A stretch of 64,000 nt of DNA from assembly GCA_965112155.1 (NCBI GenBank), contig OZ218098.1; one strand, given 5' to 3'. A program made the translations under genes and the position numbers. The notes under the pieces were generated by a model. The model was not told where the DNA came from and did not search any database. It saw only the letters and a list, made by a program, of their open reading frames with translations. Each line of letters begins with the position of its first letter. Position 1 is the stretch's first letter. Shown here in pieces: positions 1 to 64,000 of the stretch. This DNA is from Podarcis liolepis (Eukaryota).

Positions 1-330
1 CTTTGAACTCCTAGAGGTAGCTTTCATCTTTATATGTGGTTGTAAAGTGCCATAGATATCCATTGAGCTACAATAAAACTGGCAATGAATAAGAAATTAG
101 ATGCTGAGCCTCTCAGAAGAGAACTGTATCTTTTTGTACTCTGTAATAATTTTTATCCACCTGTAACCCTTAATAAGGCAATCAGCAGTTCTTAAATAAT
201 AGAAATACTATAGAATGGGCAGTTGTTTCTACAGGAAAAACTTTGCCCTTTCCTGTGGTGAGGCAGAATATCTTTATACTTCAGGGCTAAAAGTTGACTA
301 GGAACACATGAGCTACAGATTTAGTCAATA

Positions 331-563
331 CAGTGATACCTCGGGTTACAGACATTCAGGTTAAAGACGCTTCAGGTTACAGACTCCACTAACCCAGAAA
401 TAGTACCTCGGGTTAAGAACTTTGCTTCAGGATGAGAACAGAAATCGTGCTCTGGCGGGGCGGCGGCAGCAGGAGGCCCCATTAGCTAAAGTGGTACCTC
501 AGGTTAAGAACAGTTTCAGGTTAAGAACGGACCTCCGGAATGAATTAAGTTCTTAACCCGAGG
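331..563. mobile_element. Tc1/mariner-type (Tigger-like) MITE, right TIR truncated
   Basis: TA then CAGTGATACCTCGGGTTA at the left end; ...TAACCCGAGG at the right end; a reverse-oriented copy of the same family lies at 23301-23509. Confidence 0.8.
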
Positions 564-880
564 CTAGACAACACCACCTCAGATTACATATGCAGGATCA
601 GCTATGTAATGGTCCCCATAGGAAAACTTCCTCCATATAAAAAATTACAAGGTCAGGATTCTACTTTGTGACTTTATATCTCAATAGAATGTGGAAGTCC
701 AGAATATAAGAATTTGAACACACTGCTTCTGCTACGAATTAGTGAACATTTGCATTGGGTAACATACATTAAATTTTGTAATATCAAATTTGTGGTAAAA
801 CAACAAAACCCAAACCAAAAACTGATGACAGCACATACACCCTGTCTCCTAGTAGTATTAGTCAGAACTCTGTGGTATAA

Positions 881-1072
881 GGAACATAGGAAGTTGAATG
901 TTACTGGGTGAAACTATATTGTCCATCTACCCCTGTACTGATTATTATGCTGACTAGCAGTGGCTCTTCAGGGTGTCAGGCACAGCGTCCTTCTCATCAT
1001 CTGCTACCTGATTCTGTTTGTTCAAACCCAGGCCCTTCTGCAGGCAAGGCATGTGCTCTGCCACTAAACTAG
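881..1072 (-). mobile_element. Squam3-type tRNA-derived SINE (degenerate)
   Basis: Reverse complement shows a tRNA-like head (tagtttagtggcagagcacatgccttgcctgcagaagg...gggtttgaa) and the cttcctatgttcc tail seen in other copies in this window. Confidence 0.7.
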
Positions 1073-1804
1073 GGTCCCTGCACATTTTGTAGGTCAAATT
1101 CCACAAAGTTAAGCAGCAGTCAAGCAAATCTACTGCATGAGGGAGAACTAGTGAAATACAACCAGAACTGCTGCAAACTGCTTGAATCCCCAACTTCCAC
1201 AAGCAATCAAAAAATAATTCCATTTTCTACTTCATGAAAAGCCTCCAAGAGGTCAAGGGAAATTAAGTCACGCTCCTCTCTGCCCAGGTAATAAATGGAT
1301 CCTCTTCCTTAAACACAGGCCTGAGGTGCAACGGAAAGGAATTCAGAAAATCAGTAGACAGGGACTTGGTTGTTATATGGTGGTTCTGTTCTTACATCCT
1401 GATTTAATTGTTAATGTTTTCTTTTTCTGTTTAGTAAACTCCTGTGACCTATTGCTATGAATGTTGTGTCCTATGCTGTGACTTACAGCTGAATTCTGTA
1501 TGTATTTCTTAAAAAACTGCACAACACTACAACGTTTACACAACAGTAAGTCCAGTTGAGGTTAGTGGGGTTTAGTCCCAGATAAGAGGCTACAGGATTT
1601 TAGCCTGACCTGATACACGTCTACTATTTTATTTTTAAAGAAAAGGTAGCCTGGAGGACATTGGGGTTAAATTTCCAGCAAGCAGGCACAGGATTGGAGA
1701 CTAACAGTGCAATTATATACACGCCTAGTTTAAAGTAAGTACCACAGAGGTAAATGTGGCTTACGTCTAGGTACGGGGGCAACAGCAATCCTATACTTTC
1801 TATG

Positions 1805-1893
1805 GCTGGTATCCTATACCCACTTTCTTGGGAGGAAGCTCTGTTGACTTCAAGGAGAATAAGGTCTGAATACACATATGTAGGATTGCACTG
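1805..1893. repeat. Short palindromic MITE-like squamate repeat (related copies at ~11397-11475 and ~42466-42550)
   Basis: ggctggtatcctataccc...taggattgcactg with inverted ends; the same architecture recurs in the window. Confidence 0.55.
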
Positions 1894-2346
1894 TTAAACT
1901 TATGAATAGAATGAACTGTAAATCCCAGCATAAGGCACAGCCATAGGTCTCAACAATTTACCAAGCAGAAAACAAAAACCTTACTACGTTAATTAATTGA
2001 CTACATTATTGGAATGCACTCTGTGTCAGGTTTCCCATTAATATGATCCAGACACTGCCTCTGGTGCAAAATACCACTGACCAGTTGGTATCTGGTGCAG
2101 CAAGTATGGGGGTGGGGGGTCATATTGCTCTGATCTTCCAAACTTTGCACTGCCTCCTTGTGAGCTGCTAGACTGGTTCAAGGAGTTTGTATTCATATAC
2201 AAAGCTTTGAATGACCTGGGGCTCAACTACCTAAAGGAAAGCCTTCTCCTGTTTTGTCCCATACGATCATTAACATCAGCAGGAGATGCCTGCTTATTGT
2301 CCCACCACTGGCTATTGCTAGCTGGTCAGTGCTCCATGACACAAGG

Positions 2347-2482
2347 CACGCATCCCCAAACTCAGCCCTCCAGATGTTTTGGGGCTACAACTCCCATCAT
2401 CCCTAGCTAACAGGACCAGTAGTCAGGGATGATGAGAACTGTAGTCCCAAAACATCTGGAGGGCCAAGTTTGGGGGTGCCTG
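2347..2482. mobile_element. ~136-bp palindromic hAT MITE
   Basis: Long inverted arms; 8-bp TSD ACACAAGG/GCACAAGG (7/8); the family has many copies in the window. Confidence 0.85.
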
Positions 2483-2594
2483 GCACAAGGCATTCCCAAA
2501 AGCAGAACCTAGAACCTAATGGAACTGTGAGATTATGGCTCTCTCCCCTGATTTCTGCTTGATAGTCCCCCATACGGGATATTTTTAGACATTA

Positions 2595-2636
2595 TGTGTG
2601 TGTGTGTGTGTACACACACACACACACACACACACA
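2595..2636. repeat. Compound microsatellite (TG)8 TA (CA)12
   Basis: Read directly from sequence. Confidence 0.95.
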
Positions 2637-2957
2637 CCACCAGGCCTCTGGAGTATAACAAATTTTCCACTGACTGTGCTGCTTTGTTTTATCCAGTTTT
2701 AGTATGGTTGGTTTGTATGTTTTTTGCTAAGTTTTGTTTGTTGTTACTGAAACCTGTATTGTTAGCCACCTTGGGTTCCAATTAGGATGAAGGGTGAAGT
2801 ATACATCTATAGAAATAAATATATCTGTTTTTTTCTTATAATCATACATTCTTGACAATCACCACAAACATTTCACAGTGACTAAAAAGCATCCAAGAGA
2901 ATGCTGGTTTGAACTCTGCTAACCTTATTTCACCTTAAGTCCTGAAACTGAATAGAG

Positions 2958-2959
<2 letters not shown>

Positions 2960-2995
<36 letters not shown>
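2960..2995. repeat. (CA)18 microsatellite
   Basis: Read directly from sequence. Confidence 0.95.
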
Positions 2996-2996
<1 letters not shown>

Positions 2997-3740
2997 CCTG
3001 CAGCATGATTTCTGCTGCTTTCTCTTTATGAAAAGAGCCTGTTTTACAAAGCGTATGAATCACAGGAGAATACTTCTAAAGTTGCTCATCCTTTCTAACG
3101 GAATAAGTCCAAGGCTTTGATCACTAATAACCTATGAGCATTATAAATTCCAAATGTCTCATTAAATGTCAAGGGCTTTTTATACACATTTATCATAGAA
3201 TACTATATGCTACAATGTACAACTGCAGATTGTGCCAGCCTTCCTGGAAATAAAGATTTCAATGTTTGTGAATTTAATTAAGTCTTCTGCAACTGCATTT
3301 CAGAATCTAATGTATGTGTCTCCCCTGAAAAACAAATTAGTAGTATTTTGTACCAGTTATGCTTTCATCTACAGCAGCCAAGAAAATTGTACTACCTTGC
3401 CATTTGGTTTTCTTCCATTACTATGGATAGTTTTCTTGCATTATTCAGGCTGGGTCTTGCAAATCGTACAACATGCATAAATATATCTAAGGTTATTTGG
3501 CTATTGGCCTAACATTAACTTTGTTCTGAACACATATTGCAATCTTCATATGAGTTACACAGGAAGTAAGTCCCATTCATTCCAGTGGAAATACTCAACT
3601 TTTATTTTAAAAAACCCGGAGAATTTACACTGACCACCAGATGTCACCCATCTTCCATTGCTTGGCTCTATGCATTTGTCTTTAAAAATACCCCAAATGT
3701 TGACTCCCAACAAATTATTTTGCCATTCATAAGCAAATGG

Positions 3741-3940
3741 GGAAGGGGCCATGGCTCAGTGGCAGAGCATGGGCTTTGCATGCAAAAATGGTCTGAGGTT
3801 CAAGCCACAGCATCACAAGGTAGGACTAGGGAAGACTCTGGCCTCAAACCCAGGAGACCTGAGGCCGCCAATCTATATTAGCAATACTGAGCTAGACAGC
3901 CTGATAGTCTTATCTCAGGACAAGGCGATTTCCTGTACCA
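3741..3940 (+). mobile_element. Squam3-type SINE
   Basis: Head ggaaggggccatggctcagtggcagagcat (box A-like), ggttcaag (box B-like), body caatactgagctaga, degenerate tail. Confidence 0.8.
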
Positions 3941-6900
3941 AGTAACTTAGTACCAAGTAACTTTGATTGCAGCAATTCCTTTATCTTTTATGTAAGGTTG
4001 TGTGCTATGGGCATTTAATTTGGGCAAAATATGGTGCTTGGGTAAATAAAGATGAAATGTAATAAGAAAGGATAAATGAAAGTAAAAGACGAGAGAAAAT
4101 AAAAGCACATGTGGTGATATGTTAAAAGCCCAGCAATTAGCATGCTCTGATGGTAAATTAAAATGTCACCTGCTCTAGTCTTCCGTCAGAACTAAGTTAA
4201 ACATACCCTCTAATTTCAGTGATCCCCATTAAATAAGGCCGAAGATAGAATCTTGAGAAGATTTTCTTTTTTTGCTGTGAAATCACTAGCAGTTTCACTT
4301 ACAGGCCCCTGTCTGTAAAGGTCTGATCAAGCTTACATGCTCTGATCATACTCTACAGTATCAATATATAGGTCTAGGTAACAGTGTCTTACAGTTAGTG
4401 ACAGGCCTATAACATCTTTAACATTGAAATTTATGTCTTGGAGTATCACCATATAGTATTCATAGAGGAATGTGGCAAATCTATAACGGAAATATGATGA
4501 AACACACATCTTACATTTTAATCGTTGGGCAATCGATACAGAAAGATATTATTTTGAAATCTCAGGCTGCCAGATAGTAAGAGTGATGTCTCATTTATAC
4601 CCTAGCCACCCTTTTCGTCTAAGCCATTGATCGTTTTAAACTGTCTTTTATCAGACAAGCCCAATGCAGAGTTAGATTCATTGATTTCAGAGGGCTCCTG
4701 TGCACCTAACTGCACAAATATGACTGCAAGAACTATTAACAGCTGGCAAACACTCTAACAGAAAAGGTTATAAATTCCATCGGGAGAAGATAATATTCAT
4801 ATATGTTAATAGGACTCTTCCATATAAATGACACTGATCTTATCCTTGCTTGATCTGCTTTCTTGATGGCTGACCACTTTGACAAAATGGAGACTATTTT
4901 AATTGATGGCTTAAAGAACAGTATATATAGCCAACATTAGTCATACTGGGAGTAGACTCACTTAAATCAGTTTGTCTACTCTGAATATGACTAATGTTGG
5001 CTGTTAATAACTTTTAAAGTATATATCACAAGGTGCAACCCTGACACAAAGCTGACATTGACACCCCAAAAATAGGACCTAGCAACTGATGTGTGGGGTG
5101 CTAGAGATGCCAAGAAGCTTGTTTTCTCCTCTTTCCACATCATTAAGACCTCGCTTCTCTTTCTCTCCATTGTCCTTATTTTCTTCTGCAGCAGGAATGG
5201 GCAACATGGTGCCCTCTAGATGTTGGTGGGCTACAGCTGTCATGATTCACAGCCAGCAAGACCAATGATCAGAAATTTATGGTAGTTGTAGTCTGACAAC
5301 ATCTGAAGGGTTACTCTGCTGTAAGAGTCAAACTAGGTGTGACATTTGTCATGTAGTTTGGCTTGGCATGACTGATTGAGCCGTATCTGGACCAAGACAT
5401 GGTGTGAAGGGGTCTTCACACCATGAAGCCCCTGCCATGATGCCCCTGCCACATCCTGATTCACTTTGTCTCTGCCCCTCCCACCAACCTCAGTCTGATT
5501 TCAGGCAGCCTCCACCTGCTTGCTCTAGTTGCCACCTTCCTCTTCCTTAGTCAATCCAGAGCTCAGCAGGGAAGGGGAAGGGGAGGGGCAAAACTAGAAT
5601 TGGTGGGTGTTGCCTGTCATTAGCTCTGGCTCCACCTGCTGCTGGTCTCCTTGCAATGGAACCAGCCACCATTGCCGCCACCATGTCCAAGTGAACGGCA
5701 GTGACACCAGTGACAGGAGGATGGGGTCTGCATCGCAGGGAATTGGGCCAGATGATCATCAGGGTCCCTTCCAACCACTGATTCTAATTGGTCAGGATTC
5801 CCCCTTGCACTACACATGGGAGGGTCTATATCTGTGTCACCTCACTTGTGAACAATGCTTGCAATGCATGACCATGCGAAACACCCCCAGGCATTCTTCA
5901 AAAAAGTTTTGGGGGTGGCCATTTGTACCACAGTTATTCAGTACATGATGGCTGGCAGCTGATTGTGTCAACTGACTGAATTGGAAAGCATTGCATTTAG
6001 GGGTTGGTATTTGCTTGTTGAAGTGGTATGGAAATGTGATATTTGAGCCGGTCGCTCATCCACCACGTGTTAACAGCTGTCAGGCGTGTGAGCCTTTAAT
6101 GCGTGGGGAGCTGCAATACAGGGTCGTCGCTGGTTCTAAATCAGGCTCTCACCAAACTTCCCACTTCTCGTTCTGTAATGGGTATTTACTCAGAAAGCTC
6201 CTATCTGTCGTTGTGGTTATGTGTTTTCCACTGCCGTGCATTGTGCACGTAATCTTCGTGCATGCATCATTTGAAGTTTATGCCTTGGTACCTATTAAGG
6301 TACGAAACCCTGCACTGCAGAGCAGTCCATTGGGTTGCCTCTAGCCGCTTTGGGGCCGTGGCCAGCAGACGGGAAATCTATGAATGTCTGTGCTTTAAAA
6401 AAAAAAGGAGGGGAGCGAGAGCGGGAAGTTTTAGGTTTATCTAACCGTATTATGTGTCAGTGATGCCCGGCCGTCTCGTCGGCTAGGCGGGGACTTTTGC
6501 AACCGTAAACGGAGATGGTTTTGTGGGGAGGTTTTCCTGGGCAACGGGACCCGGGAAGCTGCAGATGCTTCCTGCTCATGCAGTGTTGTTTTACACACAG
6601 AGATAAAGGATTTAACCCCTTCCTGCTGAGGACTTTCTGGAGCAATGTGGGACGTGCTGCCGCTCGGCGTATTAAAACGACAACAACGCGGCAGCCAAAC
6701 GCTCACACGGTGTCATGCGCCTCAGTAGAGGCCTGCCAAGAGCCTCTTTCTCTCCCGTGTCCTCATTTGCTGCGGTCTTTCTCCCAGGCCGGTGGATACG
6801 AGTGTGGCACTTTGGAGACGCTCCCTTTCTTTCGCGGCAGGCGGCTCTCTCTCTCCCCCCCCCCCCGCCCCTTGTTGTTTTCGTTTCCGCGCGCTCGCCG

Positions 6901-6959
6901 CCAGGGTGGGCACTTTGCAGACGCTCCCTGGCTCTCCGGCGAGGCGAGGCTGCTATACA

Positions 6960-7264
6960 CGCTCCCGGCCGGGCGGGAGGCTCGTAGACGCTCCCTGCTC
7001 GGCCCGGGCTCCTTGACCCTGCCGCAGGAGCCGGCGCACAAGGAGCCGCCGAGCACGGGCCGCTCCGCGCGGGGTTCGGGCGCTGCAGTAGCCAGCCTGG
7101 CCCTTGGAAGAAGCCGAGCGCCGAGCGCCGCCGCCTCCGACGCCACTACTGCGTTGCTCCAGGTCCGGCCTCCCCGCCAATCCGGCGGGGGGGCCAAGCC
7201 CCGGCCGCGCTTGGGAGAGTAGGATGGGCGAGGAGGGCGGCGGGGCGACTCGCCGGCGAAGCTG
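6960..7264 (+). other. MGAT5: Probable leader (first) exon of MGAT5; 5' boundary/TSS approximate
   Basis: Strong donor CTG|GTAAGC (GT at 7265-7266) in the core of the CpG island. The internal acceptor at 54284 requires an upstream exon. The pairing is inferred, not observed. Confidence 0.6.
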
Positions 7265-8112
7265 GTAAGCGGCGGGGTTGCGGGGCTTGTCTCTCTCTGT
7301 CTCTCTCTCTCTGCTCCACTCTGCTCTGCCCCCGTGTAACCCGAGAGCAGCACCGGGAAGCTCGCTTGGAAACGCGGCTTCTCGCAGCGCCGCTAGGGCC
7401 CGGCGGGGTGTGCAACGGCGTTGCCGGGCGCCGGGGAAGGACTACGGGGGGCGGGGGGGGGAGCGGAGTGCCGTGGCTCCGTCTCCCCTCCCTCCTTATT
7501 CCGCCGTAGTTAAACGTGCTGCTCCTCTCCTCTCTCCCGCCCCCACCTCTCTCTGTGTGGTCAGGATGGAAGCAGTTCGCCTTTCCTCGCCCGCATTTAC
7601 GCGGAGGGGGGTGGAGAGCGGTGGAAGAAAGAGCGTACTATTCCCCCTCGTGTGCCGGAGCAGAGGCGGGCAGAGGAGTAGGTCTGCTCCTTTGCTTGCC
7701 TGCCTGCGCCTATAGGGTGGAGAGCGCGGTTAAAATGCTGCTTCGCCCTCGCTTGCCTTCTGGAGGCAGAGCAGCTTTGCCAGGGCGCTCCTCTCTCGAC
7801 GGAGGAATGGATGAGGGACTAGGTGGCTTCTGTTTCCTGCTCTCCAGCGCGTCCCGCGTGGTGGCCGCGTCCGGTGCACAGTCACTTCCCTGCTCGGGTA
7901 TCTCCCTCTCCCTCCCTGTCAGTGTGGACGACGAGGGTGTGTTATCCGGTCCCTTTTCTCTCCTCGGCTTTTGTCAGGCGGGTAAGACCAACGGGGGGGG
8001 GGGTTCCTATCATTAGGACAGTAATTGCTTCTCCCGGTTCTTCCTGGCCACGAGATATGGGGAACAGGTTGCCACACCTGCGTCTACTTTCCAGGTTGGC
8101 TGGGTGGAGAAA

Positions 8113-8250
8113 TAGGAACCTGGGAAGCTGCCTTACGCGGGAGTCAGGCCATTGGGCCAGGTCGGTCCCCATTGACGTGCAGCGCCTCTCCCTGCTTGGG
8201 GATGCCGGGGATCGAACCTGGGACATTCTGTACGCAAAGCAGATGCTCCA
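8113..8250 (-). mobile_element. Squam3-type SINE (internally deleted) inside the CpG island
   Basis: ggaagctgcctta tail and ggggatcgaacctgggacattctgtacgcaaagcagatgctc head, both in reverse complement. Confidence 0.7.
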
Positions 8251-10212
8251 GCCCTTTTCGTCTGCCTCCTACTAAGGGGCCTTTTCCCTTGGTGTGACGG
8301 TTTTTGGGGCGGGTGGGGGGGCGGCAGGCTCGAGTTTCGCTCCCCTGCCTTGTGCGTCCCCCTGAGCAGTCTGCCACCTTGCTATCTTTTCTTGAGGGGA
8401 ATATAGTAAACATTATTACTGGGATATATCAAAGTGTTTCGGTGGGATGAGGGAGCCCCCTTGCCTCTCTTCCTGGCTTTTTCAGGCTCTGGTTCCTAAC
8501 GTGCACTGCTGTTTGCTTCCAGCCTTTGTCTTTGTGGACAGCTATTATTGGTCTTCCATGAAAGAAAAGTCTTTTTTCTCCTGTTCTCTTCCCTCCCCCC
8601 ACCTCCCAGTGCCAACAAGCTGGTGGTGATGTTCCCGGCCCAATTTCCGAGGGAGGGATGCAGCTTTTGCCAGTAAAGATACTCCGCCAAGTATCTTCAT
8701 GGCCCTGAGGGATGGCTGCAATGCCTTTATTTTCTGTGTCACCCAGCAGAAGGAACACTTGTTGGCCTTCTTTTACCCACCCTGCCTTCCCTTTGGGCTG
8801 GATTATGTGATGCTTCCCTGAGATTGTAGCGAGAGATTGGAGGTGTGTGTGTGTGTTGCAGGGGACTATCATTCATCTGCTGCATTTATACCCAGCCTTA
8901 ACGTCAAAGCATTTGCATTGGAGGTATGTGCAGGAACAAAGGGGCCTGGTGCGTGTGTCCCCTAAGGTGTGCACTTCAAGCTTTTCTTTGCTCTTCAGGA
9001 AGAGCATTTCTTTGCGCTTCTGGAAGAGACTCAGGGTGGATTCAGAAATTCAGCAGCTCAGCCAGAGTTTGAATTTCCCTAAAGCTATTGTCTCCCAACA
9101 CACAAACACACAAATATGTGGCTAGGAAGTCCATAGGGAACCTGAGGTCACTGAAAGCCACCTACAGCTGTTGTCTGGTGGTTGTAATAGCTCTCTTTGT
9201 GCTATTGGAAATGACATGTGTCTGTATGTATGGCTAGGGGGTGGGAATTGGCCACACCAGCAAACTTGGCATGTCAACATTACATTGACATTTTATACTG
9301 AATTTTTATACTGCCCTTCATCCAATCATAGGGTGGTTTACAGTATAAAAACACAAAAATATATAGCATAGTAACAAACAAAAACAATAAGCTTCTCACC
9401 CCGCACATAGTTTAAAAGGTCATATATTGTTGTTATTATTTATTAAATTTCTATTCCCTCTGTTGCTGGGTAGTAATGCCACAGTGGCACCATACCTAAA
9501 GCTACTTCAGAATGTAGCACACTTCATGCTAAATATGGCAAAGCCAGAATGTTAAATCTGGGCATTAAAATTCCCAAGTCCAGTGTAGCATGCTGTCACT
9601 TTTTTTGCTAATATAAATGATAATTTTATACAGAATGGAAAAGAGCAGTGAGATGGGTTCATTCCACAGTGGAATTCAAATATAGCACAGCATGAAATGA
9701 CAGTAAACAATGCAGGGAGAGCAAGCATACTCTCGATAAAAGATAATGAGGTATACTTGTGTTTTCTTAGGCAAGGATGCCCAAAAGGTTTATTATGCTC
9801 TGTGAGAGGAACATTGCACAGAACACAATGAATGGGAACACTGGCTTTTAGTGTTGAAGTAGAAAATAACTTTGTGGTATTGACTGACTTCTGTATTTAG
9901 CCTCAAGTTTGCTTAAACTTATCCACTGCAAATCAGAGGTATATAAGCATCCCAAAATGTGAAGTTGGTAGAGTGCTCCAAAATGTTTGTACTTTTGAAA
10001 GGATGGTTCATTTTGGCATGCTGTGATTATGCTTTAATGGTGAGGACTCTTTGAATTGTGTGCCGTAACTTAAACAGTAGCTTATTGGTCTGATTCTGTA
10101 TTCCTTGTATATGCAAATTTCTCACAAAGGTCCACAGGTGTTCTGATTGCTCATGGAAGGCTGTATCAGGACTTATATGTTTTTTAGTGGGGAGAGCGGT
10201 AGAGATTAAAAA

Positions 10213-10937
10213 TTCATAGAATTGTAGAGTTGGAAAGGAATCCAAGAGTGATTTAGTCCAACCCCCTCTCAACTAGATCATACATGACAGATTGCCATCT
10301 AACCTCTACCTAAAAACCACCAAGGAAGGAGAGTCCACAACCTCCCAAGGAAGTCCGTTTCACTGTTGAGCAGCTCTTACTGCCAGAAAGTTAATTGTCT
10401 TGTTTAGTTGGAATCTCCTTTCTTGTAACTTGAACCCATTGGTTTGAGTCCTACCCTCCAGAGCAGGAGAAAACAAGCTTGTTCAATCTTCCATTTGACA
10501 GTCCTTAAGATATTTGAAGATGGCTATCATATCTCTTCCTAGTCTTCTTTTTACCAGGCTAAACATACCCAGTTCCCTCAACCATTCCTCCTAAGGCTTG
10601 GTTTCCAGACCCTTTATAATCTTGGTCAGCCTCATCTACACACATTCCAGCTTGTCAATTTCCTCCTTAAATTGTGATGCCCATAACTGGACACAATAAC
10701 TCCCAAGGCACAATAGAGTAAGAGTATTACTTCCCTTGATTGGGATACTAAATGCAGCTTAAAATAGCATTAGCTTTTTTTGCTGCTGCTTCGCACTGTT
10801 AAAGCATGTTAAGCTCGTGGTTTTCTAGGATCCTTATATCCTTTTCACATGGCAATTCAGGTGTTCCCCATCTTGTATTTGTGCAACTGGTTCATGTCTA
10901 AGTGTAGAACCTTACATTTTTCCCTATTGAAATTCAT
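10213..10937 (-). mobile_element. CR1 LINE 3' fragment (~720 bp)
   Basis: Begins tcatagaattgtagagttggaa (reverse complement of the CR1 ATTCTATG tail), followed by antisense degenerate CR1 ORF2 C-terminal sequence. Confidence 0.88.
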
Positions 10938-12644
10938 CAAAAATTATTTAATGGCTTAAATCCTCCATTAATATATTTCCTAAACCTTGCACATTGAGGC
11001 ACAGTAATATAGTTTGTATAGTTAATAAAAGTGAAGCGTAATTTATTCATCTGTTAGAAAATAGGGTTTAAGTAATAATAATGATACAATACAAATTTAT
11101 AGATGTTTTCATCTTAAAACAAACCTTATTGGAAGTAGAAAAATTTATTAATTAGTTACCCATTCAGTGTGTCTAGTGTATCAGACTTTCTGCACATTAT
11201 AGATAAATGTCTTATTGTGCTGCACTGCTTGAGTTCAAAAGTACTGTGGTCTGAACCCCTCAAATCTCCCCACAGTCTCTTGGACTTCCCCATAAGTGTT
11301 CAGTCATGCTATCTTCAGAGTAGAGCTGGGGGGGGGAATCAGATGTCTGGTTGCTGAAGGATACAAAATAATAAATAAAAATGAGGCTGTGCCTAAGGCT
11401 GCACTCCTGTATCCTCTTACCTGGAGTAAGCTTAGCTGAACTCAGTGAGTTGACATGGATAGGATTGAGACAGCTATAATCTTTCTTGCACGTCTTGTCT
11501 CCTCAGAATCATTTTTCCCCATCCTAGATCCTAAAAGTCTGTCAGCTTGAATGCATGTAAATATCATAGCTCTCTGTGCTGATAAAACCAAAATTCTACA
11601 TGTTAGATGAATTATTGCTGCTTGTACATGTTCATCTTCTGTTGTTTTCTTGAACAGAGGTGGGATGCCAAGGGACTGTGTTGGCAGATGTGATGGCATG
11701 AGAAATGTGATTTGTCTACACGGTGACCTAATAATTCCCACAGCTGTATTTATTTATTTTTGTCTTTTGAGGAAAGAGAGAGAGAAAATATGACCCAACA
11801 CCCTTTGGAGTTGATGGGGAAACTCCAGTTGATCATAATTAAATTTAGTTACGAAAATGTTAACATGATCTGTTTTGTTCCTTAGGTCTACATGTAGCAA
11901 CAGTCTCATATTGGATATGCTTGCCTAATATATTTGGCTGAGGTACTAATGGTGTGGTAGAATGCTGATATTCTGATTCTCCAAAGTGAGACAAATCTGT
12001 TCAGTACAGACAGCATACAGTAATGCATACATGGCATTAGTGTAAGGAAGGTGAAAGCCTATGGATTCTTCAAAAATCTTCCTGGTGCTGCTGTGAGATG
12101 CAACCATAACAACTGCCTTGATGGAGCCGAACAGGGCTAACTAACACAACTTCCTGCTTTTAACAGAGCTTGACTAGATATCAGTGGGTTCTTGATTAGA
12201 TATCAGTGTGGGATGAATGCAGCGGCTATCTCTTGTTTGTCTTCAGTTTCTGGTATGCTGCCCTTCTGCATAGGAAAGCCCTGTTGCCGTAGCTTGACTA
12301 ACAGTCATTGGTAAACTCCTCCATGTCTATCATTTGTGTGAAAACAGTAGTAAATTTCCAAGTGAGGGTTTTTTTTAAAAATAAAAAAACCCAACTGTTA
12401 AGTTCCTTTTCCATCATCCTTGATATTTGATTGATAATGAAGACAGCCATTAAGGCGCATCTCAGCTTGTCAGGCAGAATAAGCCCTCCCTCCTCTCCCT
12501 GTGTACTGTTCTACTGGGAGTTGTTCAGACTTCCCTGAACCAAATTCAGGGAGTGCATGGGGGCGAGAGATTGGAGAAAACCCCATTTTGCAGAAAGAAG
12601 TCCTTTCACAGGGCTTCCCCTAAGTCTCCAAGAAAACTGTTGTT

Positions 12645-12731
12645 TTGGAGAGTTGAGATCCCTGCATTTCAGGGAGTTGGACTAGGGTTACCCTTTGGGG
12701 CCCTTCCAACCAGTGTTCGAAACTCCTATTG
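12645..12731 (+). mobile_element. CR1 3' tail fragment
   Basis: gttgagatccctgcatt...ggactag...cccttccaac...ttcta, matching the other CR1 tails here. Confidence 0.65.
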
Positions 12732-13544
12732 TTCTAGGCGCATTTTGCAACAGGGAATTTCATTAGTGCGAGCAGTTTCTGAGCACTGGGCGCAGTACTA
12801 GACCTAAGATTTCATATTAAAACTGCAGAGTGGAAGGAAAGGAGGACCTTTTCCTGCCTCTGCACTTCCAGCTACTCTCTGAAGGCTTCAGGAGAGACCC
12901 TCTTAAGAATATTGGGGGGGGGGGGCAGTTGAAGGACTAGACCACTTGAAAAATGAGCATAATATTTTAGCTGTCATTCATTCATTTTCAGCTTTGTATT
13001 CTTGTTATAAAAACTTGTGTCTAGACATTCCGTTGTTGCGCCCATAACCTAGGTTTAAGGTGTCATTTAGCTCCTAGCTTTCATATCAGTTTCTAACACT
13101 GCTTCCAACTCTACAGTTCTTTGACTCTATGAACCTGCCTAGTGCTTCCCTTACCTTGAAAGTCATTGCTCAAGGTGGCTTGCAAAATATAATACCAAGT
13201 GTAATATAGAAATCCATAATTAGAACACAATTTCCAAACTTCAAAGTCTGGAAATTGCATCAACAAGAGCCAATACTTAACTATCTATTAAATCAAGTAA
13301 CAAATTAATTTTGTTATGGCATCCATCAAAGATTGCAACAAGAGCATTTTAAGACAGTAGGTGTCCATACAAAAAAGAGAATTAAAATGTTGTGACAGAG
13401 GTGACATTACATAAAATTTCTGTGTTGTGCCTGTGAGCTATCCATCTGATTATGCATTTGTACTACTGGAGTTAAGTCTCTGTTGCTCTGTTTTTCTTGA
13501 ATCATTAGCTTTATTAGGTAGTGTGTGTTTTGTTTTGTTTTTTG

Positions 13545-13546
<2 letters not shown>

Positions 13547-13578
<32 letters not shown>
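13547..13578. repeat. (GT)16 microsatellite
   Basis: Read directly from sequence. Confidence 0.95.
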
Positions 13579-13579
<1 letters not shown>

Positions 13580-14912
13580 GTAAGCCTCATTGAGATTCTT
13601 AGGAGCCTAATGGGCAGATATAAGCTTGTAAAGAGAAGAACAAAGTAATATTCCAAGTATTGGGAGTCTTTGTCCTGTTTCTTTAAAATGTAATGAAAAT
13701 ATGAAGGTTAGACTTAATTACAAAATTTGGCACAGATCAGAGCAGCATAGTAGTAGGTGTTTAACACAACTTTTTTGCATGCTTGTGTGATCATTTTTGG
13801 TATGGTTTACAGTATATTGTCTTATATAAATTATGAAGAGTTCATTTTTTTGGATTTAAAAAAAATATTATAGGGGAGGGGCCTACAAATGTGCCTAGTA
13901 ACTGGAGTGGGCCAGCTTTCTTGGTTTCTGCTCCACAAAGGGTACCTGATTAGCATCTGCCTGATTAGATTTACAAGGTTGCAGAGGCAGTCACATGTGC
14001 CATAAATCGCTGACATTGACGCCAAGGCAATTTGGGCCCCATTTTTGAATGTAGTACATATGGCTAGCAACTTGCTAAAGTCAGTTGCCAGAGACCAGGT
14101 TCTGCACTTGAACAGAATGCCTGTAGATACACCACAGTCTACAGTCAGATGGCTTCTCCCCACTCTGAGTTCTGGTTGCATTTCCGGCACCACAATCTAG
14201 ACTTTTTGTAATTATATTCCTTTGACCAAAGCGTTTCTTGCTAGCCATTACAGAGTAGCTGTGTTCTGCCACAGTTGTTGCAATTTGGGCGAAGTCGCTA
14301 AGGGCATGTTCGCCTAAGGAACTTAAGCACTGGAGACACATTTCGCAACCAGAAAGTTGAGATTCTGAAGAAATCAGTATGCTAGTCATCATCCAAACAC
14401 AGGATCTCAGTTGTCACGCTATCTAGGCAACTAGCCTGGTACATTTCTACGTCTGTCTTAGCACCAATGTCTTTTCTGAATTTCAGTACTACTTTCCTGT
14501 TAAGATAATTAGAGAAAAGATAAAAAGATGAAGGAGGCAGAGTCCAAAATGTTGTTAAAAGTATGGCACTGACTTTATGAGACTGGCAGTATGGCACATG
14601 TTGATGAAAACTCAGTAATGGAATCCCAGGGCCAGACTGAAAAACGGCCAGGTCACATGTTGCAGTGTTGTACAACCCTCTTTAGAAAGATATTTTCCTG
14701 CTAGAGGGGGGGAAAGTACATTCTTAATTTTTTCAAGAAAAGAGACAGCTGGTAGCATTCTATAAATGATGCTTCTAATAATCTATGGGTAATATCCAAC
14801 TAAATTACCAGAATCCATTGATTTCAGTGACTCTACTCCTCCAGTTAGAGAAATCAAATTTGTACATCCTTAATTTTAAAATAATAAAATGACTGGTTTT
14901 ATTAATCTAAGG

Positions 14913-15048
14913 CGGGCATAGGCAAACTCAGCCCTCCAGATGTTTTAGGACTACAACTCCCATCATCCCTGACCACTGGTCCTGTTAGCTAGGGATCATG
15001 GGAGTTGTAGTCCCAAAACATCTGGACGGCCAAGTTTGCCTATGCCTG
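14913..15048. mobile_element. 136-bp palindromic hAT MITE
   Basis: Arms cgggcataggcaaact / agtttgcctatgcctg; perfect 8-bp TSD ATCTAAGG (14905-14912, 15049-15056). Confidence 0.92.
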
Positions 15049-15414
15049 ATCTAAGGGCAATATTGAACTAAGCTACTTAAATTCTTTGATATTTACTAAA
15101 AGTGTGACTTAACATTGGATATCTTTGTAATTTGGGGGTTGGTTTTTTTTGGTAACAAGTAGTTTTATTGAAAAGAATTCAATTATAGATAATTTAGACA
15201 TCATTTAAGGACAGTTTTCCTAGCAGCTTAAAACAGGAGCAGCTGAAAACAAAAAGATATTTGAAATGCCTCAAAATAAACTAAAATCCAGATGAGAAAT
15301 GGTGTGACAACTCATCAGTAGTGATGAGACCCTCCTCTGTCCCAAGGATGGATATCCAGAGCCTTCTGATTTGCAGGGATGGAACAGGTAGCAGGAAAAC
15401 ATCCCTGTGGTCAA

Positions 15415-15586
15415 GGGAACATGAGATAGCTGCCTTATACCATGCCAGAATACTCATCAGTATCCTCAGTACTGACTGGAAGTAGCTCTCTACAGATTCA
15501 GGCTGCATAATTTCACAGCCCTACCTGGGGATGCAATGGATTGAGCCTGGAACTCTTGGTATGCGAAGCATGAGCACACCACTCAG
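15415..15586 (-). mobile_element. Squam3-type SINE
   Basis: gggaacat...agctgccttatac tail and ggattgagcctgg...atgcgaagcatgagcacaccactcag head in antisense. Confidence 0.7.
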
Positions 15587-16169
15587 TGTTAGAATAAATG
15601 TATTCTGAAAGTTTATTTGTCCAAGAGCAGAGTTCTTAAAATTGGAATTCCAGGATGTTGATGGACTACAACCCCAACCATCCTTAACCATCTTAGCTAA
15701 TAGATGGTGAGAGTTGGAAGTCCAACAACATCTGAGGGCACAAGGTTGGGGAAAACTGTGCTAGAGGACTTTATGTGAAATTACCGGTGAAGTTGGAAAA
15801 TATGATCAAACGACCCTTATATATGGACCTGGAACTAGAGAAAAGTGACAGTTTCCTCAAGTATTCATCTTTGAGTACACTTTATTTACAGCTTTCGTTG
15901 GAAATATTGAATTGCAATCAATTTGTGACCCTTGAATTGCAGCTTTGCTAATGGTGAAGTGGTTTTTTGTCTGTCTCTCTAACTTCTCCTTACCTTGTAC
16001 CACCTTCCATGCTGTCTCCCCAGAACCCCTTAGTCCCCCAGAACAGATTCTTGGTGTGTGTGATGCAGGGGGCCTCAGTAGGAAAGCATGTAGCCTGTCC
16101 TTTTGCATTACTCTGTGATCATCACCTGAGGCTTTTCTTTTTGTGTCTCTCCTCCGTGAGAGGTCTGGA

Positions 16170-16430
16170 GTAGCAACTCATGAATGGACTTTCTTCTGTG
16201 GCTCCCCATTTGTGGAATGCTTTCCTCAGGGAGGTTTGCACCTTCTTTACATCTATTTAGGCATCAGGCAAAAACATTCTTCTTCTCCATGACCTTTGGC
16301 TAATTAAACAATCTATGGCCTTTTAAACTGGGGTGGATTCCTCCCCCCCCCATTATTTTTATACTGTAAACTGCCCTTTGATCCTCAGATGAGGGGCAGT
16401 ATATAAAATTGATAAGTAAATAAAATAAAT
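16170..16430 (+). mobile_element. L2 LINE 3' end
   Basis: ttctgtggctccccatttgtggaatgct...ctgtaaactgccctttgatcctcagatgaggggcagtatataaa followed by an A-rich tail. Confidence 0.65.
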
Positions 16431-16959
16431 TCAAAATATCCTACAAATATATATCACTCTAAATCTGTTTTCCCGTTCTGCCAAACCCTTTTCAGAGAGG
16501 ATACAGAGCCTGAGAGGCAAAAGAAGAAAGTAGCACCTGTTGCCTTTGATGAGTCTTCTGCAGCAACTTTGGGCCAGATAACTTTGGCTGCACACAAACA
16601 TGCAATCATATACTCCCCTATCAAACCCTTATCTATTTAGTGTTCTAAAAATTAACTTTGCTCGAATGATCTGGACATTCTTAATCTGCCATTCTGTTTC
16701 AACAGTAACTAGTCATATGTTTCCAGAAGCTCGCATACAGAATATGATCAGGAATGACGTCCTTTGCTTTACTGGGAACTGTTGAGTCAACTGTCTTTTT
16801 CCATACTGCAGTGAAATTGGGAAAGGGGTTGTTTGTATATTTCTTGCCTTACTTGCATAGTGCTGTATCATGTAATGTTTGAGCAAGAAGATGCATGCTT
16901 GTTTAAATGAAGGATCACCTTCTGAAATGTGGCACTTTCTTAGGCAAGTCAATCAACAA

Positions 16960-17051
16960 ATTCCGCCTTTTGGGCAATTTTTGGGGTCTTCCTAAAAACT
17001 AAAAAGTTTCGGGGTGTCCTGGTTTTTACTTTTTGAAATATGGCAACCCTA
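16960..17051. mobile_element. Terminal fragment of a hAT-like DNA transposon (single TIR ...atatggcaacccta)
   Basis: A TAGGGTTGCCATAT-type terminus in reverse complement; no partner end found. Confidence 0.45.
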
Positions 17052-19361
17052 ATGGCATAGACCTGGAGCAGGTTATTTATGGTGAGGTTCCCTGGGAAGT
17101 TGGTTGTGTTTCATTTAGGATTTCACTGAGCAGAAGCAATTTGTAAGTAATAGTGTGTGCTGAGAACAGTACAGATCTATGCATCTACAAAATGAAGTTG
17201 TCAAAATTAAACAGGTAATCAATATGCCAACTGGGATGCCTACAAACTGACTTTAACAACAGAACCTGACTTCTTTTCTTCCCATTAGCTTTGCTGTGAA
17301 AAAGACATATTTAGCTATATGCAAATCCAGTGGTGATTGATTAGCCTTGCCTCAATCCTCCATATTTTAAGCAGAGTGCTTGCCTTTCTTCATTTACAAA
17401 GAACTGAGTGTATGCTTATTCAATTAAATGTAAACCTGTTCCTTTTGTGTACCTTTTTATTTATTAAAAAAAAGCATAATGAAGTTTGTTAAAAACTTAT
17501 GATACTGCTCCAGGGATGTTGATGAATGGGTCATGATGTCATGGACTGAGCAAATTAGCGTACTCAGGTTATATGCATTTATACAGAACATATGAATACT
17601 TGATTGGTTGCAATACAAGGTTCCAAGTAGAAGCAATTTGTAAACTGTGCAGATGATTCACTTTTCTTTTCATATTTCATGTTGTTTCTTTCTTATGCAA
17701 TTTCTGGTGTTGGGCTTTTCGGTGTGGTTCATTATGGGTAACACAAGTAGAAGCCAAAACAAGCTAGAATAGAAACAGGAGCCTGTGATGTAAATAAGGG
17801 GTTCCACTATAATAGATTCGAATTATTCTTTCTTCTGTTCATATTCAGGCAGATACATGGGTTACCCATGCAGCCTCCCACTCACTTATGTACCTTCATA
17901 CTATGTCCCACCTAATCAATTGCTGACACTTGAGGAAAATTTGCATTGCAGATAAGTTGACAATACAAAAAGTATTGTCTTCTTGTAAACTTGTTGGTCT
18001 TCTAAAGTGTTCATAGGGTGGATCTACACACAGGGAAAAACCCTGCTATAAATAACTCAGAAATTAAATCGTTGAAACTAAAGAAAAAAAAGCTATGTAA
18101 AAATAACATAGAAATTTGTTTTGCTCTCTGGCACCATCTGGTGTTGCATGTTTATAACACATTCAAACTGTTGTTTTTTTGACTAATGTAGCTGAATCCA
18201 TAGTCTGTGTGAGTGCTTGCTTAATTAGATAAAATTGCATAGTCATTTACTTCTGTTTTAATAATCTAATATTTGTTATCTGTTGAAGGCTGGTGGCCAG
18301 AAGTTGTGTCTTTTAGTTTAGTTGTGTTTGTTTCCAGTTGTTTCATGATACAGCTGCAATGAAAGTAAGTCAAGTATGTGGTTTTTAAGGAATAAGTTTA
18401 AAGTTCATTTATGTGAATGTGTTTAACACCACTGCATATGGACTCACATCTGCAATCATAGTTTTCTGTATTCAAGAAAAACAAATGGAGAACTAACTAG
18501 ATGAGAGAGGGTTCATGAAGGATTGCTGTATGCCTCCTTAACTTTTATATGGAGGTTGCTCTTAATATTTTAGCCTTCTGCATTATAGTCCGGAAGATTT
18601 CTTCCTACCATATCATAATTGGGATGTGACTCTGGGGGAATCAATGTGTTTGTGAAATGTTACATGTTTTAATCCTTTGAATCCTTTGACTTCATTTTAT
18701 TATTATTATTAAAATGGCTTCCAAGTTTGTATTCTGGACTCTTGTGGTGCAATGAATCTTAGTTATAAATAAAGGTCTCAGTTCTGTTCTTATTGTCTGT
18801 TGGTGATGGTAATTAGCCTCTTGTTAGGCTTCAGTGCATCAGTAGGCCTCATTTCTTGTCAAGAAGTATTTGAGAGGTATGTTACCTCTGTATTTTGCAT
18901 TATGAAGGCCAATAAAATGACTTTTAAAATAGCCTGAGAGACCATTGTGGTGTAATAATCTAAAACAAAAAACACCCTTCTTCCTATTAATAGGGATGCT
19001 CAGAGAACATTATAAATAGATGGAATTCTTAAAATATTCTGGTAAAGGAATATTTATAGAAACAGACAAAGCCTTACATAAATGGCTGCTTTTACAGATA
19101 CAGATCTGCTTAAGAACAGATACAGGCAAACTTTTAAATAGTTTTTGTAATTCTTACTGAAAAAGTTATTCATATGAATTTCAGTGACTTTCCTAGGAAC
19201 ATAAATGAGACACTATATTAGGTAGGTGTGCGTTCTGTTTTCCTGCTGAGTCTCTGGTTGTTCTTTCTATTTCTGAGTAGTTTTTAGCCAGTGGCAATTT
19301 TGTTTTGATTGCTCACTTGGCCAATGAGTTTTACTTTTTGCATATATGGAAGAGCAAGATT

Positions 19362-19621
19362 CAGGCATGTCCAAAGTCCATATCGGGGGCCAAATTGGTT
19401 CAATCCGGTCCCTGTGGCAGTTTATTTTTGGGGGTAAAATCCTAAAAAACCTCAACAACTTCAACCCTTAAAAAGCTCAACAACTTTGGGGTAAAATCAT
19501 AAAAAAGCTCAACAGCTTCAATCCTGAAAAAAAGGTTAACAACTTTTGTTGGCCCTTTGGTCAGCCCGCACGGCCCTTCACTTCATCAGATCTGGCCCTC
19601 TTTGAAAAAAGTTTGGACACC
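19362..19621. mobile_element. hAT-type MITE with internal tandem repeats
   Basis: caggcatgtccaaa...tttggacacc termini; several imperfect copies of cctaaaaaa(c)ctcaacaactt inside. Confidence 0.7.
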
Positions 19622-20683
19622 AACAGGAGCCTTTTGATAAAAAGGCTGGGTTTCTGAAAGCTGTAAGTTTGAATGCAGTGACAGAAGAGCTGGTCAATCA
19701 TGTCTCATTCTTTTTAGATCACTGCTGCTGTTGCTTATCAGTACTGTGGAATGTGCTTGGGGACACACAAGTGGTTCTGACGACTGCACCATGCCTATGA
19801 TTGCCAATGAAGTCAATCAAGACAAGTATGGGCATTCCAGCTAGAATAATCATTGTGACCCAGTATGTGGGCATAGTGCCAGACAAGCATATATACTGAT
19901 GTCCTTTGAAGGAGTTTTGCTTAGCCAAGTTGTAGCTGGTTTCCAGGCACAGTTTTCTGGGGAATATTACTTATCAGGACTGTAAATGAAAAGCTCAGCT
20001 CCTGAGATAAGCTAACTCAATGAAGGTCATGAAATGAAAGTTGCTCATCTTGATACTTCTCCACCTCCTTCAGTAACTGCGTCTCAAAAAACCTTCTCCA
20101 GATGTCATTGATCCTCCATGGACAATGGAGGACTGTTGGGTAAGATGTCCCAAACGGATTTCAGTGACTCAAAAAATTAAGCCATAACAGGTGTACAGAT
20201 AGCAGCATGGCTTGTAAAGGTCACCATGATAATAGGTACATTCAAGCCAAAGTGAAGTACATTTTAATCCACATTGATATCAGTGAGGCTTCTTATAAGT
20301 GTTAATTTGTCTGGAACATGGCCAGCCCAACTTCCAAACAGCCAGAGGCTTGTCACTTACAAATCTTCAATAGCTCTACAACAAAGTTTTTGAGATGTAG
20401 CTGCCTCATGGGAGCTTAATATTGTTAATGCAATGTCCAGAATGTTGCACTGGGGCCTTGCCAGCTGCTAGCCTATTTCATAGAGTCTTACTCATGAGTT
20501 TCAAGAACTTTATAATGGAGCCAAAACTGTTACAGTGAAGTTTGCAACATGATCAGGTAGTGCTGACTGCAATCACTGTTACATATGGATCACAATGAAC
20601 TGGAACCTGCTTCAGGCACATTCTACTGCTTCAACAATTGTGGAGTTGGTACTTGGCTCTAAAAGGATCTTTATAGTTTAAAT

Positions 20684-20932
20684 CAGGAGTCAGCAAACTT
20701 TTTCAGCAGGGGGCCAGTCCACTATCCCTCAGACCTTGTAGGGGGCCGGACTATATTTTGAAGAGGAAAAAAGAGAATAGATTCCTATGCCCCACAAATA
20801 ACCCAGAGATGCATTTTAAATAAAAGCACACATTCTACTCATGTAAAAACACACTGATTCCCAGGCCAGCCGCGGGCCAGATTGAGAAGATGGGCCGGAT
20901 CGGGCCCCGGGGCCTTAGTTTGCCTACCCATG
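20684..20932. mobile_element. hAT (Charlie-like) MITE
   Basis: caggagtcagcaaact...agtttgcctacccatg termini; imperfect TSD GTTTAAAT/GATTAAAT. Confidence 0.75.
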
Positions 20933-23300
20933 ATTAAATGGTGTTTTGAAAGCCTGTTTTAATGACAGGTGGAAGCAGCTAGTCACCCCATCTCTCTGCT
21001 GCTCAGCTTTTGGTGAAGGCTGTCAATCACTATCTTGAGGGACTGTTGTATCTCTTTGGATGGAGACTATTAATAGTCACCGGAAAAGTCTAGAATAACT
21101 GTATGATACCCATGCTTCTGGTGGGCTGCCTTCTTAGCTGGGAATTTGGTAGTGGACCGAGGCTGCTGTTACTATATTTTTAATCCTCATGAACCAAAGG
21201 GAAAGTTTGTGTATGTATACAGAACTCTATTTACTTGCACAGGAAATCCCACCCACCGCCCCAAGCTGCCGTTTTTTTACAAGAACTATGTGGGAAAGAG
21301 AATGAATGTAAAGTATAATTGTAGAAGATAAATGTAGGTCTTTGCTTGTGGGATATCCAGTTCTCACAGGCTTGCCTGAGGAAAAAGTAGTGAAAGCAAG
21401 CTGGGAAGAGGTCAGATTGGCTTGCATTTGAGGAAAAGATTGATGAAAATTAGTGAAGGCGTTTGTACCATTAAGGATAGATTATCAATGATCCTTAATT
21501 CATTTTGACAAGAGGAAAGACCTGTTCTGCAAGCTAAAAAGGTTGCATCACTTAAGTCTTAGAGGACAGGAGAACAATATTTCTATCTTGCTTTGTGGTA
21601 GCAAGCCCAAAGGGAACAGATAGTCTATCTTTAGTTCTGGTGAAGCCTAAGGAAGAAGATACGGATGGTTTGATCTTTGATCTTTCTACTTTTAAAACAA
21701 CAACTACCACCTGTAGAGCGAACCCACAATTTCATACCACCAATTGTCTTTTAAAGCACAGTATCATAAGATTTCTCTTTGTTCATGAATTAAATTGTGA
21801 CTTGATTTATTCCCATTGTAATGGCATAAGAAGAGTCTTATCAGCTTTTCACTTCCAAAATGACAGCAAAATGCCAATAACTTAAAATTTTATTTAAAAA
21901 AAATATTTTTAAAAGAAAAATAAATTACAAGATCATTTCTTAGTTCCAGGATGATTAGTAGAAACACACATTATAATCCTGATTATATATTTATATTTGT
22001 TATATTTAAAACATTTTATTTTCACCACGGCAGTGGTAGGAACAGTGGGTGAAGCATTCCTTGGAGGCTTGGATCTGCTGCCCCTATGGATACTGCTCCT
22101 GAGGCAGTCACCTCACCTTACTTCATGGGTGGACCAGCCCTGAAAGTAAAGGTAGAAAAAGAGGATGCTAATTTTCACTGGTCTTTTTTGCGGTCCACAT
22201 GGATAAATCAGCAGAATGGGCATGAAGACAGGTTGACATCTTCCCTCAATTTCTTTACTACACTGAGATCGTCAGCAACTAGCACTGTGTGATATTAGTG
22301 GCACTATTAGGGGAAGTCCAGTCACAGCCTTTCCTAATCTGGTGCCTTCCAGATCTTTCAACCACATCTCCCATAGAGCTGCCTGGGGTTGATAAGAACT
22401 GTAATTCAAAATATCTGGAGGACGCAACATTGGTAAAGGCTGTCCTGTTGCTTTAGCAGTAACAATGGGCTTCTCACTGTGTTTGCTACTGGCAGTAGGT
22501 CATCAGTGAAAGGATATCAAAGTGATAACATTTTGGATTGTCACTTGGTTTTTGTTGCACCGAGTTAAGTTCTGATGTGCTTTGATGATTTAGGTGCCAT
22601 GTTAACTCCCCCCCCCCCGACATTTATTGGTGAGTTTTGCTATACCAACACCAATCCTATTTTGTTGATTAATAATTATTGCGGTTTTCTTGTGAATAAT
22701 GTTTTGATCTGTAAACTGTTTTAGGACCTTATAGTTGACAGCTGAGATAGAATTTATATATATTTCTTCTTCACTTTGACTTCTGTATATACTTAATCTT
22801 TCTTTTTGCACTTTGTACACTTCAAGCATTTTGCATGTATTATCTCAGTAATCCTTACAACAATTTTGCAAAACAGATCAGTAAAGGTGGTAGAAAGTGC
22901 AGCTGGGGTTCTGTCAGTGATGGCTTTCCTAAAGCCAAGTTCCATAGATCTTGCCAGACTTTGATAGCTAGCCAGCTTTTGCAAGCCCCGGGACTCTGCT
23001 TTTATCCCTGACTGGAGGGAGTATCTTGTTACAGTGACAATTGTGATACATTTACATAGGAAAACAGAGCATGAAACAGTTTAGGAGGATGACAGGGAAT
23101 TACGCAGCATGATTGCCTTTTTGGATAATCAGAGAACCTCTAAGTGCACCATGACAAGTGCACCCCAAACCACAGCCATCCTCTAAATTCTTAGGAGAAA
23201 GGGTAGAAGGGTGCGAGCATAGCTTCTTGGTCAGGAGTTGCCAGATCCTGTCTATTAAATTTGTGGGCTCTTGCCTAAGACCACCTCATTGGTTAATGTA

Positions 23301-23509
23301 CAGTGGTACTTCAGGTTAAGTACTTAATTCATTCCGGAGGTCCGTTCTTAACCTGAAACTGTTCTTTAGCACCACTTTAGCTGATGGGGCCTCGTGCTGC
23401 TGGAGCACGATTTCTGTTCTCACCCTGAAGCAAAGTTCTTAACCCAAGATACTATTTCTGGGTTAGCGGAGTTTGTAATCTGAAGCAATTGTAACCTGAG
23501 GTACCACTG
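23301..23509. mobile_element. Tc1/mariner-type MITE, complete
   Basis: TA | CAGTGGTACTTCAGGTTA ... TAACCTGAGGTACCACTG | TA; same family as 331-563. Confidence 0.9.
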
Positions 23510-24238
23510 TATGCAGGAAGTTTAGACCAGTGGATTTACAGCTGCTTAATAATAATAATAATTAATAACAATAGCTACAGCTACTGGTGTAGACATCTCT
23601 TTTGTTATTATTAATGTTTATTTCATTGTACAAATAGCTAAAAGTTGATGAACTTTATGTTAACACATCTTTGGGGATTATAACACATCTATTCTTCTCC
23701 CAGATATTTGCGTTTTAGCTGAGAGTGATACATTCTTAGTTCTTCTGCAACAGTATGGGTCCAGTGAATATGTTGGTCACCCCTACTGATCATTCCATAC
23801 TGTTGTTGAATCACTACAATTTCCATGTCAGTCATAAATTATTTAATGGGTTTCGGTAGGTTACCTTAATGTTTCCAACTTCCTGATTCCAACGCTTCCT
23901 GCTGTTTGAGGCTAGTGACTAATTTTCTGTCTGCTCCAGGAAAATGAAGCCTTTGAAATTTCAGCAGTCAGGGGAAGTCACTCTTAAGAGAGCTTCAATT
24001 ATCTAGAATGGGAAGCTGAATGTTGTTCTTGATCTAGATAACACATCTTGTGAAATATATTGTATTTGTCTGTGTAACTCTCTAAAAGGCATGGATTTCT
24101 TTTTGGTTGCAGCAGAAAAGGCTTGACATGAGTAAGTGAATAATCTTCTGAAATCTTCATCAGCTAATCATAACAAAGAGTGAGCAACCATTTCACTCCT
24201 ATAATTATGTCCTATATTATCCCATAGCAGTGTGTGCA

Positions 24239-24575
24239 CAGGGGCGTAGGAAGTGGGGTGCGGGGAGTGCAGTCCACCCTGGGTATCCCCGTGGGGGGGA
24301 GTGACAAAATGGCGGCTGGCACTCACCGTGGGGCCTGCAGCGCACCTGAGCCACGTGTGGCTTGAGTGCCTGCAGGCTCTGCGCTGTCCACCAGCCACCT
24401 CCCCCATAGCTGTAGGGCAGCTGAGGCCCCACACCGCACGCACTGTCCATATGGGCGCCAGGCGCGCTGTCCATATGGGCGCCAGGCGTGCTGTCCATAT
24501 GGGCACTGTGTGCCCTTCCCCTGTGGACGGTTCGTCCCACCCCTCGGCGCGCCCTAGAGCCTTCTTCCACCACTG
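24239..24575. mobile_element. GC-rich hAT-type MITE with internal 24-bp tandem repeats
   Basis: Perfect 8-bp TSD TGTGTGCA (24231-24238, 24576-24583); imperfect TIRs CAGGGGCGTAGGAAG / CTTCTTCCACCACTG; three copies of ctgtccatatgggc with a 24-bp period. Confidence 0.85.
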
Positions 24576-25699
24576 TGTGTGCATTCAATAATTTTGAAGC
24601 TGCAAAGTTTGGCATCCAGGGCTGAGTTTTGTGAAGTAGGGTACCATTTACTTCACCTACCTTTATTCTTGTAACTCCCTAAACTATGCACAAACACCGA
24701 GACCTTATTCTGACCCACTGCATCTTGCTTTTCCTCCCAAAGCAGATCAGAGCATAGTGCACAATAAGACACTTAAAAATAATAAAACACTAAGCAGTAT
24801 AAAATAATAACAGCAGACCAGTCAAAATATCTAGAAGGGCTCAAAAGCCTGATGTTTTAACTGCCCTTCTAAACCTAAGCAGCAAAGGAGCCATATGACA
24901 TCCCTTAAAACTGCTCTAAGTCACCAATGTTATTGTATAATACTGATAAGAAATGTTTTTAAATGTTTGAAGCATACCAGTATGCCCAGTAGAAAGGATG
25001 CGTACTACTGGATACTAGTGGACTGTTGTGTTTCATTGTCTTGGATGAAACAACGTGTATCCAATTGATTTATATCACCCGCCTGCCTATAATGTGACTA
25101 GTCCTACTGGATTTCAAGGATGTTTGAAATAATTGCTTCCCTGGATCACGTTAACATGCCCTGTGGGCTCTGAGAATTCTTACTGAAGGGAGTTCGGAGT
25201 CCACTGATGTATCCTATTGCTAACAACCTACCACTTGTAAGCTTATCTTAAGCCACAGAGCTCAATCCTTTGCATGGCTAATGGAAAGTAAAGCCAGCAA
25301 TTGCTGGAATTGAACTGAAATTGAACTGCCACTGACATAGGTGAGAAAGAACTCCTGAGAAGACTGCAAGTGGCATCAAGTCTGAACTCTTTGACAGGGC
25401 AGCCCTGCTCTCCTGGCTTGGACCTTGTCTGATCCATTCCCCAGTTTGTTTTTTGGACGGAGGGGGAAATGGATGCTTACAAGGAATGTTGGCTCTCCAA
25501 GACCACCAGAAACTGCATAGTCAATCACCATAAGATGCTCCTTAGAGCAGGCATAGGCAAACTCGGCCTTCCAGATGTTTTGGGACTACCAGCTGCAAAA
25601 AAAGGGAGAGTCATACAAATTTCACACAGAAGCACATTATTGTTTATTTCAACTCGCCTGTGGAAACAACTCAGAGGCCATGAAAGACAAGGATAACAA

Positions 25700-25927
25700 C
25701 AGGAAGATTTAAAGAAGGAACTATTGGAAACTCAAGGCAGTAGAAACATAAGATGATTGGAACCCCACTGAACTTGAAGCATGGGAAGCCCCAACAAAAA
25801 TTTATAATTTGGCAGAATATTTGGACTATATGATATGTATTTGTATAATTTGGAATACTTAATGTGATTTGATTGGATTGGTAAAATGGAAAATTTAATA
25901 AAAATTATTTAAAAAAGAAAAAGAAAA
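25700..25927 (+). mobile_element. Probable LINE (L1-like) 3' end with poly(A)-like tail
   Basis: AT-rich 3'UTR-like sequence ending aaaatggaaaatttAATAAAaattatttaaaaaagaaaaagaaaa. Confidence 0.45.
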
Positions 25928-27610
25928 TCTACATGGCAGAGGATGATGAACTTGCTCCTCTAACACATGAAGGAGTATCCCAGTAAATGAATGCACCAGT
26001 GTTCTGTCTTGCCCAAAATAAAATTACATTATTTTCCCCACTGCCATCATCTCCATGGAGATGTCCAAACTCTGTGTCGCATTTAAAGCTGCACTTTGCT
26101 GAAGGAGTTGATACACATCTGTGCTTGTGTCAGCTAGGACTTGGATGGAGATGAACACCTTGTTTGCTTGTCAGACTAATCCATTACATAGCGACTTTGC
26201 AGCCACTTTCATTCTTGACTGACCTAATTACACTAAAAGACTCCGTTGCAGAATGGGGAAAAAATAGTACAAGTCATCTTACACCTTACAATATTTTTTT
26301 TTGTAGAACTTGTCCTCCCATTAACTTAAACCTTTAAGGTAGCTACTGAATATTAAATGGAAGTGCATGGAAGTGGCAATAAGCTACTGAGAAATATGAT
26401 TGTAGAGTATGAGTCTGTTTCAAGTTAAACTCTGCTGTTCCGACTAATTTCCTATAGTTGCTTTACTCATCAAGTTGGTTGAAAGCAGCATGACGTTAGA
26501 GGAGAATGATAGCATTGATTAAACTACTTCATAGAGATCAAGTGTACTTCTTGCATACCAAGATATTGGCATACATGTAGCAGATGCCTACAGCCCTGAA
26601 AACAGTTAAGTCTTTTAGTAAGACAAGACAGTGATCCCATTTATAAGGAGGTGAACTTCATGAATATTGCTGTGATTAAAATACATATTGATTTTACTTT
26701 GTGTTTAAATTAGCCTTATACTGTGTCTGGAAAGAAAGACTGGCATGGTTTGCACGTTGCATTAAACCGCAGTTAAAATAAACCATGGTTTTGTGTGAAT
26801 GAGCAATATATTGGTGCATGTTGACGAAACAGAGTTCTTTGCTAGTCACCCACTTCTGTGATTGTCATGCCGCCATGAAACAAGCCATGGTCTGTCTTGT
26901 TGTGTTTCAGTACTGGCTCATGGTTTGTCTCTCTCCCAAAATGCCCCATAAGTGAAAGCTGAGCTGGGTTATGAAGCCATAGATTGTTTAATGTAATGTG
27001 TGAACCAAGCCACTGTCAAAAGTTATTTACTTTACAATCAAGGAATGACTATAAAGTTCTCAGAATTGCAGTCCATCTACTATGTGTTTACAGCTTCAGA
27101 ATAAGCTTAAAACTGCTGTTCAGACACCAGCAAACATTGCCTGCTAGCCACTATGAGGGAAATAATTCTGATTTGTATAACCTGAAAAATCTGAATGCCA
27201 TCATCAAGTGGGCTGTGATCAGAAGAGGTACTTCAGGGGTGCCAGTGGGGCTGTACATTTATTTTTTCTTTGAACACAAATCTGTGCTACTTCACAATCT
27301 ACTTTTGAAAGTCCCATCTATTTCATGTTCCATGGGAGTACCTACTGAAGTAGCGCAAGCATAAAGCCTCAGGTACATGGAACTTGTGCAGCTAATGGCA
27401 TTCAGCCCTGGTATTATTGCTACCTGTCATTGGCAAGTACAGGTAACTCACAACTTATGAGCATTTAACTTGTCCATGTTGAGCTTTACACACTTGGAAT
27501 TAAAAATAAATAAATAAATAAATAAAAAGGGGGTGGGCATCCAGGGAAAAATGACTTTGGCAATTCCACTTGCTATACCTGATATTGGCTGGGAAGTACA
27601 GTTGGGAGGA

Positions 27611-27766
27611 GTGCCAGTGGCATAGTGGGTCAGTGCATCTGACTGTTAACCAGAAGGTTGATGGTTCAAGCCCATCCAGGGATGGCTGTGGGCAGGATTC
27701 TTGCATTGCGGGGAGTTGGAAAAGTTGACTCGGGGACCCTTCCAGTTTCCATGATTCTATGACTCT
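27611..27766 (+). mobile_element. tRNA-Asn-derived SINE with a CR1 tail
   Basis: Head gactGTTaaccagaaggttgatggttcaagcccatccagggatgg resembles vertebrate tRNA-Asn(GTT). It is followed by gattcttgcattgcgggg...cccttccag...atgattctatga, the same tail as the CR1 copies here. Confidence 0.75.
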
Positions 27767-29332
27767 CTGAGTGACTGACATTTTGATGTGACATTCTGTC
27801 CTGGTATTTGCTCAGTATATTAGGACACTATAATTAGGCAATTGGGGCTCACCTCCAAATGCAATCTACTTGGCAAGTGTTTTCTGTTGAATCAAAATAG
27901 TCACAAGAACTATAGAAAAATAAACAAACAAAAACACCAAAAAATCCATTGAGAAGCAGTTTTGAAACGGCTTTGCCTTCTAATCCCAATGGTTCCAAAC
28001 GGTTTATGTGTTTCAAACATAGCAAACTTCTTTAAAACTGAGGAGTTTCATAAGCAGTTTAAATATGTCATGAAAGGTCTGCTGCTAAAAGAAAAATAGT
28101 TATATGAAAAATTCGGCTAGACATGCCAAGTCCTACTGTGCGCCTAAAATAGCTCTTTGGATCCTAGTCTATAAAAGATTGATTTAAAAAGTTATGTGAA
28201 TTTACCTTTTGCATTCAGTTTTTAAATCCTATTTAATTCAAATTTTCCACTGCACTGTCAAACTAGCAACTTCTTTTTCTTTTTTCTGTTTCTATTATTT
28301 TAATTTTTGCTTGGTTTTGTTTCAGATGTGTATATGTACCTGTTTATGGAAAATTAAATAAAAGGAATTCATTTTTTATATCCTATTTTATCTGCTTGCA
28401 TTTTGTTCTGTAAAACAACAGAATGATTGGCTTCCTCTTCCTTGGAAATATGAAATGTGCTGTTTTCCCCTGTTGTCAAATTAAGCTTTCCCTTCTAGCA
28501 AGAAGAAGCATTACTGTAAGTTCCGAAGGGTGTTTATCCATCTGGAATTCCTTGTACAGTCTCTTTATCAGATAAAGTGGTTCTCAGGGTTATACTGACA
28601 ATCATTTCCCTCAAACATCCCCGCCGTATCATATAATACAATCTGTGGATTCTCTGCCTTTTACCTTCCAGGAAACGCGTTGCACATTTTGAATGGATTA
28701 GAAAATGAAAATATTGCCATGAAATATCCTAAGTGGGGGTTGGGGGGGAGGATGTGTGATGTGGCAGATGGTACACCACTTCTGAAGCTCTGCTGGCTTG
28801 CCCAAGGCGTGGTGCAAAGTGTAAGGGGTTGGACTTGCCCTGTGTGTATCTTCATTTTTCAGTCTGGTTCCTGTTTCACAGATGCACGGCCCTCTCCAAA
28901 GAATGAAGGGAGCTTAGATTTAGCAGATTTGAAGCTGCCTCTGCTCCACCCCTACAATGCCCATTTGGGGACCTAGCACTGGTTGCATGCAGAAGCGTCA
29001 TTGTCAATGTGGATTAGACTACTGGGCTGGCTGCAAGTGTAGTAAGGCATATTCAGTGGATGTGGTCCTCTGCCAGCAGAGCTCTCCTCTACAAAGAGAG
29101 AGGTGACACTGTTCCTTTTTAATCCCTTCTAGCTAGTTGATCTGGGTTAGGACACTCTAGAGTTGCAAGCTTCTGCACAGACCCTTCATGCTACCTCACG
29201 CTGCCTTGCTCCTTCTCCTTCCCCTCTTAGTATCTGGCAGTGTTGGGAAGCCAAGTGAGCAAGGCTGCCCTGCTTGCGTGCCACTTCTGAGTTAACATCA
29301 ATAAATATATATAATAACCCCATTTTTAACAA

Positions 29333-29532
29333 TGTAGCTCACTGTTAGAGCATATACTTTGCATGTAGAAGGTCCCATATTCAACCCCCTATGTCTCCAG
29401 GTCCTATTGGAAGAGACTCTAATCTGAAATCCTGAGAGTTGCTTATGTACGGTGTAGACAGTACAGTACTGAACTAGATGGACCATTGACCTGATTCAGT
29501 ATATAGGGCAGCATTCTGTGTTTCCATGTCCC
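29333..29532 (+). mobile_element. Squam3-type SINE
   Basis: gtagctcactgttagagcatatactttgcatgtagaaggtccc...tactgaactagatggacc...ggcagcattc. Confidence 0.8.
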
Positions 29533-31076
29533 TGGACTCTAAAAGGTTCCACACCCCTGACTTAAGTTACAGTAATTCTAGATCATGTCTAAGTCGGATA
29601 TGGCCTTTATTTTTGCCCCAGCCCTCATCCTGTCTTCTTTCCTGACAGTCAAAGTGTGTGTTGCTTGGCCTTTGTGTCACCCCTGGCTAATATCCTGAAG
29701 GTCATGCCAAACTGTCTGTTTTGCATACAAAACCTATAAATATGGAACCTAGCCTACCTTGGATAAATTGCCTTCAGCTGGAATCAGTATTATATCCTTC
29801 TTTATTTCCAAGGAGGATATTGATTTCTGTTTCCATAATTGTTTCTTCCACAGCCCATAAGAGATTAACTACATGCCTATTATACCAGCTGTGGCAAGAC
29901 TTGTCAGTTACATAAGAGATTTTCTTTATTTAATTGTCTGCCATATATATGTGTTCTGTGTTCTGATTGATAAACCTATTTTTTATGTACTGTATATAGT
30001 TTAAGTGATGTACAGTATTGTATTCTGATCTGGACATACATTTTGAAACACTGTATATCATTTTGTTTTTCTTCTGATTCAAACTACTGTCCGGGCATAT
30101 GTTACCCTTCTAGGGAGTTGGGTGGACAGAAATTGAGAGCTGGCAGAGTGGTGTGTCACAGTACCCTAGTCGGATTCCTCTACTTTCTACACTTAGTATC
30201 TCACTGCAGGTTTAACTCTATCTGTGTTGGCAGCTAGTGATTCTCCGGGCTGTGTTAGTGTTCATTTAGTCCCAGTAGTAAAGTTGGGAGAATTAAACCT
30301 CCATTTGAGCCTGCATACTTTATGGTCTTGTGGGCAACAAGGTTAAAGGCTCTCTTAGAAAGACACCAGGGATGCTAGAGTGCCAGTGCCTGGCTGTATA
30401 CGCAACACTGCCATTTCCCACACTTGAAAGCACTTGAAAGCATTTTCATTCTTTTTCTGTGTGGAGGAGGCAATATAGAGCTAAATATATCACTTGCCAA
30501 TTTTATTCCTCCGTAAGGTGTTATATTAGTCAGTCTGGCTCCTAAATTTCATTTCATTTTATTTAGTTTGGGTATTTATATCCTGCCGTTAAACAAATTC
30601 TCATGACAGCTATATAAATATTGTCAGGATTAGATTGTAACAGCCCCCTGAAATACAAGCAATACAGTAATCGTACTTATCTGGAAAAGATTTGGGAAAA
30701 GGTGGTGTAGGAAAGACAAAATGAAGATAGCTAATTAATACACTTTTTTTCTTTTCTTTTTTTGGCTTTGTGCACTAAATTTTAAAATGAGAAGGAAAGG
30801 TTTTGATAAACTATTCAGGAGGGAAGCTCCACTCATTTGATTTAGACCATCTTTTTCAGTGGCATTTTTGGATAAAAATTATCTAAAAGTGCCACTAAAG
30901 TCTCTGAGTGCTATTCTAACATTGTAGTTTGAAAATATCAAGTGTGTCTACCTTTTGTGAATGGTGTAAAAAAAGGACTGATTTTATTTTTTATTATTAT
31001 TATTTTTGCTTAGTTCCAGCATGTTTTCTGGTGATACATATTGAACTGATAATTCATCTTTTGAGATTTGTGCAGC

Positions 31077-31280
31077 TGGGGTGGGACAGAGAGGGTAAAC
31101 TTGTGGTTTATTAATCTGTATTGGGGAAAGAAAAAAACCCAAAGGTTCCTTACACAACCCCACCCCCCTTTATTCAGAGAGGAATAAAGGGGGGTGGGGT
31201 TGTGTAAGGAACCTTTGGGTTTTTTTCTTTCCCCAATACAGATTAATAAACCACAAGTTTACCCTCTCTGTCCCACCCCA
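31077..31280. repeat. Perfect inverted repeat: 99-bp arms, 6-nt spacer (AGAGAG)
   Basis: 31077-31175 is the exact reverse complement of 31182-31280 (checked by eye, including homopolymer lengths). Confidence 0.95.
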
Positions 31281-31487
31281 TTCATGAATAGTCTACCTGC
31301 TCTCTCTTACATTATTTATTGTTGGCTACAATTATTTTTCAGTGGTGCAACTTGCAATAGCTGCAGTATGGAGTTTGTTCAGGATTTCAGCTAGCCAGCA
31401 ACACATTCTAGTATATTTTATTTCATTCCTCTCCTCTTAATAGTCAATCAGGTTTTCATGTGTATTGATCATGCTTAATCTTTTGGA

Positions 31488-32010
31488 TGGGAGAAAAGCA
31501 ATGACAAACTTAGACAGCATCTTAAAAAGCAGAGACATCACCTTGCCAACAAAGGTCCCTATAGTTAAAGCTATGGTTTTCCCAGTAGTGATGTATGGAA
31601 GTGAGAGCTGGACCATAAAGAAGGCTGATCGCAGAAGAATTGATGCTTTTGAATTATGGTGCTGGAGGAGACTATTGAGAGTCCCATGGACTGCAAGAAG
31701 ATCAAACCTATCCATTCTGAAGGAAATCAGCCCTGAGTGCTCACTGGAAGGACAGATCGTGAAGCTGAGGCTCCAATACTTTGGTCACCTCATGAGAAGA
31801 GAAGACTCCCTGGAAAAGACCCTGATGTTGGGAAAGATGGAGGGCACAAGGAGAAGGGGACAACAGAGGACGAGATGGCTGGACAGTGTTCTCGAAGCTA
31901 CCAGAATGAGTTTGACCAAACTGCGGGAGGCAGTGGAGGACAGGAGTGCCTGGCGTGCTCTGGTCCATGGGGTCACGAAGAGTCGGACACGACTAAACAA
32001 CAACAACAAC
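31488..32010 (+). mobile_element. 5'-truncated BovB (RTE clade) LINE
   Basis: Translation AMTNLDSILKSRDITLPTKV...RIDAFELWCWRRLLRVPWTARRSN...LQYFGHLMRREDSLEKTLMLGK is the BovB C-terminus. The 3' end is agtcggacacgact + (CAA)n. 11-bp TSD AATCTTTTGGA at 31477-31487 and 32011-32021. Confidence 0.95.
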
Positions 32011-34067
32011 AATCTTTTGGAGCCCTCCACCTTTAGGTATTATTAGCATTGGTATTATAATAATCAGCATTATTGCTATGGTTATCATCATTATACATTT
32101 CTGCAAGGAAGCCTTAGGGTTATACTGATGCTACTGATACCCACATCTTTGTTGGTGCTATTTTGTCTATATAAAGAGAAGGTAGTAAATAAGATAACAG
32201 ATAACATCTAATAAATACCTCTTTAACTGCAACACACACAAACCATGCACACAAACAGACACTCACCAGTTTTTTATGATCATCCTCATCAGTTCAGTTG
32301 GTGTCAAAATTAGGAAATGGCTGCATGAGTTTTACTAGTTCCAACAAGTAGAAATCCATTTACAGGAACTTTTGCTATTTTAAATGCTTTCCTAGATTTT
32401 TTAAATCTGTTTATCTAATGTTAAAGAACACGCCCCTCCCCCTACAGTCTCTTTAAATTGTAAAACCATTAATTCAGGAGCATTCCAATCTATCTCCATT
32501 CTTCACCTTGAAAGCAGAAATGAGTGATCATGTACCAAACCTGTTCCACAGAGAGATACAGAATGATTGGTTCAGCAAATTTTAGTTGCAGACATAGTTT
32601 CCTCCAATTCTCTGACGTGCTATTCTGTAGATGCTAATATTCAAGTTCATTGGGGCTTAGTTGTTTATCAGAGCTTCTCTGAAGTGCAACATTGCTGATT
32701 CCTAAGGGACAAGTGTTAAATAGTGACTTGCCTCCTTGGTCATGGTAAGTAAGAATTGCCTCTAACTGAGCAGCTGAGAAGGTTTTTGTAAATGAGAGGA
32801 CAGTGCTTTTGCTTTCTCTTCCAGCCTCTTAAATTTCCACAAATTACTTATGCTGGTATGCATTTGTAGGTGGGCTACAAAATTTCTGTGGAATTATTTA
32901 CAATAGTGTCTTAAGGTTAATTTTCCACCTTTTTAAAAAAATTGTGTGGTGACAATTGGGTGCTCCCTTTTTGTGAAGCTGATTGTTGTGTTAATAATAG
33001 TGGGAGATAATGAAATGAGATGTTTTCCTTAATGGACCATCTACTTGCAGAGCGGAATCGGTATTCTGCCAGTGGTGGGGGTGTAGATCTGGGCTATAAT
33101 TGTTAAATGAGAATGTAGGTGTGCCCCTCTCCCCCCCACTTAAAGAGGAGAAACCGTTGTTGCATTCCTTTAATGGGAGCAGGGTGGGAAGTGCAAGGTG
33201 CTTAAGTGCAAGTTGAATGTCTGAATCAATACATTTTACACTTGTACATTTTCCTTGATTTTTTTCCCTTCAATCAGCTACAGCTGAATTACTGAATACT
33301 TTAGAGGGCTCACTTCAGTAGCAAGTAGATTTAAAATGAGGTCAGTACTCATAGAGTGTAAGTCACTCTTGTGTAACCAAAGCAGATCTGTTGCTGGTTA
33401 AAGGGCTGTAATACTTGGTTAAGAAAAAGGTTGAGTTTCTTTCTTGTTGCTGTTATATTCATTTGAAGCCACCCATGCTAAATACTATAAGCAAGGCAGT
33501 ACAATAGTGAAATCCTAAGTTAGCACTGAGGTGATTTGTACATAGAAATCACAACTGTTTTAGAAGCAAGCATAAGAATTTAGATAGGAAACAAGTAGGC
33601 ATCCTCCATCTGGCTTGCAGTAATTATATAAATTAAAGCTGTGTTTCTATGGCCTGCTTTCAGATAATTTTTACTGACATAATACATACTTGATCCTCCC
33701 AGGGAACATAATCTGGCCTCATTCTGCTGAGTGATGACATCACCATATACTATGCAACATAAGCTATTTGTTAAAGCAGAACCACAGCAATCTGGTTCCC
33801 AAGCTACAAGTGCAGTGTATTATATAATAGTCTGCCACTTGAGCTGAAGAGACTGGGGTCTCTAGAGTTCATTTTGTGGATTGGCTGCTTCTGATGGATG
33901 GTAGCAAAGCAATTTGTTAATTTTGCTTCTGGTTTGTTTGCATCGTGTTTTACTTGCTTGGGTCCTTCTTTTAGTATTTTTTGTTGCCCCCCCCCAAGTC
34001 TAAACTAGCTTCCCACTATCTCTGCACAAGGACCAGATGTTAGCTGAATGAAGGTGATGCACTGTAC

Positions 34068-34246
34068 AGTAAGAGCTGTTCAACGGTGGAACAGTCTCCC
34101 TCGGGAGGCTGTGGATTTTCCTTCCTTGGAGGTTTTTAAGCAGAGGTTGAATGGCAATCTGTCATGGATGCTTTAGCTGAGTTTCCTGAATTGCCGGGAG
34201 TTGGACTAGATGACCCTTGGGGTTCCTTCTAACTCTATGATTCTGT
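34068..34246 (+). mobile_element. CR1 LINE 3' fragment
   Basis: agtaagagctgttcaacggtggaac...ttggaggtttttaagcagagg...aactctatgattctgtga. Confidence 0.85.
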
Positions 34247-37200
34247 GAAAGGGAGGTCGTCTTGTTGATTATATTTTCAAATAATTTTCTCTGTTATGCA
34301 ACTAGACTGGCCTCTGTACAGATGCAACATGTTTATGTACCTGGGTTTTGTTTTTTTAAAAAATTGCAAATGCTTTGTAGTAGCTTTTAAACACATGCCA
34401 ACCGTAAACTCACTACCTCAAAAGCCTCTCAAGGCCCTCATTGCAGTTTTCACAACTGGGAAGATTTCAGAAATGTTCCATCTCTCCAAAAAGCTACTAA
34501 ATATAAAACAAAAGTAGGATAATCATATTCTACATTAGAAAAAAGAGTTTAATTAAAGAAAAGCCGTTCCAAACCTTAATTCCAAGAGTGTCTTTGCAAT
34601 TTTAGTATTTTTTTCCTACTTCACTTTAACATTGTTAAAATGTTGATATAGTTGCATGGCTTTTAGCACTTTTTTTGTAGTTGCACTTGTAAAAGTGCCG
34701 CTTCCACAGATTGACCCAGTCAAGTGGGCACATATCGGTTAACGTGATCCTCCAAGTAAACAGGCCCTAAGCTGTAAAGGCCTTTAGGGGGGGAAATCCA
34801 AAATCTATCATAGAGAAGTTAATAACTGTGATGAGACAGCCAAGTCTAATCTACATCTGGCCTGACTGATTTTCCTTTTGTCTGATGATATGTTCCTGAT
34901 ATCCGCAGTGGAATTCAGCTTATGCATTTACTTACGTTGTAGAAATCAGCAGCAGGCTAGCCCATTCCACTACGACCAATTGCAATACAGAAACAAATGC
35001 TAGTATTTCTAAACAGCTGGAAACTCTTGTATTCACCATCTCTTGCACTAGATTATAGTGTTATGAAGCTTCAATTAGTATAATTAGGTTGACAGCTGCA
35101 CATTCACAATGAGTGAAAATCCAATTGTTGACTCTTCTGGTTTGGACTCCCAGGACCTTATTGAATTACATCAGAAGGGATGTATTTGTTAGTGATGTGA
35201 TACATTTAAAGTACTGTAGAGAAATGCTAAGCAAATAAACCATTGTTCTAGGGGCTTAAGCTCCTAACTTAATGCTAAACTCTAATTTGTGAACCTGTTC
35301 TAAACTTGTAATAAGAGCACTTTTTTTAAAAAAAAAGTAGTAAAAGCTTTGCCTGCTGACTGACTTGTAGAACTACTGTATTAGTGTTGTCTTCAATATA
35401 GAATGGTCAGAAGAAGATTTCTTAAGCTAAATGTCAAAGAGGAAAAACTTGTATAAAGATACATTTTAAGAAAGGCATGTCATGGCTTTTGTTAGGAAGT
35501 TCTCTGACTCCTTTTAACAGTTTTTTTGTATTTTTATAGATAAAGATGTAAAGTATTTTTGGTGGGGGAAATTGCCAGAAAAGGTTAAGATAAGTGTTCA
35601 CAGACACAGGTTTGAGTATGAACCCGTCAGACCTTTTATAGACTGTAGAGCTATAGCTTGGTTTAATTCAAAACTATTTGCAGTGTTTTATAATTTATGT
35701 TTATTGTGTAGATCTGTGCAAGGCATCACATTCATTTTGCCAGTCTTCCTTCTATCTTCAACTGTCGATCTTCTCATTTTTTTACTTTTCTGTCTCTGAA
35801 ACTTGCAGTAGCTGAGGGCAACATAAAGTGATAGATGTATGGTTGGCCAAAGTTAAAGAGGATAGTCCTTATATTTACTGTGTTCTGTTACATGTTTTTC
35901 CATATAAAGGGTTTTCTCCAGCAGCTTAGAATTAATACTATTTTAGATGCCTAGGTACAGGAGTAGTCACTGTGATAGGGCAGTGCTATAGAACCATGTT
36001 CCCTACAGCAGCAGCACTGCCACGTACCTGGATAATGTAGAGTTGGGGTGGCAGCAAAGTCAGGGCTGCAAAATTGCACCGATGACGCAACAATGCAATA
36101 TTCAGAGGATGGCTCCTGAATATGTATTAATGTTAAACATAGTTCCACGGTCTCAGAGCTCTTTCTCCGAGGTCAGCAGGATTTGTGGGCATGACTGATT
36201 ATAGAGCAAAGCTGAACCAGGAAGCCTCCAGACAAATTTGCATGCTTTAAATGACACCCAGTTTTCACATTGGATGGGCCTCTGAACTAGTGGGAATGGT
36301 ATGGTGGAGCGGGGGGCGGGGAGAGAATAAACTCCTGTGGCCTGTCTTTCTGTGCTAAAATCTGTTTTCCAAGTGAATAAAATATTATGATATGAACAAT
36401 CCTAATAAATAGCAGGAAGAATGAATACATAGAATCGGGAGCAAGCCACATTAAAATGAAGTCAAAGGCTATTGGAAAAAGAACTCTACAATATGATGTC
36501 AGAGGGGAGGTTAAGGAGATATCTTTGACACGAGTTCAGTCTCCCGTGGCAGCCACAAAAAGCCCTGCTCTTGTAGTGACTAACATAGACCCCAGCTGAG
36601 TAGGACTATGAATCAGAATGGCCCCAGAAGATTATCTACTCTCCATGATGGTGCTGCATTGCTAAATGTTTCCCCCTCCTCTAAATAATATGGCACATGA
36701 AGCATTTGCTAGCACATTGGTTCTGTTCTCTTAGAAACTGTGTACATGGCAGAATTTGTTCTCTGTGTTGTTTCATCATTAATATAAACACTTTCATTCA
36801 GTTTTGGCTCTTAGATCTGTCCCCTCCCCACTCTTTTAAAAACTCATTTGAGACACTAATCTTGTCCTATTGGAGCTGTCCTTGATGCTTAAACTCTCTT
36901 TTATGTACTCATTAAGCTCACTGAATTCCACTTCTGCAGAGTTATTAGCTGTCTTACTTTGTGTGTATGAAATTGCATCCTTTGTTAATTCAAACCTATA
37001 GACAGCAGCAGATCCCTGGGAAATTCTGTGTTCCAGAGATTGAGGTGGCACAATTGGTATTGCTCTCTGCTAAAACTCTTTTCCTTGAGTGTAAATCAGT
37101 GCTGTTGAGCCATTCGGTATGGTAGGCACACATCAATAGCTGTATAATTTATCTCAAGATGTGAGCTCGATTAAGTGCATAGTGTCTTTGTAAACACCTG

Positions 37201-37971
37201 CAGGGTTACTGAATAATAATAAAAAAGAATCTCTTGGAAAACCTTGAATCATCCTTGAAAACTTTGACACATCTTGTTGCATAAACATGTTTCCCTGAAA
37301 TAAGAAATCTTTGCTGGGGATACTTGTTTTTAAAAATGTTTTTTTTTGTTTGTTTGTTTGAAGAACTAGAACTACTTCCTGCCATGATATCCTCCTACAC
37401 CTTTCCTGCAATTTAGTTTGCTGACACAGAACATAGCAAATGAGTTTATACTATGGATGGGGAATCTGTGGCCCTCCAGATGTTGTTGGACTATAACTTA
37501 ACCATTGGCCCTGCTGGCTAAGGCCAGTATAAGGACAGAAGGAATTATAGTCCAACATATGGAGGGCCAAACATTCCCCATTCTTTGTTTATGCAAAGCT
37601 TGCCAATTATTTTGTCAAATTCAGTAAACAAATATTTACACAGTTTCGTAACTATTCTGCTATCTCCTATGCTGGTGGTATTGGTGGACTGGTCCCACTG
37701 GTGCTGGTGATAAATAATGGTAATATTGTAAACTGAGGTTTTCCATTCTTCCCTGTCCTCTGCTTATTCCCCATTGACAGTCTTTTTATGGATTTGGTTC
37801 ACCATGCAAGCACCTGCCTTGCCCAAATTTTATTTATTTGTGCCGCATTCAACAGCAACCTGTTTAAGAATTGCTGTTTCCTCAGTCTAGGTGGAGTGCA
37901 TGTCTTCTCATACTCCTGTTGGCTACATTTATGGGATCAGGTAGATAAAAAAAAATGGTGAGAAGAATATA

Positions 37972-38051
37972 TAGGGCGAGTCCTTTAAAAGAGGCCCCGT
38001 GGATACAGAGTACACATGTTTCACGGTGCCTCTTTTAAAAGACTCACCCTG
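37972..38051. mobile_element. 80-bp mariner-type MITE
   Basis: 30-bp TIRs (26/30 complementary), 20-bp spacer, TA on both sides. Confidence 0.8.
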
Positions 38052-38479
38052 TATTATTGCTGTTTGTGTAAGTAAGTGTAATTGAATTGGCTGAATTCTG
38101 CTGCTATCTGATCCTGCCCAATTTTACCTCCATGATGTCCATGAGAGGGTAGAAAGGGAAACTGAGTTGAGGATGTGCTATGCATTACATTTATAGTCTA
38201 CTTTTCTTTCATCATAGAACTCGAGGCAATGTGCATAGGATTCCCAAGCAGGCTCCCTTCTAAGCACTCACAAGACACAGGCCTATTAACTTCAGCAGAG
38301 TTAAAACACTGTATGCTTGTAGAGCATGTTCTATAATCAAGGGTTCTTTCCCAAGCTTCTATTGCTCCATGGTCATAGTTCTGCCTGTTGCTCATACGAG
38401 AAAGTCCATGGCCTTTTCAGTATTGGTGCTTCTATTTCTGTAGTCACACTGTGTGGGTAGCAGAAATACGGATGAGGTG

Positions 38480-39450
38480 CTGGTGTTGACCTACACAATC
38501 CTAAATGATTTTGGACCTTGCACCTCTCCCTGTGACAGCTGCCCTGTGCTTCTAGATTTATAGGTGAGCCCCTCATCTTCTTACATCACTCAGCGGATGC
38601 AGAGCGTTCTCAGTGGTGGTATCCCACTTTGGGAATTCCCTGCTCCTAGAGAGGCATGAGCAGGGCCAGTGCATTTGTCATTTGGTTTGGAAGCTGCAGC
38701 TGGTGCAAAATATGGTGGCTCAACTGCTTACTGGAGCAAGACATTGTTTTACACTGCTGTTTGAAGAATTGCACTTGCTGCCAGTTATGTGCTGAGTTAA
38801 GTTCAGCATGCTGGTTTTAGTGTAAAGAACCCTATGCTGGGACCACCAGGAAACCTGAAAGATCATCTCACCACTTATTTACCCAATTCATCAGTGCACT
38901 CTACGGATGAGGGCCTCCTGCAGATACCATCTTACCATTAGGTCTGTTCCACACAATGTAGCAATCAAGCATTTAGTGTTGTAGCACCTACTCTTGTGGA
39001 ATTATTTCCCCATGAATATAAGGTCCTGTGTCTTTTCAGGTGATATATTTCCTAGCCTGCATCACAAGGTGATATATTTCCTAGCCTGCATCTATATTGG
39101 AGTTGTTTTTAAGTTTTGTTTTGTTTTGTCGTTTGGTTGCTTGCCACCCAGGTTTCTTTTGAGAGGAACAAGGGATATAAATTTAATAAATAAATAATTT
39201 TTCCAGCACTGGGTGAAAACTCATCTGTTTGCTTTTTGGAGTTGCTATAGATTTTGTCATTACTGTAAGTTACTGCCCAGGCTGTGACTCCTTGTGTGTT
39301 TAGAGTGCTATATTTTTTTTAATCTGCTTCCATAAGTTGTGCTGAATTGGTTCTACTGCCGTGTTATTGTGCTGTTTTATTATATTGTAATCTGCCCTGG
39401 GACCATATGATGAAGGGTTGGGTAGACATTCTCTTACAAATAAAATAAAT
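38480..39450 (+). mobile_element. Cluster of degenerate L2 LINE 3' fragments
   Basis: KLQLVQNMVAQLLTG...LHLLPV motif (ORF 38613-38795) typical of the L2 ORF2 C-terminus; two (TAAA)n-type tails near 39185 and 39445. Confidence 0.7.
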
Positions 39451-40044
39451 AAATATGTTCTCAGCTCCCACAAAGCTATGTGTTTTGGTGAAAGAATGTG
39501 TCAAGGAAAGAAAACTGGTTGGCTTTGCAGCTTTCAGCAAAGAACCTGCGGTATGCAGAGAGTAATACATTTCTCCCCTTTAGATTTGTCATCTAATCTT
39601 TTACGCCTTACCTTCACTATGACCTGTATTTGTCAGATCCCCTGAGGCTAGCATTGTTAGTGAGTGTGGCGACAGCTGTGCCATGTTAATGAGTCAGTAA
39701 AATGGGACAGTTGTCTGGCTGTTGCAACTCCTGCAGAATATTTATCAGCTTTGTCATATATTTTTAAGGGCACGTGTCCTGGTGCAGCAATGGTTACTTG
39801 ATAAAAAGGGAGAAGCAAGTGCCCAAATGGCAGAAGGGAAGTTGATTAATTAGAGTATGAGATCTTGAGACCTCATCAGAATGTGTTAAACCTTAGCAAA
39901 TTTGCCTGCGTAATGCTTAATGTTTCTGAAAAACACAAATGAATTCATTACTGTGGATTTTATTACACAGGGCATTTTTAGTCTTCAGGCGCTAGCTACC
40001 AAAATAGCAGATCCATTCTTGGGTACTATATATGCACCCAAACA

Positions 40045-40220
40045 CATAAGAACATGAGAAGAGCCTGCTGGATCAGGCAGTGGCCCATCTAGTTCAGTAT
40101 CACGTTCTCACAGTGGCCAACCTGATGCCTATGGAAAACCCACAAACAGGACCCTAAGCACACGAGCGCTATCCCCTCCTATGGTTTCAAGCAACTGATA
40201 TTCAGAGGCATACTGCCTGC
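40045..40220 (-). mobile_element. L2/CR1-group LINE 3' end
   Basis: cataagaacatgagaagagcctgctggatcagg...ccatctagttcag...ctcacagtggccaac; related pieces at ~47985-48135 and ~57595-57820. Confidence 0.65.
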
Positions 40221-40512
40221 AATGGGTGGGCATTTATTTGTTGGGCATCTATATTCTTCAAGAAAAGGATCTAAACTACTGCCACATGACTGTAAGAATC
40301 CTGACAGTGGTCCAAATACTAGGATCACTTTTTAAGAACTATGTGAAAGCACTGCTCATGTGAACAAAAAGTGAAGGTTTTGCTTGCCAACAGCTGTGTT
40401 GTTTTAAGCAGTAAAAATGCACCAATAATAGATTTCCTCAAGGCACTTGGAAATGTTATTGTGTGGGTTCTTCATTATTGTACTTAGTCCATAGTCTGCA
40501 GATCAAGTGTCC

Positions 40513-41058
40513 TGATCAAGGGAAGTAATATACCTGTTCTATTCTGCCTTGGTCAGACCACACTTGGAATACTGTGTTCATTTCTGGGCTCTGCAGTTTA
40601 AGAAGGATATTGACAAGCCTGAACATATGCAGAGAAGTGAGGACAAAATGATAATGTGTCTTGAAACTAAGTCTTGTGAGTTGAGGAAGTTGGATATGTT
40701 TAGCATGGAAAAGAGGAGACTGAGAGGAGACATGATAGCCATCTTGAAGTATCTAAAGGGCCGTCACATGAAGGATGGAGCAAGCATGTTTTCTCCTGCT
40801 CTGGAGGGTAGAGCCTGAGCCAATGGATTCAAGTTACAAGAAAGAAGATTTTGACTAAACATTAGGAAGAACCTTATGATGGTAAAAGCTGTTTGATAGT
40901 CGAAAGGCTCCATTGGAAGGTGGTGGGCTCTCTGCCTTGGAGGTTTTTAAGCAGAGATTTGATTGTCACATGTCATGTATGATCTAGTTGAGATTCCTGC
41001 ATCACAGGGGGTTGGACTAGATGACCCACAGGGTCCCTTCTAACACTACAACTCTTTG
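40513..41058 (+). mobile_element. CR1 LINE 3' fragment
   Basis: LVRPHLEYCVHFW...FKKDIDK...LDMFSMEKRRLRGDMIAILKYLKG is the CR1 ORF2 C-terminus, followed by a CR1 3'UTR. Confidence 0.92.
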
Positions 41059-42083
41059 TTATTCAAGTATATGCTTTCCTTCTTTCAAACTAAACTGTTC
41101 TTCTGTTAAAGTAATCAGCATTCTGTTTAGGTGAGCAGGAGCTGTGAAAATAACATTCCACTTAGAAAGAGGCATGTGTTGTGAGGATTTGTTCATAGTT
41201 TGTATGTGTCAAGGAAGTTCTGGGAGAAAATGGACAAAGGTGAACAAGCATCAATGAAGGGAAATTAATGCCTTAATTACAATGTTCCAATGCAAGATGA
41301 ATACTTCTCATCTAAGAGCATGAACCACTGGGGTATATATGCTATGAATTCATATAATTAGTAGTTGATATTTCAAAAGCAAAGCAAAGAAAATACTTGA
41401 AATGCCACTGATGTGTATAAAGGTATAAAACTGGAAGAACCCCCTCCCCAAAGCAAAATGAAATAAGTGCAGTATTGATCAGTTCCACTTATAGTGGATG
41501 GCAGTGTTGCTAACTGTGCATTAAAAAATATTAGTTAGGATTCAAGCAGAGCCACTGCCACTGATTAGTTTTCCATTTTAAGTCAATAATGATACATATT
41601 CTAAATTAGACTAAATCCATCTGTCTTGAGGTTATGTGGTTCATGTATACCGTAGTTCACGTATAGAGAATGAATAGTTTTGCAATTATCATTACAAAAA
41701 AAGTGATGGGGGGGATATTAAACTTAAAGCAATCTTCCAAGTGTTGATCTTTACAGCAGACCTATAAAAATGCCCAGTACAAAGTAAATTATGGTTCAAG
41801 GTGTTTTAGCAAACGTTGAGGTTTCATTGTGGCTTTAATTTCAGCCTTCTATCTTACAAATCAAAATTATCTTCCCAGACAATGTTCAGGGTTGAAACCT
41901 TTGTGAAGTCACTTATGACCAATTTCCCGCCATGGAAATTCACCCCAACCCTTAATTCAGTTACTGAATATGAAAAAGTCACTGGCAGCAATTTCAGGAG
42001 TGTATTCCAGTTGATTCAAACTAAGGAATCATTTTTATTCTGTGTAGTTTTGGTTTCCTTTGTTTAGGTCTATGAGTATGGAC

Positions 42084-42351
42084 CAGGGCCAGATTTAGGT
42101 TTGATGAGGCCCTAAGCTACTGAAGGTAACGGGGCCCTTTATATAGCAGGCAGGGCCCATTACTTACATCATAGGAGCCTACACAACACAAAACACTCTA
42201 TCTGCATGTAGGTTTTATTTGTTTGTTTTTTATCTTATATTTTGGAAATGTACATCCAGTGATTTTTTTCCCTTTACATTTTTTTGTGGGGCCCCAAGAG
42301 AGCCAGGCCCTAAGCTATAGCTTGTTTAGCTTATACATAAATCCGGCACTG
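42084..42351. mobile_element. hAT-type MITE
   Basis: TIRs CAGGGCCAGATTTA / TAAATCCGGCACTG; perfect 8-bp TSD GTATGGAC (42076-42083, 42352-42359). Confidence 0.9.
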
Positions 42352-42573
42352 GTATGGACTCTCAAGCTTCTTCCATTGCAAAATCTGATGCCTCTGAACA
42401 TCCTTGCCTTGAAGATTTTAACCAAGTATGAATTGAAAAAATCTGTTCACAAAGTTGCATTTTAAGGCTGCAATCTTAAACGTTGTTACTAAGTCCCACT
42501 AAAACAATTTCCACTAAGTTTCAACTACACATGTTGAGGATCAGGTTGTGAAATTTTAAGTTGCAACACTATT

Positions 42574-42653
42574 TCATAGAATCATAGAATTGTAGAGTTG
42601 GAAGGGACCCGGGGAGCATCTAGGCCAACTCCTTACAATGCTGGAATCTCAAC
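42574..42653 (-). mobile_element. CR1 3' tail fragment
   Basis: tcatagaatcatagaattgtagagttggaagggacc (octamer tail in antisense). Confidence 0.8.
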
Positions 42654-45600
42654 AGTTTCAGGAGAATGTAAAGTCAAGGAAAATTATCAGTTGAGAAGTG
42701 CACTGAAAATGCAGCTCCTGAGAACTAGAACTTGCTTATTATGTTTATGTATGTTAGGCTAAGAGGTGATGGTATTGCCCTGTCTGCCCCAATAAATGAA
42801 ATATGATCTGCTTTAACAAGAAACTGCTGACAGAATTACTCTACAAAATTGTAAATCAAAGTATATGAGTATACTTTACATACAAGCTGTGAATTGGTTT
42901 TTCCTATGTGAGCAAAAATTCACTGTGTTCTAATATTTACCGTAGATACTGACTTGTGGGAAGTCTCTTGGTTTTCATGTCCTTCTGTGTTAAAATGAGA
43001 GGTCTGCAAGTGCATTGTATTCAAGCTTCTTTATTTGAGGAAGTAATGGTGTACAGATTTTTTGTGGCGATTACTGAGCTGGCTACCGTGTGCAGATAAG
43101 AACACGCTGCTGTACTGTGCAATCACTGGCTTTCCATCTGTAAGCTTTAGAGTTGTTGCTATAAAAGGCTAACCTCCTGCAGATATAGAGATTTTAGGTA
43201 CATGACTGCAACAGGTTCCTGACCCTGGGTCCTCTGGGCTGTCAGTCAAAGATTCATTCTATAAATTGCTACCCAGCTCTAGACCAAGAAGAAGAAGATG
43301 CACAGGAATTCACAGGTCAGGTGAGAGTCATTGACCTTGATAAAAGCTTCCAGATCCAGTTGTCTCATTGATCTGATTAACTAGGGCAGAAGTGGGTAGA
43401 CTTTCAGGTTTGTTTTAAATAGAAACTTGAGATCCACCAGCGAGAGTCAGGTTGGGGATAGTGGGTGGGTCTGAGCACATCTGAACCCAGGAATTTGTTT
43501 CTAGTAACAAAAGTGAGTTATTGATTTGTTGGCACACAAATCTGTTTCTGGTTGTACAGTAAGCTTGCTTTCTTCCAACAGCTGAATTTAGAGAGATAAT
43601 ACTTGGTTGTATTAGAAAAAAAGATATAAAAGTCGATCTTGATCTGCCTTTTGCCTGACCCTGAAAGAGGGGTCTTTGCTCCTGTTATTCCATTGCCTTA
43701 TGATTTGCCCTTAAGTTTATGGAACTCTGTTCAAACAACTCTTGCTGCCAAACAATCATTTGCATTAAATAATTAAGTAACTTTCCTAAATGGGAGGAGT
43801 CCCTTTCTAGTGTGGTGAAATGACGTTGGAAAAATTAACAAATTGCATGGAGAGTGGCCCTGTTACCTAATTGCTTAGTCATTTGGCTGTACAGTTTAAG
43901 GCTCTTTTTCAAGTTCATGTCTAAGCATTGATGCTACTTTTACACCAATCTTATTCAGTTTAATGTTGGTTCTGGATTCTTAGTCAACATGTGTGGTGAG
44001 TGTACAGCTTTTTGACATATTTAGGTTAGGTGACTGCCACAATTCAGCAGCAGTCCATTTGCAGAATGCTGTCCCAAGAGTGGCTCACCTAATGCAGACA
44101 TTGCCATCTTTTGGATGCCAGGGAAATAAGTTCTTATTTTCCCAGGCAAAAATGGCCACTGGTATTGTGTTAGTTTTTGTGATATTCCTTTGGAAGCAGG
44201 GAAGAAATAATCTGTGTTGTAATTGATCTTCATGAGTGATCTTTTTAGTGTATTGGTTTTTTAAACAGATATATTCATTACAAAAAAATTTTTGCGGCCT
44301 TGAGTTGCATCAGGACTTCAGTGTTTGTATAAAGCATTACATAAATAAATAATAATAATAGAGAGTACCCTGTGTCTAGACTTTGCAACTATCAAGAGGC
44401 AATGTATGTTGCACATGAAATTGTTTGATATCTTCTTATGGAAATTTTTGATTCTTTAAAAAAACACCATAACTTTGCTTGCAAACTGCAGGGCAAAAGG
44501 CATGAGCAACTAGAGAGTTGAGCTACAGGTCTCCCTGCATTTTATTAAAGGGTGTGCAGGAAATGTTGCCTCTTTGAGAGGACTCCTTAATATCTATTCC
44601 TGTATCTAGAGTTTCAGTCTTAACAAGGTAATTAACAGCTTGGCTTGAGTGTTGCCTCCCCTCCTCCCCTTTGACACAAATTGTAGGGATTGGAAGTTCC
44701 AGCCCCAGCTATACTTCTTGACTTACATATTATTGAACTAGTTCACCTTTTCACTTGTCAGTGCAGAGAGCAGGGTCAGGGACGGGACTTTTAAGCAATG
44801 GAATGGCAGCTAAATTATCTAGCTGCATTGGAATTATTAACTAAATGGCTACTCCAGGACAACAGGCAATCATTTTTCTCCAGGCCATTACCTCTGGATC
44901 AATTCAGATGCCATCTGAAACCATAGATTGTGAAGCTTAAATCTAAACCTTTATTACCAGTAACTTTCTATTGCAATACCTTCCTGAAGTTGTCAGTAGT
45001 TAATGCAGACTGACTTGGTCATGTGAAACTAACAGTATTGTTGGTGTAACAGCACGAATTAGAAATTATTCTTGCCAGAGATGCCAATAAATATTTTACT
45101 CTCTTTAAGTTATATCGTTTATGTAAAAATTGAAATAAGATCTTACATGAAGCATTGTTTACAGAAATGAATGAGTAGAGCTCTTGGGAGGAGGACAGCA
45201 GGAAAAGACTATGGCTAGAGGACTTGCAAGCTATGCTGATGATGAGGTACTGGAATCACAGGGTGGGGTTGGATAGTGCTAGTCACTAAGGATGTTAAAG
45301 AGTCCAACTCCGCTTCTTCAGGTTCTGCTCTAGCAACAACTAAGCTTGCCTACTCTCTCTCAGCCTCTCCCTTTCTCTGTCTCATGTTTGCAATGCACTC
45401 ATGCTGGTTTCGAAATGGCACCAATGTCCACAGCACTTTTCTGTCCAGTTAGGAATGCTGAAGCCAGCTGCACGTTGTTCTACACTTCAGTGTTTTCTTA
45501 AGTGCAGTTCATAAATGACATTTGTAAAACCTACACTTAAGTTTCCTTTAGAAACAAAGCATTTGTATTTGATGAGTTCAGTAATGGTTACTGAATAAAT

Positions 45601-46909
45601 CTTGGCTATAGATCCTGGTTAGTGAGACACAGCTTAACCATGAATCCAAGTTTGGAATACATGCTAAGCCAAACCTTGGCATAGTTCAGCAAAGCCAGGG
45701 AGTATATATTAAAAAAAGACCAGGAAGGAGCAATAAAAGTGGTTGTGAGCTTTGCTGCTCCCCAGGAGCCTCCATGTTTGCACAGTACTGGTAAGCCCTG
45801 GGTAAGCCCTGCATCAACTTTGGTCTGTACTGCTTGCTCCTAATGTAGCTATGCTTAAGATGTAAACTAATTTATATTAGCAGGTAGAAGCAACTGATTA
45901 CACTCTTAAGGAATCCTCGGGTTGGTGTAAAATTCATTCCAAACTGTGCAGTAAGTGAGCCCGGGAAGTTCTGTTTTGAGAAGAGTAGCTTTTCATCCAG
46001 CTAGTCATTAAAATCAATTTTCTTTCCTACTTGATTCAATTTTTTTCCTAAGGCAGTAAAAGATTTCTGCTTATTCCCTAAACTGTCTGGCAGTCTGGGG
46101 AGAGTGCCAGTATAGGGGAAATGGAGGAGCTCTGTTTTGTAGTTAATGATATCAGCTAGAAAAATCAGAGAGGCTGTCAAAATGGTACGCTGTTGCCAAA
46201 ACAGGTAATTCTTTAAACTTCATGTAATAGAAGATGGTAGAGTAGGGGAAGAGGAAGTAGATTCTGATCTGAAAGTTTCATTTACTCACACTCTGTGTGT
46301 GTGTGTCTGTGTATATGTTGTGATATGAGTACCTTCTAAGGACAGAAAGCAAGCCAAAATAGAGTTGTGGTATTATGTAGAATTTTAAAGTGGTCAGAGT
46401 TAAAGATATGCCTCATCAGGGCATGTCAGCGGATGCAAGGGCAGAAAAGAAAGAAAACTGTGCAGTCACATAAACCAGAGTAGCCAACACGGTGTCCTTC
46501 AGATATTGTCGGGCTAAAACTCCCATCATTCCTGACCATTGGCCATTGCCGACTGGGGCTGATGGGTGTTGGGAATTCAGCAGCACCCGGATGGCATCAT
46601 TTTGGCTGCCCAGTACAAACCATGATGGCCGCATAAAAGCCTTCTGCATGGAAGCTGTATTGCAAACTATGGATCTGTGTGAGCCTGAGTGCTGTTGAGC
46701 CATGAGCCTGGTGGCAGCCCTCCAAGGTGCCTATGTGGGGGCCCCGTTGCATCTGAACCTGGCCCATATTCAAGTGAAATGCCTTTCATTATGAGAGTAG
46801 GGAGAGGCTGTGCATTGTAGCAATTTATCTGGGTAGGAGTACAGCTATCTCTTGTTTCTGCAAGGCTGGGCAATGGTGAAGGAAGGATGTGGCAATGACT
46901 CAGCAGGCA

Positions 46910-47052
46910 AACGAATGAAGCTGCTTTGCACAGTCAGGCCATTGTTCCATCTAGCTCAGTATTATCTATGCTTAATGGCAACGGCTGTTCCAGAGTTCTG
47001 GGCCAGGGATTGAACTTGGGACATTCTGCAGGCAAGGCATGTGTTCTGCCAC
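46910..47052 (-). mobile_element. Squam3-type SINE (internally deleted)
   Basis: gaagctgcttt...ccatctagctcagtatt...gggattgaacttgggacattctgcaggcaaggcatgtgttctgcca. Confidence 0.75.
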
Positions 47053-49826
47053 ACTCCATTCTCCAAGTTGCACTGACAAAATGAGGGTAGCTTTATGGTA
47101 GGAACGACCACCCTCCCCGCCCTGCGACATATGCATTAAAGTGATTAGGTTGCTTAGAAATTAAGTAAAGTGAATCCATGAGCTGAAAGAGCTGATTGAG
47201 GGATTGAAATCAATTGGTTGAACATGCAGGAAGCAGGTTCAGAGGTGAAAACACCTTGCCATTTTGTGTAGCTGACAACCAGCTGCACTTGTGAGTTTGC
47301 TTTCCTCATATCCACATAGCGATTGTTAGGAGCTTTTGGAAGAATTAGATCAGTCTGGCAGAGAGAAAGAGTCTATAATAAATATATATCTTAATATTTT
47401 ACATTTTGGGTTAGATTGAAGTTGTATCTACCAAGCACATCTCAGGATGAGGCCACCCAAGTACTTAAAGTGCTGTTAACCAAATTTGTGGCATGTAATG
47501 TACTCTCTGCTCTGCAAATCTGCCTGCATATGATGGAAAAAAAGAGCATATTATGTCATCTGCTTCTGGTGCACTCTTCTGAAATAAATTAAATTAAGCA
47601 TCCTTTTTATATGAAATTGTTTACAGTTGGTAGAAAACATAGATGCAATTTATTTTTAGACCTGTGTAATAAGATTCTCTTTTAAATATTTATTTTGTGG
47701 AGGCGTCATGGGCAGCTCAAAGCTAAGGCTCAGTTGGCAGAAAATTGCTGTTAGTGCTTCTTTTAATCTTATGGAACAGGATCAGTTACTTTAGCAGTAG
47801 GGCTAACACTAAGGTAAACAATTGTTTTCTTTTTTATATTATATATATAGTATGCAGATTGGTAGATATTTTTAGATCTGGCCTTTGAATGGCTTTTTCT
47901 AGCCCGGGTGTAGGATTTATTAAGGAACAGCTTTTGATGGTTGATTAAAATGGACATAAGATCTTTTAAAGTCCTGTTGATTTAAGAAAAGAGGAAGAGA
48001 CTGCTGGGTGATGCCAGTGAGCTATCTAGTCCAGGAAGTCCATATGCAAGCCCTAAGTGCAGGAGTCTTCTTTCTCCTCACTTGTGGTTCCCAGCAGCAG
48101 GCATTCAGAAGCGTCCTACCTCTGCCAATGGAAGAGTTTCAGTGGGAGACTTATGCATATGGTGCATATTCCTTTTGTTGAGAAACACTTAACTTTGGCT
48201 TAATTGTATCCAAAGTTCTTAACTGTCACAGTATTTGACATGTAGATGCCATATTCTTAATTCCTGGGATTTTGAACAGAATAGTTTTCATCTGGGCCAT
48301 CTCTCTTGTTGACCTGTTGTTCCTTAAATATGTAGAGCCACTTCTGAGTAATAACTCAAGAGTCATTTTAACCATTTCAATTGAATGCTCAGTGAGCAGG
48401 AAACTAAGGTAATCACAGATTTTCCATTAACTCCAACTCAGTTGGAGTTGGAGATTTCTTACAAATTTAGCTGTGCGTTATCTCTAACAATGGCATGAAT
48501 GTGTCCTTCACTCGTTTTCAAGCCCTTGCATCTTTTTGTATTATTCTTTTGCATCTCTAACCAGTCTTCAATGTCTTTAATCTTATTGTCACTATTGTTC
48601 AGCTTTGACAACACTGTCCTATCTTGTATCACTATAATGCCTGTGGCTTTGTCTTTGATCTTCATCCTTAGAAAATAGTATATGTAGCAGTGGTGGGTGG
48701 GTTTTTTGTGTTTGGTTTTTTAAAAATCCCTGTTCCACAGATACGTGTTGTGTGGAAATAAAATGGCTTAACAAGAACTGGATGCTCAGGGCCATACAAT
48801 TTTCCTTGTTCTATATTACCATGCTGGTATTGAATCCCTTACAACCCAAGACTTAATCAGAGGTCCACAAATTATGGCTATGCTTGGTAGCTCAAGCATT
48901 AATTCCTGCTTTCCAGCTCTGAGATCCAGTCCAACCAGGTTAGTGCAACAGTAGCATTATAAATTTATAAACACAGATATGATTGAAATTATGTAAATAG
49001 GGTTTGTGTAGGCTGATTTGCTCTCCTGCCCCCTTTTAAAATTGATGTCAATTTTGGCAGGGTTGTGTTGTGGTTGTTTTCCTTTGAAAAATTTCAAGAC
49101 TGTCATGTTAGTTTAGGTAGTTGGCTTCCGTTGCTGTTTTCTGGCAAAACCATAAAATGTTGGGAAAGTGTGGAACTTGACCAGTAAAATGTTTGTTTTA
49201 ATTTTCTGTCTAATAAATGTTATAAAATGAAGGGAAGAAATTTTTTCACAAATGAGTCCCATGGCATGTTAAATACTTTTTTCCTGGAGTTTTCATAACA
49301 AGAAAAGGTGCACTTCTGAGATGAATCTACCCCCTCCCCCAAACTTTGTCACTGAAAATATCTACCCACGGCTACATGTGTTTCATAGAATTGTAAAGTT
49401 GGAAGGGACCCCATCTAGTTCAACCTTGCACTGTACTTGCTCCTCTGACTGAGAATTGATGTCCAAGATCAGGGGATGGAGTTGATTTTGTAGCTCCAAA
49501 TACACAGCATGTCTCCTGCTTTTTTGTGTTACATTCCACCAGGAATTCACTTCCTGAACTGGGCAGTCTTCCTTCTCCCTAGGGGCACTGCCCCAGCATC
49601 TCTGTTCCAGGACAGTCCACTCTGGTCTAGCAAGAATTTCCTCATCTTGTTTGTGTTTATCAGAATTCATGAAGAACCCCCCTCCCCTTTCTTATAAACC
49701 TTCATTTATTTTATTTTTATGTTATTACATTTATATTCCAACTTTCCTTCAAGGACCTCAACTTGGCGTACATGGATCTCCCCCTCTCTATTTTATCCTC
49801 ACAACCCACTACCAATCAGTATAGAC

Positions 49827-50314
49827 CAGGGGTCTGCAACCTTTAAGACAAAAAGAGCCACTTGGACCCGTTTCCGAAGCAAAAAAAACTGGGAGCTGCA
49901 AAACTCGTCATTATAAAAATAACTTTTTTGTCACTTTTTTATTATTTCTTTGTTTGACCCCTCAGAATTACTCCTCCTCATAGAAATAAATGTTAAATTA
50001 ACAAGTTACCTTTTTGTGTGTGTGTGTTCTTCACTCCCCTTCAAAACAGTGACCAGCGAACATGCCCCCTTTCAATGCAGTGACCAGCGTACATGCCCCT
50101 TACAATGTAGCGGGCGGGAAGGTGACGTCGGGATGGTGCGTGACTAATGCACGCACCGCCCCCATGAGACGTCACAGCCAGTACAGCGCCCGCCACAGTG
50201 GGGAGTGTCGGGGCGCACAATGTGCCTCCTCCCCTTGCTAGTATCCACCCCGAGCCGTGGCAAAGGTGTAAAAGAGCCACATGTGGCTCCGGAGCCGCGG
50301 GTTGCTGACCCCTG
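49827..50314. mobile_element. hAT-type MITE (488 bp) inserted in a Squam3 SINE 3' half
   Basis: TIRs CAGGGGTCTGCAACC / GGTTGCTGACCCCTG (14/15); duplicated target (G)TATAGAC. The flanks rejoin to ccaatcagtatagacaataatgtgttagatggg...aggcagcttcctatgttcct. Confidence 0.88.
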
Positions 50315-51328
50315 TATAGACAATAATGTGTTAGATGGGCTTATAGTCTGACTTTGTATAAGGCAGCTTCCTATGTTCCTTAGGGCGATAAAACAGAATT
50401 TATTTACCTTTCTTCCTCGGTTCTTTATTTTAAGTTCTCACAAGAGTTGATCGGTTTGCGAGGCTCATGATGAGTTTTAATTGCCATATTACCATGCTCT
50501 GAAGAAAACATTGGCTCCAAATTCATTTGGGCAGGTGGTTAAGCAAATCAAGAGCAGCAGGGAAAAAGGGGGTTCAAGTAGCTCCACTGTGACTATCATA
50601 TAACTGTCTCTGGGAGTTATTGTGAGGCTTTTGTCTACACACATCATAGCCCAACAAATTTAACTTTTCCCCAGGAGCTATATCAGTTTGGTAACTATAC
50701 AGATACCCAGCTGTGTCTCAGACATATGCCATGTTATGCTGTCAAGCTGATTATAATTATTACTTTAAATGAAATTTGGGGTATTTGTTTAGAACCTTAG
50801 TGGAGTATTGTTTATATCATGAACAAAACTCACAGAACTGTCAGTAGTTGTAGGACCGCTTTCCACATCAACATGTATGTTGAGGAGCTACTTTATCCTA
50901 CGAAGAGTTCTGGAAGTGTTCAGTATGTTGAAGGAAAAGTATACCTTGGAAAAGTTTGTCCCCATGGGTAAACCCCTGATAGCTACTGCAAATCTCAGTG
51001 TTTCCTGGCACACTTGAAAACAATTGTTATCCAGGGAGCCATAAATTTCGGCTTGGTAGCCAAACATCTTTTCCAGAAGCCAGCAAGTCTGACTTACCTA
51101 TTTCTTGGTCCACAGATAAGTGCATCACTTCTGCAGCCTTTTCCCTTGGTGAGGTGGAGTTAGTGGGAAGAAGTGGCAGGCAGGCTGAAAAGTGTGTTGC
51201 CAGCAACACATTCCCTCTAATCCATGACATTGCGTCACAGCAGAAGTTGCAGGCCATTCCCATCTTCATTCTTTGCTTTCCTGCATTGCCGGATGATGGG
51301 AAGACTCCATGTTTGCACCTTTCAGCAG

Positions 51329-51355
51329 AGTAGTAGTAGTAGTAGTAGTAGTAGT
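51329..51355. repeat. (AGT)9 microsatellite
   Basis: Read directly from sequence. Confidence 0.95.
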
Positions 51356-53029
51356 TGGTGAGTGTTGGAGCAATATTATAAAACACCTCACAAAAAGCCT
51401 TATGATTTCCATATCACAGATGGGACCTACTAGACCAAATTAGTTTTTGCAGATCCAGAACAAGGCATTGTAACCCTACTTGAATTTCACACGGAAAATC
51501 ATGAAACTACAATCCCCACTGAGATGACATCCTGGAAATAGGAATCACTTGCCCTCAAGCCAGTTTCTGCCAACTCTTCAAATCTAGAAGACAAAGGGAG
51601 AACATTTGGGGCAGATGTTTTTCGGGGGCAGTTCAAGGGGCATTCCTGCCTATTATTCTGTTATTGTTATTATTACTGGCCAATTAAATGCTGACCATAA
51701 GTTTGGGAAGATTCTGTTCAGACTTTGTAAACAGGATATTAAATAGTGAGAGGCTCTGGAGCGCCTGTTGTTTTAAAGCCTCCATTTGTCTTCACGCAAA
51801 TGATGATTCAGGGACAAGCAAAGAAAAAAGAAAAATGGTTGATCACAACATGAGAAAAGTGTCTGCTGATGGATTCATTTCTGTGGGACTAAGCTATGTA
51901 AGATGGCATGCTTGACAGAAAGTTGGAGAGGTTTCAAGATGCTCAGTGCAACCAAGGACTCCTGTATCTGTTAGAATCATGGGTGGTTGCCACAGGCCTG
52001 TTCAGCAGCACTCCAAGCACAAAGGAGACTTCTCCCCGCCCCCCACCCTGAAAATAGAACTACATCGCTTGCTCAAGGTTAAAAGTGATTTCATGTTGCA
52101 TTATCTTAACGTCTACCCTTGTCAGTTCTCATACATGTCTGTTTAGGAGGGAGGAAGTGTGTGTGCATGAAAGGTATAGACCCTAGCACTCAGAGCTTAG
52201 CCTCCTTCAGTCCATCTGCCTCTCATCTCTCTGCATAGTATATTTTTAATCATTTACAGTAGAGGTTTTTGTTAGAAAGTGTGAAGTGGCAGATATCACC
52301 GTATAAAGGAGGATTACCATCTGACATTAAGAAGGGAAGGACTTCAGCATGTAACATTGCAAGAGCAGCCTGAGAAGAATGGAGTGTGACTATATGAGGG
52401 CTGTCCATGCAGAGATGTGGGAGAACAGCTGTTTTTATGATGTATAGGTGGGGGAACAGGATTGACCCAAGATCTCTTCTTTATTTTCTGTATTTGAGAG
52501 CATTTCTAGATCGCTTAATCTTGCAGCCTGAGGTGAAGCAGCAAATGGTTTTCTCCCCACCCCTGCCCTTGCACCTTGGGACTCCAGGTGCAAGTTGCTT
52601 TGGCAGCTGAGGCAGGAAATCCCGCAAGTACCTCTCCCTCTCCTTGCAGTAAAAAATATAATAACAACTATCAATTTGTTGCACTTTGGTGACATCTGAA
52701 GTCATCAGCTGGATGCCGCCGTCTCCGCCAAGAGGACTGACAATAAACCATCCTACTAATCTTATATAAGCAAATGATTAACAAAATGTGAACTAATTAT
52801 TCGTGGAAGTCACTCATTGATTTTAGGCTGTGCGTGTTCTTTGAAAAGATAAGCTTAAACTATATTTCCATTATATCACAGGATGAAACTGGAAACAACT
52901 TTCTTTTCCAAATTATCTACACCATTCTTCCCCAGCCTTAGGTCTCCACATACTGTTCAGCCACGACTTCTGTCATCACTGACCATTGACCCGTTGGCTA
53001 AGGATGGTGTGGGGATGTGCATGTAGCAA

Positions 53030-53990
53030 CACTGTGGCTGTGCGTGGATGCATAAATTGTGCTTGAATACTTCTGTTAGGGGAGAGTATTCTGTCCCCTT
53101 TGGTAGGGGTCACATCCTGCTCCTTCTGGGATAGATTGTCCCACCTTTGGTCCCCACCCTGCACTCAGCTCTCACCTGTGGCTCCTAGAACCTGTCAGCC
53201 TGAAACAGCAGCCATAACCTGGCAAAACCAGCAGTAAACAGCGTTTCCGTGCGCTCTGGCACCCATCATGGTGTTCCGTGTGCCAGAAGCAATTTAGTCA
53301 TGCTTGGCCACATGACCTGGAAAAGCTTTCTGCAGACAAATCGCCAGCTCCCTCAGCCTGAAAGTGGAGATGAGTGCCGTACTCCATAGTCAGATTCAAC
53401 TGGACTTAACTGTCCAGGGGTCCTTTACCTTTTAAACCAGGCTGGCTGAACCAGGTGAAGGTAGCTGATGGGTCTCAAACACTCAGTGAGTTAGGGACTT
53501 CCCCTGTATGCAAAGACAGGCTCTGGAGGATTGAGTGGAAGAGACCAGTAGTGGATCCAGTGGTCAAGAAGGCAGTTTCTGCACGTGCTATAGAGGGAAT
53601 TGAAGGGCAACCTGGAAATCTCAGATAAGGAAGACTCTGATCCTAAACTTCTGCTGCTTTGCAGGATATATTCAGGAGAACAAAAGGCTAAGGCGTAAAC
53701 TCTACACAAATCCAGCATGGCAACCCCAAGACTGTTGGATGGCGCCTTGTATGCCTCCTTCCAGAACTTCTGCGGCCAAGCTGGTGCCAAATGTATTGCT
53801 CTGTTTTCCTTTAAACCACATTGGCAAGGCCAAGAGGGGGATCTTGTCATCTGGGCAGCCCAGCACCTCCATACACACTGCCCATGCTTTCGCCCCAGGG
53901 TGGTCACTGAGGTGCTGCTAACACAGCAGTTTGATTTTACCTCCTGGAAGCATACTCCATTGTCTCTTGAGACAGATGGATGCTAACAGC
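53030..53990 (+). mobile_element. Probable non-autonomous RTE-clade retroposon, interrupted by a Sauria SINE fragment
   Basis: Higher-GC block ending ccattgtctcttgagacagatggatgctaac, which resembles squamate RTE 3' ends as I recall them; no RT ORF; boundaries approximate. Confidence 0.45.
53233..53432 (+). mobile_element. Sauria SINE (Squam1) 3' fragment
   Basis: gtaaacagcgtttccgtgcgct...ttagtcatgcttggccacatgacc...gggtcctttaccttt; aaaccag flanks both sides. Confidence 0.85.
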
Positions 53991-54284
53991 TCTTCTGTCC
54001 CAAATGTAATGTCTTGCACATTAACTATAGGACATCAGGTGATAAGGTCAGCCCAGGGACCATATCTGTTAAAGACACATTTCTTGATCCATTCCCAAAT
54101 GTATCTTGGACTCTATGGTCACTTGTGTCATAAAATATTGATTCATGACAATTTACCAAGAAAGCACATTGTCCTGCTTTCCAAGGCTGGCAATGGGGAA
54201 TTATAAAAATGAAAACAACTTTGAAGAGTTTTGGTGGGTATTTTTGCTACTCTAAATTACCATATGTTTCCTTTTCTCTTGCAG

Positions 54285-54440
54285 CAGCAGGATGGAGTTG
54301 AATAGCAACAATATGTTGACTAAGGAGCCAGAGTGAGTAGCACCGGAATTTTGATTGTTACCTGCCTGGACTATGAACTGAGACATTGGCGTGGACTTTT
54401 CAAACCTTTTCCAGTTGACTCCAGAGCTGGTTGAACAGCC
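54285..54440 (+). other. MGAT5: 5'UTR part of the first coding exon of MGAT5, with a tandem CAGCAGCAG splice acceptor and two uORFs
   Basis: Polypyrimidine tract tttccttttctcttgcag with AG at 54283-54284, further AGs at 54286-87 and 54289-90, and a branch-like ctctaaat near 54250-54257. uORFs at 54292-54336 and 54373-54381. Confidence 0.85.
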
Positions 54441-54681
54441 ATGGCATTTTTTACTCCATGGAAGTTGTCCTCTCAGAAACTTGGCTTTTTTCTGGTGACC
54501 TTTGGCTTCATTTGGGGAATGATGCTGCTGCATTTTACAATCCAACAGAAGACTCAGCACGAAAGCAGTTCGGTGCTTCGTGAACAAATACTGGACCTCA
54601 GCAAAAGATACATAAAAGCACTGGCGGAAGAGAATAGGAATGTGGTAGATGGACCATATGTTGGTACGATGACTGCGTATG
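54441..54681 (+). CDS. MGAT5: MGAT5 (alpha-1,6-mannosylglycoprotein 6-beta-N-acetylglucosaminyltransferase A, GnT-V), first coding exon (80 codons + 1 nt); gene continues beyond the window
   Basis: Translation MAFFTPWKLSSQKLGFFLVTFGFIWGMMLLHFTIQQKTQHESSSVLREQILDLSKRYIKALAEENRNVVDGPYVGTMTAY matches the recognisable vertebrate MGAT5 N-terminus (cytoplasmic tail, type II TM anchor, stem). Kozak context is gccATGG. The exon ends at a canonical phase-1 donor G|GTAAGT (GT at 54682-54683). Confidence 0.97.
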
Positions 54682-54849
54682 GTAAGTAGGCTTCCTAAAA
54701 CAATTAGACACTGTTCAGGGGCTGTTGTTGTAACAAGAATTATCTGGAGACAAAGTTCAATCCTTTCTAGTTCATCTCCAATGTCAGTTGACCCATTCAA
54801 GCACATTCTCTCATTGTTAGGGCCCCCCCCCAAAAAAGGATGCAAGGTT

Positions 54850-55130
54850 CTTCCCTATTTTATCCTTACAACATCAATATAAGGTAGTTTAGGCTGAGAG
54901 AGACTGGTCCAGGGTTATCCAGGTGAGCTTCTTGTGGCTGAGTCAGGATTTGAACCCTCAACCTCGGCCCTCAGATGTTTTGAGACTACAGTTCCCATCA
55001 TCCCTGACCACTGGTCCTGCTAGCTAGGGATCATGGGAGTTGTAGGCCAAAAAAATCTGAAGGGCCGAGGTAGAGGAAGCCTGATTTGAACCCATGTCAC
55101 CCTAGTTATCTGACACTTTTAGCTATGAAG
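54850..55130 (-). mobile_element. MIR-like/CORE SINE fragment interrupted by a hAT MITE
   Basis: ttttatccttacaac...aggctgagag...ggctgagtcaggatttgaaccc core; a related piece lies at ~49705-49810. Confidence 0.6.
54956..55083. mobile_element. Palindromic hAT MITE (left terminus shortened)
   Basis: Same family as 14913-15048; TSD ATTTGAAC (54948-54955, 55084-55091). Confidence 0.85.
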
Positions 55131-55300
55131 GATATATGATGGCATGAATGGGAATTAGATGATGGCAGGAAGACAGGTAAAGTGGGAGTCAGATTTAGAG
55201 AACTACAGGAAGAGAAAAAACACTGAGGTTTCTTTATCTGTCTTCAAATACTTGTTGAACCTTGTGGGCTTTTTATAGACATGTAACCATATGGTTAGTC

Positions 55301-55557
55301 CCGTTAGCCCTGCTCCTGCCAACCTAGCAGTTCAAAAGCACGCCAAAGTGCAAGCAGATAAATAGGTACCGCTCTGGCAGGAAGGTAAACGGCATTTCCG
55401 TGCGCTGCTCTGGTTCGCCAGAAGCGGCTTAGTCATGCTGGCCACATGACCCAGAAGCTGTATGCCGGCTCCCTCGGCCAATAAAGTGAGATGAACGCCC
55501 CAACCCCAGAGTCGATCACAACTGGACCTAATGGTCAGAGGTCCCTTTACCTTTACC
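55301..55557 (+). mobile_element. Sauria SINE (Squam1), 5'-truncated
   Basis: ccctgctcctgccaacctagcagttc...gataaataggtaccgct...ttagtcatgctggccacatgacc...(ACCTTT)n tail; 17-bp TSD TAACCATATGGTTAGTC / TAACCATCTGTTTAGTC (15/17). Confidence 0.92.
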
Positions 55558-56153
55558 TAACCATCTGTTTAGTCACTGTAAGAATAGAATGCCTGTATTC
55601 GTGAATTTTAGTTCTTATCCAAAAGGGCTGTCCTTACATTTTTATTGTTAAGAGAATGCTTTTAATATAATAAATTAAATTTGCTTCCCCCCCCAATGGT
55701 CTGATTCACCCTTTATGGCTTCAAGTATACACCTAAGATTTTCTGCTAAAATTATAATGCATCAGGCAAAATTAGGCGCACATTTGCATGTATCACTGAT
55801 ACACACACAAGAGAGGTAAAACTAACTGCAGCTCTCAGTTGGTTATACACTCAGTGGCACACCTGCTTTTACTGAAATGAAATACTGTATTTTTTGCACC
55901 ATAGGGCGCACCGGACCATAGGGCGCGCCTAGTTTTTAGACGGGGAAATCAATAAAAAAAGTTTTAGTTAAATAATTATTCTTTTTTTAAAGCCCTTCGT
56001 GTCTTCATGTACTTCAGTATAACTACTTACCTAATTGTCTCACTAATATCCATGTTCCTGCTGGAATATGTTTGCCCAGTGGTTTGCAGGTCAAAATAGT
56101 GTATCAAAATCAGTGGAGAGGTGTGGTAACCATAGTACTAAACCAAGTGCATT

Positions 56154-56750
56154 AGGGCTTGTAGCTCAGTGGTGGAGCATCTACTTTCATGCAGAAAGTC
56201 TCAGGTTTAATCTCTGACATCCCTGTTAGGATTCATTCCCCGTGTTGCAGTCATGGGATTGGTTTTATCACATGACGGTGTATGTTTTCATTCCACATTG
56301 TGGGAAGTGACGGAGACATCTTTTTATTACTGTGTTTCTGTGATGTAGGATTTTTGTCCTTTGTTCTTTTTCTTTGCTGTCTGATGCTGAAGAGGAAGGA
56401 GCTGAGTTATGATGCTCCAAGTGTACATATGTAAATAAACATAGTTTAGCCAAATTGCTGGGCTACTGAGTCTGAACACTGACTGCTTATACTCTGTTGA
56501 TCCTGAAGTGTGCTGATGCCTCTTGGTATCAGTCGCTGTGATGTTCGGGCTGGAGAAAGCTTTTGAATCTCCCAAACGCCTGACCAGAAGGGAGAGAACA
56601 TGCCAGTCGGGCATGTGTCTCTGCTGGACTCCTACTCATGTGTAGGACCTCCTGACAATCCCCAGGTAGGGCTGGAGAAACCCTGGAGAGTCATTGTCAG
56701 TCATTGTAGAAGGCTGGACTAGATAGTCCAATGGCAGCTTCCTATTCTTT
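56154..56750 (+). mobile_element. Squam3-type SINE split by a solo LTR
   Basis: Head gtagctcagtggtggagcatctactttcatgcagaaag (56161-) and body/tail caggtagggctggagaaaccctggagag...ggcagcttcctatt (56663-56750) rejoin once 56224-56662 is removed. Confidence 0.85.
56224..56657 (+). mobile_element. Solo LTR (434 bp), Ty3/Gypsy-like or ERV
   Basis: TG...CA termini with inverted ends TGTTAGGA / TCCTGACA; 5-bp TSD ATCCC (56219-56223, 56658-56662); internal AATAAA at 56434-56439. Confidence 0.85.
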
Positions 56751-57638
56751 ATGTTGAAGGTACCTCTTGTTCTAGATCTCAAAAAATGGGGAGGGACAGC
56801 TATTGTTGCATAGTAAGATTTTTTCCTAGAGCAAGATTAACCCTACAATTTCCCACTGTTTTGGAACAGAGTTATTTTTTGCTATGGCAAATAAGCCCTA
56901 ATTGCTAAGTATGCATTTCATATCCTCCCACCCATTGCCCCGCTCTGCCAATCCGTTCCTTATTTTAGTGACTCAAAGTGTCAACAATAGTGGCTATAAG
57001 GAATCAGGCTTTTATAACTACACAGCAAGAACTCCCCAACTTCTTTAAATGTCACTTTAGGTGGTTTAGGCAAAGAAACATCACCCACTTTGTGGTCGAA
57101 ATGTGGTGTTTCAGACGTTCTAAATTTTTTTTTTTTTTATTTCACAGGAAAAGTTTTTCAAAGCTAAGAAGTTGCATATTAATAGCTGGCAATGACCACA
57201 ATGAGCTCAGCCTTTTCCATTGGCTGAAAACCAAATACTAGCCTTCATTTTTGCCAGGGAGCAGCAGCTTCTCAAAAAGTTTCAGTTCCAAGACCTTTTT
57301 CTCTTACAGAAGATTTGGATGAATAGCAAATATCTGATAAAATGGCAGGCCAGCAGCTTGAAGGGCATTGTACTCGGGAGGGGAAGAGAGATTTTTCAGT
57401 TTGTCAGCCATATCTTGCTGCAGGGCACCTTTTTGACCTGGGATAGTCATTGTGATGTCCTCCATACATGGTTTAAAAGCCTGAATGTCTGGGGCTCAGG
57501 ATCTGCCGCTGAGGGTCTCCCTATGTATGCCAAAATCTAAAAGTCCGTGTTGATTGGGATACCTATGAGACCATAACTAGAGCAATGATAACCGCATAAG
57601 AAGAGCCCTTCAGGGTCTGGCCAAATGATCATCTAGTC

Positions 57639-57777
57639 CAGCCTTTCTCAACTTGTGGTTCCCCAGATGTTGTTGAACTACAACTCCCATCATCCCTAGC
57701 TAGCAAGGCCAGAGCTCAGGGATGATGGGAGGTTGTAGCCCAACAACATCTGGGGACCCACAGGTTGAGAACCGCTG
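57639..57777. mobile_element. Palindromic hAT MITE nested in a LINE 3' fragment
   Basis: Perfect 8-bp TSD ATCTAGTC (57631-57638, 57778-57785); long inverted arms. Confidence 0.9.
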
Positions 57778-58222
57778 ATCTAGTCCATCATTTCATTCTC
57801 ACAGTGGCCAACCAGATGCCATTGTGTGTGTGTGATTTAAGGTTGGTGAAAATGTTTCAATAGACCTTAACATTGCTGTGTTGAGCAAAATGTGGATGTA
57901 GTTAATATTGTCAAGTTGTAATACTTTAGCTGTATCTTGTGAATTGCCTTGCGGTACTCCTCAAACTGTACTTCACTCTTGGCCCCACCCTTACCTTTTC
58001 CTTTCTCCTTTTTTTCTGTTATTAACTATGTCTGTCCTTTCTTTTTCTCTCACCACCTCTTACTTCCCCCCCACACCTGTTGGTATTTCCTTTTTGTGTG
58101 TTTCTCATTTTCATTTTCATTTTTGTTCACTTTATTCTATCTTGTGTCACCTTGTGACTCCCAATCCACAATTTCATGGAAATTATGACAGTCAAATACC
58201 AACTCCAAATCAGAGGCTACAT

Positions 58223-58358
58223 CACTGATGGCCAAACTTGGCCCTCCAGCTGTTTTGGGACTACAACTCCCATCATCCCTAGCTAATAGGACCAGTGGTC
58301 AGGGATGATGGGAATTGTAGTCCCAAAACAGCTGGAGGGCCAAGTTTGGCCATCACTG
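58223..58358. mobile_element. 136-bp palindromic hAT MITE
   Basis: Perfect 8-bp TSD GGCTACAT (58215-58222, 58359-58366); near-perfect arms. Confidence 0.92.
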
Positions 58359-58901
58359 GGCTACATGCCATCCACCTCATCTTCAATTAGTTTTCCACCT
58401 TCCAGTTTGAACCTCAGACAGGTTAGGCTTAGGAATGTTCCATAACCCCCAAATCAACCGACATGCAAGATTTGTAGTTTTATATAACAGTACAGTCTGC
58501 AACAGAATCCATTTCCTTCACAGTACATAAGAACAATTCAGGAACCGGAGGAAGTAACACTGAATCATGTTTTATTTCTCCTCCCAACTGCATGGGAGAA
58601 ATGAGGTGGAAGTGCTTGAGCCAAATATTTTACTAAGACTTCTGCACATAATGTCAAATCATAGTTTAGCACCATGTGTAAATGAGGTCAGTGTTAAGGT
58701 GAACAATTATGCATTCATTTATGATGACAGCCAAAGCTGGTGGGCAAAGCAAAGTAAAACCTGTTCTAACTGTGTGTAAATCAACAAGCTTCTCTATTTG
58801 CAAGGGATGTTTATTTGCTTCTGTGCTTATAAGACTGAGTAAAGGCTGAGGCTACGTCTCACCTTTGTGCTACTACCAACCAACCTGGCAATTCATAATT
58901 A

Positions 58902-59465
58902 CCGTATTTTTTGCTCCATAACACTCACTTTTTTCCTCCTAGAAAGTACGGGGAAATGTATGTGTGTGTTATGGAGCGAATGCCTACGGATGGCGGGGGG
59001 GGTCCCCTTCCTTCTCTCCTCCGTGGCTCGCTTTGCTCGCTTTGAAACAGCAAAGCGGGAGAAGAGCCACTGAGTGGGGAGAAGAGAGGGACAGAGAGCC
59101 TGGTTACAAAGCACGGATCCACATGGATCCTCAGGATTTTTGCACTGGGTCATCCCAAATTCACCATCAGATCACATAGCATGTCCATGGCTACAGCTTG
59201 CACCAAAAAAATCACACACCCACTGTTGCCTGAGGCCGCAGTGGTGCAAAAACGTGGTTACAAAGCATGGATCCACATGGATCCTCAGGATTTTTGCATT
59301 GGGCTACCCCAAACTCACCGTCAGATCACATGTCTGTGGCCACAGCATGAACCACAAAAATCATACATCCACTGTTTCGTTTAGAATATTTTTTTTCTTG
59401 TTTTCCTCCTCTAAAAACTATGTGCGTGTTATGGTCGGGTGCGTGTTATAGAGCAAAAAATACGG
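58902..59465. mobile_element. Tc1/mariner (pogo/Tigger-like) non-autonomous element with an internal ~154-bp duplication
   Basis: TA | CCGTATTTTTTGCTCCATAACAC ... GTGTTATAGAGCAAAAAATACGG | TA (22/23). The block tggttacaaagca(c/t)ggatccacatggatcctcaggatttttgca starts at both 59101 and 59255. A related left-end fragment lies at ~55884-55960. Confidence 0.9.
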
Positions 59466-62259
59466 TAATTACTATAAATGCAATTGATTATAATAGTTTA
59501 TGTACTTTGGTTACCTCTTTGTAACTAGCACCATTATTTAAACATTTGTATGTCACTTCAATTGATAGGAACAAGGGGTTGCTCAAAGTATATTAGATAT
59601 AGGGGGAAGAAAAACAACAATAGCCCTTACTGATCTGTTAAAAAGAAACAAAACCAATGTTTTATGAACTGCAGTGACCAAATATTTTGATTGGTCAGAT
59701 GCAGAGTCCTATTCCTTGCGTATGCATTTCATATGGTAAGACAGAATTTGATCAATTTGTCTGGTTCGGAATGAGATGATTTTGACTATAGCAGAAGCAT
59801 GACTTTAGCTTCACTCACTTGGCACCTTCTCCTGGGATGATCTGACTGCCCTTTTGGGTTCCACTGTTTTATGATTCTGCTGCAAGGCAAATCCAGCTAA
59901 TGAAGCAGGAACATGTGTTCCTCTGTGTTTTGGGAAGAATAAAAACTTAATTCATTAAGTGGCTCAGACCAAAAGCCACTCAAAATCTTGGCATAGATGC
60001 TGCCCACAGATAAAAATAAGTTGTACCAGAAATGGGAAGCATGGCTTAACTTGTATGTGTTGTGTTTTATTTGTTTCATTTATTTATTTATTGAATTTAG
60101 AAACTTTCCACCACTCATCACTTTTCATTATTGACTACCAGGAGGTCTCTCCCCCTCCCCCCAATTCCTGTTTACCCAGGCATTTGATGGTTGAAAGATA
60201 CTGTTCCAGGCAACATTGAAATAATTGGTTGAGAGCATGTGATTGTTTTTATCTGTTTCTGGAATATTTTAATGATATTGATGTGTTTGCCACCCTGAGT
60301 TCCTTTGGCAGGAAGGGGTGGAATATAAACGCAATAAATAAATTTCAAAAATATTGTGGTGTACAAAAAGAAGTAAAATAAAATGCAAAGCAAAAGCTGT
60401 AAGACTATGTAAAACCCATTTGTAAAATTCCCAAGAGCAATACCTACCAATTCTACCCTGAAAAAGCCTAATTGGACAAAACAGTGCTGTATTTGTGTGA
60501 GCAGGCACACGTGCACAAATGCACACATGCACATAGAAACGTTTTATTCACAAACTACATGCAGGAGCTCTCTAAAGGCTTTTTCTGTACATAGTTGCTA
60601 CACTGGTCATAATCTTGTTTATATCACTGTGTTGATGTCCCGCATCTCTAATTTTAAGTGACATTGGCTCTGATAATCCAAATAGTGTCCCTGTTTTCCA
60701 TAAATCACATGCAAACCTTTTCACTGGAAAAAATACAGCCATTAGTAAACAAGGGAAGGTCTGTCAGCATAAGTACTTAATTGCATGGGAACCAAGCAAA
60801 ATTTACTGAACTGCCATATAACATCAGAGATGCATTCCTTTTGAAAGTGGACTCACTTTACATGACTTAATTCCACATGTAAACCACTACTGGCATATTT
60901 TAGGTTAGTTACACAGTCCTGAGAAAGTTACAGTAAACCTTCCTTGTCTTTTAAGGTGCCCCATGACTTTATCCAGAAAAAAATATAAGATATCATCCTC
61001 CACGATCCCCCTCCAATGTTCTAATGTTGCGTGAAATTCATTAGAGCCATGGGAATATAGTATTTATGCTGTTACTGTCATGTAAGAGGTGGATCCTAAG
61101 CTCTGAAGCAAGGTTTTTCTTCTCTGTGCAATCCCTTTTTTCATTTAAAAAAAAAGTCAGTGGTTGATTTCTATAAGGCAACAATCTCAGGGAAGGACTG
61201 TACAATGTGTGCTGTTACGTGATTACATCAGACTTTTTCTTTGTCTTTATGCAATGTACACTTTGAATCTTCTATTTTGAAGCATAAAACCAACATTGAG
61301 TACAGGGGTTTCTTAACCCTTTTACCTGTTTTTCTGCCTTTTGAGGGAAACAAGGTGTACTTATGGGGAGAATGTTGAAGGGGTGTGTGTGCATTTGTGG
61401 AAAGGTTAAGAAACTAACGTTAACGTTTTGCATAATGTGAATAAGAGTCTAGAAAAAAATAAGCATGGAACTACATGCAGTATGTGGAATTTCTCTAAGC
61501 AGAAGACTGGTAGTGATGGGAAGACTTGATAACTGGGCTCAAAACCCAGTTTCTTTTCCCCATATACTCAGCACCTGCCTCCCTCTTCCTACCACCAAAC
61601 TCTCTATTTTCCTTGGGGAGCAGCGTTAGGGGAATGAATGATGGAGAATAAATACCCCCCCTTCCTGGTACAATGTTATGGCTGCAAGCCAAACACAAGC
61701 AGTGCTGGGAAACAACATTTCCATGTGCTTCTTTTGTCTGGCATGCAGCCATAGCATCATACTGAGCATTAGACAGGAAAAGGGTACAGAAACCTTTCTC
61801 TGTTCTCTCGCTCTCATAGAAGTAAGTAAGTGGAGATATGGGAAGGAGGGGAAAGGAGGCAGGGTAAGAGGGCTGAAGGTCTCTGCTTAAGATTTAATCT
61901 GACTCAAAAGATCTCTCAGGCCTACAACAAGAGCATAATATTTGAGGTGAACATTTTGAGCCGAAAAATACCATCGCTAGTTCACAGTGTTTGTAGCATC
62001 TATTATTCATTGCAATTAAGGCAGTGTGGTAAGTTTTTAAGAAGTTTCCACATTATGGGTAGCACAGACAATAAAAGGTGTCCCAACCCTGGCTTGCTGT
62101 TCTCATCAAATACTAAGATATATTCAAATAAAATAATAAAATATATGTAGCTTTAGCACAATATTACGTAATTAAACACCAGCTATATAAGTGATCCTTT
62201 AACCATGCACCAAGAAAGCGTATATCCCAAGATATATTGAAAGTGATGAATCAGATCTG

Positions 62260-62395
62260 TCTTTGCTAACCTAGTGCCCTCCAGATATTTTGGACTCCAA
62301 CTGCAGTCAGTCTGAGCCAGCACAGCTGAGCTGGCTGCACCTGATGGGGGTTGTAGCCCAAAACATGTGGGTGACACCAGTCTGGCAAAGGCTGT
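62260..62395. mobile_element. Degenerate copy of the palindromic hAT MITE family (others at ~5195-5310, 15628-15760, 22325-22442, 37453-37580, 46475-46600)
   Basis: ccctccagatattttggactccaact...gttgtagcccaaaacat core. Confidence 0.65.
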
Positions 62396-64000
62396 CTTGG
62401 TTGTTTATCAGATCAAGCCATTCACTTCATAAGTGTAAAGTGCATTGAGGAATATTCTTCCCTCTTACAGGTTGGGAACATACTTAGGTTTTAATTGTGA
62501 TCTTATACTTCAATGAGAATTTTGTGCAATGAATCTGTGCAGCGCCCCTTTAAATGCAGTGTGACTGTGTGTGTTCCCTGTACACTGGTTTTCATTTTCT
62601 GACCTTTTTGTTTGTTTTGCCAGAAGGCACCTGCCGCTTTGGAAAGCTAGATGCCAATTAGTTGTTCACCTTGTTTTCACTTACAATGGTCCTTTTTCCC
62701 CATCACTATCTTATCATTGCGGGATCTAACTTGGTTTGTCTGTTAATCTTGCCAAAGGAGAGGGGAGTTGTGATTACAGCCATTCATTTACTGCTTCGGG
62801 TATCTTCTTCCCCTTCCTCTGTTAGGAATGAAAGCCCTTCTTTAGAACTGGTGCCAGAGATGCCAGGGTGCCATGCTGCTTTTGTATACCTTTGTCTCAT
62901 TTTCCGATAAGATGCTGGTGGTTCTGTGAATGCATTTGCTTGAAAGGTTGAGGCCACCATCCCCTAGGCAGCTGACTGTTGCATCGCTTTGTAGCTGAAG
63001 TAACAAGTATCCCTTGTTCTGTAACTCATGTTTGTCTGTGGCAGCCTCCAGGCTATGGTAGCTTGCATTGTGATTTTACTGTGTATTGCAAACCAAGCAG
63101 AATCTGTGCTAGGCTGGCACTTGAATGGAACAAATTTAGAGCATGGTAATGATGTGCTGCTTTCCTCCTCACAAGGAGCCTTTTAAAAAATTAACACTAA
63201 ACGAAGATCCACTAAGGCATATGGGGTGCTAAAGGCTGTTCTGAAAGCAATGCCTTTATTCCTTGATCCTAACTCGTAAGGGAACCATGTACATTTCCTG
63301 AGGGTGTTTGTAAAAATAGCAACCTGCCTAGATTAGAAACTTGCCTGGACCAAATGTTCACTTCATTTGGCTTGTTAGCTATAACCATTGCAGATCTTCT
63401 GCATCTGCATTGTTCAGTCATCACATATGTGGACTGCTTCAGAAAACTTGCTTTAATTCCCTCCCCACAAGGAAATAATTTCAAATTTTTATGGTTTCAA
63501 AGGATGGGGAGTTGTCAAGCAGTGTCTGTTGAAGGTTTTTAAAAGTCTGAGATAGGACATAAGAGTGCTTCTGATTCCAGGAGAAAGAAAAGCAGAAAAT
63601 TCCCCCAATAATGCAGTTTTTTTTATTACCACAGGTCAAATTTCCAACCGAAATCACTTTCTAGTGGTAAATTTGGAAATGAATTTGCAGTTGGAAAAAT
63701 ATTGTAAGATGTTGTAATATAATGCTGCTTTTTCTTCTCCAAGTATTTCACGCTATGCTCTGGTTTTCACGATGTAGCAAGCCAAACCATGGCTTACTGG
63801 GACTGCACAAAAGTTTGCTCTTGGCTACAGCTTGTGTTGAAGAAAGAGCTTAACCACAAGCCTGAGTTCAGATGACATGTGGCATGGGAATAAAAAAGAG
63901 CAGGGTGGAGCAAAGTCCCTGCAATCTCCTCTAATATAAGTTATCTTTAAGAGGTGTATAAGATAGGGTAGTTGCTTACATATTTCTAGATCAGTGAGGG

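Follow-up and report, generated by a model that had tools for sequence, protein, structure and literature searches.

A conserved 14-codon upstream ORF behind a tandem splice acceptor in the lizard MGAT5 leader: a translated mammalian element and a candidate brake in cis

MGAT5 sets the β-1,6 branching of N-glycans, with consequences for receptor signalling, T-cell thresholds and metastasis, and is limited by the supply of UDP-GlcNAc. Its human 5′ untranslated region (5′ UTR) holds a short upstream open reading frame (uORF) that is already known and stands in two catalogues as ENST00000409645_115_157 (supplementary file 5 of PMC10032668; supplementary file 10 of PMC4568590). The first-pass annotation of the lizard DNA studied here pointed to an equally long human ORF at the equivalent site, and proposed to look for footprints on it and for conservation of its start and stop; such an ORF does exist, mammals translate it, and its conservation extends to birds. 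By its flags it is one of 831 novel conserved human small ORFs, with 14 amino acids (aa), a phyloCSF score of 17.68 (length-adjusted, 1.075), SVM-predicted coding conservation and a predicted disorder of 0.94 for the peptide; both start and stop are preserved in 32 listed species, among them wallaby, opossum, chicken and zebra finch, and the list contains no lizard, platypus, frog or fish (PMC4568590). The name ‘mgat5’ is absent from supplementary files 11 and 12 of that study, which, judging by file order, are those for mouse and zebrafish. The other catalogue places the uORF among 221 translated ORFs of 3–15 aa, with 2,026 P-sites in human heart, 70.5% of them in frame (barely past the cut-off of 70%), and with P-sites in 4/4 mouse and 2/2 rat tissues, the rodent uORF being 15 aa long; its structure is scored ‘vertebrata’, as for 36 of the 221, by a lenient criterion that asks where the ATG lies and whether the frame is open (PMC10032668). 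Translation of the uORF has thus been shown, by others, for human, mouse and rat. The same work cautions that short 5′ UTR ORFs persist partly through location and shortness, and its main text gives no match to the gene name (PMC10032668). A search of the open-licence literature found no study or functional test (reporter or knock-in) of the MGAT5 uORF.

Other described leaders resemble that of MGAT5 in part. The sequence-independent repressive, DAP5-assisted leaders, exemplified by WNK1 (PMC9726905), share with it a GC-rich leader of at least 478 nucleotides (nt) with several upstream AUGs, a main ORF that would depend on leaky scanning or re-initiation, and a translation efficiency that drops without DAP5; MGAT5 nevertheless lies under the target threshold (log2 change of −0.72 versus −2.60 for WNK1), and its uORF peptide is partly conserved. 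The conserved-peptide uORFs of animal genes such as PTP4A1, FAM13B, MKKS, SLC6A8 and the metabolite-gated AZIN1 (PMC7530721) likewise have conserved C-terminal residues beside the stop, from mammals to birds. Unlike them, the MGAT5 peptide is a candidate for stalling only; the conservation across distant taxa that marks this class is found among amniote-like sequences, but the peptide is not kept in teleost-like ones. The leaders of ATF4 and of the glycosylation-related SLC35A4 (PMC4341466) also carry translated uORFs before the main ORF, but MGAT5 differs from them in showing no induction by tunicamycin and in a basal efficiency about six times that of ATF4.

We analysed a stretch of 64,000 nt from Podarcis liolepis (contig OZ218098.1; hereafter the window), the features of which are listed in Table 1. 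The ORF from 54441 matches Pfam MGT5A_N (E = 1.3e-40), and 80/80 of its residues are identical to those of named lizard MGAT5 proteins; the next MGAT5 exon lies outside the window. An N-terminal extension of MGAT5 was ruled out for this lizard, the main frame being closed two codons before the ATG. A metagenome scan for MGAT5 exon DNA gave 1 of 539 candidate stretches, with 43% identity over 42 residues, which is not an orthologous locus.

Table 1. Features of the MGAT5 leader and their positions in the window
Feature	Position	Strand	Description
MGAT5 exon 1	6943..7264	+	CpG island of 76% GC; 3′ end shown, 5′ end (at or before 6943) inferred
Exon-1 ATG, 13 codons and 2 nt of the probable extended uORF	7224..7264	+	A at −3, G at +4
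Intron 1	7265..54284	+	47,020 nt, GT..AG
Acceptor region	54252..54290	+	Branch-point-like CTAA (54252), pyrimidine tract, three tandem CAG acceptors
14-codon uORF in MGAT5 leader	54292..54336	+	From sequence; orthologous to the catalogued human MGAT5 uORF
Two-codon second uORF	54373..54381	+	A at −3; ATG 68 nt before the main ATG
MGAT5 first coding part	54441..54681	+	80 codons and 1 nt; main ATG with G at both −3 and +4; donor follows at 54682

The geometry given in the first-pass annotation was confirmed from the sequence: the ATG at 54292, whose context has A at −3 and G at +4, opens 14 sense codons that end in TGA (54334–54336), 104 nt before the MGAT5 ATG and in another frame, with 149 nt between the two ATGs. 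A further in-frame ATG lies inside the uORF at 54313. Strong-context ATGs with a closed ORF of at least 10 codons occur in 26 of the 410 tiles of 156 nt that make up the whole window, so the uORF on its own is no rarity. Its likeness to the human-type peptide, by contrast, is beyond chance: the two have the same length and 8/14 identical residues, and none of 604 other ATG-started open 14-codon stretches in the window reaches 7/13, the best having 4. Two marks of orthology with the human uORF are thus present in the lizard sequence, the place in the first coding exon directly behind the acceptor, and the same length with a likeness above chance. Gene, exon, codon number and C-terminal motif are shared, and the human uORF starts 7 nt into its annotated exon, as the lizard one does when the first acceptor is used. 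The human-type copy (P0137) differs in being in frame with MGAT5, with 93 nt from stop to start, and the lizard has an in-frame ATG in exon 1, which annotated human transcripts lack under a most-upstream-AUG rule. A search of the leader against Rfam found no family, and among 16 leader windows that were folded the lowest z-scores, −2.7 (7123–7202) and −2.5 (54353–54432), are unconvincing given 16 tries.

Relatives of the uORF could be read from predicted proteins that run through the leader. The search gave 230 MGAT5 protein matches, and among the best 120, which were examined, 14 have N-terminal extensions: four leader read-throughs, eight proteins that are teleost-like by their N-terminus and two unrelated ones. 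The read-throughs are reptile-like (P0002 and P0003) and mammal-like (P0045 and P0058), and a W stands at the uORF stop. We read this W as a TGA passed by the gene caller, which is certain only for the human-type peptide, and the leader structure of all relatives is deduced from such protein translations. Members of the clusters gave variants, and one of them, P0137, carries the exact human peptide. The resulting table holds eight uORF sequences, the window and seven others, from five lineages. Length is 14 in 8/8. All eight share M1, L9, E12 and P13, while E2, N7 and E14 are present in 7/8. Identity to the window is 10/14 for P0003, 9/14 for P0002, 8/14 for P0137 and 7/14 for P0045. Codon 10 varies between Thr, Met and Ser, and P0003 has Ala as its final residue.

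As a control for uORF likeness, the non-coding spacer was read in the same frame. The last six residues are identical at three to five positions in all six amniote-like pairs, against 19–46% in the spacer, and residues 2–8 have only 0–2/7 in common in five of the six pairs. Taken whole, the uORF exceeds the spacer background in five of the six pairs, among them the mammal-like one (10/13 versus 9/31); the exception is the reptile-like pair, in which the uORF is no more alike than the spacer (5/13 versus 16/35). As judged from these comparisons, the conserved half of the peptide is its C-terminal half. The first-pass suggestion of conservation across amniotes, down to an LT-x-EPE ending, holds in amniote-like sequences for the length and for a C-terminal L-x-x-E-P, and teleost-like sequences keep the position alone. 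A profile of uORF plus spacer recovered only its four input proteins, and against 1.84 billion representatives the same profile found P0003 and, apart from it, just two repetitive proteins that are unrelated.

The frame relation to MGAT5 is not part of what is kept. The distance between the ATGs, 149 nt in the window, is 150, 153 and 138 nt in relatives (only in-frame cases are visible in translations); because these distances differ, the frame seems to vary freely among species, and the out-of-frame arrangement to which the first-pass annotation drew attention is not conserved. A second ATG is spellable in P0002 and P0003 at −68, its place in the window too, and in the two mammal-like clusters at −62, a placement that comes from translations in which the third codon position is not fixed. 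The position and frame of the ATG of the two-codon uORF (distance modulo 3 of 2) are compatible with all four relative clusters. P0002 and P0003 also have an extra in-frame Met behind the uORF stop, 105 nt before the main start, that is absent in the window.

In teleost-like proteins, a tandem acceptor followed by an ATG is spellable 72–81 codons before the main start in four of eight; of the remainder, two fit loosely, one begins later and one does not fit. P0102 and P0109 could encode an ORF of 12 codons followed by one of 11, with peptides unrelated to the amniote one. Because teleost-like sequences keep the ATG site but not the peptide, the position appears to be older than the peptide. 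A second, Arg/Lys-rich ORF of 11 codons, about 64 codons before the MGAT5 start, is seemingly conserved among the teleost-like P0099, P0102 and P0109. A tandem acceptor ahead of the uORF ATG is spellable in mammal-like as well as teleost-like relatives.

We aligned four of 24 listed sequencing runs (X1, X5, X14 and X23) to the window; X23 is recorded as RNA, and we guess the same of the other three. X1 and X23 come from one organism, which may be another species although X1 is at least 99% alike to the window, and X5 comes from a second organism. A contig from X1 splices the exon start at 54285 onto sequence equal to 7234–7263 of the window, where a GT donor follows at 7265, and three raw X23 reads have the same joint, with agreement over the last ~23 nt upstream of it; the acceptor before 54285 is therefore used in both runs. 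The X1 contig has 321 letters upstream of the joint, of which 30 were compared with the window. Exon 1 falls in the only CpG island of the window (observed/expected CpG of 0.84), which is confined to 6001–8000. The first coding exon ends at 54681 in 4/4 runs. A rough scan of intron 1 found no cassette exon. There are hints of alternative 5′ exons, in pyrimidine-rich acceptor-like sites at 6760–6842, 5′ of exon 1, and in a second donor-like site, GTAAG, at 7982.

The sole ATG within 6943–7264, at 7224, probably lies in the mRNA; it stands 10 nt beyond the 30 compared letters of X1. It is in frame with 54292 under all three acceptors and would give uORFs of 30, 29 or 28 codons. Because this ATG is in frame, in strong context and 16 codons further 5′, 54292 is likely to be an internal start in the lizard, the middle one of three in-frame ATGs (7224, 54292 and 54313) in a uORF that likely has 28–30 codons. 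A protein search with the exon-1 frame (40 aa) matched no protein of 22–70 aa. The tandem acceptors end at 54284, 54287 and 54290, so that the exon may start at 54285, 54288 or 54291, and the −3 A and −2 G of the uORF ATG are the AG of the third. The strong-context 14-codon ORF noted in the first pass is real in the sequence, but exon 1 probably holds the start of the lizard uORF, and the −3 A is part of the acceptor. Splicing at the last acceptor would put T in place of this A, and the strength of the uORF could in this way depend on which acceptor is chosen; a search of the open-licence literature found no study of acceptor choice tuning uORF strength. The X5 contig starts at 54290, which would be compatible with a fork from the last acceptor, but no joint is seen in it; in the same run codon 10 changes from Thr to Ser (a single contig, depth 11). 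X14 does not cover the uORF.

We propose, with a probability of roughly 50%, that this lizard copy of a uORF translated in mammals acts as a constitutive brake in cis on MGAT5. Most scanning ribosomes would be caught by the strong start that immediately follows the splice joint, leaving the synthesis of MGAT5 to those that leak past it or re-initiate. Four upstream AUGs would precede the MGAT5 start in the lizard, two of them in optimal context; ribosomes there would mostly start at 7224 and make a product of 28–30 codons, the extension yielding a longer uORF, and longer uORFs inhibit re-initiation more (PMC9726905). Re-initiation would then have to proceed over ~100 nt and past the second upstream AUG, with modest help from DAP5 for the main ORF, and starting and stopping on the uORF would matter more than its peptide. 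Several observations argue for this brake. Position, rather than peptide, appears to have been kept longest, and the lizard lineage seems to tolerate both an N-terminal extension of 14–16 codons that is absent in annotated human transcripts and the Thr-to-Ser change at codon 10 in X5. In DAP5-null cells the translation efficiency of MGAT5 falls (log2 −0.72, adjusted P = 0.009), a direction that fits, although MGAT5 misses the cut-off for DAP5 targets (FDR < 0.005; it is marked ‘no’) and the drop comes mostly from a rise in mRNA (+0.49), the change in footprints (−0.21) not being significant (PMC9726905). In HEK293T cells the rough footprint-to-mRNA ratio of MGAT5 is 0.19, below the median of 0.30 of its neighbours in the table, 12 of 49 of which are lower still, and ATF4 has 0.03 (rows of PMC4341466). 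An efficiency about sixfold that of ATF4 means that any brake is mild. Both the repression of MGAT5 by the uORF and the help of DAP5 to the main ORF are inferred.

A purely sequence-independent brake would have no need of a conserved C-terminal half or a positive phyloCSF score. In a second reading, less probable but to be taken seriously, the C-terminal L-x-x-E-P-E constitutively slows elongation or termination, and ribosomes that stall there keep others from scanning on to MGAT5. The invariance of L9, E12 and P13 at a length of 14 in 8/8 sequences from five lineages would fit such a peptide, as would the excess of the mammal-like pair over its spacer and the SVM-predicted coding conservation (PMC4568590). 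There is precedent as well, since, of 17 human uORFs selected by the conservation of their C-termini, MGAT5 not being among them, 8 repress in a sequence-dependent manner (PMC7530721). Yet the reptile-like pair is at spacer level, codon 10 is variable and P0003 ends in Ala; the uORF has 15 aa in rodents (PMC10032668), has no entry in files 11 and 12 of PMC4568590 and finds an unrelated peptide in teleost-like sequences; and merely 14 residues would lie within the exit tunnel in mammals. It is very unlikely that such stalling is gated by UDP-GlcNAc or another compound of the hexosamine pathway, so as to couple MGAT5 synthesis to donor supply. Besides the conserved C-terminus, it has a precedent in the uORFs that stall on polyamine, arginine or sucrose (PMC7530721). 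However, 1 h of tunicamycin left MGAT5 footprints at log2 +0.11 against +3.35 for ATF4 (PMC4341466; normalised on 49 of 59 other genes of one table page after dropping 10 low-count or multi-copy rows, with the treatment columns deduced from ATF4), and MGAT5 is absent from the changed-gene lists of that paper, so that stress induction of the ATF4 type is not seen for MGAT5 in these data. Mgat5 efficiency was likewise not significantly changed in 4/4 contrasts of oxygen–glucose deprivation of up to 60 min (0.82–1.09-fold; PMC4419486), both treatments being short and indirect rather than GlcNAc titrations. Control by ER stress or metabolites, raised in the first pass, has so far not been borne out, and we give equally little credence to the composite idea that L-x-x-E-P-E senses hexosamine flux and sets MGAT5 synthesis while acceptor choice rewrites the −3 base to tune its strength; if true, it would tie N-glycan branching to UDP-GlcNAc supply directly at the level of translation.

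Another account, which we consider improbable, holds that the ORF is a by-product of splicing: the tandem acceptor itself would supply the context of the ATG, the purine-rich 3′ end would act as an exonic splicing enhancer for a 47-kb intron, and translation, though it occurs, would not be the target of selection. That the −3 A and −2 G are an acceptor AG, that purine-rich words are concentrated at 54324–54333, at the 3′ end of the uORF, and that location and shortness can preserve such ORFs (PMC10032668) would all agree with it. It leaves unexplained the fixed length and stop in amniotes, the positive phyloCSF and the ATG kept in teleost-like sequences. Upstream AUGs, moreover, are as a rule selected against. 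Least probable in our estimate is a trans-acting micropeptide, another first-pass idea. The positive phyloCSF (PMC4568590) and seven partners besides itself in a peptide-array pull-down (RBM15, MPHOSPH10, SDC4, USP9X, NAA50, SNU13 and another small ORF; PMC10032668) could be taken to favour it, but the partners do not add up to an obvious pathway and include no glycosylation protein, the peptide is predicted to be largely disordered, its N-terminal half drifts freely, and three mass spectrometry approaches (shotgun, HLA and targeted) failed to detect it (PMC10032668).

The uORF is real and conserved, which will not surprise a specialist. As the element is already catalogued, the news is modest: a reptile data point, a likely lineage-specific extension into exon 1, a frame relation that appears free, a second upstream AUG that seems conserved, a start context encoded by the overlapping acceptor, and a positional conservation that would reach deeper than the peptide. 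With a position that would date from before the fish–tetrapod split and heavy translation in mammals, the uORF could plausibly control MGAT5 dose, and in a medically relevant gene, variants of the leader could matter in people. Intron 1 also contains a tRNA-Asn(GTT) gene or tRNA-derived copy at 27611–27684 (Rfam, 51.6 bits; called by ARAGORN as well), and a weaker tRNA-like match in intron 2 at 56155–56225 (34.6 bits, no ARAGORN call) is probably the head of a tRNA-derived repeat.
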